Made by a program: the position numbers and the translations under genes
The notes under the pieces: model-generated
The model's database searches: none
Told to the model about the DNA's origin: nothing
Seen by the model: the letters and a program-made list of their open reading frames with translations, nothing else
In this document: positions 1 through 64,000 of the stretch, one piece after another
How the letters are laid out: the number at the start of each line of letters is the position of its first letter
Position numbering within the stretch: position 1 is the first letter of the stretch
Assembly: GCA_044892505.1 (NCBI GenBank)
Contig: CM097883.1
Location: 256,060,001-256,124,000 of the forward strand
Direction of reading: 5' to 3'
DNA from: Schmidtea nova
Lineage: Eukaryota
Length of the DNA: 64,000 bases

Positions 1-148
1 TTCTGGCTACTGTGATTGAGACGAGTAAATCAAAAGAAATTGGAATTAAAGGACGATACATTTTAGTTGTTACAGATATTGGATTAGAATTAAAAGATGA
101 ATATACGGAGAAAACTGTTAAAATATGGGAAATTAAAATTATTAGAAG
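1..148 (+). CDS. Host gene exon (5' end outside window): N-terminal half of an IRS/DOK/FRS2-type PTB domain
   Basis: Frame reads LATVIETSKSKEIGIKGRYILVVTDIGLELKDEYTEKTVKIWEIKIIR, ending at AG|GTTATT (GT 149-150). Splicing to 42320 gives IKIIRRFGEKDNVFSFELG, matching the DOK/FRS2 PTB pattern (LRRYGRDxxxFSFEAG). Confidence 0.78.
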
Positions 149-1762
149 GTTATTTATTATTTTAATAATCATTAAAAATTTAAAATGTTTGAAGAGAGTT
201 TTTAATAAATAAAATCTTTTAAAGTTTTAAAAATTTAGTTTGTGATATGCATAGAAATCCAAGAATAAAGATAAATCACTGTCATGAATTATTTTTATTA
301 ATCATTTTGTTGACAAATACCGTGGTTATTTTTATACCCAATCTTAGAATAGACTTGAAAAATATAAATAACACATTCGATATCAAAGGATTCCATACCA
401 ATAATTGGTTCTTGTCTGTTAATTCACCCAAATTATTCTATTTCTATTTTTTAAAGAAATGAATGCCAAATCATTTATTCTAATATAAAACAACATTAAG
501 TGTATTCTATTTAATTGTTTGCAAGCTAATTGTCACAGGTTAAACAGGTGGCCAAAAAAGCAGTATCAGCGAAAATCGCATCAAATACATTCAATTGCCG
601 AACTTGTGTACGTCTACGCCACATGTTTTCACACATTATAGGCTCTCCATTGTTACAAATTCATATTTATATTTTATTATTTATTATTTATTTAATTTGT
701 TTTGTTATTTATTAATTGGATAATTTAACTGAATTAATTTAAATGATTAAAAATAATTGGGGTGAATTACCCGACAAGTACACAATAATATTTCATATGT
801 TGAATTATTCTTTCATTTTAAAGTATTAATATCTTTAATTTAGTCCAATTTTTATGTTTTCTTTTCAATTTTAAATATTTTCATTTTTTTATTAGTTGAT
901 CAAATTTCTTTCAATTTGTACAAAGATTTTGGCACTGACTTTATCAAGTGACATTTCTTATTTAAACGTGTTGTGTAAAATATTTTTCTCAAAATAATTT
1001 AGCTATATAGCAAAATTTTCATTTTTGTTTGAATAAGCAAATTTTTTAGAACGATGAACTCATGTAATTTAAGAATTAGGTTATATCATTCATTTCTAGG
1101 TGAAAACAACTATTTTCAGTTCACAACTACATTTCTGGCACGATTTATCAAGCTTTCAAATACCAATTCCACAATGCACCATATTTTGTTTCCAATTAAC
1201 ACAAAGCTATTCACATACTGTTATGTAACCAATAGTTAGAAAATCGTTTTGTCATTGCTTTACGTGCTAATACCTTCTTTCCTTCAATGAAATCATGCAT
1301 ACCTTTCTTTGTTTTGTCCATAACCATCATCTGCACTGCACTTTAATTGCTAAACAATGACAACCAATTTCTCTATCGTATATTGATGTGTAATGAAAAA
1401 TGGATTGTTTTTGATAACAGAATGTGTGATTATTAATGATTGGAAAAAAATTAAAAACTGAAACACTTTCGAAAACCAAAGTTCCATCAAAAAAAGCTCG
1501 CGGAGACTGTTTGGTGGTCGATTTCGGGCATAATAAAGTATAGTCTTCTCGATTCTGGTGAAAACTTTACAACAGCTAAATATTGTCATGAAATCGATGA
1601 AATGAAACCGGAACCGAAACTTTAACTTCATTATCCGGCATTGACCAACAATTCTCTTGGATGACAACGCTTAGTCACATGTCGCACGACTAACACTGCA
1701 GAGACCAAATGAATTGACCTACGAAGCTCTGTTTCATCAACCATATTGATCTGACCTCTTAG

Positions 1763-4701
1763 CAGTGGCGGACTGGGCCGGCGGGACACCGGGACATTTC
1801 CCAGTGGGCCGGTCGAATTAGAGGCCGCGAGGCCGGCGATATGTAAACTATTAAATTATTTCTTCTGATTAAAAAAAATAAATAAATGAAACAATATACA
1901 ATACATCCATACCTCGCTTTACGGCCTAGATACGTTCTACGAAACTTGGCCGCAAAGCGAAAAGCCGTATAACGAATCAATTATTCTAATTATCAATGCA
2001 ATTATCAATGCAAACTTTAAGAATAAATTATCGATTAATTTCTGTTTAGGCGTTAATGGGTTAAATAAATACTTATTGTATTATATTGTTAAATTATTTA
2101 CGTTTATTATTTAGAAAAAATGGAAAAAAGAAAATTTAAAGGAGGCGCTCAAAAAGAGAGAAAAGGGACAAAAAATCATGCAAGAAGCTGCTAAAAATAC
2201 TCTTAAATTAAGTGATATGTTTGCTTCAACTTCTAAGATCAATGCATTTGATATTGAAAATTTGAATAAGAATTTGGATTTAAGTTCATCAGTTTCGAGG
2301 AATGATGATACTATTATGTGTCCCATTGGCGCAGATAAAGTTGAAACATCAATTCTCGAAGAAATAACTTCAGTTTCAACTTCCACCCATGCCAATAATG
2401 AAATGATAACACCAACAAACAAAATGTTTAATTTCTTATCAGATAATTATTTCATAAGGCCAGGAAATCAAAATTATGAAGAGTTTTTTAAAAAACATCC
2501 GTGCCAATCAACCATTGATGACATTACTAATTTACCTTTTAAACCAAATTTAATATTTTATAGAGAAGATAAAGTAAATAGGCGTTGGCTATCATATAGT
2601 TTGGAAAAAAATGCTCTATTTTGTACCATGTGTTTGGCTTACAGTGATATTACAAACGAGAGTTCGTTTGTAAATCGTGGAATGACGGACTGGAGGCACA
2701 CTTTGCAACGTGTTAAAGAACATGAAAATAGTAAAACTCATGAAAATTGTGTAAATTGTCATATGCTCAAATCTAAAGGCAAAGATATTTATAATTTAAT
2801 GTTCACAAATGAAGGAAGCATACGTCAGAAAAATATTATTGAACGAAAGCAAGTATTGGAAAGAATTATAGATGTTGTAAAATTAATTGGAAAAAGAGGA
2901 TTAGCTTTTCGCGCTCACCGATCTGAATCTGTTTCTTCACTTTCACTTGAAAACAATCAAGAAGACCATGGTAATTTTTTAGAAATAATATTGCTACTCT
3001 CTAAATATGACGCTGTTTTAAAATTACATTTATCAAGAGTCATCAAAGAAAAGAAGAAAAATAATGAAACATCTGCGGGAACTAAAGGTAGAGGCAGTTT
3101 CATTTCATTAATTTCAAAATCTACTATTAACCAGGTAATTTTGGCCAGTGGAAAATTAATTCAAGATAGCATTTTGTTAGATATACAGGAAGCAGGTATT
3201 TTTTCTTTGCAAATTGACACCACACAGGACATAACACAAAAGGATCAGTGCTCAATTGTTGTCCGATATGTAAAGGGAAATATTTATGAACGTGTAGTAG
3301 CTGTTTTAAATTGCAAATCGTCTACAGGGAAAGACATGTGCAATTTAATTAGTACTTTTATTAAAAACAGTGGATTAAATATTAAAAATTGTATCGGTAA
3401 TTCGACAGACGGAGCAGCAAACATGCGTGGACGGTATCATGGCTTCACCAGTTGGTTAAGTAAAGAATCACCTGGTCAAATTCACGTTTGGTGTTATACC
3501 CACGTATTGAATTTAGTTGTCACAGATGCTACTAGTTCGGTAATTGAAGGTACTTCTCTCTTTCAATTACTCAACTTGTGTGCCGTATTTCTAAGAGAAT
3601 CTTATCAACGTATGGATGTTTGGGAAAACACCAGTGTAAAAATAAGGTATCAGAGACTTAACGTTATAGGTGAAACAAGATGGTCAGCAAAAGAAACAGC
3701 ACTTAAAAAATTTTTGGTCATTATGATAACAAAGAAACCTCATTATATGTAGACTTATTGATAACTTTGAATTATTTTGTGTCTAATGTATCTTTTAATG
3801 CTCAAATTAGACACACTGCATCAACACTAATGGAGTCTTTATTGAAATTTAAAGTTATACTTACAGCGCATATTTATTTAAAAATTTTTCAATATATTGG
3901 ACCGTTATCTAAATATTTACAAACCAGCAATTTAAATTATTTAACAGCTTATAACATGGTAACTTCCACATTAAATTCTTTAAAAAAATTTTCACGTGAT
4001 TTTAGTAATGTAAAAGAAAAGGCAAATTCATTTGCTAAACGTGCAAATACACTACTTGAAGAGGAAAATTGTGAAATAATTGTCGAAGAAGATATACCAG
4101 AAGAGAGATTTAGACGTCGAAAGAATTAACTGATTTAATGACAAAATGGGACGACTTTAAAATATCTATGCAAGATATATATAACACCGATGAATTAACT
4201 GATTCAGATTCAGAAATAATAAGTGAAGTATGCCTCAAAAACAAAAAGAGTTGCAAAAATTGTATTTATTGCTGTTTTAATTTCTTGGCTAAATATAATT
4301 TATATAGCAAAGTATACAGCAATGTTTATTTTGCATATAAATTTATTTTAACATTATCTTCGACGCAAGTAGCTTGTGAACGTAGTTTTTCCAAATTAAA
4401 AATTATAAAAAATAGACTCAGATCTTCCTTGTCACAAGATAATTTGCAGTTTTTGATGCTTATGGCGATAGAGAAGGATATTTTGGTTAATTTAAATAAT
4501 TATACAATAATAGAGAAAATAAGAGAAAATGCTCCTGGTATTAGTAAATATTTAAATGGTTAAGAATCTTTTGTTTATTTATTTTTTATTAAGTATGTAT
4601 TTATATGTAATATTATATTAAAATGTTATTTTATATTATATTGTTTTTTTTGAGGCCACTTGGGGTTTCCCGGGCCGCTCAAATTTGCCAGTCCGCTACT
4701 G
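1763..4701 (+). mobile_element. hAT DNA transposon, complete with TIRs and 8-bp TSD
   Basis: TIRs CAGTGGCGGACTGG / CCAGTCCGCTACTG. TSD CCTCTTAG (1755-1762) / CCTTTTAG (4702-4709), one mismatch. Confidence 0.9.
2120..4563 (+). pseudogene. hAT transposase (ZMYM1/DUF4371-like, C-terminal dimerisation domain), disrupted
   Basis: ORFs 2178-3752, 3758-4129 and 4138-4563 carry RWLSYS, CTMC, DHGNFLEII, FSLQIDTTQD, STDGAANM, WCYTHVLNL, ETRW and CERSFSKLKIIKNRLRS. A frameshift near 2170 and stops near 3750 and 4130 disrupt it. Confidence 0.88.
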
Positions 4702-7700
4702 CCTTTTAGCAACAAACTAACGTTTTTTTAAACTTTGGACAATTTTCTTAGTGGTAAAATCTTTAGAGACTAGGAAGCTGTCTGAAGCCATAATTTTTAT
4801 GTTAACGGAACATTTAAAATTTTTTCTCATTGACAAAGGTGTATAAAATCGGATGATTCCTCTTTTGAATAATAAAGTATTTTATTAGCCAAGTAAAAAA
4901 TTGTATTGATTTCGCATCAACTTAATAAAAGGAAATTGTAGTGGAAAAGTTTTCAATGGAAACCAAACTTGAAGATCTAAGCCCAGCATAATTAGACTTT
5001 TGATATTGTTTTATTCTAAGTCTAAGACATCCTTGGTAGTTATTTTGTAGTCACAAATCATCAATAAAACGCCTAAATTGTCAATGAAAACAGAAAAATT
5101 CACACATTACACCGTCATATTTTTTTGGCATATTTGCGGTTAAAGAATCACTAACATTTTGTCAAATTTTCATAATTAGCCTGTCATAGACAATCTTTAT
5201 AGTTCTGCTTCAAAATATCTTTCTATCATAAGAACTGAATTCAACTCCGATTTGTCGTTTTTTGCAATTAAATTAAAAGTCAATTTTGTTTAAAATGTTG
5301 CGAAGTTTAAAGATTATTTTACATTTTATCTAACTTAAATTTATTCATTTGTTTTAATTATGAATTTCAAAAGAAAATTCTCAAAAGTCAGGAATTTAAC
5401 ATTGCGTTATTGATAGTGATTTTATGCGGGAAACTTTTGCGATTTAATATTTTCGCTTGTCGGTCTTATTTTGGTAGTGCTGAAAATAAACTCTGAATAG
5501 TGAAAAAATAATATGTTTAAGAATCAATTCCAAGTATCATAGATGCATTAATATCATTGTTCATTCTGCAATCCCCGCTTGTTTATTTTCCTTGTATAAA
5601 TTAAAACAAATAAATTTTATCAAATTATAGTATAATAATTACCACCCCGTCGTAAGTGCTCAGGAAAAAGGTGCGCCGTCAAAAGTGAGCAGTGAAAATT
5701 TTAAAATTGTACTATTTTCTACTTCATAATTTTGAGAAGGTTAGCCTAAACAAATATTAAGCCGTCTTCTAAGTTTCCTGTATAGCAGAGTCCTTCTTCC
5801 ATCTAATCTCATGGTGGTTGTGAAAAGCAAAAGAACGTCATTTGGCAAAGCCATATTACAAATATTTGTATGTATGTCAAAATATTTTAGACATTAAACT
5901 TTATTCTAATTGCAGACGTTGCAAGAGCTTTAGATAAACTGGTGTAAAGCATCTCTTTCCAACTTAAAACAATCATTGATACCAGGGAAGACAAAGAATG
6001 ATTCCACCCTGAGATTGCTCAATTGTAGGGTCTTATTATCAACACATTTTATTCTAATAAAGAAATTTTTTATGAGAATTAATCCCTAATTTAAGCAACG
6101 CATTAAAGATGATTTGCTTAACAATCTTAACAAGTCCCTTAGTTTTTTCTGATATTGTCAAAGAGTTAAAGATAAAAAACAATCTTGTCAAACAAGTTAG
6201 AAATTGAAATATTATTGATACTGGTATCGGTATGAGGAGAGTTGATTTTATTACATATTTTGGAACGATTTCAAGATCAAGAACAAAAGCATTATTTAGT
6301 TCATTGTAAGCTGGTGCAGAGATTTCAGAGACAGACCAAGTCAATGTCGGGGTATACTCGTCTTATCTAGTAACAGACAAAGTACAGGCACTGATGATAA
6401 ACAATATCTAAGAGGATTTTAAACTGGTGGCTTTTCACAATCAAATATCAAAATTCAGAAAGAATACACAGAAGCACAAAGATTAATTACATTTCTAATC
6501 CTTGTGAAATGAATCCATGTGTATACATTTCTGACATCCATCATTACCATGGGAACAAATTCATTGTTCGGCTTATACTTTATCCTTATAAGAAAACCCG
6601 TAACTATCTAGGTTTAACTCGCATAAGTTATTTGGGTGAGATAACTGACTGATTGGAAGAAAAGTATAGCTGATTTAGCACGAGAATTAGAATATGATCC
6701 TATTAATTTATTAAATAGCATAGATCGAGATTATAATTTCTTTCCAGCCTATGCATTATTTATATTATAACAGCAAGACCGATAAAAATAAAGTTCTTTT
6801 CAATAGAGAAATTTCAAAGGTTCAATTTGTCATTAATTCCAGACTTAGTTTGATTATACTTTTGATTTTCTATGAGAAAAATTAGAATATTTTTCAAATT
6901 CTTTTTATTAGGCATTAATATTTCGTTCAGTCAATTAAAATTTATATTTCTTCACTCTCCTAATCTTATTATATAAACCGTTCTCAAAAATTTGCACTAG
7001 GCCGCATATAAGAATTTCAAAGAAAATCCGAATTAACTAATCGACGGCTTTATACGTATAATTTCATGTGTCACATCATGATAAATATCATTTTTGAATA
7101 CCATTAGACAGATGATAGTGAAGGAACATTAATCAATGGGAAGAGTTGAAGAATTTCCCTGTAATTTCAATAGAACCAATACAACCATGGGTATCCTAAT
7201 AAAACTAGAAAGATTCAAAAACTTAAAATGTTAATTCATTTTCCTAGATGGGAAAAATTATGATATAGTTTGAAAAGCTGAAAGTAATTGTTTAGTCGCA
7301 TTGAAACGCTTAATGTATAGCAAAGCAATGATTTGATTCTCAAAAAAGAATAGAATTCTAATCTTGAACTGTTAAATTCTAACCTAAAAATCTCACAGAA
7401 GTTGTAATAGTTATATATGCAATTTATTCTCAATGACAAGATAACGCGTGATTACATTGCAAAGACGAAGTTGCAAAAAGTTAATGCTGAAAAAGCGTGA
7501 AATTACCATCAAACATATCAGATTAATATCTAGTACTAAATTTATAGCATCATTTGAATAAAAATTTTTATAAAAATTATAAATCAAATGATATTTTTTA
7601 AGATTACGCAAATTTTCGTTGCTACCTTTTTCAAGCGTATATATAAATACATAGAAATACACACTTGAAAAAGGCTGTCGAAAATTTGTGTAACTTTTAA

Positions 7701-9082
7701 AAAATGTTGTGATCTTTAGTCTTTATAAAAAAATGAAAATTGCTGAGGTAGAATCAAAATTATTCAAAAGGATTTTAAAAATGATTAACAGTAATGATAT
7801 TGAAGGTATATAAAAGAAAAATATAAGCTTAAAATATTTTATAGTGAAATTTTCAAAGATCTAGTAGAAAGATGATATGTGATAACAATAAACATGCATA
7901 TGCGTAATCATATAATATAAATAAGATGTACACATCTTGTCCCATAATTTCTTTTCTTGAGTATTTTTTATAGTTATACATAATCTCCAACACATGAGTC
8001 ATTACAAATATAAAAGACAACAAAGTACAAATAGCAAAATTCATTTCTTTAAGAATTACTTTTATCTTTAGGTAATTATCGTCGATTTTGCATCATCAAT
8101 GGCATGCCAGCGTGTAAGTGTGTATTCGGCATTTTGTAAGTGTGTAATCAGTGTTGTATATGCGTGTAATTGGTATTGGCTGCTGATAAAGACATGATGA
8201 ATTAATAGGCCTTATATGATAAAATAAACTTAATGGAGTAAACTAGGAAAATCAATTTATTAGCTAGGAAAGGATTCAACTTTTACCGCACTGGAATAGA
8301 CGAGTTCGAAAAGACGATTACATAATATTTTCAGGTTTTAAGCAGTTTTATCATGCTCTTTATAAGGTCCAAACTCAAAAGATAAGCTTCTTTTACGATC
8401 TATTAAATTTTAAAAACGATCACTTGTAACATTCATGGTCTCACTAAAAACTAAAGTTCTGCGAGTCTGTATTTTCCTACTCAAAAAATGTCAATTATTT
8501 AATTGTTTATTTATTTTTTTCGATATATGTACTTGGTTTATTCCTATTTCGTAATTATTAAAATTTATTGTTACTGTTAACAACGAAATATGACTATCCT
8601 CAGGAAATGATTATTGTGTGGTGCGTTGAAATAGCTTTTAATTCATTACTCAATATCTTTATATATTTGTTACCTTTGATTTTTCCCTTAATATTTTCGA
8701 GAATAAATGAACACTTGAAAAAGTCAGTACCGAATATGCATTGAATATGGAAAAAATATTTTAATTTATTGTCTAAAGAATGCATGCCAGGTGGAATTTT
8801 ACTTGATTTTTTACTGTGAATTTTCTAGGTGAAAAGAAAATGAAAAAGAAATTAAACCTGTTTGTGTTTGCACACATGTAATATTTAAATTTTTATTCAC
8901 TTTTTCTTTTTTTAAATTAAAATGAAATAACAAATATTGTAAAATATAAAAAAAGGTCTAAGCTCCCTAATTTAAAAAAGTAAACATCAGCAAAGGAGTA
9001 AATTTGTATAAATAATGAAAAAACACTTTAATTATCATTCACTTATGTATAAAAAACATTCTATTGATATAATTGGTTTTTG

Positions 9083-9341
9083 GGTTATATACCAGTTTTG
9101 GGTGGTACAAAATAATTAATTTTAATATAATAGTACAAAATAATTAATTTTAATATAATAGTACAAAATAATTTCTTTTAATATTCAATTTAATAATTTA
9201 ATAATTTAATAATTTAATAATTTAATAATTAATAATTTAATAATTAATTTAATAATTTAATAATTAAATTATTAAAATATTAAAATATTAAAATATTAAA
9301 TTAATTAATTATTTTGTACCACCCAAAACTGGTATATAACC
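9083..9341. mobile_element. MITE/foldback with ~39-bp TIRs and 8-bp TSD
   Basis: GGTTATATACCAGTTTTGGGTGGTACAAAATAATTAAT and its reverse complement bracket an AT-rich low-complexity core. GGTTTTTG lies on both sides (9075-9082, 9342-9349). Confidence 0.85.
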
Positions 9342-10046
9342 GGTTTTTGTTTTTCTTTATATAAAAAGTGGTAATATCGGCAAATTTATTACGTCAATGT
9401 TTATTGATCGACTTGTGTTATTATTTTACGATTTTTCATAAACTTAAATAACTGTTGGACGAAATTTCATCATTGCATTGATATTTTGTAATTGTGTGCA
9501 TGTTTATAAATTTTGATTTCGAATAAACATCCTTGATGCTGACTACTAAAATAAATTATAAATTTAACATTATTCTATTCGAATAGAATCGATATTTATA
9601 AAAACAGAATGAAAATTCATTTATAGTAATGCAATAATAATAATAAAATGAAAATAATAATAATAGTTGATAAATGTGCACGTATCTTTATATTATTTTG
9701 CATATTTGTTATTACTGAAATAGTGATAACATTGCGTAAGATAATATTTTGATTTAATTAAAATTCTTCTCATTTATTATTAAAAAATCAATTTGTTTTA
9801 ATTGTCTATATTGTATAATTCAACATTTTCTAGACAAAATCAAATTTCTAAAAATAATTATTACTATTATTGCTGTATTGTTAATATTTATTTTTACTAT
9901 CATTGGCTTTTATTAAAATTTAATTTAACCAAAATAAAGTTTGACCTTACGGTCGAGAATGTAAATAATGAAATATGTATACCTTTTCGCTACACTCATA
10001 CCACTCATTTCCTTTTAATCCCATTGAAATAAAACAGGGGGAGTGG

Positions 10047-10189
10047 TTATAATAAATGGTCTAGTACTAAACAGCAGGCATAAATTTAGAAATTGCATTC
10101 AACATAGCAGAAAACATTATAATAAATGGTCTAGTACTAAACAGCAGGCATAAATTTAGAAATTGCATTCAACATAGCAGAAAACATTA
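10047..10189. repeat. Perfect tandem duplication, 70-bp unit x2
   Basis: TTATAATAAATGGTCTAGTACTAAACAGCAGGCATAAATTTAGAAATTGCATTCAACATAGCAGAAAACA starts at 10047 and again at 10117. Confidence 0.9.
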
Positions 10190-11069
10190 GTTTAGAGTTA
10201 AATAATAGTTGAACTGATGTTGAACAGTGCCTTTTTGGTATTTATGACGACATTTTGCACTATCCACAAACGATTTATTGTTTAGCTCTTTCATATAGTG
10301 CCCAGATAAACGAAGTTATAATAATAATTTATAATGTAATGTTGATATCCGGCAGCTTCCAATTTAGCAGACTTGTATCCTTACCAACAGCCTAATAACC
10401 TTATTATTCTATTCTCAATATTTGCTTCTATCGCCGCCATTAATATTTTTGCGGAATGATTGAGAAAACTAACGGAAAATCACAATTATAACGGAAACAT
10501 ATCGTAATTTGATTCCTCATGTCCTTAATATTCATATAGCAAGACCAACAAAATAAGATTTATTAAATAATTAATAAATAACAGGGTAAAACTTAGCAAC
10601 AAAGATTTGTGAGTGGAAACTTTCGCTCATAGAATAATTCTTAATCAAGATTGATAAAGATTATTTTATAATCGAATATTTTCACTTAAAAACACTTTGC
10701 AGGGAAGTCTTACCACCATTTTTATTAAGGTTTATTATCAATACAATTAAAAATCTCTTAATAATTCAGTTCACTTTAAGCGACACTTTCAGACTTGTCA
10801 CTTTGAACCAATCGGAATGTTGTGCCACAACCCAGTTAAGGTGAAATATAGTTTGTATTCTACACTTTTGAAATAATTTTGTTTTAATTTAAATATTTTC
10901 TAAGAATTATGTAATTTCTTTCTAAACTGTTTTTATTTAGAGATAAATTAAAGTTTTGAATCACTAATCTTTTCGTTCTCATATTTTCGTTCTCGTATTT
11001 TCTTTATATACAACGCTGATTCTGTTGTTTCTTTTATTAATAGAATAGCCGTTTCAGCAGTATTCTTAT

Positions 11070-11389
11070 GGTTGGCCAGAACAAAAGCGGGCCCGATGCA
11101 AAGTTTCCTAGTGGGTCCTTAAAAGAAATTTCATACGAGAAATAATGATTTAATGCAATTTGTTATTTATTACATTTAAAACAGTAAGGAAAAAATTTAA
11201 ATTAATAAAAATTAACAAAAAACTTTATAATTATAACACATATGTTATTTATGATTGTTTATGATTGTTTATACAGAAATAATTATATTATTTTATCAAT
11301 TTTCAAGAACAAAAGGTTAATAACATTTTATTTAAATGCGTGAACGATGCGGGGTCGTGTGCAGTCGCACCGACCTTCGGCCGGCCCTG
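11070..11389. mobile_element. Probable degenerate non-autonomous hAT-like MITE
   Basis: Right end ...CGGCCGGCCCTG and left GC island GCGGGCCCGATGCAAA...GTGGGTCC surround an AT-rich core. Left TIR and TSD not resolved. Confidence 0.4.
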
Positions 11390-11513
11390 ATTATCCTCTC
11401 TAAAATACATTCCACATACTTTTAAAATAATTGTTAATTCATGAAAGATTTTCAATGATTTCTACAAATAATTTAAGAAACATTTATGATTTTAATAAAT
11501 TAATAAATAACAA

Positions 11514-11632
11514 AATAACAAAATAAGCCTTTGCTGCAAAATATTTTTATTAAGTGAAAAGTTTCGATTAAAAAATAATCAAAAATTTTCACTAAATAAA
11601 AATATTTTCCAGCAAAGGCTTATTTTGTTATT
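11514..11632. repeat. Near-perfect ~120-bp inverted repeat (hairpin)
   Basis: 47-bp arms (AATAACAAAATAAGCCTTTGCTGCAAAATATTTTTATTAAGTGAAAA and complement, 2 mismatches). The spacer contains a further GATTA/TAATC pairing. Confidence 0.85.
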
Positions 11633-12996
11633 CATGAATTTATAATATTTAATGCTTCTACCAAGGAATCACGGTTTGATACATTTATGATTTTTTATGA
11701 CTATGCAACTTAATTGAATATTAAATAATTGAGTTAAAAATAATTAAATCCAAAGATTTCTGAAAGTGAAAACTAAAAACAAGTGGCAATTGAAAGAATA
11801 CATATATATTATATAATTTCATATTAATAATTGTTTCTAAAAGGTGTAAATGCGAAAAAATTAATTAATTAAAAAATTATTCATTCCATCAATTATCATG
11901 ATGTAGAAAATAAAATTTCGTTTTTGACAGCCGATAGCTTAAAATTTGTTAAACTAGAAATATTATAGATTGTGTTGTCAGATTGATTTCGTATCCTTAA
12001 GAAAACTTGAGAAAAAAGCGAATCTCATTGTAATTATTTATGATAACTCTGAAAACAAATGAAATTTACTCGATTTTGATTGGCTCGTCTATAGGTAAAA
12101 TTTTGAATTAAAATTTGTGTAGTGAAGACTTAAAATTTCAATTTTGTTATGTATTAATTAAAGGAAATAGAACTGGTGAAATTCAACTTAAATTTTATTA
12201 GACAGTTTATTGTTATTGAAGTTCAAGAAATCAAGTCTGAAAAGTTGAAAATAAAATATTAAGAAATTGAGAATGTGGTTAAAATAATTTGTATAATTTT
12301 TGAATGAAAATAGTTTAAAGAAAAGTAAATTTGTTTCAAAATTAGAGCCAAATGTAAATTTTCTAATTGTTATAATAAAAGTAGTAAATTAAAACAAAAA
12401 AGTAAAATGAAAACTAATTATGTGAATATTATGAATGCTGGGATTATGGGTGGGTTTTAAGTAATTCAAATAAATTATTAATCATTAATTGAACGACTAT
12501 TGATGAGTACGTATACTAGGGATTTCCACGCCCATAACCATACATAACATGACTACTACACGCGTATGCCCTTGACTATTCCCCACTAGTCAAGTTGGTA
12601 CTGCATACGGTGGTGGAAAAATGATGGGCAGGTGAGCTTTGTTGCCAAAACTACTCCCCATTTATCTTCCCTCGGGTCCTTGCTGCCGATAGAAGGTCTT
12701 ACGCATTTACATTCTATGGATGTTCGTTTCTTACTGCATTTTATACTACATATCCTTATGATCTATCATACGCTTTTCCCAATGACTTTCCTTAATTGAT
12801 CTACAATGTAATTAATCAGTCTCGGCGTAGAAATGGTCGGTTTGAGAAAATTACGGATGCGATTTTCTATTTCGATGATTTCAGTGTTGTTAATTTATTT
12901 TATTTAGTAACCTCGCCCGATGAGAGACAAAATTTACACAGAAAATACTTTTATTAAAATACTAAAATCAGGTTGTTATTTTACATGGATATTTTC

Positions 12997-13581
12997 CTAA
13001 GCGAATTCCAGACTGATCTCCTGAATCAACTCCGCTTCGGTTAAGGAGTTCAAGTGGTGGATTTGTTCGTCCAGGCGCTTTGCAACTTCTCGGCGACGAC
13101 GACGCTGTCGCGATCCCATTCGGTGTTTCCGAAGCTGTTGGTTTATGACCGGTGCTGACGCTATTGTTCTCGGGGGATCACTGAGAAAAACAGGCAAATC
13201 TTCCGTTGTAAGAGAGGGGGCCATGATGATTCCCTCTTCCGTCCCGCAAGCGACATCTTGGTGAGTGCATTGTATCCAGCGCTGAGCTGTGATCGGCCGG
13301 ATTAGCGCTCGTAATTCGGAGTCGATGTAACTTCTTGTTACTGCATTTAGGCAATTTCGGAGTTCTCGCTGGACGGCATCTAGTTCCAATTTGGTTGTGG
13401 CCAGTGCTTCCTGCATTCGCTCCAGTTTTTTCGACTGGTCCTTCATTTGTTCGGGCGAGAACCACTTCGCTCTCAATTCATCGTTGGCGACCGTGAGTCG
13501 CTTGATCTGGCGCTGCTGGTCCCTCAACTTCCTCTCTTGGACTTGTCCCATGATTTTCTTGGAATTTTCTGAAGTCGGCAT
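12997..13581 (-). CDS. LTR-encoded ORF-B (194 aa): coiled-coil, Arg-rich motif; 3' LTR copy
   Basis: ATG-initiated GC-richer island between AT-rich spacers. TTCAG/ACAG acceptor-like sites precede the ATG and AATAAA follows. Contains RKHRMGSRQRRRRR. Confidence 0.6.
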   Translation of the reverse strand: MPTSENSKKIMGQVQERKLRDQQRQIKRLTVANDELRAKWFSPEQMKDQSKKLERMQEALATTKLELDAVQRELRNCLNAVTRSYIDSELRALIRPITAQRWIQCTHQDVACGTEEGIIMAPSLTTEDLPVFLSDPPRTIASAPVINQQLRKHRMGSRQRRRRREVAKRLDEQIHHLNSLTEAELIQEISLEFA

Positions 13582-13910
13582 GCTGTCTGAATATTATAAC
13601 GATAAATTCGCTGGAGGACCTATCAACAATGTTATTTTATTTAGTCTATTATTTACTATCATTAAACGAGATGCATACTAATGTTTTTAATTATTAAGTT
13701 TGTTGCCAAATTAATTAACTATCTAATTATTGAAGGCTCAAAAATTTTATTGAACTAATTTGAGATTATTAAATGAAATTCCTAATGACTATAACAACTA
13801 CAATACTGGATATTAATAAATCTACATTACGACACTATTAACAAAATGAGATACTTCAGAAATTTTTTAAAACATTTATTAAATTCAAAAATAGGTGGCC
13901 ATTGATTCAA

Positions 13911-14387
13911 TTATCCATCTTCGGTCATTTTTCCCCGATACGAAAATATCGATTTAATTTGCAAATTTGTGTGGATTCCTGGGCTATTGGACGAGGCTTG
14001 CTGGAAGCGGATTCTCTCAGCTTCTCGAAGGGGTCGTATGGCTGTATTGAACTTGAACCCCAATTCCTTGAAGGTAGAGGCTGGAATGAACCCCCAATAA
14101 ATGACACATTTCGGGAATCCTCCTTTGTCCAACATCAGGATGAACCAGGCGGCGTGCCATGATTCGAATTCCTCATCTGGAATGATTGGCCAACTAGCGC
14201 ATCCCCGGTACCATACGTGGTGCCGTGGATGGTCCCATACTGTAAATGGACAGGCGGTTTCGAGCTCTCGGCGCCATGCCCACATCTTTTGATGGATTTG
14301 CTGTAAAATCTCGAAAGGAGCCGGCTTTAATGGGCTAACTCGGGCTCGTTCTTGTCGTTTTTTGATAGTGTATCTATGCTTAGTCAT
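13911..14387 (-). CDS. LTR-encoded ORF-A (158 aa), Trp-rich, unknown function; 3' LTR copy
   Basis: ATG-initiated GC-richer island. TTCAG lies 15 nt upstream and AATAAA downstream. No family recognised. Confidence 0.55.
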   Translation of the reverse strand: MTKHRYTIKKRQERARVSPLKPAPFEILQQIHQKMWAWRRELETACPFTVWDHPRHHVWYRGCASWPIIPDEEFESWHAAWFILMLDKGGFPKCVIYWGFIPASTFKELGFKFNTAIRPLREAERIRFQQASSNSPGIHTNLQIKSIFSYRGKMTEDG

Positions 14388-15236
14388 GATTCCAAAACGA
14401 TGCTGAATTTTATAATAGTTACAATTTACATCAATAATTAATCATAGTAAATGTTATCTCTCATCGTGATATCTTTATTATTTGCCTACCCCTTAGACCT
14501 TAACTGAAATCAAGGGAAAACTGCTGTTCGTTACGGTATGCATTACTCTCGTATCTACCTAGATTTATCTGTTTACGATCAATATTATAGTCGAAAAATT
14601 GGTGATTTGTCTGCTTGGATTTTCAAAATATTGATGCCTCAAAACGGAAGCTCTCTCACGTCATGTATCCCTAGCTTATTCGAAAAACGCTCTTTTGTAT
14701 CAAATGCAGTCGACATAATTTTTCTAAGGTTTATTAGACGTTTGTTAAACAGCTGTGCTGTGGTGAGGGTGAAAAATTGTGCCTCCTCCCGGTTAACAAA
14801 TTCTTTCATATCTTTAAGCTTTATCAAAAAATTATCGTCCCCTCTGTAGCTAAAATGATCGGAAAATAATTCCCCGGATTTGTTGGGTGTCCCATGTGCA
14901 AATCTCAACCATTACTAATAAAATTATGTTTTGTTATTTATTACTTTACCGTGTGTGGAGCCCTCGAGCACCACGCCACGGACGGACACCTTGGGAACCT
15001 AAAGCTCCCAACGGCGCAAGATTAATAAGATAGTTTAAATAGTTCAAATATAACATAAATCATAATGAGATAACTAATAAATTATAATATGATAATGACA
15101 TATGAATACAACGATATCAAATAATAAACGCAAATATACCAAAAATACCTCAATTGAATTCTGAAAATTTATTGATCAAAATCGGTCTAAACGGTGATCG
15201 TCGTCGGGGCAATGTGCAATCTAATGTGAATTATTA

Positions 15237-15360
15237 GTCTGAACACAAGTCTAAGTTTTTTGCAAAGTCTAAATTTCAGTCTCAAACAAAGTCACAAGTC
15301 TAAAATCTATATTCTAACAAAGTCTACTAAAGTCAAGGATCTAGTCTACCAAAGTCTGAT
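15237..15360. promoter_or_regulatory. Cluster of ~10 (A/T/C)AGTC(T/A) motifs in the U3-side part of the LTR (also 40681-40804)
   Basis: AAGTCT-like hexamers recur every ~10-15 bp. An enhancer role is inferred only. Confidence 0.35.
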
Positions 15361-15782
15361 TTTATGAAAAATCTGATCAGTATTTATACTGATCAGTCGT
15401 GTCTAGACTGACCAATCAGGTTTGGCCAGTTTCATGGTGGTTTTTAATTATTGTTTTTGATTCTAATTAATTTTTATTTTTTAGATTGTATTCTTCCTTG
15501 GAGGTCCGGGTTTCAAAAACAATTATTCAATAACAAGTACTTTTATTTGGTTTTAATTATTATTATTTGTATTTTATTTGTTTTTAGATGTCTCCTGGGC
15601 CCGTTAATATCTATAAATTCATTTATTTTTATTTATAGCTTGTACTTAGTTATTCTATATTTTTACTATATTATTCCTTTCTTTTAATAAATAAATATTC
15701 CCCTTTTTACCTTATTTTTCTCTTTTTTGTTTTAATTAATCTACTTTTATTTCACTGTTCCCTCTATTTGGCTGGCCCAACA

Positions 15783-15820
15783 TCACTCGGGGACCCCTAA
15801 AATTGCGTCCCGCAATTAAT
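15783..15820 (-). other. Position of the plus-strand primer (PPT); non-canonical
   Basis: Minus strand reads AATTGCGGGACGCAATTTTAGGGGTCCCCGAGTGA|TGTTGGG. There is no polypurine run; a 7-bp-stem hairpin lies just upstream. Confidence 0.55.
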
Positions 15821-15985
15821 TATACATTTTCCTATATCATCATACATAAAAATTAAGCAGATAAATGTCAATTTACATATACACAAAGAATCACATAAGG
15901 TGATAAGTTTTTATACTTAAGCACAAAGTCATATTATTGTTAATTGTACGTGGATCATACATAAAGTGAATGTAATGTATCAGTT

Positions 15986-16558
15986 TTACACAAGCTCTTT
16001 GATTTCATGATTGGTATTGGATTGGATTGGGGTTCTTCCGCCGATTGTTCGTAGTTCGTAGTGGCTTTGGATTCGGTTTAGGTGTTTTCTCATTCGCTTT
16101 TGGGTTCTGATGTCTTGTATTGTTGTTCGATTCAGGATGACTTGTTTTTGTTTTAGGATCTTCACTCGGTATGATGTTATGAGGATTGTGATCGCGATAA
16201 TGGTCACGCTGAGTGCAAGGATTATTATAATTGCGATGATCCATTTTTCTTGATATTCTATCTCTGCTTGGGCTAAGCTTTTTATGGGTTCTCGACCTTC
16301 TTTTAGGGTTTTTCTGATTGTTTACAATTTGATTCGATGTTCATATAGGACCTGTTGAAATTTTTCATCGTTTGGGTTGTCTGATGTTATCTGTTGAAGT
16401 TGGGTGATTTCTTGTGTTGCTTCGCTGATTAGTTTATCTAGTTCTTGATAGGTTTTCTCGGGTAGGGCTCGTAGCTCCTTCTCTGTGAGTTGAAGATCTT
16501 CTCTTTGTAGGGTGATTGTTATTAGGTATAGGAATATCGGTATTCTGAGCTTTTTCAT
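15986..16558 (-). pseudogene. Accessory type-I membrane protein (~190 codons) with one in-frame TAA
   Basis: ORFs 16322-16558 and 15986-16207 share a frame: signal-like MKKLRIPIFLYLITITL, coiled-coil, RIKL*TIRK, TM WIIAIIIILALSVTIIAITILI, basic tail. Confidence 0.7.
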
Positions 16559-16639
16559 ACTGTTTCTTTACAGATAGGTCAATACAATTTGACACTACAT
16601 TTCATACAATTATTTACAGAAATATATTTTCCGCTTTAT

Positions 16640-17701
16640 TTACACAATCGTCTCGTTCGGTTCGTAGAAACCTTCGTCCTGAAGCTCTACTTGGTTCGTG
16701 GGGAGTGGTATCCAAACAACCCTGCTCCTCCACATTTCGACTTCATCTCGATACATGTGAGATATCTGGATCTCCTCGTCCAGCAAATATTCTAGGTAAT
16801 TTGCTTGTTCTGTTAATGTTTCTATTTGCTTCTCTAATTCGATTACTTTTGTCTTTTGTTCGTCTTCTTTCGTCATTTTTGTTACGGCTGCCGTTATACT
16901 TGCTTCTTTGGGTATTACTGATACTGTTACTCGTTTCTGTTTCAATTCTTCGTTTTCTTTCATCAGATTCGTTAAATTTTCCTCATAACTTTGTTTCTCT
17001 TCCTTTAACCTTTCTCTGGTTCTTTTTAGCTCTATTTTCTTCTGGGTAATCACTCCTTAGTAACCATTTATATCTCTCTTCATCTCTTCTTCTTTCTGAT
17101 TCCATATTCCGTTGAGCATAATCTTCAGTTGTTCTTGATTAGCTAGTTCTTCTCCCATTCTTTGAACTTGATAGGTTAGTCCTTTAATTTTCTTTGCTTG
17201 TTCCCGGATAAATTGCTGTCTCTTTGTATTCCATCTTTTATTCAACACTTCTTGGTGTATTTTCTGTTCTAACTCGTCTTTTAATTCGTCGATCTCTTTA
17301 TATAATTTCCAGTCATCACTATAAGCTGTCTTTTCTATTATTTCCCTAGCTTTTTCGTAAGATTCTTTCGCTTCTTTCTTCCAGTATCTTGCTTGTTCTG
17401 TAATCGAATATATCTTGTGTTCGGCTTCCATCTGCTGTCTGTCTCTTTCCTCTCGTCGCTCTTTCATCATTCTCTGGTAATATTCCTTTTGTTGTTGTAG
17501 CATTTTGTATACTTCTTCTATTTTTTCTCGATTTCTTTGACTTGATCTTTCCGCTTCTTTTAATAATTCGGCTTGTCTCTCTTTCTCCTCTTGCTTTCCA
17601 TAATATGCATTGACCCATATTTCAATCTGTTCTAGATGATCGCTAATCGCTTCTGCTTGATGCATCGTAATTTCCTGTAAGCATACTTCGATATTTCCCA
17701 T
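16640..17701 (-). CDS. Accessory long coiled-coil protein(s): 214 aa + 137 aa in one frame, separated by one TAA
   Basis: ...GGT TAC TAA GGA GTG ATT... at 17057-17059. E/K/Q/R heptad-rich throughout. Poly-T tract and TTATAG precede the ATG. Confidence 0.7.
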
Positions 17702-17817
17702 TGCTATAATTTCAGAAAAAAAAAAATTTTAATCGGTTTATATATCAGTTATTTTTGTTTATATAATAATTTTTGGGTATTTAACTGTACATATTATTTA
17801 CATGATCACTTTTCTTG

Positions 17818-19200
17818 TTACGTCAACCATCCTTTTCTATCCGCTTTCTCATTCCTTTCCATTTCTATGTATAGGGTGTCTGCATATAATCGTTCCCATA
17901 GGCTTTCTTTTGTTATAAACATCGGTTCTCCCGCTGCTAATCCACATTCTGTGGTTGGTTTCTCGCTCGTACTCGCATGTTTCTCTGTCTCAAAGAATTT
18001 TTCCACTGGTTTTGTTACACTTCTGATTCTTACAATGACTCCTACTTTCAAGGGCCATTCTACTAGGTCGTCGTATTCCCCTTTACATAGCGAGAAAAAT
18101 ATTGACACATGTGTTCCTCGTCCTCTTCCGTCTCCATTTGGGTATAGCTTCAATCTCACTTTAGCTCCGTTTCTCCATAAATAAAATGGTGGGCTTATTA
18201 CTGCTGTTTTCGTCATATTTCTGGCCTCTGTTAATTTGTCTCTAAAATCTGTCACTTTCCACACATATGGTGCGATTGGTAACTTTTCCTCGGTATCCTG
18301 GGTGAGTTTGTTGTACTGGATTTTCATTCCTTTAGCCAATTCTTCGATAGCTTTTATCTTTCCCTCCATCTTTTCTCGTGTTAGTTCGAATTGCTCTCTG
18401 GTTTCCAACAGTAGGTTTACCATTATCTTGTGTGACTCTATTTCTCTTTCTAATTTTGTGATTGTTTGTTCGGTTTCTTTTGTTGCTTCGTTTGTCATTT
18501 CCGCATGCTTTAGCAATGCTTCCTCCAGATGTTGTTTCATGGTTTGTTGCGTTCTTTTCTCCATACATCCCTGTTTGTTATAAGGACATTCCCTTGGTTT
18601 CTCCGTGCACACTTTCCAATGTTCTTGTAATTTTACTTCTACCGTTATCTCGCATTCGTTTGAACATATTCCTACATATTGTCTACATACTTTCTCCTCT
18701 TTTACATTCAGGTGTTCTTCTTCGATCTTTCTCCTCGTTTCTCGAGTTCCACAATATTCGCATAGACTTTCCTCTTCTTTACATTCATCTTTGTGCTGCT
18801 CTTTATTCTTTATAGTTATCTTTTGTTGGCATTTGTTACATTCAGTTCTCTTCTCTTCGCAGTTCTCCAGATGGTTCTCGAGATCGCGTATTTGTCCTTG
18901 CCATATACATGGTTGATTTATACATTCGGTTTTCGTGTTCATGATTTCTCTCTGAGTTGCTCTATCTGGTCCGGTTTCTTTGAATTTTATTTGTCCTTCT
19001 TTGCATTCTGGACATTCTGGTGGTCTTTTCATACTTAACTCGTGTATGCATTTGGTACATACTCTGCATCCGCATAGGGTTTGTCTTGGTTTCAATATTA
19101 TGTTTTTACAATTTACACAAGTGAGTCTCTGACTCCATTTCCTGTTCTCGGCTCTCAAAATTTCGATTATCCGCTCTTCGGCTTTTCCTTCTGTATTCAT
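17818..19200 (-). CDS. TRAF: Intronless TRAF-family protein (RING, TRAF zinc fingers, coiled-coil, MATH/TRAF-C), 460 aa
   Basis: CVNC...CGCRVCTKC...CPEC RING; CINQPCIWQGQIRDLENHLENC and ECPYNKQGC zinc fingers; YVWKVTDF...SPPFY...LKLYPNGDGRGRGTHVSIFF...GEYDDLVEWP MATH signature. Confidence 0.95.
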   Translation of the reverse strand: MNTEGKAEERIIEILRAENRKWSQRLTCVNCKNIILKPRQTLCGCRVCTKCIHELSMKRPPECPECKEGQIKFKETGPDRATQREIMNTKTECINQPCIWQGQIRDLENHLENCEEKRTECNKCQQKITIKNKEQHKDECKEEESLCEYCGTRETRRKIEEEHLNVKEEKVCRQYVGICSNECEITVEVKLQEHWKVCTEKPRECPYNKQGCMEKRTQQTMKQHLEEALLKHAEMTNEATKETEQTITKLEREIESHKIMVNLLLETREQFELTREKMEGKIKAIEELAKGMKIQYNKLTQDTEEKLPIAPYVWKVTDFRDKLTEARNMTKTAVISPPFYLWRNGAKVRLKLYPNGDGRGRGTHVSIFFSLCKGEYDDLVEWPLKVGVIVRIRSVTKPVEKFFETEKHASTSEKPTTECGLAAGEPMFITKESLWERLYADTLYIEMERNEKADRKGWLT

Positions 19201-19291
19201 TCTACAATGATATATACACTTGATTTGTTATCTATTTTTTGATTTTTCTTGTTTTTGTTTTTACATATTTACAATTTTTCGCTTTATTTAT

Positions 19292-19648
19292 CTACGGCCC
19301 GTTTGTTGAATCTGGTTCTGGGTCATTTTCTGATCTGTTTATTGCCCAATTTGTCCATCCATCCTCTGCTTCTTCTGTCTCTCCCATTGTTAAACGGTCT
19401 ATCTCTATTGCTTGTCTCTGATTTATGTCGCTCATCACTTGATTCTCTCTGGTAAGTTGCGTTATCAATCTCTGTTGCTCCTCGATTCTGTGGAGTTGTT
19501 CAAAACTATTATTATAACTTTCGGATAACAAATTCTGTTTCTCAATTAACTGATTTTGTAGTGAGTTGATTGTTCGTATTAACATGTCACACTGGGCTTT
19601 CCATCGCATAGCCATAGTAGTTTCTGCTATTTCTTCCTGTTCGTTCAT
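19292..19648 (-). CDS. Accessory coiled-coil protein (118 aa)
   Basis: ATG preceded by TTTAG-AAA; Q/E-rich heptads; element-like codon usage. Confidence 0.6.
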   Translation of the reverse strand: MNEQEEIAETTMAMRWKAQCDMLIRTINSLQNQLIEKQNLLSESYNNSFEQLHRIEEQQRLITQLTRENQVMSDINQRQAIEIDRLTMGETEEAEDGWTNWAINRSENDPEPDSTNGP

Positions 19649-19773
19649 TTTCTAAATTATATACATTAATCGTTTTCTCGATTTCTCTTTTTATATTTTT
19701 ATAATATCGATACCCATACTATTACGGTAATGCATTGTTATTTACACTATTATTTACAGTCATATCCCGCCTC

Positions 19774-22700
19774 CTATATCACCATCACTGTCTTTCCTTC
19801 GTATCGCTCTTCATCTTCTATTTGTCTCCAAAATTCTTTACCTTTCGTCCTCCTTTGGAATTCTTTCTGTACTTCTTCCGGTAATTCTATACTGTAGTTC
19901 ATAATCTTTATATCTGGCCAATGTGTTATTGGTTTCTTGTTGAATACATCATATATCCATATTATTAATAATACTGTTATTACTGGAATAGTTGCTGCTA
20001 GTATTCCTAGACCAAATAGTTCTCTAACTTGTTTGTTTACGTCCATCTTCGTAATTTCACTCTGGTTAATCATTGGTCCGTATTGTCCCTTTAGTTTAGT
20101 TAGTAGTTGTTCTCGTTCTTGTTGTTTTCTTTTAACTTCTTTAATTACTTCTTCCGGCGTCCATCTTGCGTAAGGGTCTATTACTACTTGTTCTGCGTCC
20201 ATTCGTTTCGTTGTCTGACTTAATTCTTTAAATTCGAGTTTTCTCACTTTCCCTTTGGACGTTGAGTTTACCGGTGTGTAGTACGTTTCGCATCTTTCCT
20301 GCTGATTTCCCAGTATGTCCGTCTTTTCTATCGCACATATCTCGTATTCGCTATTGAATTTCAGATTTCTGATACTTATTTCCTCTTTTCCTTTTACGTT
20401 TTCGCAGTATCGTGGCTGTCTTTCTTTTTGTTCCTGAACTACTGCCCAACATATTTCTAACGTTTTATTGTCTATTCTCCATAGTATAAGAGTTGCTGTA
20501 GTATTCTTTTCGGTTTTTATTTGTATTTCTTGGTTTTTCTGTTGTCCATTAGGTTTAAAAGTAGTGGTATACCTCGTTTTTCCTTTGTTCCGTTGTCTTC
20601 TGCTTTTTCGCGTTGTCTTTCCAATTCTTGTTCTGGTGGGTGTTTTATATATTTTGCATTCCAGTTCATTTACTGTTATTTTGTCGCTCTTCCTGATCAG
20701 GCATATTTCGTACGTTTGATTACTTTCTAACCCTTCTATCTGTATTGTGGTTGTTCCTCTGTTTGTTCGACATTGCGGCGGTGTATTCTGGTTTGTTTTC
20801 TTTTCCTGCTTCTTCCAGCATACGCCTTTGACGTCCGGTTCTATTCCGGTTAACTCTAACATTATAGTTGTTCTCCGTTTGGTGCGTTTATTTCTTCTTC
20901 CTCGTCGTATGAACTTTATTGTTTCCCCAGGTTGAAATGTTTTACAAATTGTCGTTCCTTTCTTGTGTCTTTCTTTTTCTAGTAAACATAGTTCATACGT
21001 CCTGTCTGCTTTTACTTCTGATATCTTGGTTACTTTATTTGTTTTCCTTTTCCGACTCGTCTTTATTTCGCTTACGCCAATTTCTTCGTTGCTTCTGGCC
21101 CAACACTTTGGGTTGGTGTTTTGGGTGTCGTTCATCTCTGTTACTGCCATTGTGTCAATGTCTATCCCTTCTTCTAACCGTTTTAACATTGTTAATATGA
21201 GTGCTAAACATAGTAATTCTGTTTGGTAGGTCACTCTTTCAGTTTCATTTGTGGTTACTCTTACTTCGGGCCTGTCTATGGTAATTTGTATAGTTGGCGT
21301 TGTTCGTCTGTCTATTGTCTGAGGTTTCTTGTTTTTTGTTCCTTGTGTCTCTGTTCTTCCACACTTTCCTACGACATAGTCTCCTTTGGATGACTGCTGT
21401 ACTGTTATGGTTACTTTGGGTGTTAGGTAATTTGCACATGCAATTGTCTTATGTGATCTCGGATCCTTTGGTTTCCGAACGGTGCACATTCTGTACCAAG
21501 TATCTAGCTCTAGGTCATCGATCTCTATGATTTCTTGTTCGTATTCTGAGATCCTGCAATCCATTGGACTATTTTGTCCCGAGATTTTGTCCTTTTTTGA
21601 CCAACATACTCGTTCGATTCCTTTTGCGTTTCCAATTTGTATTGTCGCTCTTTCTTCACATATCATTCCTTGAGTGGGACTAATTAAGGTCATGATTACC
21701 GTTAGTAATAATAGTTCTGGTTTAAAGAATGGGTTTATTGTTTGTTTGTAGCCTGTTCTTTTTACTTCGTTTTTATTTTTATAGTTGTTGTTTCTTTGTT
21801 TCCCAAATTCATTTTTCTTATCATTTTTCTCTGTGTCCCTTCCTTTCTCTTCACTGTCCTCTTTATCTGATAACTCATGATCCTCTGGATTTTCTCGAGT
21901 ACTATCGTCGTCGTTTCCTGTATTGTCGCCTCCCCTTTGGTCGTTGAAAATGTCGTCCTCGACATTAATTGCTTCTATCATTTTTTCATACGTTATGGTT
22001 GTGAGTATACTTGCTTCGTATTCTTGTGTTTCTGCCTGCTTAGGTATTTCCTTATCGGTTAATTTACAATCTAGAATCTCTTTCTTGGCTTTTATCCAAT
22101 TATTGAGGTACGTTTTCATTAGTTCTTTCCATTTGTCCGTACGTTCTGTTTCCTTTGGGTTGTTTGTGAATCGTAAATCTTTTCTTCTCATGAAGATGTC
22201 TATTATCTTTGGCCATTTGTTTATTATTAATGCACACTTTATATATAAATTCTGGCCTTGTTCCATGAACTCGTTGATCCTGAATGCTGGTTCATTGGTG
22301 TTTGGGTTCATCCAATTGAGTATTGCTTCGGTTAGTTCAGCGTTATGCATCATGAAATGTACGCTAGCTTTTTTAACCGTCCTTGTAAGATATTCTATTT
22401 CCTCCTGATTTGTGATTGTTTTTATAAAATTTATCACCTCCCAATTGTGCGCTAACAACGCTACGTCTAGTATTGAGCTGTCTTTGTTAGTTCTTCCCAT
22501 GAGTCCTGCACCTGCTTCGTACAGTTCCTGTAACACTCGGGTTTTTGTGTTCGCTCTTGCTGCGAATATCATGAGGGTATCTCCCTTTTTATCTTTCCTG
22601 TTCATGTCACTTCCGCAATCTTGCATCAACCGTGCAATTTCGACTACCCTCCTATCTTTTCCTGCTCGTAAGGCTCTATGTATTGGCAATACTCCATTCT

Positions 22701-25700
22701 TTGTTAATAAGAAAGTCACTGGCATTTCTCTTTTTATGATCATCATATCGTTTTCATTGTAAGTTCCTTCCGCATATGCGCGTACCTTTTCCACAATTGC
22801 TCCGAGTATCTCCAGTGTATGTTTAGAATTTTCGAATTCTGGTAATAGTTCTTTTGCTTTGTCCTGTATCGCATCTAACCTTTCTTGATATGGTACTTCT
22901 GCGCTGAAAAGTGGTGTAAATTTCCTTTTGCTTTCTCTTTCCTTTCGACATAGGAATTGTTTGCATTTTTCGGGGTGGTTTAATATGTCTATTAGTTTGT
23001 CATACTCCTCCTCCACCGTTTTGTATTTGTCTTGAAAATTGGATATATCTTTGTAAGTTATCGACTTGGTTAGCGATTTTGCACACCATTCCCTAATATT
23101 ACTGAATAATGCTTCTTTTTCACTTTCGAATTTATACTCCTCTTTGTTTTTGGAAATTGTGATATTTCTTCTGTCCAATACTATTAACAGTGTTTTCTGA
23201 TCACAAACTAATTTTAATAGGAATTGTAATAACGCGTTTTGTCCTTCACTGTATACCTCGTTTATATTTAATACCCATGTATCATTTTCGGATCTTTTCC
23301 ACTTTATTAGCTTGCGTATTGTTTTGCAGTTACCGATTTTTTTTGCCTCCTTGATTATATCACCTTTGATCAGTTCGTCTATTTCCCAAGTGGCCTTCTC
23401 GATTATTTGTTTGAGCATTATCTGATTTGAGCTCCATATTGCGTGATTCAAGACTGTTTTGTTTTCTCTATCGCGTTCCGTCCAGTTGAAATCGGCATTT
23501 ATCAAAAGGTCTATTATTGCTTTATCCGATTTGTAGATGGCTGCTACCATTAATGGTGTTTCTTGTTCGCTATTCCCAAAACCAAGGTGTTGGTTTGTTT
23601 CCTTAGCGATTTTTAGAAATTCTTTTACTCTCTCTACTTCTCCCCATTTTATGGCGTTATGTAATGCTGGTTGTCCTCCTATGTCTTCTAGTGAAAGTAT
23701 TTCTGGAATTTTTTCCAGTAGTTCTGAAATGACTGGTTTTGTTGGTAGTCCCCTTGCGTAATCACTAATTATCGACTGAATATCTCTTAATATATCGTCT
23801 CTGACATGCCATTTTCCCATTATTTCTCTGGCTTTTAGTACAATTTCCTTGTTTCTTTTTTCTTGTTGCTTGTTTTCTGCTTCGGTACTTTCATCGGTTG
23901 CTCTGAGCATATTTATCCTGGCTGTCTGGGATCTTGTTATTATTCGTTCTTCTGGCACTGTGGTTATTGTTTTTGGTACTTTCTTACATCTGCATGTATT
24001 AACGTATATTGGTCGTATCAATGGTCGATTAACAAGTTTTACCTTCACATTGTTTTCCTTTTTGTATATAACTTCGTAAGGGCCTTTTCCTGGTCGTTGT
24101 AGTTTTTTAACGGTTCCTGGTATTATTTCTGGGGTTTCTATCATTACCCAATCTCCGGGTTTAAGATCATTTGTTTTAACATTTTTCTTTTGATCGTGTA
24201 GGTCCTTGTAACTTTCTTGATAAAACTTTATGTTTAGTTCTGCTGTCTTCCATATCTCTTGCATTCGTTCTTTGAATTTGGTGACGTAATCATCTTCCTC
24301 CATATATTGAGACAAGGGTGGTTGATATTCAAGATCTATTGGCATATTGCATTCCCTTCCATACATTAATTGAAATGGACTCAATTTTGTTGCTGCGTGT
24401 ATCGACATTCGGTATGCCATTAGACATAGCTTTACGTATTCATCCCAATCTGTTTGGTGTTTGCTTACATAATTGGATAACATTCGAATCAATGTGCCGT
24501 TAAATCTTTCCGTTTGTCCGTTGGTTTGCGGATGATATGGTGACGTTCGTAATTTGGCTATTCTGAAGTAATTTGTCACTTCATCTAGTATTTCGCTCAT
24601 AAAATTTGTTCCTTGATCTGTTAGTATTTGTTTCGGGGTTCCGTATCGACAACATATTTCCTCTACTAAAATTCTTGCTACGGTCTTTGCTTTTTGATCC
24701 GGCATCGCAAATGCTTCAGGGAATTTAGTCAAATAATCCGTTATTACCAATATATATTGATTCCCGTTTAAACTTTCTGGCAATGGTCCTATTACATCCA
24801 TCGCAATGGTAGTCATTGGTTCCGCTGGTATTGGCATGGGTTTTAAAGGATTTTTCCATTTCTTCCCACTATCCTTTCTTGTGGCACAAGTTAAACAGTT
24901 CTTTATCCATTCCTTTACGTCTTCGTCCATTGTTGGCCAATAATATTTTTGTCTCATGCGATCTAATGTTTTCTTATTGGACATGTGTCCTCCCAACTTT
25001 CCGTCGTGGTATTGAGTTATTATCTCTTTTCGTCTATTACCTGGCAGACACATTAATCGTTTCTCTCCATCTCGTATTAATAACCATCCTTTTTCTATTG
25101 TGTATCGATGTTGGTATTTCCTCATGTGTTCTTTTAACTCCGCATTGTCTTTGAATACATCCATATTCCGTGAGCTTAGGAATTCTATGATGGGTCTTAG
25201 TTCTTTATCCTCTTGCTGATCTTTCTTCAACTCACTGAAATCCAAATCCTCTGCTATCATTATGCATATTCTTTGCACTTCTGGGTCTGTTAGTTCTGGA
25301 AACGTTAATCTTGACATGCAATCTGCGTTGGCATTCGCTTTTCCTGATTTGAATTTTATATCTGGTGAATATTCTTGTAATTGCATCGCCCATCTCATTA
25401 ATCTGCTGGATGTTTCCTTATGTTGTCCTAGCCATACAAGTGGTTGATGATCTGTGGTTATGCATATAACGTGTCCCCATAATAGATATTTAAAGTGTTT
25501 TATTGCTAATATTATTGCCAATGCTTCTCTTTCCGTTACTGAATAATTCTTCTCGTGTTTCTTGAATGTTCTGCTATAATATCCGATTACCCGCTCTTTT
25601 CCCTCGTCATCATATTGTCCTAACACTGCTCCTGCTGCATATCCACTTGCGTCGGTTGCGAGTAAAAATGGCTTCTTGAAATCCGGGTGAACCAATATTG

Positions 25701-25767
25701 GTGCAGTTATTAACTTATCTCGTAATGTTTCGAAGGCTGTTTGTTGTTCGCTTCCCCATATGAACAT
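19774..25767 (-). CDS. pol: Polyprotein 3' part: RT connection, RNase H, integrase, ankyrin modules, FN3-like ectodomain, TM
   Basis: ATDASGYAAGAVLGQ (RNase H). HDGKLGGH...CLTC, MDVIGP, TDQG, GQTERFN and GKGPY (integrase). Continues the upstream ORF after a 1-nt deletion. Confidence 0.95.
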   Translation of the reverse strand: MFIWGSEQQTAFETLRDKLITAPILVHPDFKKPFLLATDASGYAAGAVLGQYDDEGKERVIGYYSRTFKKHEKNYSVTEREALAIILAIKHFKYLLWGHVICITTDHQPLVWLGQHKETSSRLMRWAMQLQEYSPDIKFKSGKANANADCMSRLTFPELTDPEVQRICIMIAEDLDFSELKKDQQEDKELRPIIEFLSSRNMDVFKDNAELKEHMRKYQHRYTIEKGWLLIRDGEKRLMCLPGNRRKEIITQYHDGKLGGHMSNKKTLDRMRQKYYWPTMDEDVKEWIKNCLTCATRKDSGKKWKNPLKPMPIPAEPMTTIAMDVIGPLPESLNGNQYILVITDYLTKFPEAFAMPDQKAKTVARILVEEICCRYGTPKQILTDQGTNFMSEILDEVTNYFRIAKLRTSPYHPQTNGQTERFNGTLIRMLSNYVSKHQTDWDEYVKLCLMAYRMSIHAATKLSPFQLMYGRECNMPIDLEYQPPLSQYMEEDDYVTKFKERMQEIWKTAELNIKFYQESYKDLHDQKKNVKTNDLKPGDWVMIETPEIIPGTVKKLQRPGKGPYEVIYKKENNVKVKLVNRPLIRPIYVNTCRCKKVPKTITTVPEERIITRSQTARINMLRATDESTEAENKQQEKRNKEIVLKAREIMGKWHVRDDILRDIQSIISDYARGLPTKPVISELLEKIPEILSLEDIGGQPALHNAIKWGEVERVKEFLKIAKETNQHLGFGNSEQETPLMVAAIYKSDKAIIDLLINADFNWTERDRENKTVLNHAIWSSNQIMLKQIIEKATWEIDELIKGDIIKEAKKIGNCKTIRKLIKWKRSENDTWVLNINEVYSEGQNALLQFLLKLVCDQKTLLIVLDRRNITISKNKEEYKFESEKEALFSNIREWCAKSLTKSITYKDISNFQDKYKTVEEEYDKLIDILNHPEKCKQFLCRKERESKRKFTPLFSAEVPYQERLDAIQDKAKELLPEFENSKHTLEILGAIVEKVRAYAEGTYNENDMMIIKREMPVTFLLTKNGVLPIHRALRAGKDRRVVEIARLMQDCGSDMNRKDKKGDTLMIFAARANTKTRVLQELYEAGAGLMGRTNKDSSILDVALLAHNWEVINFIKTITNQEEIEYLTRTVKKASVHFMMHNAELTEAILNWMNPNTNEPAFRINEFMEQGQNLYIKCALIINKWPKIIDIFMRRKDLRFTNNPKETERTDKWKELMKTYLNNWIKAKKEILDCKLTDKEIPKQAETQEYEASILTTITYEKMIEAINVEDDIFNDQRGGDNTGNDDDSTRENPEDHELSDKEDSEEKGRDTEKNDKKNEFGKQRNNNYKNKNEVKRTGYKQTINPFFKPELLLLTVIMTLISPTQGMICEERATIQIGNAKGIERVCWSKKDKISGQNSPMDCRISEYEQEIIEIDDLELDTWYRMCTVRKPKDPRSHKTIACANYLTPKVTITVQQSSKGDYVVGKCGRTETQGTKNKKPQTIDRRTTPTIQITIDRPEVRVTTNETERVTYQTELLCLALILTMLKRLEEGIDIDTMAVTEMNDTQNTNPKCWARSNEEIGVSEIKTSRKRKTNKVTKISEVKADRTYELCLLEKERHKKGTTICKTFQPGETIKFIRRGRRNKRTKRRTTIMLELTGIEPDVKGVCWKKQEKKTNQNTPPQCRTNRGTTTIQIEGLESNQTYEICLIRKSDKITVNELECKIYKTPTRTRIGKTTRKSRRQRNKGKTRYTTTFKPNGQQKNQEIQIKTEKNTTATLILWRIDNKTLEICWAVVQEQKERQPRYCENVKGKEEISIRNLKFNSEYEICAIEKTDILGNQQERCETYYTPVNSTSKGKVRKLEFKELSQTTKRMDAEQVVIDPYARWTPEEVIKEVKRKQQEREQLLTKLKGQYGPMINQSEITKMDVNKQVRELFGLGILAATIPVITVLLIIWIYDVFNKKPITHWPDIKIMNYSIELPEEVQKEFQRRTKGKEFWRQIEDEERYEGKTVMVI
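19950..21720 (-). other. C-terminal membrane-protein module of the polyprotein: signal peptide, 4 FN3-like repeats, polybasic sites, TM
   Basis: PELLLLTVIMTLISPTQG|MICEE. Repeats share C-W...(I)xxL...Y-x-[IML]-C...C-x-x-[YF]-x-[TP]-P. RNKRTKRR at ~20872-20907. Sequons NET, NDT, NQT, NTT, NST, NQS. TM LFGLGILAATIPVITVLLIIWI. Confidence 0.65.
22420..23680 (-). other. Two ankyrin-repeat modules (~3 repeats each) after integrase
   Basis: GQPALHNAI, QETPLMVAA, ENKTVLNHAI (~23400-23680); GVLPIHRAL, KGDTLMIFAA, KDSSILDVAL (~22420-22705). Confidence 0.85.
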
Positions 25768-28700
25768 ACGTCTTTCTTTACTAGCTCCTGGATTGGTTTT
25801 GCAATTCCTGCGTAATCCTTTATGAATTTTCTATAGTAACCGCATAATCCGAGAAATTCTTGGATCTGCGTTATCGTCTTTGGTACTGGACATTCTTTTA
25901 CTTTATCAATGTTTCTGGGATCTGGTTCCTTTCCTTTTGCGGACACAATATGTCCTAAGAATGTCACTTTCTCTTTTGCCCAATCGCATTTCGATGGTTT
26001 GAGCTTGAGTTTCCATTGTCTCAATCTCACAAATACATCTCTGATATCTTGGATGTGTTGTTCAAATGTGCTTGAGTAGATTAGTAGGTCATCAATGTAA
26101 ACCATGCATTGTTTTATGCCGTGGGTGACAAAATTCATACATCTTTGAAATGATGCTGGTGCATTGGTTAGTCCAAATGGCATTTTCCTAAATTGGTACA
26201 AGTCTCTTCCGATAGTGAAAGCAGTTTTCTCTTTGTCTTCCTCTTTCATTTTAATTTGCCAGTATCCGCTTTTCAAATCCAATGATGTAAAATATGCCGC
26301 TCCTTGTAATGTCAATAACATCTCGTTGATGTCTGGTAATGGGTATGTATCCCTTTTTGTTACCGCATTTAATCTCCGATAATCAATACAAAACCGTTGT
26401 GTTCCGTCTTTCTTTTTCACCATTACAACTGGGAATTGCCACGGTGAGCAGCTTGGTTCAATTACTTCTGCGTCTAGCATTTTCTGTACTTCTGCTTCTG
26501 CTACTGATTTTTGCGCTTCAGCTAACTTGTATGGTCTTAACGCAATAGGCGTTTTGTCTGTTAGTGGAATCGTATGTAGTGTGACGTCGCATGTCCCTAG
26601 ATCTAAATCGGATGCTGCGAATATGTCTTTATATTCCATCAGTAACCTTTCTAGCTGTTTCTTTTGATCCTCATTTAGTAGTTGGCTATCAATGTTCCAG
26701 GTGGGTTCCTCCTCTTTTACTCCTTCTTTTATTGGTATTTCGATATCTATCATTGGAGTTAGTTTACCTAGTCTTTCATTTTCATAAATTATTTTATCCT
26801 CTTCATCGAAATTTACTACATTTATTGGGATTTCTCCGTTGTCATTCGCACTCACTAATCCCCTTGCCATTGGCAACGACTTTCTCTTTTCAAATCTTTT
26901 ACTGGGTTCAAAAATCATGTCACCTTCTATTGTAGGGTCTATTTTTACGAAGCATATTTTCTCTCTCCGTGCTGGTACGATTATTTGTTTCGAACTTGTT
27001 ACTTTTGCTTCTATTGCGCATATCTGTCCTGTCCTGTCCTTTAGTCTCATTGTTCCGAGATCAATAACTATTTCTTTAAATAATGCTGGCATTAAATCTG
27101 TGCCTATAATGCATGGTACGCTTAGTGCTGGTATTACTGCTACGTACGTTTCGATTTCCGTGTTTTGATGTTTTATCTTTACCCACCATCTTCCGGCAAC
27201 TTCTACTACTTCTTTACTGCATGCTATTACGTGAACGTTGGTTCTCTCGATATCCCGTCTTTGTTCTTGTGGTATCCATTTTATATCTATTGCTGAGATA
27301 TTTGCTCCTGTATCAATCATCGCTTCTATTTCCCTTCCGTTAATTTCGATTGTTGTAGTTAATACCGGACCGGTGTTTGATGACATTACTGCAATTGTAT
27401 GTGAGTCTCCTTGCGGATCTACGCTTCTGCACCGTCTCGTTCTATAGTCTTCTGGTATCATAGGATATATGTTTGTCATCGGCATCATTTGCATTGTATT
27501 TTGTCTCATCCCTGGTGTTGGTTCTTGGTACATGGTTGGTGGGGGTGCGTAACACTTCCACATTTCCGCTGGATTCTTTTCGACATACTGTGGTACTTGA
27601 TTTTTAAATACTTGACCTCCTTCGTTATCATCATCATCGTCGTCACTGGAATCGTCTTGGGTTCTGTACCCTTTCATTCTTTCCCATAGTCCTTTTCTCT
27701 CTTTCTTTAGTTGTTGTCTTGCTTGCTCGTTATTCATTATCTTTTTAAATTTTCGTCCCACCTCTTCATCGGTTCCTTTCATTTTTGCCAGTATTTTTAG
27801 GAGTCTCTTTATTCGGTGAATATCTTTTGAATGACCGTGTAATACCATTGTTTTAGCCAAAAATGGTAAGAATCCTACCACCAATTTCCAATTTACTTTC
27901 TTTTCTCTTTTATAGATGTCAAAACAGGCTAACATTTGCGTTATTATTACCCGTATTATTTGTATAATTAGTATAACACCAAGTATTCCTGCCATCATTT
28001 GTCCAAATATTAAAAATCTTCCCCACATCGCTTTCATCATGTTTTCCGTTGCCTTCTTAAAGTGGGCTGGTGACAATAATAATTCGTAATTTGGTCCACC
28101 TTGGTAATTTGTTCCTCCTGTTATTGTTACAATGCTGGATAACACCGCTTCCATTCTTGCTGGAAATAGTATGTTTTGTCTTGCTGCTTCTAAGTCTTTT
28201 GCGCTATAGAATCCCATATTACTTACATCTACGTCTTTAAATTTTCGTCCTTTTGATAGTTGCATCAATTCAAATTCCCTTGGTGCTGGTACCTCTGTTC
28301 TTGACGGAAACATAACCCAATTCCCGTCTGGTTTTTGGTATAGTGGTCCATATGCGTTGCTGCAATTGAAAGGATTTGGTTCGAAGCTTATTGGATTTAT
28401 GATTCTTGTCACTGGTTGCACATATCTTACTTTCCCTTTATATTCGATTTCTAGTTCGTTAGTACACTGACCTGGTTGTAATTTTGTCATTGTCGCTACC
28501 TTCGCGTTTGTCTTTTTACATATGTATACATACATGACCTCTCCGACTACCCTTCCAAAATGACCTTCTCTCAATGGTAATAATGGCATTGCACTATCAG
28601 GGTTTGTGATTGCTACCGCTAGTTTTGTCTTTAATATTTCCCTATTTAATATGCAATCGTTGTTAATTAAATCGTAATACACTTTTTGTAGTGACGCTTG

Positions 28701-31700
28701 TCCTCTATGGAACAGAAAATCCATTTTATTGTTCATGTAAAGGTGTAATTTAACATCGTTCGTGTGCACTTTGCGTTTCGCACTAGGTACTTCTTGTTTT
28801 GATACAAAAATGCCGGGGTAGTTGGTTTCCAACATAGCTACTCCGCATTTCAAGGCTGTTTTTCCTTTTACAAACCTCATTCCGATATCTGCATCTGAGG
28901 TAATTAGTACCGTTGGTGTATTTCTCATTTTAATTTGTTTTTCTTGTGTTCGGGTTTCAATCTTTTTCTCTCCTCGTACTGTGTCTTGAAGTATTTTTCC
29001 TCTTGCTACCTCGTCTTCTTCTTCCTCTTGGAAGGTTTTCCCTTGTATCTCATCGAATTCTGCTTCCTTTAACAGTTGTAGTTGACATTCCTTTCCTCGT
29101 ATCTGGTAGGTTAAGGTTGACATACCGGTTTGGCAAGTGTTTGACTCGATTTTGCACATGGGCAGGGTTTTCATTTCTCCCGTTGTTGGATCGAAGAATG
29201 CCTCGTACGTTTTTAATTCTACTGTATAGGTATCTATTACCACTAGGTTTGTTGCTGCTACTCCGAATATTGGATATGTTGCTCCTTGGCAGTACCCTTC
29301 TCCTCCCGTAATAGCTCCTGCTACATAATAAGTTTGTTGCAATATCACTCCCGTTTTTCCTCTTATCTTTACTCTATCTCTAGTCTCTACTTCTCCATGT
29401 TTAAATAATTTTTCGCAGTCTTCTCCTTGCAGCATTACCGATTCTCTTTCCGTTCCTGGCATCACGATTGCTGAATAATGGCGGTGTCCACAATAAAAAG
29501 CAAATCTGGTTTTATAAACTTTGCATTCCCTGACCATTGTTCTTATCAGTTCAGCTTCCTGATATACGTGGTATAATTGTCTCTTTTTTAATGTTTTTAA
29601 CTCCGTTGGGGTTGCGTCCTTACATTGTTCTGTCCCTCGTAGTGAATATTTCTCACCTAATGCCATTTGATCGCAATCGAATACTTCAAATGCTGTTGCG
29701 CCGTCAGTACTAATCATCCATATTAACATCATCATAATAATGGAACTCAAGTTTAGTGACGATTTCCCGTTTCCTGTTCCCGACTTTTCCTTTTCCAATT
29801 CTCCCAATATCTCTTCGAATTTCCTTTTCATATTTTTGGCTTGGTTTTTCTTTTGGTTCGTTTTTGTGAATGTCTCCCATCCTCCTTTACTGATGATGTA
29901 CGGTTCTATTTCCTTCTCTATAATTTTGGCTGTATTCTTTATATGTCTTTCAAGTGCTGTGGGTTTCAGTCGACCTCTACTCAGTGTCAGCAGATTGTAA
30001 ATGGTGTATGCCATAGCTATTAAATATTTGTTATCCGTCTCTGCTCCTTCCGTTAACTTCTTTATCAACATCGTGGTTCCTTGCCAATCTAGGTGGTTTG
30101 ACCTTGTCTTCTCTTTTATTAATTCTGGTAGGATTGGTGCGATGGCGCTATGCAGTGATTTCGCCCTTTCGCTTATTTCGTTTATTCTCCACCATTTCTT
30201 TAATTCCGGATCGATTATTGCCAGTATTTCTATTAACATCTTTGATATCCATTCTTCGCCTTGGTATGTTTGTGTTGTTTCTTTTTCTTTCGTTTCGGCT
30301 ATTTTATTTAGTTTCTTTAGACACAAATCCCATTGATCCCGTCTTTTTTCCTCTCTTGATTTTATCACTACATTTGCTGGATCTATCTTGGGTCTACCTC
30401 TAGGTCGTTTATCCATTGTCGTGCCCATTTCTACTAATCTTGTTTCTCGTCCAGTTTCTTCTGTGACGTCTCTTGGTTCATTGGCTCTTTCTTCTAACCA
30501 TCTTTCCATTTCTTGTGTGAATTGTACATTTTCTACATTTGCCCTCCTTGCTTCCTCTTCTGCTATTTCATTTACTTCTTCGATGATTATTTCTTGTTCA
30601 ACTTCATCTTCGGTGTTGGTTACCGGTATTGCTGTTGGTAATTCTTGAATTCTTTCGAAAATATTATCATCTTTCTCTTTTGTTAGCTCTATTAACTCCT
30701 CTAACATATCATCGCTATCTGTAAAAATTTCGTCTACATCGTATGGTTCTGGTGGTGTTCTTTCTCTTGTCTCTCTTGGTGTTGTTCTAGCTTGTTCTGA
30801 GCTTGTTCCTGGAGTCATTACCGATTTCATTGGGCTCGGCGTACTCATACTTCCTTTTGGTTTCTTTTCCTCTTTCAATTTTAATGGTTGGCCTGCTATT
30901 GCTGCCACTGTCAATGTATTTGCGATATCTAATTGCGCTGGCGTTATTCCAATTTCTAAGCTGTTATCTAATGATCGTCCTTGGTGTTGTAAATGGAATG
31001 GTGGTTCATATCTCAATTTCTTTTTAATGTCTCGAACTTTCTCCGCTATCCCTACCCAAAACTCTTCTTTTTCCTGGTTCGGATATACTATTCTTAGGTG
31101 TACTTTCTGTGGCGATTCCTGCGAGAATTCCTGGTTTCTCCATTTTTTAATTACGTGATCCAATTGTTCTGGACACCACTCGTTAACTCTTTTGTATTCG
31201 GCGATTGCTTTTGCTACTTTACGCAAGCATGTTATGTCTTCTCCATTAACTACGAAAAAATCTGCTAGACCTTTTACTACTTTTCTCTTGCCGTGCGCAT
31301 TGGTTTTTAATATTTCGACAAATTCCTCTGTTTTTTGTTTCTCTCTTTCCAACCACATGGTTGCCGTTTCTGGTCCGTCTAAATCTGCTGGCATGGCTTT
31401 TCTTGTTACCATACAAACCCTTCCCGTTTCCGGTTTGTGATCGTCTTCTATGCCTATTTCGTATTCCTCTTCGTATTCGCCTGCTTTTGGTTCCCAACAT
31501 TTTCCTCGTTCGTTCCATTGTTTTTCTACAGGTGTTCGTAATCGTCTGTTGAGATTGAGTTCTTCTAATACATCTTCCCATTCTGGCCAAATCCGCCAAT
31601 TTCGATAAATGTCTACTATTTGTTGTAATTTATGCACAACTTCTTTTTGTCGTTCCCGTTCTCTTTTCTCATCCTTAGCAGTTTCTCTTGGTTTATCGTC

Positions 31701-34700
31701 CATTCTGATAACGTGGATGGTTTGGTGATTATCCCATATACCAATTTTATATAGCCGTCTTTCATCGTGATCCCATAATACATGTTCGTTGTATTTCATG
31801 ATTATGTCATCTTCCCATTCTTCTTCTGGTTCTCTTTGTAATAGTGTCTCGTTGATGACATTTACTAATTCTTTTATGGTACAATCTGCTACCACTTCAA
31901 TTTCTTTGGTATCCTCATTAGGTAACTCTACTGCAATTTTCAGATCTGTTATTTTCCCTTGTCTGAACATTGCTTTTCCCATTTTGGCAATTACTTTTCC
32001 GTATGAGATCTGTGACCATCTCGTGTGACTTGTGTCACGTATGCACTCGATACATCGTTTTAACTTTTCGTATTCGCTTCTCATTAACTCCTTTCTATGT
32101 TTTTTGATTTGTGGGATGATTTGTTCTATCATGGAATTTAGATTTCCTCGTAAGATTCGTCCTTTCTCATATTCTAACCGTGGTTTTATCTTCTTCTCGA
32201 AACACATATTTGCTTCCTTTGCTACTTCTTGTAGGTTCTCTTCCCTCTTATCATCGCATATCGATAATGTCGTCACCTCTCCTGGCCATATGCCTGTTTC
32301 TATCAAATGCGTCCTTTTCTTCACTAGTCCATTCTGTGAATAGAGGAATTTGTTTTTATATGAACTCCCTAATCTATCTTCTACCCATTGATAAATATCT
32401 TCCGTGAGTGGAGTTTTGACCCAAATCCTTGGCAAACATGTTTTTATCTCTATTAGGATTATATATTCATGGAGTGGTTCTTTTAATAATTTTCCTACGT
32501 ATTGGCTTAGTGTTTCTACTTCCCTGCCTGGTAACCACTCTTTATAGTTCATTTGTAATATCGCTCTCATGAATTTTCTATAGTGTTTCTTGTCAATGAA
32601 TTCCTCATTATATATTACTTCTAGCGTATTATCTAATAATTTCTGGATCTCGTCTTCTTTTACTTGAATAGTTCCTGGTGTCTTTACTACTTCTATCTTT
32701 TTGTCTTCAATTTCTGGTTCGTTTAGCATGTCCCCTGCTAGACTACTGACGTCACTATCCTCTTCGTCGTCTGAAAAATTCCTTGCCTGGCCTCTCAACA
32801 TGTTAATGTGTTTTATTTGGTTGATTTCCCTTGGTGTATTTTCCGTGGGTCTTGTTTCACTTTTAATAGCTTTTTGTGTTGATTCACTCTTGTCGTCTAC
32901 TACCTCGACCTTTCTCATTTTTCGTTCTAACTCGTCTATTTCTTCCAGCCGTCTTCGTATCATTTTCCCTTTAAATATTCGACTGATTCGTGTTTCGTGA
33001 CGCACTGGCGATGGAATTCCTTCTGGTTCTATTTCCTTGATTACCATCACATTTCTTTTTGTCTCTACTACTCCCATGTTTTCCCATGTATCCGTTAGTT
33101 TCAATTTTACTTCTGGTGCACCTTCTATTTTTAGGAATACTTCTCTGGGCAGTTTCGTTACTCCTGGAGCCATTTCATTCACTTTATTGAACAATATTTC
33201 TACTTCTTCCTTTATGTTATATTGGAATCGAAACACGTGCTTGTTTGGCAATATTACCATCATTCCTCTTTTCCCGAGTTTCCTTTTCTCTTCTTGGTTC
33301 CTTTCTTTTTCTACTTCCTTTTCTGTTTCTTTTTCTGCTTCTTCATCTTCTTGTATTATCTCTTTTCGGCCTTCGTTGTTGGTTGGATTCGGGTTTGTTA
33401 GATTTATTTCTGGAACAGTCTCTTTCTCGTGGGTATTTGTTTGATTGGTTGCTCTCATCATATTAATTCTTAGAGGTTGTCGTTCTCTTTCTTGCTGTTT
33501 TTGTTCCTCTTCTCTTTGTATTCTTGCCCATTCCTGAGCATGTCGTGCTTGGCTTTCTCGATTCAATCGTTCGTTTTCGCTTTCTATTTTTCTCATCATA
33601 TTGATTTGTTGTTGACCTGTTTGCGGATTTCCTCTGGTTGTATTGTTTATCAGCTCCGTCAATCTTTGAACCTCTTGCATTAAATGTATCTCTTTAGTGG
33701 TATTTTTATTTTGGTTATTATTATTACTATTTGGTTGGTTTCCGTATTCCGGTTGGTTTCCATTATTTGGCTGATTCCCATAATTCTGTCGGTTTCCACC
33801 AGTTGGTTGGTTTCCATAGTTTTGTCGGTTTCCGGTATTCTGCCAGTTTCCTCGTTGATTGCTTCTTTGTCCGCAATTTCTTGATAGGTGTCCAGGCCGT
33901 CCACAATTAAAACAGGTTATTGTGTAACATCTGCTCTCTGAATGCCCTTTTACTCCACATTTTCCACAATTCAAGTTCTGATAACATTCTTGTTGCCAAT
34001 GTCCCAATTTCCCACATGTTTTACATTGTTTCGTTGGTCCTTGGGGGTTGTAATTGCTTTGATTTCCGAAATTTGATACTTTATTCCCTTCATTCCTTCG
34101 TTGCGGTGGTGGTCGGTTTAATTGTTGTGAATTTGGAATGTGGTTATTCAGGTTCACTTCTTGTTCGTTTTGTGCTGTATCCATAGCTAAATAGATTCTA
34201 CCATCATTTCCTATCATGTGTAGTTCAAATCTATTAGCTGTTTCTAATGCTTGGTCAATAGTTTTACACCCTTGACATCCAACTTGCGCTCTTATGTCGG
34301 GTCTTCTTAATCCTCCCACAAAGATAGCTGCCATTAACTCTTCATTTATTGGACTGTCTTGATTGAAAATCAACTTTGCCAACTTTTTTAATTCGCTTGC
34401 ATATACCGCATTTGATTCATTTATCTTTTGTTTCCTCATTGAGAATTCCGTGAATGCCTCATTCAATACTTTGTTTATTCCGAAGGTTTGTTGGAAAAAG
34501 TCCTTTATCGCTGACCAACTTGTAGGTGGATTAATTCCATTTTTTGCTTCCAAATATAGATCTAATGCGCTATCTTTTAAATATAGCTGAATTCTGCTTA
34601 CAGTTGTTTCTGGTTTCCACTTGCATACTTCCACGAATATGCCAAATTCCTTTAAGAAAGTTTCTAATTTACTCGCATCTCCATTAAACGGTTCTCCGGA

Positions 34701-35162
34701 AAATTTGTCTTTTATCTCTTCTCTTGGTTCACTCATTTCGATTCCGCTGTCTGTAGTTATTTTACTTTCGTTTCCTCTTGTTTCTAGTTCACTGTTAGGT
34801 TCGTCACTCGAATTTCGGTCGATCTCAGTTTCTTTTGCTGATTCGTTATCTGATGCTTTACTATCGTTATCGGTATCGTCACTTTCTGTTTCTTGTTCTA
34901 CTTCGTCTTCTATTTCTTCTATATAATCGTTGTTGGTTTTGTCGACTTCTATTTCACTTATTGGGTTTCTCTCGGGTTCTGCTTGATTTTCTTTGTTGCT
35001 TGAACTGTTGCTTGTTACTGATAATTTATCGTTTTCGATAATCGACTTTTGTATTATTATCTGCCTTGCTTTACTTCCTTTTAGGCCTTTCTGATTATTA
35101 TTCTTGGTAGCTTTATTCTTTTCTGCTGGTTTTATTATGACACTCTTTTCTCCTTTTCTCAA
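25710..35162 (-). CDS. gag-pol: Polyprotein 5' part (3,150 aa): Gag, UBL x4, AT-hook, Bcl-2-like, fusion glycoprotein, protease, RT
   Basis: Uninterrupted 9.45-kb ORF with PFNGD capsid-like region, three CCHC knuckles, DTG protease and RT (FCIDYRRLN, DLKSGYWQ, MPFGL, YIDD). Track start is TTG; first ATG is at 34736. Confidence 0.95.
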   Translation of the reverse strand: MRKGEKSVIIKPAEKNKATKNNNQKGLKGSKARQIIIQKSIIENDKLSVTSNSSSNKENQAEPERNPISEIEVDKTNNDYIEEIEDEVEQETESDDTDNDSKASDNESAKETEIDRNSSDEPNSELETRGNESKITTDSGIEMSEPREEIKDKFSGEPFNGDASKLETFLKEFGIFVEVCKWKPETTVSRIQLYLKDSALDLYLEAKNGINPPTSWSAIKDFFQQTFGINKVLNEAFTEFSMRKQKINESNAVYASELKKLAKLIFNQDSPINEELMAAIFVGGLRRPDIRAQVGCQGCKTIDQALETANRFELHMIGNDGRIYLAMDTAQNEQEVNLNNHIPNSQQLNRPPPQRRNEGNKVSNFGNQSNYNPQGPTKQCKTCGKLGHWQQECYQNLNCGKCGVKGHSESRCYTITCFNCGRPGHLSRNCGQRSNQRGNWQNTGNRQNYGNQPTGGNRQNYGNQPNNGNQPEYGNQPNSNNNNQNKNTTKEIHLMQEVQRLTELINNTTRGNPQTGQQQINMMRKIESENERLNRESQARHAQEWARIQREEEQKQQERERQPLRINMMRATNQTNTHEKETVPEINLTNPNPTNNEGRKEIIQEDEEAEKETEKEVEKERNQEEKRKLGKRGMMVILPNKHVFRFQYNIKEEVEILFNKVNEMAPGVTKLPREVFLKIEGAPEVKLKLTDTWENMGVVETKRNVMVIKEIEPEGIPSPVRHETRISRIFKGKMIRRRLEEIDELERKMRKVEVVDDKSESTQKAIKSETRPTENTPREINQIKHINMLRGQARNFSDDEEDSDVSSLAGDMLNEPEIEDKKIEVVKTPGTIQVKEDEIQKLLDNTLEVIYNEEFIDKKHYRKFMRAILQMNYKEWLPGREVETLSQYVGKLLKEPLHEYIILIEIKTCLPRIWVKTPLTEDIYQWVEDRLGSSYKNKFLYSQNGLVKKRTHLIETGIWPGEVTTLSICDDKREENLQEVAKEANMCFEKKIKPRLEYEKGRILRGNLNSMIEQIIPQIKKHRKELMRSEYEKLKRCIECIRDTSHTRWSQISYGKVIAKMGKAMFRQGKITDLKIAVELPNEDTKEIEVVADCTIKELVNVINETLLQREPEEEWEDDIIMKYNEHVLWDHDERRLYKIGIWDNHQTIHVIRMDDKPRETAKDEKRERERQKEVVHKLQQIVDIYRNWRIWPEWEDVLEELNLNRRLRTPVEKQWNERGKCWEPKAGEYEEEYEIGIEDDHKPETGRVCMVTRKAMPADLDGPETATMWLEREKQKTEEFVEILKTNAHGKRKVVKGLADFFVVNGEDITCLRKVAKAIAEYKRVNEWCPEQLDHVIKKWRNQEFSQESPQKVHLRIVYPNQEKEEFWVGIAEKVRDIKKKLRYEPPFHLQHQGRSLDNSLEIGITPAQLDIANTLTVAAIAGQPLKLKEEKKPKGSMSTPSPMKSVMTPGTSSEQARTTPRETRERTPPEPYDVDEIFTDSDDMLEELIELTKEKDDNIFERIQELPTAIPVTNTEDEVEQEIIIEEVNEIAEEEARRANVENVQFTQEMERWLEERANEPRDVTEETGRETRLVEMGTTMDKRPRGRPKIDPANVVIKSREEKRRDQWDLCLKKLNKIAETKEKETTQTYQGEEWISKMLIEILAIIDPELKKWWRINEISERAKSLHSAIAPILPELIKEKTRSNHLDWQGTTMLIKKLTEGAETDNKYLIAMAYTIYNLLTLSRGRLKPTALERHIKNTAKIIEKEIEPYIISKGGWETFTKTNQKKNQAKNMKRKFEEILGELEKEKSGTGNGKSSLNLSSIIMMMLIWMISTDGATAFEVFDCDQMALGEKYSLRGTEQCKDATPTELKTLKKRQLYHVYQEAELIRTMVRECKVYKTRFAFYCGHRHYSAIVMPGTERESVMLQGEDCEKLFKHGEVETRDRVKIRGKTGVILQQTYYVAGAITGGEGYCQGATYPIFGVAATNLVVIDTYTVELKTYEAFFDPTTGEMKTLPMCKIESNTCQTGMSTLTYQIRGKECQLQLLKEAEFDEIQGKTFQEEEEDEVARGKILQDTVRGEKKIETRTQEKQIKMRNTPTVLITSDADIGMRFVKGKTALKCGVAMLETNYPGIFVSKQEVPSAKRKVHTNDVKLHLYMNNKMDFLFHRGQASLQKVYYDLINNDCILNREILKTKLAVAITNPDSAMPLLPLREGHFGRVVGEVMYVYICKKTNAKVATMTKLQPGQCTNELEIEYKGKVRYVQPVTRIINPISFEPNPFNCSNAYGPLYQKPDGNWVMFPSRTEVPAPREFELMQLSKGRKFKDVDVSNMGFYSAKDLEAARQNILFPARMEAVLSSIVTITGGTNYQGGPNYELLLSPAHFKKATENMMKAMWGRFLIFGQMMAGILGVILIIQIIRVIITQMLACFDIYKREKKVNWKLVVGFLPFLAKTMVLHGHSKDIHRIKRLLKILAKMKGTDEEVGRKFKKIMNNEQARQQLKKERKGLWERMKGYRTQDDSSDDDDDDNEGGQVFKNQVPQYVEKNPAEMWKCYAPPPTMYQEPTPGMRQNTMQMMPMTNIYPMIPEDYRTRRCRSVDPQGDSHTIAVMSSNTGPVLTTTIEINGREIEAMIDTGANISAIDIKWIPQEQRRDIERTNVHVIACSKEVVEVAGRWWVKIKHQNTEIETYVAVIPALSVPCIIGTDLMPALFKEIVIDLGTMRLKDRTGQICAIEAKVTSSKQIIVPARREKICFVKIDPTIEGDMIFEPSKRFEKRKSLPMARGLVSANDNGEIPINVVNFDEEDKIIYENERLGKLTPMIDIEIPIKEGVKEEEPTWNIDSQLLNEDQKKQLERLLMEYKDIFAASDLDLGTCDVTLHTIPLTDKTPIALRPYKLAEAQKSVAEAEVQKMLDAEVIEPSCSPWQFPVVMVKKKDGTQRFCIDYRRLNAVTKRDTYPLPDINEMLLTLQGAAYFTSLDLKSGYWQIKMKEEDKEKTAFTIGRDLYQFRKMPFGLTNAPASFQRCMNFVTHGIKQCMVYIDDLLIYSSTFEQHIQDIRDVFVRLRQWKLKLKPSKCDWAKEKVTFLGHIVSAKGKEPDPRNIDKVKECPVPKTITQIQEFLGLCGYYRKFIKDYAGIAKPIQELVKKDVCSYGEANNKQPSKHYEIS
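25800..26560 (-). other. Reverse transcriptase core
   Basis: SPWQFPVVMVKKKDG, LDLKSGYWQ, MPFGLTNAPASFQR; YIDD at 26088-26099. Confidence 0.97.
27050..27370 (-). other. Retropepsin aspartic protease
   Basis: AMIDTGANIS (DTG at 27306-27314) and IIGTDLM. Confidence 0.95.
27835..29750 (-). other. env: Envelope-like fusion glycoprotein, chuvirus G / class III-like, in frame between Gag and protease
   Basis: Signal SSIIMMMLIWMISTDGATA|FEVFDC. Cys pattern ECKVYKTRFAFYCGHRHYSAIV, GYCQGATY, KCGVAMLETNYPGIFV, YMNNKMDFL, DCILNREIL, VVGEVMYVYIC, CTNEL, PVTRII, CSNAYGPLY. TM GRFLIFGQMMAGILGVILIIQII. Confidence 0.85.
29865..30340 (-). other. Bcl-2-like domain
   Basis: All-helical ~160 aa ending in BH2-like IEPYIISKGGWETF. 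Divergent BH1-like DNKYLIAMAYTIYNLL. A hydrophobic anchor follows ~35 aa later. Confidence 0.65.
30387..30410 (-). other. AT-hook motif KRPRGRPK
   Basis: Exact HMGA-type AT-hook consensus, in frame (aa 1585-1592). Confidence 0.75.
30898..33270 (-). other. Four ubiquitin-like (beta-grasp) domains with helical spacers
   Basis: ~33030-33270, 32250-32465, 31700-31947 (IAVELPNEDTKEIEVVADCTIKELVNVI...IMKYNEHVL...LYKIGI...TIHV) and 30898-31106 (LQHQGRSLDNS). No C-terminal GG. Confidence 0.7.
33872..34710 (-). other. gag: Gag capsid-like domain and three CCHC zinc knuckles
   Basis: EPFNGDASKLETFL...LYLKDSALDLY; CKTCGKLGHWQQEC, CGKCGVKGHSESRC, CFNCGRPGHLSRNC. Confidence 0.92.
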
Positions 35163-35716
35163 CGGGATTACTTTTGTATACTCAATTTTCCTGTCTTATC
35201 GTGTTCCGATTCTTTTCTTCCTTGGTTGCTTGGTTTGGTTTGATTGATTTATCTAAAATACAAATGTCACTTCAACGATACTCTATTGTTATCGTTGCGC
35301 TTTTATTCTCTTTTTACGGGACTTCTCATTGCTGGGTTTCTATTATTTTTCCCCATTCCCAGATTCCCCTTTATTTAAGTCTATTTAAATTATCTATATA
35401 CTAGTCACAATTATCTATTTAGTCATAACAATTATCTATCGGTTATTCAAATACATCAATTATTTTTCCCGCGGTCTCCCAATTTATTTGTCGTTCGAAC
35501 GCTCTAATTCCCTGAGTCATTTGACTCGATTATTATTTTATCATCTCTTTATCTTTCTCTCTGCTAGCCTCTAATTATTAATTCTGCCGGTCTTTCCGGT
35601 CAGCTCCTATTTCTCAATTCTACTTGCATGCATTATTTTAGGTCGCATAATCAGCTTTACTCGCATTTCTCAATTCCTGGTGCGCACTATTCTCATTATC
35701 GTCGACGATCACAACT

Positions 35717-35930
35717 CTGGGCCTATATTCCCTCTGTTGTTATTTCTTATCACTTGCAACCCTGGGCCTATATTCCCTCCGTTGCTACTCAAACGATTGT
35801 AACCCTGGGCTTATATTCCCTCCGTTACTATCTTCCTTTAATTTTAAATAATTGCAACCCTGGGCCTATATTCCCTCCGTTGCTACTCAACAATTGTAAC
35901 CCTGGGCCTATATTCCCTCCGTTACTATAT
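35717..35930. repeat. Leader array 1: five copies of a ~27-nt core
   Basis: CTGGGCCTATATTCCCTCCGTT(G/A)CTA-like cores start at 35717, 35762, 35805, 35860 and 35902. Confidence 0.85.
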
Positions 35931-35968
35931 ATCCGGATATCCCTATTGGCTCCTTTGGCCTCTAATTA

Positions 35969-36136
35969 ATATCAATTATCTCAAATGGCTCTTATGGCCT
36001 CAAATTCATATCTCAATTATCTCAAATGGCTCTATTGGCCTTAAATTCATATCTCAATTATCTCAAATGGCTCTATTGGCCTTAAATCATATCTCAATTA
36101 TCTCAAATGGCTCTATTGGCCTTAAATCGTATCTCT
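35969..36136. repeat. Leader array 2: four ~41-bp tandem units
   Basis: ATATCTCAATTATCTCAAATGGCTCTATTGGCCTTAAAT(T)C repeated. Confidence 0.9.
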
Positions 36137-36179
36137 CAATAACGCCTAGCTAGGTCATTCAATATGGCTCTTTGGCCTC

Positions 36180-36579
36180 AACCCTTTGTTTCAAGGGACA
36201 AACCGCTGATAACCCTTTGTTTCAAGGGACAAATTCTAATAACCCTTTGTTTCAAGGGACAAACCGCTGATAACCCTTTGTTTCAAGGGACAAATTCTAA
36301 TAACCCTTTGTTTCAAGGGACAAACCGCTGATAACCCTTTGTTTCAAGGGACAAATTCTAATAACCCTTTGTTTCAAGGGACAAACCGCTGATAACCCTT
36401 TGTTTCAAGGGACAAATTCTAATAACCCTTTGTTTCAAGGGACAAACCGCTGATAACCCTTTGTTTCAAGGGACAAATTCTAATAACCCTTTGTTTCAAG
36501 GGACAAACCGCTGATAACCCTTTGTTTCAAGGGACAAATTCTAATAACCCTTTGTTTCAAGGGACAAACCGCTGATAAC
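36180..36579. repeat. Leader array 3: perfect 61-bp (31+30) higher-order repeat, 13 monomers
   Basis: AACCCTTTGTTTCAAGGGACAA followed alternately by ACCGCTGAT (7x) and ATTCTAAT (6x). Confidence 0.97.
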
Positions 36580-37053
36580 TTTTCCTTAACCGGTTAATCG
36601 TAATTCTTAACTTCGCTAGCGACTACAATTTCTCAGCTGAGTTCTCTCAATTTCATGCGAGCTGATTATGCACCTCTTATTTTTCTCTATAATTCCTCGA
36701 TTCTTTGTTTTATTACTAATTCTTTCGCTGATCAGTTCTACTTCAATTTTTATTATTTTCTCTGCGCGCATCTTACCTCATCATGGTTTTCCCTATTTCT
36801 CTACCCAACCAAAATATACAAAAAGATCGCGTTGGTCTACTAATGCGGGATGTGGTGATCAATCACATCACAAAAGCTTTCCAACATTTGCGATTGGCCC
36901 CTTTCTATATACCCCGAGTGGGTTGATCAACTGGTACCTCCCAATGGGTGCTTAACGGACTACTTGACAGTAGCTCAAAAATTAATTAACATTGTTGATT
37001 GCTCCCCTGACTTTGTCATTCGATACAATACATTAACACACTCTAAATATTTA

Positions 37054-37515
37054 TTATAAATAAACTACAATTTTATCAGCTACAGAGAAATTGCACATGG
37101 GGCACTCATCACACTTGTTCGCACAGTTTTTACAGAATCGAAAATGTCCACATGGAAGAAACATTATTTGGATTTCACTGTCTTCGCATATGTAACATTG
37201 TTTATAGTGTTTTGCTGCCTCGACCCCTTGCGACATCCATCGGTTATATGTTAGACTTAACTGCTGTTCTATATGTCGGCATCTAATATTCAACTCGGCA
37301 TCCTCTAATCGTGCTTTGTACCATTTATATCGCGTATTTATATCGAGTTTATTCACTTTCTCTATGATTTTTATTAACTCAGTTGTTTCCTCCGTTTGTG
37401 TCGTAGGTTCCTCATATTCGGATGCTCTTATTCGGGTTATTTTTTCGCAGACTGTCTCAAATGTATCGTTCTCGGTGTTGAAAAATTCCTCGATTTCTTT
37501 CAGTTTTTCCTCCAT
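37054..37515 (-). CDS. Accessory protein with C-terminal IAP/XIAP-type RING finger (153 aa), between PBS and gag
   Basis: CYICEDSEIQIMFLPCGHFRFCKNCANKCDECPMCNFSVADKIVVYL at the extreme C-terminus. No BIR domain seen. Confidence 0.88.
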   Translation of the reverse strand: MEEKLKEIEEFFNTENDTFETVCEKITRIRASEYEEPTTQTEETTELIKIIEKVNKLDINTRYKWYKARLEDAELNIRCRHIEQQLSLTYNRWMSQGVEAAKHYKQCYICEDSEIQIMFLPCGHFRFCKNCANKCDECPMCNFSVADKIVVYL

Positions 37516-37561
37516 TTCCTAGATAATTTATTTAATTACTGTGTTAATATTATTCGAAAAG

Positions 37562-37631
37562 TAGTACTGTGTTTCGTTTCTGACAGTTTTATAGCCTAGT
37601 ACTGTGTTTCGTTTCTGACAGTTTTATAGCC
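37562..37631 (-). promoter_or_regulatory. Duplicated 35-bp unit containing TATAAAA upstream of the RING gene
   Basis: Minus strand GGCTATAAAACTGTCAGAAACGAAACACAGTACTA x2, ~45 nt before the ATG. Promoter role inferred. Confidence 0.4.
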
Positions 37632-37855
37632 TCCCCCCGTGTTTCGGTAAATTGTCTTCCCGACCTGTTATTTATGAATGCATTTGTTCAATTTATCTAC
37701 TAATTTGTTTTAATTCTCTGTTTGTAATTATCTATTTCCACGCAACTCACTTTTATCTCGTTTACTCTTTCGGTTACTATTTCTACTCACAAAATTCTGA
37801 TTTTAAATTTCTCTGTTGTCATTGGGTTCACATTTTCAGCATAAAAACAAAGTTG

Positions 37856-37873
37856 ATCCCGGCTGAGCCCCCA
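37856..37873 (-). other. Primer-binding site, tRNA-Pro type
   Basis: TGGGGGCTCAGCCGGGAT, 16/18 identical to the classical tRNA-Pro PBS TGGGGGCTCGTCCGGGAT; 6 nt from the LTR end. Confidence 0.88.
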
Positions 37874-38440
37874 AATTTATGCTGGGATTATGGGTGGGTT
37901 TTAAGTAATTCAAATAAATTATTAATCATTAATTGAACGACTATTGATGAGTACGTTTACTAGGGATTTCCACGCCCATAACCATACATAACATGACTAC
38001 TACACGCGTATGCCCTTGACTATTCCCTACTAGTCAAGTTGGTACTGCATACGGTGGTGGAAAAATGATGGGCAGGTGAGCTTTGTTGCCAAAACTACTC
38101 CCCATTTATCTTCCCTCGGGTCCTTGCTGCCGATAGAAGGTCTTACGCATTTACATTCTATGGATGTTCGTTTCTTACTGCATTTTATACTACATATCCT
38201 TATGATCTATCATACGCTTTTCCCAATGACTTTCCTTAATTGATCTACAATGTAATTAATCAGTCTCGGCGTAGAAATGGTCGGTTTGAGAAAATTACGG
38301 ATGCGATTTTCTATTTCGATGATTTCAGTGTTGTTAATTTATTTTATTTAGTAACCTCGCCCGATGAGAGACAAAATTTACACAGAAAATACTTTTATTA
38401 AAATACTAAAATCAGGTTGTTATTTTACATGGATATTTTC

Positions 38441-39025
38441 CTAAGCGAATTCCAGACTGATCTCCTGAATCAACTCCGCTTCGGTTAAGGAGTTCAAGTG
38501 GTGGATTTGTTCGTCCAGGCGCTTTGCAACTTCTCGGCGACGACGACGCTGTCGCGATCCCATTCGGTGTTTCCGAAGCTGTTGGTTTATGACCGGTGCT
38601 GACGCTATTGTTCTCGGGGGATCACTGAGAAAAACAGGCAAATCTTCCGTTGTAAGAGAGGGGGCCATGATGATTCCCTCTTCCGTCCCGCAAGCGACAT
38701 CTTGGTGAGTGCATTGTATCCAGCGCTGAGCTGTGATCGGCCGGATTAGCGCTCGTAATTCGGAGTCGATGTAACTTCTTGTTACTGCATTTAGGCAATT
38801 TCGGAGTTCTCGCTGGACGGCATCTAGTTCCAATTTGGTTGTGGCCAGTGCTTCCTGCATTCGCTCCAGTTTTTTCGACTGGTCCTTCATTTGTTCGGGC
38901 GAGAACCACTTCGCTCTCAATTCATCGTTGGCGACCGTGAGTCGCTTGATCTGGCGCTGCTGGTCCCTCAACTTCCTCTCTTGGATTTGTCCCATGATTT
39001 TCTTGGAATTTTCTGAAGTCGGCAT
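38441..39025 (-). CDS. LTR-encoded ORF-B (194 aa); 5' LTR copy
   Basis: Same as 12997-13581 except V14I. Confidence 0.6.
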   Translation of the reverse strand: MPTSENSKKIMGQIQERKLRDQQRQIKRLTVANDELRAKWFSPEQMKDQSKKLERMQEALATTKLELDAVQRELRNCLNAVTRSYIDSELRALIRPITAQRWIQCTHQDVACGTEEGIIMAPSLTTEDLPVFLSDPPRTIASAPVINQQLRKHRMGSRQRRRRREVAKRLDEQIHHLNSLTEAELIQEISLEFA

Positions 39026-39354
39026 GCTGTCTGAATATTATAACGATAAATTCGCTGGAGGACCTATCAACAATGTTATTTTATTTAGTCTATTATTTAC
39101 TATCATTAAACGAGATGCATACTAATGTTTTTAATTATTAAGTTTGTTGCCAAATTAATTAACTATCTAATTATTGAAGGCTCAAAAATTTTATTGAACT
39201 AATTTGAGATTATTAAATGAAATTCCTAATGACTATAACAACTACAATACTGGATATTAATAAATCTACATTACGACACTATTAACAAAATGAGATACTT
39301 CAGAAATTTTTTAAAACATTTATTAAATTCAAAAATAGGTGGCCATTGATTCAA

Positions 39355-39831
39355 TTATCCATCTTCGGTCATTTTTCCCCGATACGAAAATATCGATTTA
39401 ATTTGCAAATTTGTGTGGATTCCTGGGCTATTGGACGAGGCTTGCTGGAAGCGGATTCTCTCAGCTTCTCGAAGGGGTCGTATGGCTGTATTGAACTTGA
39501 ACCCCAATTCCTTGAAGGTAGAGGCTGGAATGAACCCCCAATAAATGACACATTTCGGGAATCCTCCTTTGTCCAACATCAGGATGAACCAGGCGGCGTG
39601 CCATGATTCGAATTCCTCATCTGGAATGATTGGCCAACTAGCGCATCCCCGGTACCATACGTGGTGCCGTGGATGGTCCCATACTGTAAATGGACAGGCG
39701 GTTTCGAGCTCTCGGCGCCATGCCCACATCTTTTGATGGATTTGCTGTAAAATCTCGAAAGGAGCCGGCTTTAATGGGCTAACTCGGGCTCGTTCTTGTC
39801 GTTTTTTGATAGTGTATCTATGCTTAGTCAT
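39355..39831 (-). CDS. LTR-encoded ORF-A (158 aa); 5' LTR copy
   Basis: Identical translation to 13911-14387. Confidence 0.55.
   Translation of the reverse strand: MTKHRYTIKKRQERARVSPLKPAPFEILQQIHQKMWAWRRELETACPFTVWDHPRHHVWYRGCASWPIIPDEEFESWHAAWFILMLDKGGFPKCVIYWGFIPASTFKELGFKFNTAIRPLREAERIRFQQASSNSPGIHTNLQIKSIFSYRGKMTEDG

Positions 39832-64000: not shown

Follow-up and report, generated by a model that had tools for sequence, protein, structure and literature searches.

The window analysed here is a stretch of 64,000 nucleotides of Schmidtea nova DNA (assembly GCA_044892505.1, contig CM097883.1, positions 256,060,001 to 256,124,000), in which host DNA of ~25-30% GC surrounds a minus-strand LTR element of 28,791 bp (~28.8 kb) spanning positions 12436-41226. 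The two 3,347-bp LTRs have 3 differences between them, and a TTCA TSD is found at both element ends. Each LTR encloses two sense-strand ORFs that begin with ATG, of 158 aa (ORF-A) and 194 aa (ORF-B); an initial annotation of this DNA had claimed this pair for both LTRs, and we recover it in both. The features are collected in Table 1, where positions within an LTR are counted along the element strand (LTR 610 and so on).

Table 1. Features of the LTR element and of its LTR-borne genes (window coordinates).
Feature	Position	Strand	Remarks
3' LTR	12436..15782	-	3,347 bp, TG...CA
5' LTR	37880..41226	-	same ORFs as 3' LTR, offset +25444
ORF-A, 158 aa	13911..14387	-	5' LTR copy 39355-39831
ORF-B, 194 aa	12997..13581	-	5' LTR copy 38441-39025
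ORF-B Leu zipper L53-x6-L60-x6-L67-x6-L74	13360..13425	-	
ORF-B Arg-rich motif RKHRMGSRQRRRRR	13090..13131	-	aa 151-164
ORF-B C-terminal amphipathic helix, proposed NES	13003..13044	-	without strict consensus match
89-codon open frame	14639..14908	-	weak coding signal
TATAAWATTCAG motif before ORF-A	14403..14414	-	acceptor-like
TATAAWATTCAG motif before ORF-B	13587..13598	-	acceptor-like
Inverted repeat, upstream arm, 20 nt	14447..14466		59 nt before ORF-A ATG
Inverted repeat, downstream arm	12918..12937		18/20 complementary; 59 nt past ORF-B stop
Candidate promoter: reverse CCAAT (LTR 367), TATAAATA (395) in palindrome, Inr-like TCAGA (424)	15355..15416	-	
AATAAA at LTR 610	15168..15173	-	candidate end of R
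Two GC-rich RNA hairpins, candidate RNA element	14948..15017	-	LTR 766-835; then donor-like CG/GTAAAGT
Alternative promoter-like site: ATTGG (LTR 3000), TATAAAAT (3038)	12738..12783	-	no AATAAA downstream in LTR
Candidate PBS, tRNA-Pro-like	37856..37873	-	6 nt from 5' LTR
153-aa accessory ORF, C3HC4 RING	37054..37515	-	upstream of gag
3008-aa frame: Gag (CCHC), weak Ub-like, Monjiviricetes-type fusion glycoprotein, protease, RT	25710..34736	-	
1997-aa frame: RNase H, integrase, ankyrin repeats	19774..25767	-	
460-aa TRAF-like accessory ORF (zinc fingers + MATH)	17818..19200	-	
3' short-ORF array: 118 aa, TRAF, coiled-coil frame (214 + 107 aa), 78 aa	16322..19648	-	

The element is a young Ty3/gypsy retrotransposon, with LTRs, a TSD, a PBS and the domain order PR-RT-RH-IN. 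Its PBS is presumably of the tRNA-Pro type, a call based in part on the Cer1 PBS quoted in the available text of PMC10309623. The fusion glycoprotein (PF24664, E 2.3e-68) occupies aa 1935-2276 of the 3008-aa frame, with the protease at 2461; env is in frame between gag and pol, and this arrangement and the size of 28.8 kb are Burro-like. Recognisable cargo comprises TRAF-MATH and ankyrin domains and, of the RING/IAP type, a RING; a BIR domain had no Pfam match in the element ORFs. The Ub-like domain of the polyprotein is a weak match only (E 0.064), and Bcl-2 and dUTPase were without match in searches that did not include HHpred, the method of the Burro paper. Gaps between the ORFs of the 3' array are 80-130 nt. 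In this copy pol is split into two overlapping frames (overlap near 25710-25767), and a stop near 17057 divides the coiled-coil frame of the 3' array; because pol is broken, this copy may not represent the active family.

Among the 120 matches listed, the nearest relatives are unnamed polyproteins at 45-48% identity, several of them with the same fusion domain. A quick tree, which took in 34 of the 70 eligible proteins and no named Burro, places the element in a 14-row set (SH-aLRT 97) with six fusion-protein-bearing polyproteins that are at most 49% identical to it. The planarian Burro / GYPSM1 elements are giant Ty3/gypsy elements with env in frame between gag and pol, as set out in the available part of their description (PMC6431247). 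Judged from that description, not from sequence, the likeness extends to a length of ~29 kb, to a ~5,000-codon gag-env-pol in which a mononegavirus-type fusion protein separates gag from protease, to domains of the ankyrin, TRAF-MATH and RING kinds, and to an upstream accessory ORF, leader tandem repeats, long LTRs and an AT-rich host (PMC6431247). Here, in contrast, TRAF is a separate downstream ORF and BIR, Bcl-2 and dUTPase had no match, and the Burro account, in the text available, mentions no LTR ORFs. The element is a giant Ty3/gypsy with Burro-like anatomy, a type already known. In the literature searched, whole genes or ORFs in the LTRs of Burro or other gypsy elements are unreported, although the primary Burro papers (Grohme 2018, Lee 2026), beyond its scope, may describe some. 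The extra ORFs of plant LTR elements are described as internal in the portion of PMC7264820 consulted; PMC8532177 and PMC11410931, likewise in part, gave general background only.

Judging from the statistics of their sequences, ORF-A and ORF-B are likely genuine accessory genes of this Burro-like element. The initial annotation had described them as protein-coding genes and as GC-richer islands, and both points find support. One island has a GC content of 0.51 and the other of 0.48, against ~0.2-0.3 in the spacers, with edges near start and stop, and the ORF pair lies beyond chance in three shuffle schemes (0/2000 dinucleotide shuffles of the whole LTR, and 0/2000 each in 300-nt and 150-nt block shuffles, which keep the GC islands). 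A lone sense ORF of at least 194 aa arose in 2/2000 of the 300-nt block shuffles, and a single island stayed open in 37/5000 shuffles for ORF-A and 26/5000 for ORF-B. The reading frame used has the most protein-like composition of the six (5/1000 shuffles for A, 0/1000 for B). Codon-position bias is present in ORF-B (p=0.0024) and absent from ORF-A (p=0.83). The sister LTR, the sole other copy here, has one coding difference, I/V in ORF-B; we accept the earlier remark that LTR identity says nothing on selection.

Neither protein has a recognisable relative in the collections searched. In a set of 5.8 billion sequences, covering near lengths only, 0/250 candidates for ORF-B and 0/6 for ORF-A were relatives, and ORF-A had 0 matches among 1.84 billion representatives. 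A protein atlas placed ORF-B closest to an unnamed cluster of low recognition (best match 0.90) and returned no usable match for ORF-A; the recognition scores of the two ORFs are low (1610, 1552). Pfam gave 0 families at E<=0.1 for either ORF, and no Rev/Rex homology, while PDB sequences held no relative, with just two unrelated matches to ORF-B (E 0.59 and 1.2); an apoptosis or ubiquitin domain was found in neither protein by either search. Exact look-up (0/9), stretches of prokaryotic genome contigs (0/600) and a local search of 120 related polyproteins and 9 loci were likewise empty. This lack of homologues, together with the missing periodicity of ORF-A and the low atlas recognition, is what would be expected of ORFs that arose by chance where a long LTR is rich in GC; set against the shuffles of the pair, the rarity with which either island stays open and the fit of island edges to start and stop, that explanation is very improbable.

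An 89-aa frame had also been proposed. The open frame exists, but it starts at TTG, and its first ATG leaves only 56 aa; openness was seen in 92/5000 shuffles, and the composition test gave 11/1000. A 103-aa antisense ORF at 14538-14849 overlaps it.

The two accessory genes differ from the rest of the element in composition. GC3 is 0.50 in A and 0.56 in B versus 0.33-0.34 in gag-pol, CAI is 0.50 and 0.40 versus 0.68-0.69, and CGN codons make up 11/13 and 17/22 of the Arg codons versus 53/185. The window contains the 12-nt motif TATAAWATTCAG four times, in each LTR once ahead of A and once ahead of B and nowhere else; a match of this grade arose in 3/1000 shuffles and in 8/351 non-coding window pairs, in a test that, like those of YAG, hairpins and module, was post hoc, set up once the patterns had been noticed. 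An inverted repeat brackets both genes and is the top long-range one in the LTR, equalled in 0/150 block shuffles by a narrow margin (27.0 vs 26.3); no TSD was found around it. Because of the private upstream motif, the foreign codon usage and the bracketing inverted repeat, A and B have the look of an acquired unit, and we think it fairly probable that they are an acquired two-gene module. The inverted repeat could alternatively reflect long-range RNA pairing. A clean nested TIR DNA transposon was considered and rejected: the 20-nt inverted repeat is there, but with neither a TSD nor a transposase match.

The same observations raise the alternative of a passenger: A+B would be a nested mobile fragment with a former coding role elsewhere, now copied along with the LTR and still undecayed. 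Its foreign composition, the bracketing inverted repeat and the lack of a homologue in the 120 related polyproteins or 9 loci would suit such an origin. The absence of a TSD and of transposase similarity suggests that time has elapsed since insertion, yet the frames are intact, and ORF-B, like the element's own genes, has a YAG just before its ATG. We regard a passenger as quite improbable and retain the reading of A and B as accessory genes.

A YAG lies within 8 nt of the ATG in six of the eight element ORFs, compared with 100 of 602 ATGs in the element (P ~4e-4), and P stays below 0.01 whichever of six window sizes is used; at 8 nt, the two exceptions are ORF-A, whose YAG is 15 nt away, and gag. 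Since six of eight ORFs have a YAG just before the ATG, spliced or trans-spliced mRNAs are suggested, and the element mRNAs are probably processed at this YAG. Flatworms resolve polycistronic RNA by spliced-leader trans-splicing, and leader-bearing retrotransposon RNAs have been inferred, according to the available text of PMC12582326. As the element probably splices, its unspliced genomic RNA needs an export route; whether cis- or trans-spliced, this RNA would be rich in splice sites. The literature searched offers no explanation for the expression and export of an RNA of ~25 kb whose leader of ~6 kb holds multiple ORFs. The acceptor-like AG before and AATAAA after each LTR ORF that the initial annotation had pointed out are indeed present, but each is individually common: AATAAA occurs in 465/1492 non-coding 50-nt windows and YAG in 745/1642 20-nt windows.

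Where the genes lie within the LTR depends on where transcription starts and ends. The first 6.6 kb of the element contain four TATAWAWR sites, and the one at LTR 395 alone combines an Inr-like motif (+29) with an upstream CCAAT. When the 58 AATAAA of the 5' LTR and interior are ranked by downstream U content, that at LTR 610 comes first, that after ORF-A second and that after ORF-B ninth. The motif layout would thus give a U3 of ~425 nt, an R of ~200 nt and, after these, ~2.7 kb of U5-like sequence in which the ORFs lie. Since the strongest candidates for promoter and poly(A) signals fall within the initial ~630 nt of the LTR, the balance of motifs favours a U5-like position for both genes. 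A full-length RNA would need to bypass the strong poly(A) site at 610 in the 5' LTR. The TATAA motifs before A and B were rejected as TATA elements, since at 17-27 nt from the ATG they are too close, and a supposed PBS relic near LTR 765 lacks the TGG.

Known LTR-borne genes offer a different arrangement. The ORFs of HIV nef, MMTV sag and foamy-virus bel overlap U3, and C. elegans Cer7 may have an LTR-overlapping ORF. As in nef, sag and bel, the coding sequence here is duplicated in both LTRs; those, however, are single U3 genes of Retroviridae, whereas the present element is of Metaviridae type, with two whole genes that probably lie past R. The analogy to nef and sag drawn in the initial annotation is therefore probably wrong in position, because the signals, unmapped motifs though they are, would put the ORFs downstream of R and not in U3. 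If transcription instead started near LTR 3065, the ORFs would be in U3, nef/sag-like, and expressed mainly from the 3' LTR. ATTGG at LTR 3000, TATAAAAT at 3038 and donor-like GTAAG at 3049 and 3081 could serve such a start, and in retroviruses U3 is where such genes are known to lie. The 3038 site, however, is off the TATAWAWR consensus, and R could not be formed canonically from it because no AATAAA follows inside the LTR. A U3 position thus seems unlikely, if not strongly so, and we continue with the U5-like placement.

ORF-B has a distinctive predicted layout, in which a long helix with a Leu zipper is followed by a disordered linker, an Arg cluster running into a helix and an acidic tail. 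A single-sequence AlphaFold model (mean pLDDT 69, pTM 0.27) has helices at aa 4-99 and 145-193, mostly at pLDDT 80-95, and a disordered linker. The Arg-rich motif reported by the initial annotation holds up: RKHRMGSRQRRRRR has 8 Arg in 14, a density reached in 8/5000 protein shuffles, 14/5000 DNA shuffles and 0/995 tiles of related polyproteins. In the coiled-coil that had been proposed, the Leu zipper is there (L-x6-L-x6-L-x6-L at 53-74 in 295/20000 shuffles, and missing from the other 11 element frames), but hydrophobic heptad periodicity across aa 46-95 is not significant (Fourier, 1222/5000). ORF-A is probably a second basic, globular accessory protein with no assignable activity. It has a basic N-terminus and is Trp-rich (8 W); its predicted structure is of low confidence (pLDDT 47), so that the 0 Foldseek matches at E<=0.001 obtained with this model are uninformative.

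An NES-like tail was part of the earlier reading of ORF-B, and this part fails. Six strict consensus classes gave 0 matches, and under relaxed patterns the last 30 aa score at chance level (2653/5000 shuffles). A strict class occurs somewhere in 4665/5000 ORF-B shuffles, versus none in the real protein. ORF-B does resemble HIV Rev, HTLV Rex and Tat as a small basic protein with a predicted helical Arg-rich motif, of the kind found in Rev and Rex, and an oligomerisation surface. Unlike them, it lacks a match in Pfam or PDB, a strict NES, a recognised response element and the Tat Cys core, and it is encoded wholly in the LTR. Tat membership was rejected on its three scattered Cys without a Cys-rich core and on the lack of a Pfam or PDB match. 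A bZIP was rejected because the N-x7-R/K basic region directly before the zipper and the Asn/Arg signature are absent. ORF-B is not a member of the Rev, Rex, Tat or bZIP families, whose defining features it lacks. The specific claim that it follows a Rev/Rex design of Arg-rich motif plus NES is unsupported, given the failed NES, the lack of Pfam or PDB similarity to Rev, Rex and Tat, and an Arg patch elsewhere in the element. The wider proposal of an RNA-export or transactivator protein fares better in its general part: the Arg cluster and the zipper of ORF-B, in an element whose RNA is probably spliced, make a role as a regulatory nucleic-acid-binding protein plausible.

Other roles for the same features have to be weighed. 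The polyprotein of the element carries a patch with 7 Arg in 14, so that a plain NLS or nucleolar signal may be all that the Arg cluster of ORF-B represents. The accessory genes might then target the host, in its cell death, ubiquitin or silencing pathways. The recognisable cargo of the element (RING, TRAF, ankyrin) and the missing NES would fit such a role, as would Burro1, reported to protect stem cells via its IAP region (second-hand, in the available text of PMC13465017). However, no apoptosis or ubiquitin domain was found in either ORF, and 8 Arg in 14 is missing from 995/995 related polyprotein tiles. Host targeting is on these grounds rather unlikely.

ORF-B might instead activate transcription from the LTR, either Tat-like on the twin hairpins or as a DNA-binding basic-helix dimer. 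RQRRR resembles the basic motif of Tat, and in the predicted model the basic stretch continues directly into an amphipathic helix. The hairpins have a z of -3.2 in a window chosen by eye, come third for structure among 109 LTR windows and have TATTTAAA ~25 nt upstream; Rfam had 0 matches in 34700-41300. The Tat Cys-rich core and the bZIP Asn/Arg signature are absent, the zipper is N-terminal to the basic stretch and far from it, and a better promoter lies ~340 nt upstream of the hairpins. An activator appears highly doubtful.

Our tentative preference is for ORF-B as a regulator acting at the RNA level, by analogy with a protein of C. elegans Cer1. According to the accessible text of PMC10309623, CERV is a Ty3/gypsy protein whose mRNA is spliced; it contains a Leu zipper, an NLS and a candidate NES, and gRNA export depends on it. 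Like ORF-B, it is a homologue-less Ty3/gypsy accessory protein with a Leu zipper (PMC10309623). It differs in its 517 aa and in its coding sequence, which comes from internal exons shared with gag and from a pol-3'LTR ORF instead of from the LTR (PMC10309623); no sequence similarity was detected between the two, CERV being known here by description only.

In the mechanism we propose, module A+B would have entered the LTR from a mobile or viral source richer in GC. Transcription would start near LTR 424 and R end near 630, so the genes would lie in a U5-like segment of ~2.7 kb upstream of the PBS on genomic RNA. A and B, like the other element ORFs, would be reached by cis-splicing or spliced-leader trans-splicing to the YAG. 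In the least sure step, ORF-B would oligomerise via its zipper, enter the nucleus and bind its own element RNA via the Arg helix. Unspliced genomic RNA might thereby avoid being spliced, polyadenylated early or retained in the nucleus. ORF-B would then do what CERV does for Cer1 and Rev for HIV, having arrived at this function on its own and probably lacking a classical CRM1 NES. Taken as a whole, this account of accessory genes, a U5-like module and an RNA regulator is our best explanation, and we hold it with less than even confidence. The anatomy is well supported; an HIV-Rev-like role for ORF-B is only a guess.

What is new here is the apparent U5-like position of the ORFs, the module look of A and B, and the YAG before six of eight ATGs. 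In its fullest form, which we consider improbable, the reading is that an env-bearing giant Ty3/gypsy took up two genes as a module in its U5. Each LTR, solo LTRs included, would then be a self-contained promoter-gene-poly(A) unit, the polycistronic RNA would be resolved by splicing or trans-splicing, and one product would be an export factor that resembles Rev, evolved independently and belongs to a new protein family.

Burro-like giants are known, and one of them is reported to benefit its host; the LTR-borne genes described here are a concrete candidate for how such elements express and export their RNA. If the proposed placement is true, whole genes in U5 would depart from the usual layout of an LTR, and solo LTRs would scatter protein-coding cassettes over the genome of the host. 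Should ORF-B export RNA, the function of Rev would have been invented independently once more outside Retroviridae, in addition to CERV.

The part of the 1997-aa frame that follows the ankyrin repeats had no Pfam match. It has three repeats, each ending in a Y-E-I/L-C-like motif, together with basic patches and a hydrophobic tail, and this combination suggests a membrane protein with beta-sandwich repeats. Further upstream in the same frame, the RNase H-integrase region is related, at 50% identity, to a pol located inside a bacterial genome bin (L001:2-3382). Eight further gypsy-like loci, more distant than L001, likewise lie in bacterial genome bins, and all of these loci are probably eukaryotic contamination.

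Positions in the window of the features of the element and its surroundings
Feature	Position	Remark
hAT-type transposase	2178-4563	fragmented; element flank
20-codon ATG ORF	14852-14914 (-)	
TAGACT-type short repeats	15240-15350	
TATA-box inverted repeat	15371-15398	LTR ~385-412
PPT position	15783-15800	atypical
Frame beyond the 78-aa ORF	16005-16322	
Post-ankyrin part of the 1997-aa frame	19774-21800	
Leader tandem arrays	35700-36600	between RING ORF and gag
PBS-LTR gap	37874-37879	6 nt; atypical
Tc1/mariner-type DDE_3 transposase	48671-49534	element flank
Large inverted repeat	50150-52420	extreme AT richness (2-15% GC)

Within the LTR, a perfect inverted repeat with arms CTGATCAGTA holds the TATA box of the candidate promoter in its loop, and the 90-nt window around this repeat had the top structure score among 109 LTR windows (z -7). 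Directly 3′ of the Inr, the putative R region carries short repeats of the TAGACT type. The 89-codon frame, also situated in the LTR, could represent either an exon or a gene that has decayed; its start is overlapped by a short ATG ORF in a different phase.

A frame beyond the 78-aa ORF has an Ile-rich hydrophobic, membrane-like stretch. The PPT position is occupied by a small hairpin-like sequence that is not all purine, and the spacing of the PBS from the LTR also departs from the usual arrangement. Finally, among the tandem arrays of the leader are a 61-nt repeat (30+31), which is perfect, and two families of looser repeats; these arrays are possible packaging or enhancer elements.

Follow-up and report, generated by a model that had tools for sequence, protein, structure and literature searches.

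A full-length TRAF gene carried by a Burro-type LTR retroelement in Schmidtea nova

Giant gypsy-like LTR retroelements of dugesiid planarians carry domains that resemble host regulators. In a 2019 review (PMC6431247), Burro elements are described with MATH_TRAF_C, BIR, BCL2-like and ankyrin cargo and with an env gene between gag and pol, and an element of Dugesia tigrina is described with its MATH domain on a separate upstream accessory ORF. Its authors put forward the idea that Burro elements interfere with apoptosis and ubiquitin pathways of the host, and asked for this to be tested. MATH/TRAF cargo in these elements is already published (PMC6431247), and for Schmidtea mediterranea there are published expansions of the TRAF family, whose members act in immune and cell-death signalling (PMC6109357, PMC7586133, PMC8807557). 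What, then, is a complete and intact TRAF gene doing between the LTRs of an element in the Schmidtea nova genome, where did it come from, and how does it bear on the TRAF expansion?

Here, we analyse a 64,000-nucleotide stretch of S. nova DNA (contig CM097883.1, hereafter the window). The original prediction, made from the letters of this stretch, was that an intronless TRAF is retroelement cargo captured via mRNA, that its altered RING might mark a decoy or a rewired ligase, and that element-borne copies could account for part of the apparent TRAF expansion of planarians. The literature consulted, including PMC11410931, did not describe a full-length TRAF with a RING in Burro elements, nor selection acting on such a gene, nor how it bears on the number of host TRAFs, and Grohme 2018 and Jurka 2007 could hold more. 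A shared origin of a full-length TRAF and a MATH domain within a polyprotein was likewise not found in print.

A TRAF gene within a Burro-type retroelement

The window contains a whole LTR retroelement of 28,791 bp on the minus strand (12436–41226), bounded by TG...CA and flanked by a TGAA target-site duplication at 12432–12435 and 41227–41230. Its 5' LTR (37880–41226, minus strand) and 3' LTR (12436–15782, minus strand) are each 3,347 bp long and differ at three sites (99.9% identity), indicating a young insertion. Directly internal to the 5' LTR lies a primer-binding-site-like stretch (37856–37873, minus strand) that we take to resemble a tRNA-Pro primer-binding site; ARAGORN found no tRNA in the window. 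Tandem repeats with units of about 41–45 and 61 bp occupy the 5' leader region of the element at 35700–36600.

Read in the sense of the element, a 153-aa accessory ORF with a C-terminal IAP/MDM2-type RING (37054–37515, minus strand; zf-C3HC4_3, E 1.4e-11) is followed by a 3,008-aa polyprotein (25710–34736, minus strand) comprising Gag with a CCHC knuckle, a fusion glycoprotein (env), protease and reverse transcriptase (RT), then by a 1,997-aa frame (19774–25767, minus strand) encoding RNase H, integrase and ankyrin repeats and, towards its C-terminus, hydrophobic segments, and finally by four accessory genes. The env match (Monjiviricetes_fusion, E 2.3e-68) lies in frame after gag and before RVP and RVT_1, with RNase H and then integrase beyond. 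The polyprotein also contains weak BCL2-like (Bcl-2, E 0.15) and weak ubiquitin-like (Ubiquitin_4, E 0.068) stretches. No BIR domain was found among the ten proteins scanned, the upstream RING-only ORF included, and the Pfam profile scan gave no dUTPase match.

Because no BIR matched and the BCL2-like and ubiquitin-like matches are weak, we call the element Burro-type and not Burro1 itself, an assignment made by anatomy against the published Burro description. It resembles Burro1–4 and GYPSM1, gypsy-like elements of dugesiid planarians (PMC6431247), in being an LTR element of near 30 kb with very long LTRs (28.8 kb with 3.3-kb LTRs, where the largest Burro elements are put at "over 30 kb"), with env between gag and protease in one polyprotein and with ankyrin and MATH cargo. 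It differs in lacking a detected BIR. It also holds a whole TRAF downstream of pol in a four-gene cassette, whereas the MATH domains of the published elements lie in ORF1 or in an upstream ORF, the review (PMC6431247) leaving unstated whether the D. tigrina ORF has a RING.

The accessory cassette (15986–19773) consists of four minus-strand genes separated by spacers of about 80–125 bases. Its first gene encodes 118 aa of no known family (19292–19648) and its second is the TRAF (17818–19200); the third is coiled-coil-rich (16640–17701; 353 aa in 15 of 20 sampled copies), and the fourth encodes about 190 aa with hydrophobic segments (15986–16558). In the window copy, stop codons interrupt the third and fourth genes (17057–17059 and about 16322–16324) and a frame break falls between RT and RNase H (25710–25767), and the TRAF is intact. 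The break and the two stops occur despite the near-identical LTRs, and mutation or assembly error could both explain them; there is no N inside the element (12436–41226).

The TRAF is a single 460-aa frame with neither stops nor introns, and translation, Pfam profiles, alignment to PDB chains and a fold search together confirmed the RING–zinc finger–coiled coil–MATH architecture predicted for it. By alignment to solved TRAF chains, a C4C4 RING spans residues 28–66 (19003–19119, minus strand, as for the domains that follow). TRAF-type zinc fingers cover about residues 93–228 (18517–18924), the AlphaFold model predicts a coiled-coil helix at residues 229–302 (18295–18516), and a MATH/TRAF-C domain with a remodelled receptor groove occupies residues 312–447 (17860–18267). 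Where solved TRAFs read CGHRFC, the element protein has CGCRVC (residues 43–48), so that the usual RING histidine is indeed replaced.

The MATH domain scored above the Pfam cut-off (MATH_2, E 6.8e-21; TRAF-mep_MATH, E 2e-18), and zf-TRAF (E 7.6e-5) and the weakly matching RING (zf-C3HC4_4, E 0.003; TRAF3_RING, E 0.011) fell under it. Against solved chains, residues 11–156 aligned to the RING–zinc finger regions of TRAF6, TRAF5 and TRAF2 with E of 2.6e-11 to 7e-10, and the MATH domain aligned to TRAF5, TRAF3 and TRAF2 with E of about 1e-21. The AlphaFold model, built on a 24-row alignment, reached a mean pLDDT of 87.6 with a pTM of 0.41, so the arrangement of the domains is unsure. It places a single helix before MATH at the TRAF-N position, with pLDDT above 90 over most of the helix, and TRAF domains head the list of its fold matches in the PDB. 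Human TRAF2, TRAF3 and TRAF5 (PDB 1ca9, 1kzz, 4gjh, 3knv and 7l3l) are the best solved matches to the MATH domain and good matches to the RING–zinc finger region. The element TRAF departs from them in its C4C4 rather than C3HC4 RING, in a changed serine triad, F456 and C469, and in a shorter coiled coil.

How the TRAF might be expressed is suggested by the sequence around its start. A TAG one base before the ATG (19202–19204, minus strand) is a candidate splice acceptor, and its TTGTAG context is kept in all three element families described below. A YAG ending zero to three bases before the ATG, an interval chosen after inspecting the sequences, precedes all five accessory ORFs, compared with 74 of 602 ATGs in the element; in the sister families, two other cassette genes follow the pattern less neatly. 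Together with the spacers of about 100 bases, these YAGs suggest splicing or trans-splicing to each cassette gene. The motif TGTAAATA occurs six times in the element sense strand, always within or at the edge of the cassette spacers, and not once antisense, and AATAAA follows two of the cassette stops. The cassette as a whole has the look of operon-style RNA processing. In four sequence sets (contigs, their kind unrecorded, from one study), depth was highest on the LTR and no acceptor joint appeared among the matches listed; Burro1 RNA is reported from S. mediterranea tissues after smedwi-2 knock-down (PMC8532177).

Maintenance and origin of the cargo

A protein search of the S. nova genome with the TRAF scored 92 matches at 78–100% identity, comprising the window family and its nearest sister. 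These are the best-scoring matches and hence biased to intact copies: 76 are near full length without stops, 12 contain stops and 4 are partial. At the 20 loci whose flanks were inspected, the downstream cassette genes and at least part of the 118-aa upstream gene were present in every case, and pol sequence lay upstream of the TRAF in 17. Approached from the other side, each of the 40 best integrase matches has a TRAF within 10 kb in the correct orientation, and in 38 cases the offset is the standard one. The gene also occupies this slot in sister families whose TRAFs are 79% and 52% identical, in the more distant of them at loci L036, L038, L039, L047 and L048. An exact pattern in which the RING Cys codon was left open returned 70 genomic matches, all with Cys. 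The copy numbers are lower bounds, as genome searches score best matches.

These linkages bear out the prediction that the TRAF is retroelement cargo, the gene being present in all 40 of the best integrase copies rather than missing from other members of the family, and we regard it as very probably functional cargo of the element. At three loci (L012, L014 and L015) no pol lies beside the cassette and the TRAF and downstream genes are kept; these are possibly non-autonomous derivatives.

We compared TRAF copies with the window copy for selection, and since every pair includes that copy the pairs are not independent. The dN/dS ratio was 0.13–0.14 in all five copies of the 79% family (dS about 0.8), 0.13–0.15 in three copies of the 52% family, for which dS is saturated, and 0.21–0.33 in four middle copies. 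Eight of eleven close copies, those with at least six synonymous differences, gave 0.11–0.21; one of the remaining three gave 1.81 (one synonymous and seven non-synonymous differences) and two had non-synonymous changes only. The dN/dS comparison proposed with the original prediction thus returned low values in most copies (about 0.11–0.33), which indicates that the TRAF is under purifying selection in the element. The 118-aa accessory ORF gave 0.10–0.16 against the 79% family.

Between the two nearest families the RING is the fastest-evolving TRAF domain (dN 0.25 versus 0.06 for MATH). Across 23 element copies, all 27 zinc ligands are kept in 19 and one is lost in each of the other 4, and all eight RING ligands are kept in 22. 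The frequency of A at third codon positions is 0.50 in the TRAF, 0.50–0.51 in gag and pol of the element and 0.30–0.35 in host TRAFs (n=6). Outside elements, the best full-length matches are about 25–32% identical, and a protein homologue search returned only 13 TRAFs, all distant. From the dN/dS values, the kept zinc ligands, the element-like codons and the remoteness of outside matches, we infer that the capture is old and that the gene has been maintained.

Two explanations that would make the TRAF something other than a working part of the element can be weighed on this evidence. A recent neutral retrocopy, picked up as a passenger by template switching, would account for the absence of introns; we consider it extremely improbable, since it is contradicted by a dN/dS of about 0.13 over a dS of 0.8 and by codon use that matches the element, and the best full-length non-element matches reach about 25–32% identity. 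Alternatively, the gene could be kept for the benefit of the host, with domesticated copies adding to the TRAF repertoire, as the three loci that retain the cassette after losing pol might suggest. This, too, is quite improbable: selection is visible between whole element families, the TRAF travels with pol in 40 of 40 copies, the copies are dispersed and young, and the TRAF of one pol-less copy contains two stops.

Trees place the element genes together. In a MATH tree of 66 rows, which includes a subset of the element copies, all 13 element rows form one clade (support 98/88), among them a MATH domain fused into the polyprotein of a sister element. In this sister (L037 and L040) the MATH is part of a polyprotein of roughly 5,000 aa, and the element is present in at least 150 copies at 95% identity or more, many of which have long open frames. 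Neither of the two loci examined showed a remnant of a RING or zinc finger beside the polyprotein MATH. The simplest reading would be one capture, followed by reduction to MATH in one lineage. A quick full-length tree of 42 rows puts the element TRAFs among planarian C4C4 TRAFs on a weak backbone (78). In the MATH tree alone, and not in the full-length one, the host gene L035 groups as sister of the element clade (93/85), and as judged from these trees no donor gene can be named. The quick tree places P0035, a 452-aa C4C4 TRAF of a different assembly, next to the element clade as its sister (SH-aLRT 95, on a long branch); it may be element cargo in another flatworm.

The predicted route of capture, via mRNA, is plausible for a retroelement, but the argument from missing introns does not carry it: eight host TRAFs (L021, L023, L024, L026, L035, L041, L042 and L043) also encode everything between RING and MATH in a single open frame, so the lack of introns is no proof of an mRNA intermediate.

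Host TRAFs and the family expansion

Planarian TRAF2-like host genes (Dugesia japonica TRAF-2-like A; Dendrocoelum lacteum TRAF-2, -4 and -5) share the architecture of the element TRAF, including the short coiled coil and a CGCRxC RING, and several are single-frame in the S. nova genome, as it is. The element TRAF is set apart from them by identities of about 26–36%, A-rich codons, loss of the proline of the F-x-P-D motif, mobility and the presence of many copies.

A RING match was found at 20 of 33 sampled host-type loci, and in all 20 a cysteine stands at the histidine position, as it does in the three named Dendrocoelum TRAFs. This rules out the His-to-Cys change as specific to the element, and the comparison indicates that it was inherited from the host TRAF clade. 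A TRAF4-like host region (L066:5295 with L033, probably one gene to judge from position) keeps a canonical CGHRLC RING, so the cysteine variant marks the expanded clade and not all TRAFs of the animal. The suggestion that the altered RING betrays a decoy does not survive these data, as every one of the 20 host TRAF-like RINGs has this cysteine, and E3 activity is possible for C4C4 RINGs (PMC4024746).

Host-type loci account for 73 of the best 150 MATH matches, and hence number at least 73. Of these, 63 fall in one 50-Mb region (G000:C2:404–456 Mb), many in tandem, with some arrays repeating at 4–5 kb. The element cassette genes were absent within the 6–10 kb around each of the 33 sampled host loci, five of which have nearby pol matches to other retroelements (24–38%). 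At eleven sampled loci of the cluster, RING and MATH lie in separate frames 29–4,494 bases apart, consistent with introns. Given the concentration of host matches in one region, their tandem arrangement and the absence of cassette genes from the sampled loci, the genomic layout indicates that the host TRAF expansion is real and not an artefact.

Element-borne MATH loci are themselves numerous. We found 92 in the window family and its nearest sister, about 75 in the third family (five of them checked by flanks) and at least 150 of the polyprotein type, more than the at least 73 host-type loci among those found. Their number agrees with the idea that element copies could swell the apparent expansion, but it does not explain away the tandem host cluster, which lies outside these elements. 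Because the element-borne loci outnumber the host TRAF loci found, planarian TRAF counts, RNAi results and expression results should be compared with the positions of elements, the genuine host expansion notwithstanding. Neither MATH nor PF00917 appears in the six text supplement files of PMC6109357, and a MATH table may be in another file.

Host TRAF sequence has also moved by another path. A piece of about 670 bp of the host TRAF L023, covering the RING and first zinc fingers, is found in a dispersed repeat of at least 0.9 kb. The repeat has ten matches, 95–98% identical in the four checked (L061–L064, at G000:C3:97177311, C1:328629795, C2:263423997 and C1:542737605), and appears to reflect another capture, of recent date, in which a small mobile element took up the sequence independently.

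Proposed role of the element TRAF

Two surfaces bear on what the protein might do. In TRAF6, I72 and L74 are needed for Ubc13 binding (PMC5702613). These residues align to N30 and K32 of the element TRAF, and the two positions are polar in 23 of 23 element copies (N/K, K/N or K/K) and in several host TRAFs as well; the TRAF6-type Ile/Leu pair is missing here, as it is in human TRAF2. Lacking this hydrophobic pair, the element TRAF is likelier to serve as a scaffold than as a strong K63 ligase.

The second surface is the receptor groove of the MATH domain. TRAF2 groove numbers were mapped onto the element protein by motif, in a numbering that we assume to hold. At the hot spots taken from PMC6125299, the Px(Q/E)E groove is not conserved: F410, F447 and Y395 are kept, R393 is replaced by K, F456 by S and C469 by E, and the serine triad SSS (S453–455) by AST. 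Where F-x-P-D has its proline, each of the three element families has Thr or Ile, compared with Pro in 19 of the 21 other rows; at the F456 position, two element families have Ser and all 21 other rows have Phe or Tyr. Yet another groove (HEAY) is seen in the 52% family, as compatible with drift as with retargeting. Several host TRAFs likewise lack an I72-type residue and the serine triad, and host planarian TRAFs deviate at several groove sites, so the changes are not all element-specific.

The polar E2 positions, the changed groove and the precedent that TRAFs with weak E2 binding can still work via heterodimers (PMC5702613) favour an adaptor. On balance we lean, with restrained confidence, towards the view that the conserved accessory TRAF acts as an adaptor in host TRAF signalling that favours cell survival or dampens defence. 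An intact planarian-type C4C4-RING TRAF would have been captured long ago by a giant env-bearing Burro-type element, and its translation would now start on a separate RNA, made by splicing or trans-splicing to the AG directly before its ATG. The protein could then join host TRAF oligomers through its coiled coil or RING, while its MATH groove, unlike that of the host, would bind some different partner, and it may work beside the RING-only, BCL2-like and ankyrin cargo of the element. The outcome would be a host cell kept alive or a defence dampened. We think the element TRAF probably pro-survival because Schmidtea cells need host TRAFs to survive (PMC7586133) and the rest of the cargo looks like regulators of survival.

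A related account, which we consider rather unlikely, is that the TRAF is kept as a true viral accessory gene by a lineage of giant env-bearing retroelements. Its operon-like cassette would be cut by spliced-leader or alternative splicing, its retargeted MATH would antagonise planarian stress or innate-immune signalling, and the sister lineage would have shrunk the capture to a polyprotein MATH.

The same two surfaces could be read in favour of catalysis. The element TRAF might be an active ubiquitin ligase whose changed MATH groove selects a restriction factor of the host for ubiquitination, such as a protein of silencing or RNA sensing. In favour are the full set of eight RING ligands in 22 of 23 copies, the activity known to be possible for C4C4 RINGs (PMC4024746), and a groove unlike the host's; against this, the Ubc13-binding positions are polar (N/K, K/N, K/K) and, of the TRAF domains, the RING has changed fastest between the two nearest families (dN 0.25 versus 0.06 for MATH). 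We judge a ligase of this kind unlikely.

Virus-like agents with TRAF genes of their own offer a further comparison. The Megalocytivirus TRAF (ISKNV ORF111L; PMC3352826) and TRAF-like genes of other large DNA viruses likewise represent host TRAFs in a virus-like agent. These are independent captures with 18–22% identity, and ORF111L is reported to be pro-apoptotic, binding TRADD and triggering caspase-8 apoptosis (PMC3352826). By analogy, the element TRAF might promote cell death or lysis and so aid particle exit, a reading that gains from the rank of iridovirus TRAFs among the top viral fold matches and from the fusion glycoprotein of the element. We nevertheless find it improbable, as an element that integrates needs the cell lineage it has entered to live on, and its remaining cargo is of the kind that regulates survival. 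A whole TRAF in its own frame, under purifying selection and with close host counterparts, gives a practical handle on the idea of Burro interference with the host.

Elsewhere in the window, a 524-aa ORF with DUF4371 and a C17orf113-type zinc finger (2178–3752) is probably a piece of a hAT-like transposase. Terminal-inverted-repeat elements at 50159–52420 and 52944–54001, the first with masked stretches, are probably non-autonomous DNA transposons.

Follow-up and report, generated by a model that had tools for sequence, protein, structure and literature searches.

We propose that the polyprotein of a giant LTR retrotransposon, found in a 64,000-nucleotide stretch of the Schmidtea nova genome (the window), is probably made as one chain of ~5,130 residues in which four hydrophobic signals would place two loops in the ER lumen, and from which signal peptidase would produce three membrane-bound products. 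The four hydrophobic segments had been pointed out in a sequence-only reading of the same DNA; all lie where that reading put them and recur in relatives, and the alternating topology with two internal signal-peptidase sites that it suggested is well supported by conservation (20/21 polyproteins for signal 1, 9/11 relatives for signal 2). By simple scales (Kyte-Doolittle and Hessa 2005), internal signals with n-, h- and c-regions alternate with stop-transfer helices, and the three highest 19-residue Kyte-Doolittle peaks of both frames are TM2 (2.63), TM1 (2.57) and signal 2 (1.82). The earlier description of a chain that threads the membrane twice holds for two lumenal loops, the chain itself making four crossings, and the label "flavivirus-style" stands for the manner of processing and not for kinship. 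Neither the class III fusogen in the first module, nor the FN3-like nature of the second, nor the Burro identity of the element is stated in that reading.

A Burro-type element and its long frame

The locus is a young Burro-type Ty3/Gypsy LTR element (Table 1). It is a complete LTR element of 28.8 kb on the minus strand, with a 4-bp target-site duplication, TGAA, bordering both LTRs at 12432-12435 and 41227-41230, and the PR-RT-RH-IN order, the LTR pair, the duplication and the tRNA primer site are all those of Ty3/Gypsy (Metaviridae). By comparison of E-values the closest solved RT is that of Ty3 (4e-54), followed by foamy (3e-21) and MLV-type (3e-13) enzymes. The primer tRNA is likely tRNA-Pro(TGG), the genes for which are seen in a tandem array of period 308 bp (L049, G000:C1:459.6 Mb), with 1,106 pattern matches genome-wide.

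Table 1. Features of the element in the window
Feature	Position	Strand	Basis or remark
3' LTR	12436..15782	(-)	pairing with 5' LTR
Accessory TRAF-like ORF (RING-like, zf-TRAF, MATH), downstream of polyprotein	17818..19227	(-)	MATH_2 E 7e-21, zf-TRAF
Polyprotein frame 2, RNase H to C-terminus, 2,018 aa	19774..25830	(-)	open frame
TM2 and ~58-aa tail	19951..20010	(-)	C-terminal TM in 9/11 relatives
Predicted second lumenal module: four Cys-bearing FN3-like repeats, 7 sequons, basic linkers	20263..21666	(-)	repeat alignment
LLCLALILTML	21184..21216	(-)	aligns with signal 2 and repeat 1
Internal signal peptide 2, cleavage predicted between TQG and M	21667..21714	(-)	core after IN in 9/11 relatives
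Ankyrin repeats, best stretch	23395..23664	(-)	Ank_2 E 2.2e-13
RNase H and integrase	24529..25758	(-)	RT_RNaseH, Integrase_H2C2, rve
Polyprotein frame 1, Gag to RT, 3,161 aa	25710..35195	(-)	frameshift at RT/RNase H junction in window copy
Reverse transcriptase, YIDD, Ty3-like	25944..26420	(-)	RVT_1 E 1e-37
Aspartic protease, DTGA	27084..27356	(-)	RVP E 3.7e-08
WKLVVGFLPFL, conserved post-TM helix	27858..27890	(-)	family-wide conservation
TM1 (stop-transfer), basic residues after	27951..28025	(-)	alignment
Env ectodomain, class III fusogen of chuvirus/herpes gB type, 14 Cys nearly invariant	28026..29690	(-)	PF24664, alignment, model
Internal signal peptide 1, cleavage predicted between ATA and FEVFDC	29691..29744	(-)	conserved core and -3/-1 site
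Bcl-2-like domain (weak), BH2-like GGW motif at end, 47 aa before signal 1	29868..30278	(-)	
Gag CCHC zinc knuckles, three	33873..34025	(-)	Pfam
Accessory ORF, IAP-type RING finger, upstream of polyprotein	37054..37518	(-)	zf-C3HC4_3 E 1.4e-11
Primer-binding site, complementary to host tRNA-Pro 3' end	37856..37873	(-)	sequence; matching pattern within host tRNA-Pro(TGG) genes
5' LTR, ~3.35 kb, TG...CA	37880..41226	(-)	3 differences in 3,349 bases from other LTR

The assignment to Burro rests on the published description of these elements. Burro1-4/GYPSM1 are giant LTR retrotransposons of planarians, and their in-frame env between gag and pol is already known from the passages of Arkhipova and Yushenova 2019 (PMC6431247). 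The giant size, the multi-kb LTRs (3.35 kb here) and the single ORF of ~5,000 aa are shared, as are the ankyrin and MATH/TRAF cargo and a mononegavirus-like env in frame between a BCL2-like domain and PR, the Bcl-2 match being weak here. The same passages report a Dugesia tigrina element with a 5,140-aa ORF and MATH in an accessory ORF, which lies upstream there, whereas the TRAF/MATH ORF lies downstream here (PMC6431247). The cargo varies among Burro families: of the UBL, BIR and dUTPase of Burro1, Pfam detects none in the window, where a RING ORF is present. The ubiquitin-like domain claimed for this copy in the sequence-only reading is found only in relatives P0001 and P0005.

No BIR was detected with the RING ORF, which sits in the 5' leader and recalls the B-IAP region reported for Burro1. 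The TRAF-like ORF is intronless and is followed by further small coiled-coil ORFs (15986-17728 and 19292-19651); this cargo was probably taken over from host signalling. Between the RING ORF and Gag, tandem arrays occupy 35695-36579 in units of 41, ~45 and 61 bp, the 61-bp array being 100% identical over 6.6 copies. The LTR contains internal ORFs of 198 and 176 codons (38441-39037 and 39355-39885, minus strand) with no Pfam match. A strong AT skew (about -0.3 to -0.5; coding strand A-rich) at 16000-36000 is confined to the element, and the host flank carries inverted-repeat structures, MITE or foldback-like, at 50159-52420 and 52944-54001.

The domain order of the polyprotein is Gag, Bcl-2-like, signal 1, class III Env, TM1, PR, RT, RH, IN, ankyrin, signal 2, FN3-like repeats and TM2, of which Pfam detects in the window the zinc knuckles, Monjiviricetes_fusion (E 2.6e-68), PR, RT, RNase H, IN and ankyrin. 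As frames of at least 5,000 codons are open in 34 of 67 scored siblings (taken from 2,907 candidates), a single long polyprotein is the normal state of the family. Exactly 5,140 codons are found in 24 of the 34; a stop interrupts the match in one, and the 3.8 kb around the RT/RNase H junction is fully open at 5/9 sibling loci. The first in-frame ATG is codon 154 of the polyprotein frame, and one pattern search near its 5' end gave no match. The frame begins PLRKG (35100-35200, minus strand), resembling the MLLRSG starts of P0002 and P0003, so translation may begin at a non-AUG codon or in an exon further upstream.

For comparison we used six polyproteins with an Env identity of 37-39% and further ones from a representative search (best 150 of 969); these relatives share descent, and the conservation counts given below are not independent events. 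A length-matched search with Env alone returned one protein. Another family in the same genome (L041-L048), with frames of ~3,400 codons, repeats the four-signal layout; it carries four zinc knuckles and matches Bcl-2 more clearly, the identity of module 2 between subfamilies being 59%.

Signal 1 and the class III Env

Signal 1 reaches a Kyte-Doolittle value of 1.47 over 19 residues and 2.52 over 11. With fixed anchors for all 21 polyproteins that contain an Env N-terminus, an 11-residue core of at least 2.3 lies within 40 residues before [YF]DC in 20, and small residues at -3/-1 are found, in one register, in 20/21, against 4/374 upstream windows as background. Ahead of the core K/R outnumber D/E by 48 to 16. 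Among free viral relatives of 600-720 aa (n=79), 65 have a Met start and [YF]DC in the first 70 aa, with a hydrophobic core before it in 60. As the register of signal 1 is that of the N-terminal signal peptide of these free relatives, it is likely the captured glycoprotein's own signal peptide, which to judge from its sequence was kept functional-looking 1,800 residues into the chain. That SRP would engage so far into a chain is assumed by analogy with viral precedent.

The same signal could be N-terminal if the long frame were mostly expressed in pieces, with spliced or internally started messages beginning at signal 1 or 2, Gag made from a shorter message and the full multi-pass chain rare. 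In 12/21 polyproteins a Met is found in the 30 aa ahead of the signal-1 core or at its start, Pol of foamy viruses is translated from a spliced mRNA and packaged by way of RNA in the passages of PMC7828637, and a single frame would give an awkward 1:1 ratio of Gag, Pol and Env. Yet such a Met is absent in the other 9/21, and no stop interrupts the frame from Gag through module 2 in 33/67 scored copies or in full-length relatives. Moreover, an Env-started message would still span Env, TM1, Pol, signal 2, FN3 and TM2, so that three of the four signals are internal regardless. We therefore think piecewise expression unlikely and retain the single chain.

It is also conceivable that the signals are inserted but left uncleaved, in which case signal 1 would be a Bcl-2-type tail or signal anchor, only the element's protease would cut the polytopic chain, and Env would be intracellular or vestigial. 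Bcl-2 proteins carry a membrane anchor after BH2, and in three relatives signal 1 lies 38-64 aa behind the BH2-like motif, at the position of that anchor. The -3/-1 rule nevertheless holds in 20/21 while the signal's own sequence diverges among relatives, signal 1 is present also in P0002, P0003 and P0006, where no Bcl-2-like region is seen, and Env has kept 14 near-invariant Cys and a confidently modelled fusogen fold, all of which make an uncleaved chain very improbable and favour cleavage by signal peptidase. Of the Bcl-2 domain named in the sequence-only reading there remain weak matches: the Pfam E-value is 0.14 in the window and 0.0049 in the sister family, a profile matches Bcl-xL at E~0.006, its top match being a designed coiled coil, and a phmmer search of the region against PDB gave 0 matches.

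The Env model, built from a 98-sequence alignment, has a pLDDT of 87.7, and Foldseek matches it to herpes gB (E 4.6e-14) and to a chu-like virus G (E 4.8e-40). By the modelled fold and the conserved cysteines Env is a class III fusion protein, with fusion activity and a trimer as predictions. Sequons in Env are fewer than expected (12 vs 21.3, p 0.02) and their positions are not conserved; we rejected sequon enrichment as evidence for a lumenal Env since they are depleted. The furin motif R-x-[KR]-R occurs in 0/10 Env domains and in 1/9 second modules, the window's own, which speaks against furin cleavage, named earlier as possible, as a general step.

In TM1, 12 columns are free of charged residues in ~91 aligned rows and are followed by K/R in 54% and 78%. 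Two helices after TM1 carry periodic charges, including inside WKLVVGFLPFL (K/R 41%, D/E 35%), whose Hessa sum is +7.2, compared with -0.2 for TM1; this post-TM helix is fairly hydrophobic in relatives (KD15 2.0-2.3). Passages of PMC12607583 describe gB as an ectodomain, MPR, TM and cytoplasmic domain, single-pass, with an amphipathic membrane-binding helix in the tail. By this analogy WKLVVGFLPFL is likely an amphipathic helix on the cytosolic leaflet, inherited from the virus, as a reading alongside an Env model that contains no membrane.

Pol between the predicted loops and the predicted second lumenal module

Between TM1 and signal 2 the hydrophobicity threshold is reached in 3/412 windows (11 Pol segments). 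As the basic n-regions would be cytosolic at both signals, the number of passes between them should be odd and Pol cytosolic, as its enzymes also need. Ankyrins and extra protease-like domains shift position among relatives, but every one seen lies in a segment predicted to be cytosolic. Many of P0001-P0011 have two to five D[TS]G motifs or domains of protease type, some of them after integrase or before Env.

Signal 2 is weaker or below threshold in the 2/11 relatives other than those counted in Table 1, both copies of the sister family, and the register of its cleavage site varies among relatives. Between signal 2 and TM2 most relatives have beta-rich repeats with an FN3-like motif, none being seen in P0019. 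The motif of the FN3 beta-sandwich is L-x-P-x-T-x-Y. A profile of 13 repeats, which were picked by their FN3-like motif, gave weak matches in PDB, mostly to FN3-bearing receptors (IGF1R, Dscam, NCAM2, neogenin, tenascin; best E 0.005), and an Atlas cluster search with module 2 gave fn3 at 0.89, a lead only, with 10/10 best named matches in one family or clan. A single-sequence model of module 2 has a pLDDT of 40 and Foldseek found no fold match for it; phmmer against PDB gave one non-significant match. With scores as weak as these, module 2 may be called FN3-like.

Module 2 is under purifying selection. In 21 copies of the window's family, the 20 siblings being chosen among long-frame ones, pN/pS is 0.26 for variants present in at least two copies and 0.64 for singletons (Fisher p 0.013), which indicates that the module is used as protein. 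Its sequons exceed expectation (44 vs 25.3 in seven sequences, p 5e-4), those in the predicted cytosolic parts standing at 67 vs 73.7 and 73 vs 67.0 expected. TM2 is weaker in P0009 and not clear in P0019; strongly basic runs follow it in P0001, P0005 and P0006, and its flanks are acidic in P0002.

The stretch LLCLALILTML within module 2 aligns in register to signal 2 and repeat 1 with a score of 79, compared with 27±5 for shuffles (0/2,000), and by this alignment it is a copy of signal 2 that was duplicated along with repeat 1 and has decayed. The 10 further post-integrase regions show no duplicate signal of this kind; other internal stretches, weak ones, occur in P0019. We consider it likely that LLCLALILTML is translocated, and it is the weakest point of the topology for the window's family.

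Both this stretch and the post-TM helix had been quoted earlier as stretches that could alter the topology. If the post-TM helix added a membrane dip or a second pass, or if LLCLALILTML stopped transfer in the window's family and left FN3 repeats 2-4 cytosolic, the chain would be rewired. The conservation of the helix in ~90 aligned sequences fits such a rewiring, as do an 11-aa Kyte-Doolittle value for LLCLALILTML of 2.98 (2.97 for signal 2), the KR that follows it, the absence of any gained charge in 21 copies and the very basic linkers of repeats 2-4. Against it, the Hessa sums are +7.2 for the helix and +8.0 for LLCLALILTML, charged residues lie inside the helix family-wide, and a second pass would turn PR/RT/IN to the lumen and invert signal 2. 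In addition, 6/7 sequons of module 2 and its paired Cys are located after LLCLALILTML, and the 10 other regions manage without it. A rewired chain is thus quite unlikely, the earlier worry is mostly resolved, and we keep the topology of two lumenal loops.

Proposed processing and its relation to known systems

According to the topology that we favour, the four hydrophobic signals would thread the chain through the ER membrane as two lumenal loops, and signal peptidase would cut after signals 1 and 2. The first product would be cytosolic Gag with the Bcl-2-like cargo, anchored at its C-terminus by the cleaved signal 1, as in HCV core. The second would consist of a lumenal class III Env with a single TM, a cytosolic loop of PR-RT-RH-IN-ankyrin and a second anchor at signal 2, and the third would be a type I glycoprotein of FN3-like repeats, stalk, TM2 and a short tail, possibly with an attachment or accessory function. 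On the cytosolic side, Gag, RT-RH and IN would then be released by the protease that the element itself encodes, and Pol would be joined to Env and not to Gag. Translocation, cleavage, Pol tethering, full-length translation, budding and the role of the FN3-like protein are what we infer from this arrangement.

According to passages of PMC9094657, Gag, Pol and Env of Atlas virus (Belpaoviridae) also form one polyprotein, in which the internal TM helices and cleavage sites follow the layout of phlebovirus GN/GC and two glycoproteins stand in tandem. Unlike the present element, Atlas is BEL/Pao, has a class II fusion protein, places Env last and keeps Pol with Gag (PMC9094657), whereas here a Ty3/Gypsy element has a class III Env mid-chain and Pol between two predicted lumenal loops. 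Membership in Belpaoviridae was rejected because of the Ty3-like RT and the position of Env before PR. The same glycoprotein family was captured by Anakin (Pao, chuvirus glycoprotein; passages of PMC7642597) and Tas (gB-like env), which belong to another retroelement family, the env-like genes of BEL/Pao lying downstream of the polyprotein (PMC7642597).

In HCV, the capsid protein ends in the signal peptide of the next glycoprotein, is cut by signal peptidase and stays anchored in the ER, as PMC5402940 describes for core-E1. The likeness is an analogy and not homology, for the present element is reverse-transcribing, has one class III fusogen and carries its enzymes between two glycoproteins. 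Retroviruses and LTR retrotransposons normally load their enzymes as a Gag-Pol fusion, with foamy viruses as the known exception in passages of PMC7828637. Like these, the element would not package Pol as a Gag-Pol fusion, but instead of the spliced Pol message and RNA-mediated packaging described there (PMC7828637), Pol would be the tail of Env.

The passages of PMC6431247 on Burro describe no membrane topology, no internal signal peptides and no second FN3-like glycoprotein, and in the literature searched, leaving aside Grohme 2018, Lee 2026 and Repbase, we found no published account of the membrane topology of Burro or of an FN3-like second glycoprotein. Measured against that literature, both the threading into two loops and the FN3-like glycoprotein would be new. 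A tentative thought, to which we give less than even credence, is that the elements make up a so far unrecognised group of reverse-transcribing viruses with an envelope, a clade with a class III fusogen, an FN3 attachment protein, signal peptidase parting Gag from Pol and Pol packaged only as the tail of Env.

The conserved signals imply a third route for Pol, as the cytosolic tail of Env in place of a Gag fusion, and they come with a second glycoprotein revealed to be under purifying selection. If the tentative reading as enveloped viruses holds, the element would have to bud into a membrane even when retrotransposition stays inside the cell, and the leftover signal would hold the Bcl-2-like cargo at the ER. 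Burro1 is reported to help planarian stem-cell survival (Lee et al. 2026, as cited in PMC13465017). With the exact ends of the predicted products at hand, both enveloped cell-to-cell particles and the location of the anti-apoptotic cargo become testable.

Follow-up and report, generated by a model that had tools for sequence, protein, structure and literature searches.

The window analysed here, a 64,000-nt stretch of Schmidtea nova DNA, contains a Burro-type giant Ty3/gypsy LTR element of 28.8 kb (12436..41226; minus strand, as are all features described below) with a 4-bp target-site duplication, TGAA. The 5' LTR (37880..41226; TG...CA) and the 3' LTR (12436..15782), whose ends were inspected, are 99.91% identical across 3,349 nt. 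A PBS-like G-rich tract adjoins the 5' LTR on its downstream side. ORF1 (25710..35195; 3,161 codons stop to stop, with the first Met at codon 154) encodes, in order, Gag capsid, three CCHC knuckles, a helical spacer, UBL-like units, a Bcl-2-like unit, Env, protease, a dUTPase-like domain and RT. ORF2 (19774..25830; 2,018 codons) continues with RNase H, integrase, ankyrin repeats, a signal-like segment, a beta-rich lumenal region and a TM segment. The frame changes from ORF1 to ORF2 near 25,770, within the RT/RNase H connection. As the reading is continuous at this point in relatives, a programmed frameshift was rejected, and this copy of the element is apparently broken or mis-assembled. There are also two accessory ORFs: one, separate from the polyprotein and holding no INM sites (see below), encodes TRAF zinc fingers and a MATH domain (17818..19227; MATH_2 E 7e-21), and the other, upstream of gag, encodes a C3HC4 RING finger (37057..37518; PF13920 E 1.4e-11).

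Domain identification and comparison with Burro

Env (27846..29699) is a Monjiviricetes-type fusion glycoprotein (PF24664 E 2.6e-68), in frame with Gag upstream and protease downstream; a signal-like hydrophobic segment (29700..29762), where a cut by host signal peptidase is likely, stands ahead of it, and its TM lies near ORF1 residues 2393-2425. The retropepsin, predicted to be 124 aa in its mature form (27018..27389; Pfam RVP E 3.7e-8), has an intact D-[ST]-G motif (D-T-G-A at 27306-27314). In Gag, Retrotrans_gag is just under the cut-off (E 1e-4), with a zf-CCHC match and three visible knuckles, and the ORF2 ankyrin repeats match Ank_2 (E 2e-13). The UBL-like units (Ubiquitin_4 E 0.034, in one of four segments), the Bcl-2-like unit (Bcl-2 E 0.13) and the dUTPase-like domain (dUTPase E 0.21) are all below threshold and stand in the positions published for Burro. 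PDB sequence searches yielded nothing useful for the UBL-like units, nor, together with Atlas, for the Bcl-2-like unit.

UBL-like unit 1 (33021..33263) is the cargo domain around which the initial annotation had placed two copies of the word studied here; the coordinates were right, and the label itself is weakly supported. The unit has no Pfam match, Atlas leads of 0.79-0.80 were under the recognition threshold, Foldseek found nothing at E<=0.001 and VIA-align nothing at Z>=5, the best VIA Z being 3.3 with several beta-grasp chains amid unrelated rows. A single-sequence AlphaFold model (pLDDT 38) has a beta-beta-alpha-beta-beta-beta-beta pattern.

The element is assigned to the Burro type of Ty3/gypsy elements by its domain architecture, which is already published. 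As described in part of one review (PMC6431247), the Burro / GYPSM1 giant gypsy-like elements of planarians share with it an internal region of >20 kb, the PR-RT-RH-IN order, a CCHC-knuckle Gag (2-3 knuckles in Burro, three here), Ubi/SUMO-like and BCL2-like units and a dUTPase-like domain between protease and RT (all below threshold here), a mononegavirus-like Env that is in frame with Gag before it and protease after it, ankyrins and a polyprotein of ~5,000 codons; a Dugesia tigrina element likewise has MATH/TRAF in an accessory ORF. The S. nova element differs in that its TRAF ORF is downstream rather than upstream, in having a RING ORF, with no BIR domain found in the ORFs scanned (which included a subset of the small ORFs), and in the frame break of this copy. 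Section 7 of the same review, which covers Burro, does not describe protease cleavage sites.

A repeated INM word in the polyprotein

The pentapeptide INM[ML]R occurs four times on the minus strand, as first reported, and nowhere else in the window in any of its six reading frames. Written as predicted sites, three copies are in ORF1: QIN|MMR (33591..33608; P2 at residue 531; QINMMRK at 33591-33605) between two helical spacers past the NC tail, RIN|MMR (33453..33470; P2 at residue 577; RINMMRAT at 33453-33467) ahead of UBL-like unit 1, and HIN|MLR (32793..32810; P2 at residue 797; HINMLRG at 32793-32807) past that unit. The fourth, RIN|MLR (23902..23919; P2 at ORF2 residue 639; RINMLRAT at 23902-23916), is at the end of integrase, with the ankyrins next. 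The first copy is ~90 residues past the last zinc knuckle, and the related string EIHLMQ is nearer to the knuckle. Each copy had been said to lie in a linker, and the very hydrophilic flanks agree with this (percentiles 3, 1, 4 and 11), but the three ORF1 copies fall within helices in a single-sequence AlphaFold model of low confidence (mean pLDDT 38.6).

The proposed enrichment over shuffled sequence was borne out: four copies were observed, whereas 2,000 shuffles averaged 0.004 and never gave more than 1; in local 30-residue shuffles, two or more copies were found in none of 5,000. For INM.R, log10 p was -6.85, compared with a 5th percentile of -6.18 and a minimum of -8.45 for the best gapped 5-mer in each of 200 local shuffles. 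As the word passes the 5th percentile but not the minimum, p is roughly 0.005-0.05 once the post-hoc choice of motif is allowed for. The four words use three codons for Ile, two for Asn and two for Leu, their 20-residue flanks share 0-4 of 20 residues, and the sole DNA likeness among them is 31 nt at 81% (25/31; E 0.42). Thus, with differing codons and unrelated flanks, the word is kept at the protein level and not by DNA copying.

Other candidate sites and the blocks they define

Five related strings flanking other domains were also found where the initial annotation had put them. These give the candidate sites RVC|MVT between cargo blocks (31404..31421; flank hydropathy at the 17th percentile), TIA|VMS at the protease N-terminus (27381..27398; P2 lies 27 residues ahead of the catalytic Asp), QIC|AIE at the protease C-terminus (27009..27026), RIC|IMI at the RNase H/integrase junction (25255..25272; its class recurs at the same junction in relatives) and a weak candidate, EIH|LMQ, past the NC tail (33675..33692). 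All nine candidate sites probably face the cytosol. IHVI, VAAI, ICLI and a second ICAI were not accepted as sites because they are in predicted strands or lumenal regions.

The predicted map divides the polyprotein into multi-domain blocks of 220, 463, 571 and ~750 residues. It holds no sites separating the later UBL-like units, the Bcl-2-like unit or the ankyrin groups, and none between the dUTPase-like domain and RT. Furthermore, Env and the C-terminal lumenal block start past signal-like hydrophobic segments, and these two boundaries look like signal-peptidase cuts. The earlier proposal that each cargo domain had been fitted with a site and was released as a mature protein was therefore overstated.

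Comparison with relatives in the integrase clade

Relatives were taken from an integrase tree (a quick version, built from the 70 best of 234 rows), with SH-aLRT support of 88 for a 15-row clade and 91 for the 19-row set used. Conservation of the word failed in its exact form; looser forms were enriched at junctions of relatives. INM[ML]R was in none of the 18 integrase-clade relatives, and no relative was found for the Gag-UBL region, where three of the four copies lie: homologs of residues 150-900 were absent among proteins of 1,738-5,532 aa, and of residues 154-880 among proteins of 399-1,273 aa. Nor did any of nine long relatives have a repeated I/V-led word of the INM kind. A strict four-INM-site model gave p values of 0.034 at RNase H/IN junctions, 0.27 past integrase and 0.15 at protease N-termini of relatives, and is too narrow a profile for them.

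By comparison, matches to a six-non-canonical-site model were enriched ahead of 11 protease domains of relatives (Fisher p 2.7e-4) and at 11 of their RNase H/IN linkers (Fisher p 5e-3), in rows that are related to one another and hence not independent. The best matches ahead of the proteases stood 25-33 residues before the catalytic Asp (27 in the S. nova element). Matches to a five-ORF1-site model were enriched past 14 relatives' integrases, where RIN|MLR lies in the S. nova element (Fisher p 9e-3), in windows anchored on a basic motif that was picked after inspection, four of the 18 rows having been dropped (two without an integrase C-end, two without the anchor); in fixed 60-residue windows the enrichment was absent (p 0.41, n=15). 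The combined junction p was 3e-5 once six sister or partial rows had been removed. The true column order of the site model was the best among 24 permutations; four permuted models scored within 70-fold of it, so part of the signal is simply a Met-rich hydrophobic patch. The Ty1-type rule was formulated after the element's sequences had been viewed; of 22 windows at relatives' obligatory junctions, 16 contained a 4-mer following it, while for random windows the share was 18-20%.

When the comparison was reversed, a model built solely from relatives' junctions ranked the 4-mers of the S. nova polyprotein (5,173 in all) with VCMV of RVC|MVT first, INMM second (RIN|MMR) and third (QIN|MMR), ICAI of QIC|AIE seventh, IAVM of TIA|VMS eighth, and INML twelfth (RIN|MLR) and thirteenth (HIN|MLR); on unique 4-mers, the p value of this ranking was 0.007. 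RIC|IMI ranked 31 and EIH|LMQ 120 (43 in a separate leave-one-out ranking), and six 4-mers in folded or lumenal regions were likewise within the top 13. Blind motif discovery in gypsy RNase H/IN linkers initially settled on the opening helix of integrase; with 109 such linkers from gypsy elements in general, it then yielded V/I-A/S-A-L/V, a weak motif (score 649, compared with 597-626 in shuffles) that left the INM sites outside its top 45.

A second protease directly past integrase is present in four relatives, and in three of these it has a good N-terminal site; in relative P0005, the order is integrase, site, protease, ankyrins. The top-scoring 4-mers of relatives P0017 (INMI) and P0015 (VCML) are each directly ahead of an extra protease domain.

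Discussion

We consider it probable that the element's aspartic protease, which is encoded in the same polyprotein, recognizes the INM words, together with RVCMVT, TIAVMS, QICAIE and RICIMI, as its cleavage sites. Five lines of evidence make this reading, which is drawn from sequence comparison, likely: the fit to the Ty1 rule, retention of the word at the protein level, enrichment of similar 4-mers at relatives' junctions, an intact 124-aa D-T-G protease and the probable cytosolic position of the sites. The retropepsin part of the initial annotation may thus stand, qualified by the lack of the exact word in 18 relatives.

Ty1 protease is reported to cut at VPTIN*NVHTS, IHLIA*AVKAV and TARAH*NVSTS, with hydrophobic P2 and P2' and hydrophilic P1, P3 and P3' (PMC6952103, in part). 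The predicted cut, I-N|M-M/L in the P2-P1|P1'-P2' arrangement of Ty1 and foamy viruses, would have the Ile/Val-type P2, polar P1, hydrophobic P2' and hydrophilic P3/P3' of these sites, and TIN*NV in Ty1 parallels IN|MM here. Ty1 differs in having three dissimilar sites, rather than four that are nearly identical, and a P1' that is hydrophilic on average (one Ty1 site has Ala), in place of Met at all four INM sites; it is also a copia element and carries no cargo. Foamy virus sites have themselves been described as resembling yeast Ty sites (PMC3185560). By description, foamy viruses and Ty3 likewise cut Gag and Pol at domain junctions with their own retropepsin, with few cuts and without cargo domains (PMC3185560, PMC6669543, PMC5371799, PMC6525542, each in part). 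Errantiviruses also combine gypsy pol with a fusion glycoprotein (a gB-type Env) in invertebrates, but the available text of PMC13524379 does not contain 'ankyrin', 'giant' or 'planarian', and its three mentions of cleavage concern furin sites in Env.

The alternative that survives best, although we regard it as unlikely, is that the INM word is never cut and has a structural or binding role instead: it might, for example, open an amphipathic helix or coiled coil, or be a short linear motif to which a host or element protein binds. Two of the three helical ORF1 copies adjoin long E/Q/R-rich helices, the element's own obligatory junctions vary more than the word does, and a model built on those three junctions ranks INMM just 49 and INML 302. 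However, the AlphaFold placement is of low confidence, the downstream flanks are unrelated, and the 4-mer class is enriched in relatives at the distance from the catalytic Asp where a cut is required. It is less probable still that the copies have no function of their own and arose when short internal stretches were duplicated or the template was switched. Two of them do share RINM[ML]RAT and the 31-nt likeness, and the element has other short repeats, such as YGNQP; yet this likeness is what the shared protein word alone would give, synonymous positions differ and the wider flanks are unrelated. Had the word been copied and then kept by selection, it would be functional. Cleavage by a host protease instead of the retropepsin seems about as improbable, if not slightly more so. 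The polyprotein does seem to use host signal peptidase at two boundaries, and its cargo resembles regulators of apoptosis and ubiquitin. Caspase sites, though, have Asp at P1 and furin sites a dibasic pattern, and the INM word has neither. It fits the rule of a retrotransposon protease, that of Ty1 (PMC6952103, in part). Finally, chance recurrence in a compositionally biased polyprotein, which the choice of the motif after it had been seen and the shuffle minimum might favour, has almost nothing left to it, as it is largely refuted by the shuffles (with a look-elsewhere p <0.05) and by relatives' junctions, which rank the INM words independently.

If the words are indeed retropepsin sites, processing might proceed as follows. 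Gag, cargo, Env, Pol and further cargo are read in a single frame that also includes signal-like and TM segments, and because of these both halves of the polyprotein, Gag and Pol, would be tethered to the membrane. Host signal peptidase would open Env and the final lumenal block, and the protease would cut at the usual junctions to release RT-RNase H, integrase and itself. At the strong INM sites, Gag would be detached from its UBL/Bcl-2 cargo and integrase from the block with ankyrins and TM, with the cargo leaving as multi-domain blocks. Thus, freeing Gag and integrase from cargo anchored in the membrane is a better reading of the strongest sites than releasing cargo domains one by one. That the sites are cut at all, the bond that is cut, the topology and any order among the cuts are what we infer from these features.

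A broader and more speculative idea, which we hold only tentatively, is that the retropepsin of Burro-type elements has narrowed to a near-fixed word, which could act as a portable tag. Strong copies might then occur wherever the core leaves membrane-anchored cargo, enabling a single growing Gag-cargo-Env-Pol-cargo frame. Some tags may have come with duplicated protease modules, in which case the IN-RINMLRAT-ankyrin junction could be the leftover of a lost protease, and graded matches to the word might set the order of maturation.

Self-processing of retroelements at domain junctions is textbook biology, so the surprise here is moderate and concerns the uniformity of the INM word and the duplicated proteases of relatives. 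The processing mechanism is known; the cleavage map is new and testable. Burro-type polyproteins of ~5,000 residues have so far been described by domain content alone, and their biology was called "worthy of experimental confirmation" (PMC6431247, in part). The predicted map names the products to expect (Gag and integrase in free form, one UBL-like unit, larger blocks with UBL and Bcl-2 units, and an ankyrin block anchored in the membrane) and would make a large element that is hard to study approachable by a cheap peptide assay. Furthermore, it bears on how retroelements may gain in-frame cargo without crippling Gag and Pol.

The INM word and its host element

The pentapeptide INM[ML]R is a real feature of the polyprotein. 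The four minus-strand positions in the initial annotation (33591-33605, 33453-33467 and 32793-32807 in ORF1; 23902-23916 in ORF2) are exact, and a six-frame search of the window gives no others. Four copies compare with a mean of 0.004 and a maximum of 1 in 2,000 shuffles, and 0/5,000 local shuffles reached two; with post-hoc choice of the word allowed for, p is ~0.005-0.05, the sole more surprising word in the same test being a tandem N.GNQ repeat. The copies are not DNA duplicates, as their codons differ (Ile ATC, ATT, ATT, ATA; Asn AAT/AAC; Leu TTG/CTC), their 20-residue flanks have 0-4 residues in common and the top DNA match between two sites has an E-value of 0.42. Their proposed placement in linkers agrees with flank hydrophilicity near the top of the polyprotein (percentiles 3, 1, 4 and 11) but not with a low-confidence structure model, in which the ORF1 copies are drawn inside helices.

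The host is a 28.8-kb LTR element (12436-41226, minus strand) with TG...CA ends, a duplicated TGAA on both sides and LTRs 99.91% identical across 3,349 nt (3 differences); the insertion is therefore recent. An ORF scan found two long minus-strand ORFs, ORF1 (25710-35195) and ORF2 (19774-25830), encoding Gag with zinc knuckles, retropepsin, RT, RNase H, integrase, ankyrin repeats and a Monjiviricetes-type fusion glycoprotein (E 2.6e-68); one accessory ORF encodes TRAF/MATH and another a RING finger. The Burro section of PMC6431247 gives the same layout (Gag, Ubi/SUMO-like, BCL2-like, in-frame Env, protease, dUTPase-like, RT, RNase H, integrase, ankyrins), so the element type is already known; the ubiquitin-like (UBL), Bcl-2 and dUTPase labels are weakly supported here. 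This very young copy is open except for one reading-frame change near 25,770, at the RT/RNase H connection, where relatives are uninterrupted in frame; it is thus either broken by a lesion or mis-assembled. Immediately inside the 5' LTR, the PBS-like tract TGGGGGCTCAGCCGGGAT (37839-37879) is a candidate that we take to resemble a tRNA-Pro primer site. From the RING ORF to gag, the 5' leader contains tandem arrays (35695-36667; units ~45, 41 and 61 bp). Downstream of pol (15989-17728 and 19295-19651) are several small coiled-coil-rich ORFs, one with a hydrophobic segment; the single one scanned had no Pfam match. Neighbouring elements (2115-3752, 48500-49534, 50159-52420 and 61030-61878) comprise an ORF with DUF4371, a DDE_3 transposase, a long, gapped inverted-repeat element and a weak match to GIY-YIG.

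Probable cleavage sites and junctions of relatives

Ty1 protease cuts VPTIN↓NVHTS, IHLIA↓AVKAV and TARAH↓NVSTS, and the rule stated with these sites is hydrophobic P2/P2', mainly Val or Ile, with hydrophilic P1, P1', P3 and P3' (PMC6952103). Foamy virus sites have been likened to yeast Ty sites (PMC3185560). I-N↓M-M/L-R agrees with the Ty1 rule as so stated, Met at P1' being the exception. Judged from sequence, cuts at TIA↓VMS and QIC↓AIE would yield a protease of 124 residues with its catalytic Asp at position 26, close to Asp25 of HIV protease.

Homologs came from an RNase H-integrase-ankyrin query (150 proteins among the matches listed) and a second search (120 among the matches listed); the Gag-UBL region found no relative among proteins of 1,738-5,532 aa (ORF1 residues 150-900) or of 399-1,273 aa (residues 154-880). 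In a quick integrase tree from the best 70 of 234 rows, the element falls in a group with 18 further rows at support 91, and an inner clade of 15 rows has support 88; in three of the 18 an in-frame Env precedes the protease, and one carries ankyrins. Conservation, on which the cleavage reading had been staked, fails for the exact word (0/18 clade proteins), which is weak counter-evidence at 44-60% integrase identity, but these relatives do carry looser versions: VFMM (in the closest relative among the matches listed), ISML, VSMV, VGMM and INLI after integrase; ICAL, VSML, VAAM and MNML at RNase H/integrase; and INMI and VCML before extra protease domains. Separately, in two proteins of other elements, P0041 (215-425) and P0019 (25-130), V/I-N-x-x words (VNAM, VNTL, VNLL; INSY) surround a coiled coil downstream of the nucleocapsid (NC), an arrangement that echoes the post-NC layout here; the insert before the P0041 protease is of another kind.

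Profile scores of junction windows were compared with same-size windows from the same proteins (Fisher). With a profile of six non-canonical sites, clade relatives scored higher at the protease N-terminus (n=11, p 2.7e-4) and at RNase H/integrase (n=11, p 5e-3), and the effect was weaker in other gypsy matches, with p 0.03 at RNase H/integrase (n=119) and 0.13 at the protease (n=15). Under a five-ORF1-site profile, anchored post-integrase windows of clade relatives scored higher (n=14 of 18, p 9e-3); post-integrase windows without the anchor showed no enrichment. Dropping six sister or partial rows gave a combined p of 3e-5, and the true column order ranked 1/24, with four permutations within 70-fold. 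A Ty1-rule 4-mer occurred in 16/22 relatives' junction windows vs 18-20% of random windows. Both the rule and the post-integrase anchor were fixed after the sequences had been seen. A strict profile of the four INM sites was largely non-significant in relatives, and blind motif discovery in general gypsy linkers missed them. Conversely, a profile from relatives' junctions only ranked the nine annotated sites 1 (RVCMVT), 2, 3, 12 and 13 (the INM words), 7 (QICAIE), 8 (TIAVMS), 31 (RICIMI) and 120 (EIHLMQ) of 5,173 (p 0.007 for unique 4-mers compared among rule-obeying ones); its top 13 also hold six 4-mers from folded or lumenal parts. Taken together, the INM words are probably retropepsin sites.

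Extra proteases and post-integrase tails

Among Burro-like relatives, P0014 has three retropepsin domains, P0015 and P0017 two each, and P0005 and P0029 one immediately after integrase; the extra domains keep D-[ST]-G intact, often with a good N-terminal site, and the Burro section of PMC6431247 does not mention them. The post-integrase site doubles as the extra protease's N-terminal site in P0005, P0029 and P0014, and in P0005 ankyrins follow. From these few sequences, the window's integrase-site-ankyrin junction may be the remnant of a lost post-integrase protease. In 10/16 relatives, the stretch that follows the integrase C-terminal domain and directly precedes the predicted cut has the motif [YF]-x-L-R-[SNP] (ITRSQ in the window element, 23926-23940). 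The motif is similar to Y537-x-L539-R540, the nucleosome anchor of foamy Gag described in PMC9040877, and by analogy could be an integrase chromatin tether. The ORF2 C-terminal part (19777-21660; no match in a Pfam scan) looks surface-protein-like, with a signal-like segment, some three beta-rich repeats that contain Cys, a TM and a tail, and relatives have similar tails.

Predicted products

Hydrophobic segments precede Env (ORF1 ~1812), follow it (~2393) and end ORF2 (~1937); a further signal-like stretch (ORF2 ~1375-1390) is visible in translation, below the segment-script threshold. These segments would tether the Gag and Pol halves each to membrane and place all nine sites on the cytosolic side. 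The cleavage map is incomplete: the initial annotation lists no site at CA/NC, a junction that is cut in Ty3 Gag (PMC6525542), and the relatives'-junctions profile found no site in the dUTPase-like/RT interval.

Retrotransposon protease self-processing is textbook. Our literature search found no paper on cleavage sites of Burro-type polyproteins, nor any in the Burro section of PMC6431247, and what appears undescribed is the uniformity of the word, together with the map of cargo junctions and the logic of tethering. Three strong words run from NC to the first cargo units and one lies at the integrase end, and they would mark where core proteins must be released. Predicted product lengths are ~351 aa for Gag, 28 and 46 aa for spacers, 220, 463 and 571 aa for three blocks, 124 aa for protease, 451 aa for integrase and ~750 aa for an ankyrin block. 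The initial annotation was thus right about the words and probably about their protease, but cargo domains would not be released as individual mature proteins; with these fragment sizes, cargo would leave in multi-domain blocks.

Follow-up and report, generated by a model that had tools for sequence, protein, structure and literature searches.

A predicted class III envelope glycoprotein encoded within the polyprotein frame of a giant Burro-like Ty3/gypsy retroelement in Schmidtea nova

A giant, young and multicopy Burro-like Ty3/gypsy retroelement, carrying an envelope (env) gene, is present in a 64,000-nucleotide stretch of the Schmidtea nova genome (contig CM097883.1, positions 256,060,001 to 256,124,000; hereafter, the window). 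The env product, class III by prediction, is likely part of a single polyprotein of ~5,000 residues, and is likely freed by an internal signal and the element's own protease. Taken as a whole, we hold this explanation to be very probable.

The element is 28,791 bp in length, with an internal part of 22,097 bp. It is read from the reverse strand, as are all LTRs, ORFs and domains described below. The 5′ LTR (37880..41226) and 3′ LTR (12436..15782) are each 3347 bp, are bounded by TG and CA, and differ at 3 of 3347 bases. A 4 bp target-site duplication (12432-12435 and 41227-41230) flanks the LTR pair. The primer-binding site (37856..37873), 6 nt inward of the 5′ LTR, corresponds to the 3′ end of host tRNA-Pro. 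Hence, the paired TG...CA LTRs, target-site duplication and tRNA primer site of Ty3/gypsy elements are all present. According to Pfam, the Pol order is protease (PR), reverse transcriptase (RT), RNase H and integrase, the last with H2C2 and rve domains, and Gag lies upstream. The LTRs and this domain order bear out the Gypsy-type carrier of the original prediction. No Pao-type protease or RT-associated domains were found when the three main ORFs were scanned with Pfam, and a BEL/Pao (Anakin-type) carrier was rejected on this basis. The main ORFs also gave no Pfam match to chuviral N or L. An endogenous chuvirus fragment was likewise rejected; the glycoprotein (G) is embedded in a retroelement ORF, without N or L, and groups with retroelement envs.

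A stop-free frame of 3161 codons runs from 35195 to 25710, with the first ATG at 34736. From this ATG, the first part of the polyprotein (25710..34736, 3008 aa) comprises Gag, cargo, env, PR and RT. Gag (33873..34736) has a capsid-like region and three CCHC zinc knuckles (Retrotrans_gag, E=4e-4). The retropepsin (27084..27356; RVP, E=3.7e-08) has its D-T-G motif at aa 2626, and the RT core (25944..26420; RVT_1, E=1e-37) contains YIDD. The conserved spacer of ~110 aa between PR and RT had no Pfam or PDB match to a dUTPase. The second part (19774..25830) encodes RNase H, integrase and two ankyrin blocks, followed by a second signal, an FN3-like region and a transmembrane helix. Together, the two parts span ~4,990 codons. 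The env stretch (29750-27835) is aa 1816-2454 of the 3161-codon frame. It was predicted to lie in frame between Gag and PR within an uninterrupted ORF. The frame is indeed shared, although ~1370 aa of cargo separate Gag from env. Similarly, the ORF is open through RT but broken between RT and RNase H (25710..25830). None of the 39 other copies examined has this break, which is private to the window's copy or to the assembly. With RT/RNase H broken, the window's copy is probably unable to provide its own integrase.

The env hydrophobic segment (aa ~1817-1832) ends in a signal-peptidase-type site, A-T-A↓F, and forms an internal signal sequence (29691..29747) with predicted cleavage after aa 1835. 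The ectodomain (28023..29690) contains 14 cysteines and only 1 N-glycosylation sequon. A transmembrane helix (27933..28022, aa 2392-2421) follows as the predicted stop-transfer, and the D-T-G of PR is ~190 aa beyond. These cleavage sites and this topology derive from hydropathy and motifs. Equivalent hydrophobicity occurs in 3 of 100 segments along the polyprotein, the signal and transmembrane helix themselves being counted among them. A hydrophobic stretch was found at most 30 aa before the mature env start in all 17 aligned sequences (18 were examined). Thus, the predicted cysteine-patterned ectodomain, with its own signal and C-terminal helix, is supported.

By predicted fold, env is a class III fusion glycoprotein. 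The Pfam family Monjiviricetes_fusion (PF24664) was matched with E=2.6e-68 and a score of 231 bits (cut-off 27). The env model has a mean pLDDT of 89.4 and a 48-residue central helix. Among the Foldseek matches listed from the PDB, all were herpes gB (best E=9.5e-15), with TM-scores of only 0.32-0.44. In a profile search of PDB sequences, gB accounted for 37 of 38 matches (best E=0.002). Profile search and structure prediction therefore agree with the class III fusogen originally proposed. So does its description as chuvirus-like; most of the top matches listed from a viral library were chu-like, and G of the qin and xinmo types was also among them (E to 5e-35).

Several candidate cargo and accessory products are also encoded. 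Cargo with ubiquitin-like modules (30876..33308) was assigned from one weak Pfam match and otherwise by eye; Ubiquitin_4 was matched in 1 of 4 candidate segments, with E=0.045, below the cut-off. Directly upstream of the env signal is a Bcl-2-like domain (29826..30353), indicated by single lines of evidence that are weak and mutually consistent. Its best profile match in the PDB has E=0.002. Its structural model has low confidence (pLDDT 53), and the matches listed are all to the Bcl-2 family (E 0.01-0.1). The Pfam Bcl-2 match has E=0.12 in the window's element, 0.005 in a sister family and 0.001 in relative P0008. The sister family and 4 independent relatives also have this junction of Bcl-2-like domain and signal. 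Upstream of the polyprotein, an ORF of 153 aa (37054..37515) has a C-terminal C3HC4 RING (PF13920, E=1.4e-11), a position that we take to be IAP-type. No BIR domain was matched in the ORFs scanned, which included this one. Downstream, a separate TRAF-like ORF of 460 aa (17818..19200) contains a RING-like motif, a TRAF zinc finger and MATH; 18 of 20 other copies have it at full length. A further accessory ORF (16640..17701), without Pfam match, is in two pieces in the window's copy.

We compared the 40 most similar of 825 candidate copies, selected by their identity over env (at least 97%), a choice that favours young copies with undamaged env. From the first ATG to the end of RT, 23 of 39 other copies are unbroken. 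Stops and frameshifts that would part env from gag and pol were looked for: the other copies have 25 distinct breaks, 24 of which are restricted to one copy each, and none recur at the env borders. The gag-env-pol order is thus upheld in other copies. The same order, in one frame, was found in 11 of 13 stretches of a second family in the genome, whose env is 35% identical.

These features suggest a route for env production. Gag and the cargo would be produced in the cytosol. The internal signal would then open ER translocation, and signal peptidase would liberate the env N-terminus. The C-terminal helix would halt transfer, so that PR, RT, RNase H and integrase remain cytosolic. By cutting at recurring I-N/C/A-M/V-hydrophobic words, PR would release the env tail, Gag and the enzymes. 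A 1:1:1 synthesis of Gag, Env and Pol, as initially envisaged, would follow only if the RNA is unspliced genomic. Alternatively, the main source of env or env-pol could be a message that is spliced or starts internally, with a separate, shorter message for Gag and amounts that are not 1:1:1. Some single-ORF LTR elements do obtain excess Gag by splicing, and methionines are found just upstream of, and within, the env signal (aa 1790 and 1821-1823). However, there is no stop after the transmembrane helix, and an env-started product would still continue into Pol. Nor does shared synonymous variation dip sharply at the env start, where 11-16 codons per 100 are variable against a range of 6-26 across the ORF, a comparison of low power. 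We consider this alternative improbable.

With processing from one polyprotein, env trimers would cover particles and give the element entry to other cells. Transposing lineages would keep env intact because of this entry, and a use of env in spread between cells is likely. Ectodomain variants common to at least 2 of the 40 copies comprise 100 synonymous and 5 nonsynonymous changes (pN/pS 0.013). The equivalent value for RT is 0.023, and the difference is not significant (p=0.47). Env is under strong purifying selection and is conserved as much as RT. Retention of env for local cell-to-cell passage, ER budding or host benefit, rather than for free infectious particles, is an unlikely reading of these data. 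In its favour, the available text of PMC13465017, citing Lee et al. 2026, reports that the Burro1 IAP cargo protects planarian stem cells, and particle data for such elements were not found in the literature searched. Conversely, the entire fusogen fold is kept, and purging is strongest in variants common to dispersed copies. For single-copy env variants, which include 5 single-copy stops, pN/pS is 0.21 (p=9e-10 against shared variants). This contrast is in line with selection that acts as copies transpose rather than at host loci.

Env was originally attributed to an independent capture by a Gypsy lineage. This was not borne out; env joins the envs of other retroelements, and its tree agrees with that of RT. 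In the env tree (FastTree, unrooted, with two named viral rows only), 15 of 15 polyprotein-borne rows and 3 fragments form one branch with support 99, and the named chuvirus G fall outside. All 3 supported RT splits, among unnamed RT relatives, recur in the env tree. Polyprotein-borne envs are 29-41% identical (E to 1e-134), and stand-alone G 20-29% (E from 3e-35). We regard an independent and recent uptake of a chuvirus G gene as highly improbable; its recency is largely refuted by the closeness and single branch of polyprotein-borne envs. In its favour, chuvirus glycoproteins are the best named stand-alone relatives, and the available part of PMC13524379 places GAG-ENV-POL elements in more than one clade, such that this layout may have had more than one origin. 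By these comparisons, an old lineage that already had env was probably the source of both env and pol, without fresh uptake from a chuvirus, a view that we hold as firmly as the explanation of which it is part. As a separate observation, the unrooted tree accommodates env exchange with Jingchuvirales in either direction.

The order itself, first described as unusual, is not new. An in-frame env is described for planarian Burro/GYPSM1 (PMC6431247; Arkhipova & Yushenova 2019), and GAG-ENV-POL elements for flatworms, nematodes and bryozoans (PMC13524379; Chary & Hayashi 2026); statements on either paper refer to the portions of text available. The window's element is a further example of this published layout and not a new phenomenon. 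Burro1-4/GYPSM1 and a Dugesia tigrina Burro-like element are likewise ~30 kb with long LTRs (PMC6431247). The Burro ORF, at ~4,900-5,100 aa, resembles the span found here, a comparison by description rather than by sequence. Gag with three CCHC knuckles, a BCL2-like motif, ankyrins and MATH/TRAF are common to both. The Burro env also lies in frame between BCL2 and PR, and matches mononegavirus-type glycoproteins; PMC6431247 compared it, in addition, to gypsy Env/F-type proteins, whereas our model is class III. The ubiquitin-like (Ubi2/SUMO-like) motifs of Burro have as their counterpart here the Ubiquitin_4 match below cut-off. Between PR and RT, where Burro has a dUTPase-like domain, the window's element has its conserved spacer of ~110 aa, with no dUTPase match in Pfam or the PDB. 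TRAF is within ORF1 in S. mediterranea and upstream in D. tigrina, unlike the separate downstream ORF of the window's element. Compared with the Burro described, our element has a second signal, FN3-like and transmembrane module at the polyprotein end. It has the upstream RING ORF without a BIR match, and we class it as Burro-like rather than Burro1 for this reason.

Among the Platyhelminthes elements of PMC13524379, Smed_errantivirus_1-6 also combine a Ty3/gypsy pol and gB-type env in GAG-ENV-POL order, and are a separate family by sequence. Compared by eye, env domain I-II of Smed_errantivirus_5 has 8 cysteines in common with the env here, and several of its motifs are identical. The HSV/gB-type Platyhelminthes elements have coding spans of 14.5-18 kb and 1-215 copies. 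Features of such errantiviruses are present here: a gB-type env, with signal and transmembrane helix, between gag and pol, and many near-identical intact copies. For the six elements from S. mediterranea, no tRNA primer is given in the available text; the tRNA-Pro site here is clear. Nematode gag-env-pol metaviruses (Sacco et al. 2022, via PMC13524379) have env in the same place, in another host phylum. Mosquito BEL/Pao elements with a chuvirus-like glycoprotein (Dezordi et al. 2020, PMC7642597, as cited) share the glycoprotein superfamily and belong to another retroelement superfamily.

The env signal may double as the membrane anchor of the Bcl-2-like domain, which is possibly new. A wider reading, which we offer tentatively, is of an actively spreading invertebrate retrovirus with flavivirus-like processing of a giant chain. 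Four crossings of the ER membrane by this chain would release two surface proteins, a gB-like fusogen and an FN3-like one that evolves faster. The env signal would stay as the C-terminal membrane anchor of the virus's Bcl-2-like protein, so that cell-death control is tied to the making of the envelope. No precedent for the flavivirus-like or shared-anchor reading was found in the literature searched, the Dev Cell 2026 Burro1 paper being outside its coverage.

As a discovery, an in-frame env adds little, since it was noted in 2019 and a catalogue spanning phyla followed in 2026. The contribution of the family is evidence at the population level that, during recent transposition, env is constrained as much as RT. 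This constraint supports the idea of Burro-like elements as working enveloped retroviruses. In the available text of PMC13524379, how gB-bearing elements achieve entry is stated to be unknown. A high-copy young family is a tractable case in which to follow the processing and use of a solitary gB-like fusogen synthesized within a Gag-Pol chain.

The env stretch (window 29750-27835, minus strand; aa 1816-2454) lies within a stop-free frame of 3161 codons (window 35195-25710, minus strand). It opens with a hydrophobic stretch that ends in an A-T-A|F site. The ectodomain contains 14 cysteines, and the segment has a single strong transmembrane stretch (aa 2392-2421). Pfam matched env to PF24664 (E=2.6e-68), with RVP and then RVT_1 further on; the D-T-G protease motif is at aa 2626. 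Gag, with three CCHC knuckles, occupies the same frame upstream. The original prediction placed env in frame between Gag and protease, in an uninterrupted ORF. The order held, although Gag does not directly precede env; about 1370 aa of cargo intervene. Within this cargo, three to four helical-plus-ubiquitin-like modules were seen by eye (window 33308-30876, minus strand), a region with a single, weak Pfam match. The ORF is uninterrupted from Gag through RT, but this copy is broken after RT (25830-25710). Beyond the break, the next frame encodes RNase H, integrase, two ankyrin blocks and a second module of signal, ectodomain and TM.

The class III fusogen predicted for env is well supported as a predicted fold, by the PF24664 match and by structural comparison. 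An AlphaFold2 model, built on a 125-row alignment, had a mean pLDDT of 89.4; its N-terminal half is rich in beta structure, and it contains a helix of 48 residues. Herpesvirus gB was alone among the PDB matches listed by Foldseek (best E=9.5e-15, TM-score 0.32-0.44). Among viral models, chu-like, qin-related and xinmovirus glycoproteins ranked highest, ahead of gB and the G proteins of rhabdo-, nyami- and bornaviruses. The env sequence profile matched gB in 37 of 38 PDB hits, all weak, and the Atlas agreed with a gB-type assignment at a low recognition score.

We next consider other copies. With env as the query, a DNA search returned 825 candidates, and the best 40 were scored; all are at least 97% identical and hence biased toward young copies. 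The break between RT and RNase H was absent from all 39 other copies. In 23 of the 39, no stop or frameshift interrupts the frame between the first ATG and the end of RT. The 39 copies together had 25 distinct breaks, 24 confined to one copy. Stops in env occurred in four of the 39, none common to two, and no break recurred at either env border. Among 20 copies read further, the long ORF was open to its end in 12 and the full TRAF ORF was retained in 18. On these open frames, the layout of the family is a single ORF spanning about 4,990 codons. Genome-wide there were 3412 PF24664 candidates. A second, shorter family with many copies (loci L090-L109) encodes Gag, Bcl-2-like, env, PR, RT, RH and IN. 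Its env is about 35%, and its RT about 48%, identical to those of the element. Of 13 stretches, the majority taken from rows whose open frames were long, 11 had the same domain order in a single frame.

The element totals 28,791 bp. Its LTRs (12436-15782 and 37880-41226) are each 3347 bp, begin TG and end CA and have 3 mismatches to each other; a 4-bp duplication borders the pair. Each LTR contains two ORFs with no Pfam match, one of 194 aa (window 13581-12997 in the 3' LTR) and one of 158 aa (14387-13911). The primer site, 18 nt long, corresponds to the 3' end of tRNA-Pro genes of the host. The tRNA-Pro pattern has 899 matches genome-wide; in a long tandem array of 308-bp period (L130, G000:C1 near 459.6 Mb), it is the 3' end of the repeated tRNA-Pro genes that matches the primer site. 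By eye, no clear long polypurine tract preceded the 3' LTR (window 15810-15783). Separate ORFs encode an upstream RING protein and a downstream TRAF-like protein. The former (153 aa; window 37515-37054, minus strand) has a C3HC4 RING at its end and no BIR match. Several tandem repeat arrays, with periods of about 61, 41 and 45 nt, sit in the leader that separates this ORF from gag (window 36600-35700). Elsewhere in the window, a 545-codon ORF with DUF4371 and a C17orf113-type zinc finger (2115-3752, plus strand) is probably a DNA-transposon remnant. Two non-coding elements with long terminal inverted repeats (50159-52420 and 52944-54001) are partly N-masked.

Variants common to at least 2 of the 40 copies were used to calculate pN/pS. 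In the env ectodomain there were 100 synonymous and 5 nonsynonymous variants (pN/pS 0.013). Values were 0.023 for RT, 0.044 for protease, 0.108 for the Bcl-2-like domain and 0.10 for the ubiquitin-like region. Env was far under the cargo (p=3e-7) and below RT, the latter difference not being significant (p=0.47). For single-copy variants of env, pN/pS was 0.21. These were purged much less than shared variants (p=9e-10), a pattern consistent with env being under selection when the element transposes. Picking the copies by their env identity may bias env divergence downward; yet env had the highest synonymous divergence. The second module, at the polyprotein end (window 21714-19939, minus strand), comprises a signal-like stretch, a region of ~540 aa in which cysteine motifs recur, and a TM helix. 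Its ectodomain was the least constrained part of the polyprotein (shared pN/pS 0.34; analysis of the second half retained 17 of 20 copies). Pfam gave no match in the module; in the Atlas, every neighbour was a fibronectin type III protein, which at a score of 0.86 is no more than a lead. The second ectodomain is a candidate host-facing surface protein.

Independent capture of env by a Gypsy lineage had been proposed. A HMMER search with env found 940 relatives. The best full-length matches were polyproteins (29-41% identity), followed by stand-alone G proteins of ~650 aa (20-29%), two of them named chuvirus glycoproteins. Of 12 matched polyproteins scanned, all had PF24664, 10 had a protease after it and five had a Gag signature before it. 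Several extra retropepsin-like domains within one polyprotein were seen in the relatives P0154, P0004, P0006 and P0007, with up to 6 stretches in P0154. In an unrooted FastTree phylogeny of 118 rows, all 15 polyprotein rows and 3 fragments formed one branch (support 99). Named chuvirus rows fell outside it, and two rows that have long N-termini but lack a protease were placed among stand-alone proteins. Three supported RT splits recurred in the env tree (nine elements with both domains), and env and RT identities correlated (rho 0.75, 35 non-independent pairs). The single branch and recurring splits argue against independent capture and indicate that env was inherited with pol within an old lineage. 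The ancient exchange between that lineage and negative-strand viruses may have run in either direction.

In PMC6431247, planarian Burro/GYPSM1 has an ORF1 of 4,873 or 5,140 aa with ubiquitin-like, BCL2, MATH/TRAF and ankyrin motifs. Its env, which matches mononegavirus glycoproteins, sits between BCL2 and protease, and is named there as the first instance of env in frame between gag and pol. PMC13524379 describes gB-type elements of GAG-ENV-POL order in Nematoda, Bryozoa and Platyhelminthes; S. mediterranea has six of them (coding spans 14.5-18 kb). It likens the glycoprotein to gB and to the envelope of chuviruses, and makes the case that it was acquired long ago. One env row from that paper has the same 8 cysteines, compared by eye, as the matching env region here. 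The present element has the features of gypsy and of gB-type GAG-ENV-POL elements and is Burro-like. Unlike Burro1 it has no BIR match; hence, assignment to Burro1 was set aside. The kinship of the element points to a planarian as the likely host. The env finding is real, functional-looking and already described in kind.

Of 18 sequences examined, 17 were aligned, and each of the 17 has a hydrophobic stretch ahead of mature env. Only 3 of 100 polyprotein windows reached that hydrophobicity, two being the signal and TM themselves. The internal signal would direct env into the ER, followed by signal-peptidase cleavage, and the TM would act as a stop-transfer, leaving Pol in the cytosol. Words of the form I-N/C/A-M/V-hydrophobic, likely protease sites, recur near several domain borders and also inside domains. 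If the unspliced RNA is translated, Gag, env and Pol would be made in equal amounts, a ratio that splicing or turnover could alter. The domain before the env signal appears Bcl-2-like, on weak but consistent matches; it ends about 45-60 aa before the cleavage site here, and such a domain also lies ahead of the signal in the sister family and in 4 independent relatives. Cellular Bcl-2 proteins have a C-terminal membrane anchor. Once cleaved, the signal may stay as the C-terminal anchor of the Bcl-2-like domain. This proposed shared anchor, in a polyprotein that would cross the membrane four times, is the part of the reading that deserves a test.
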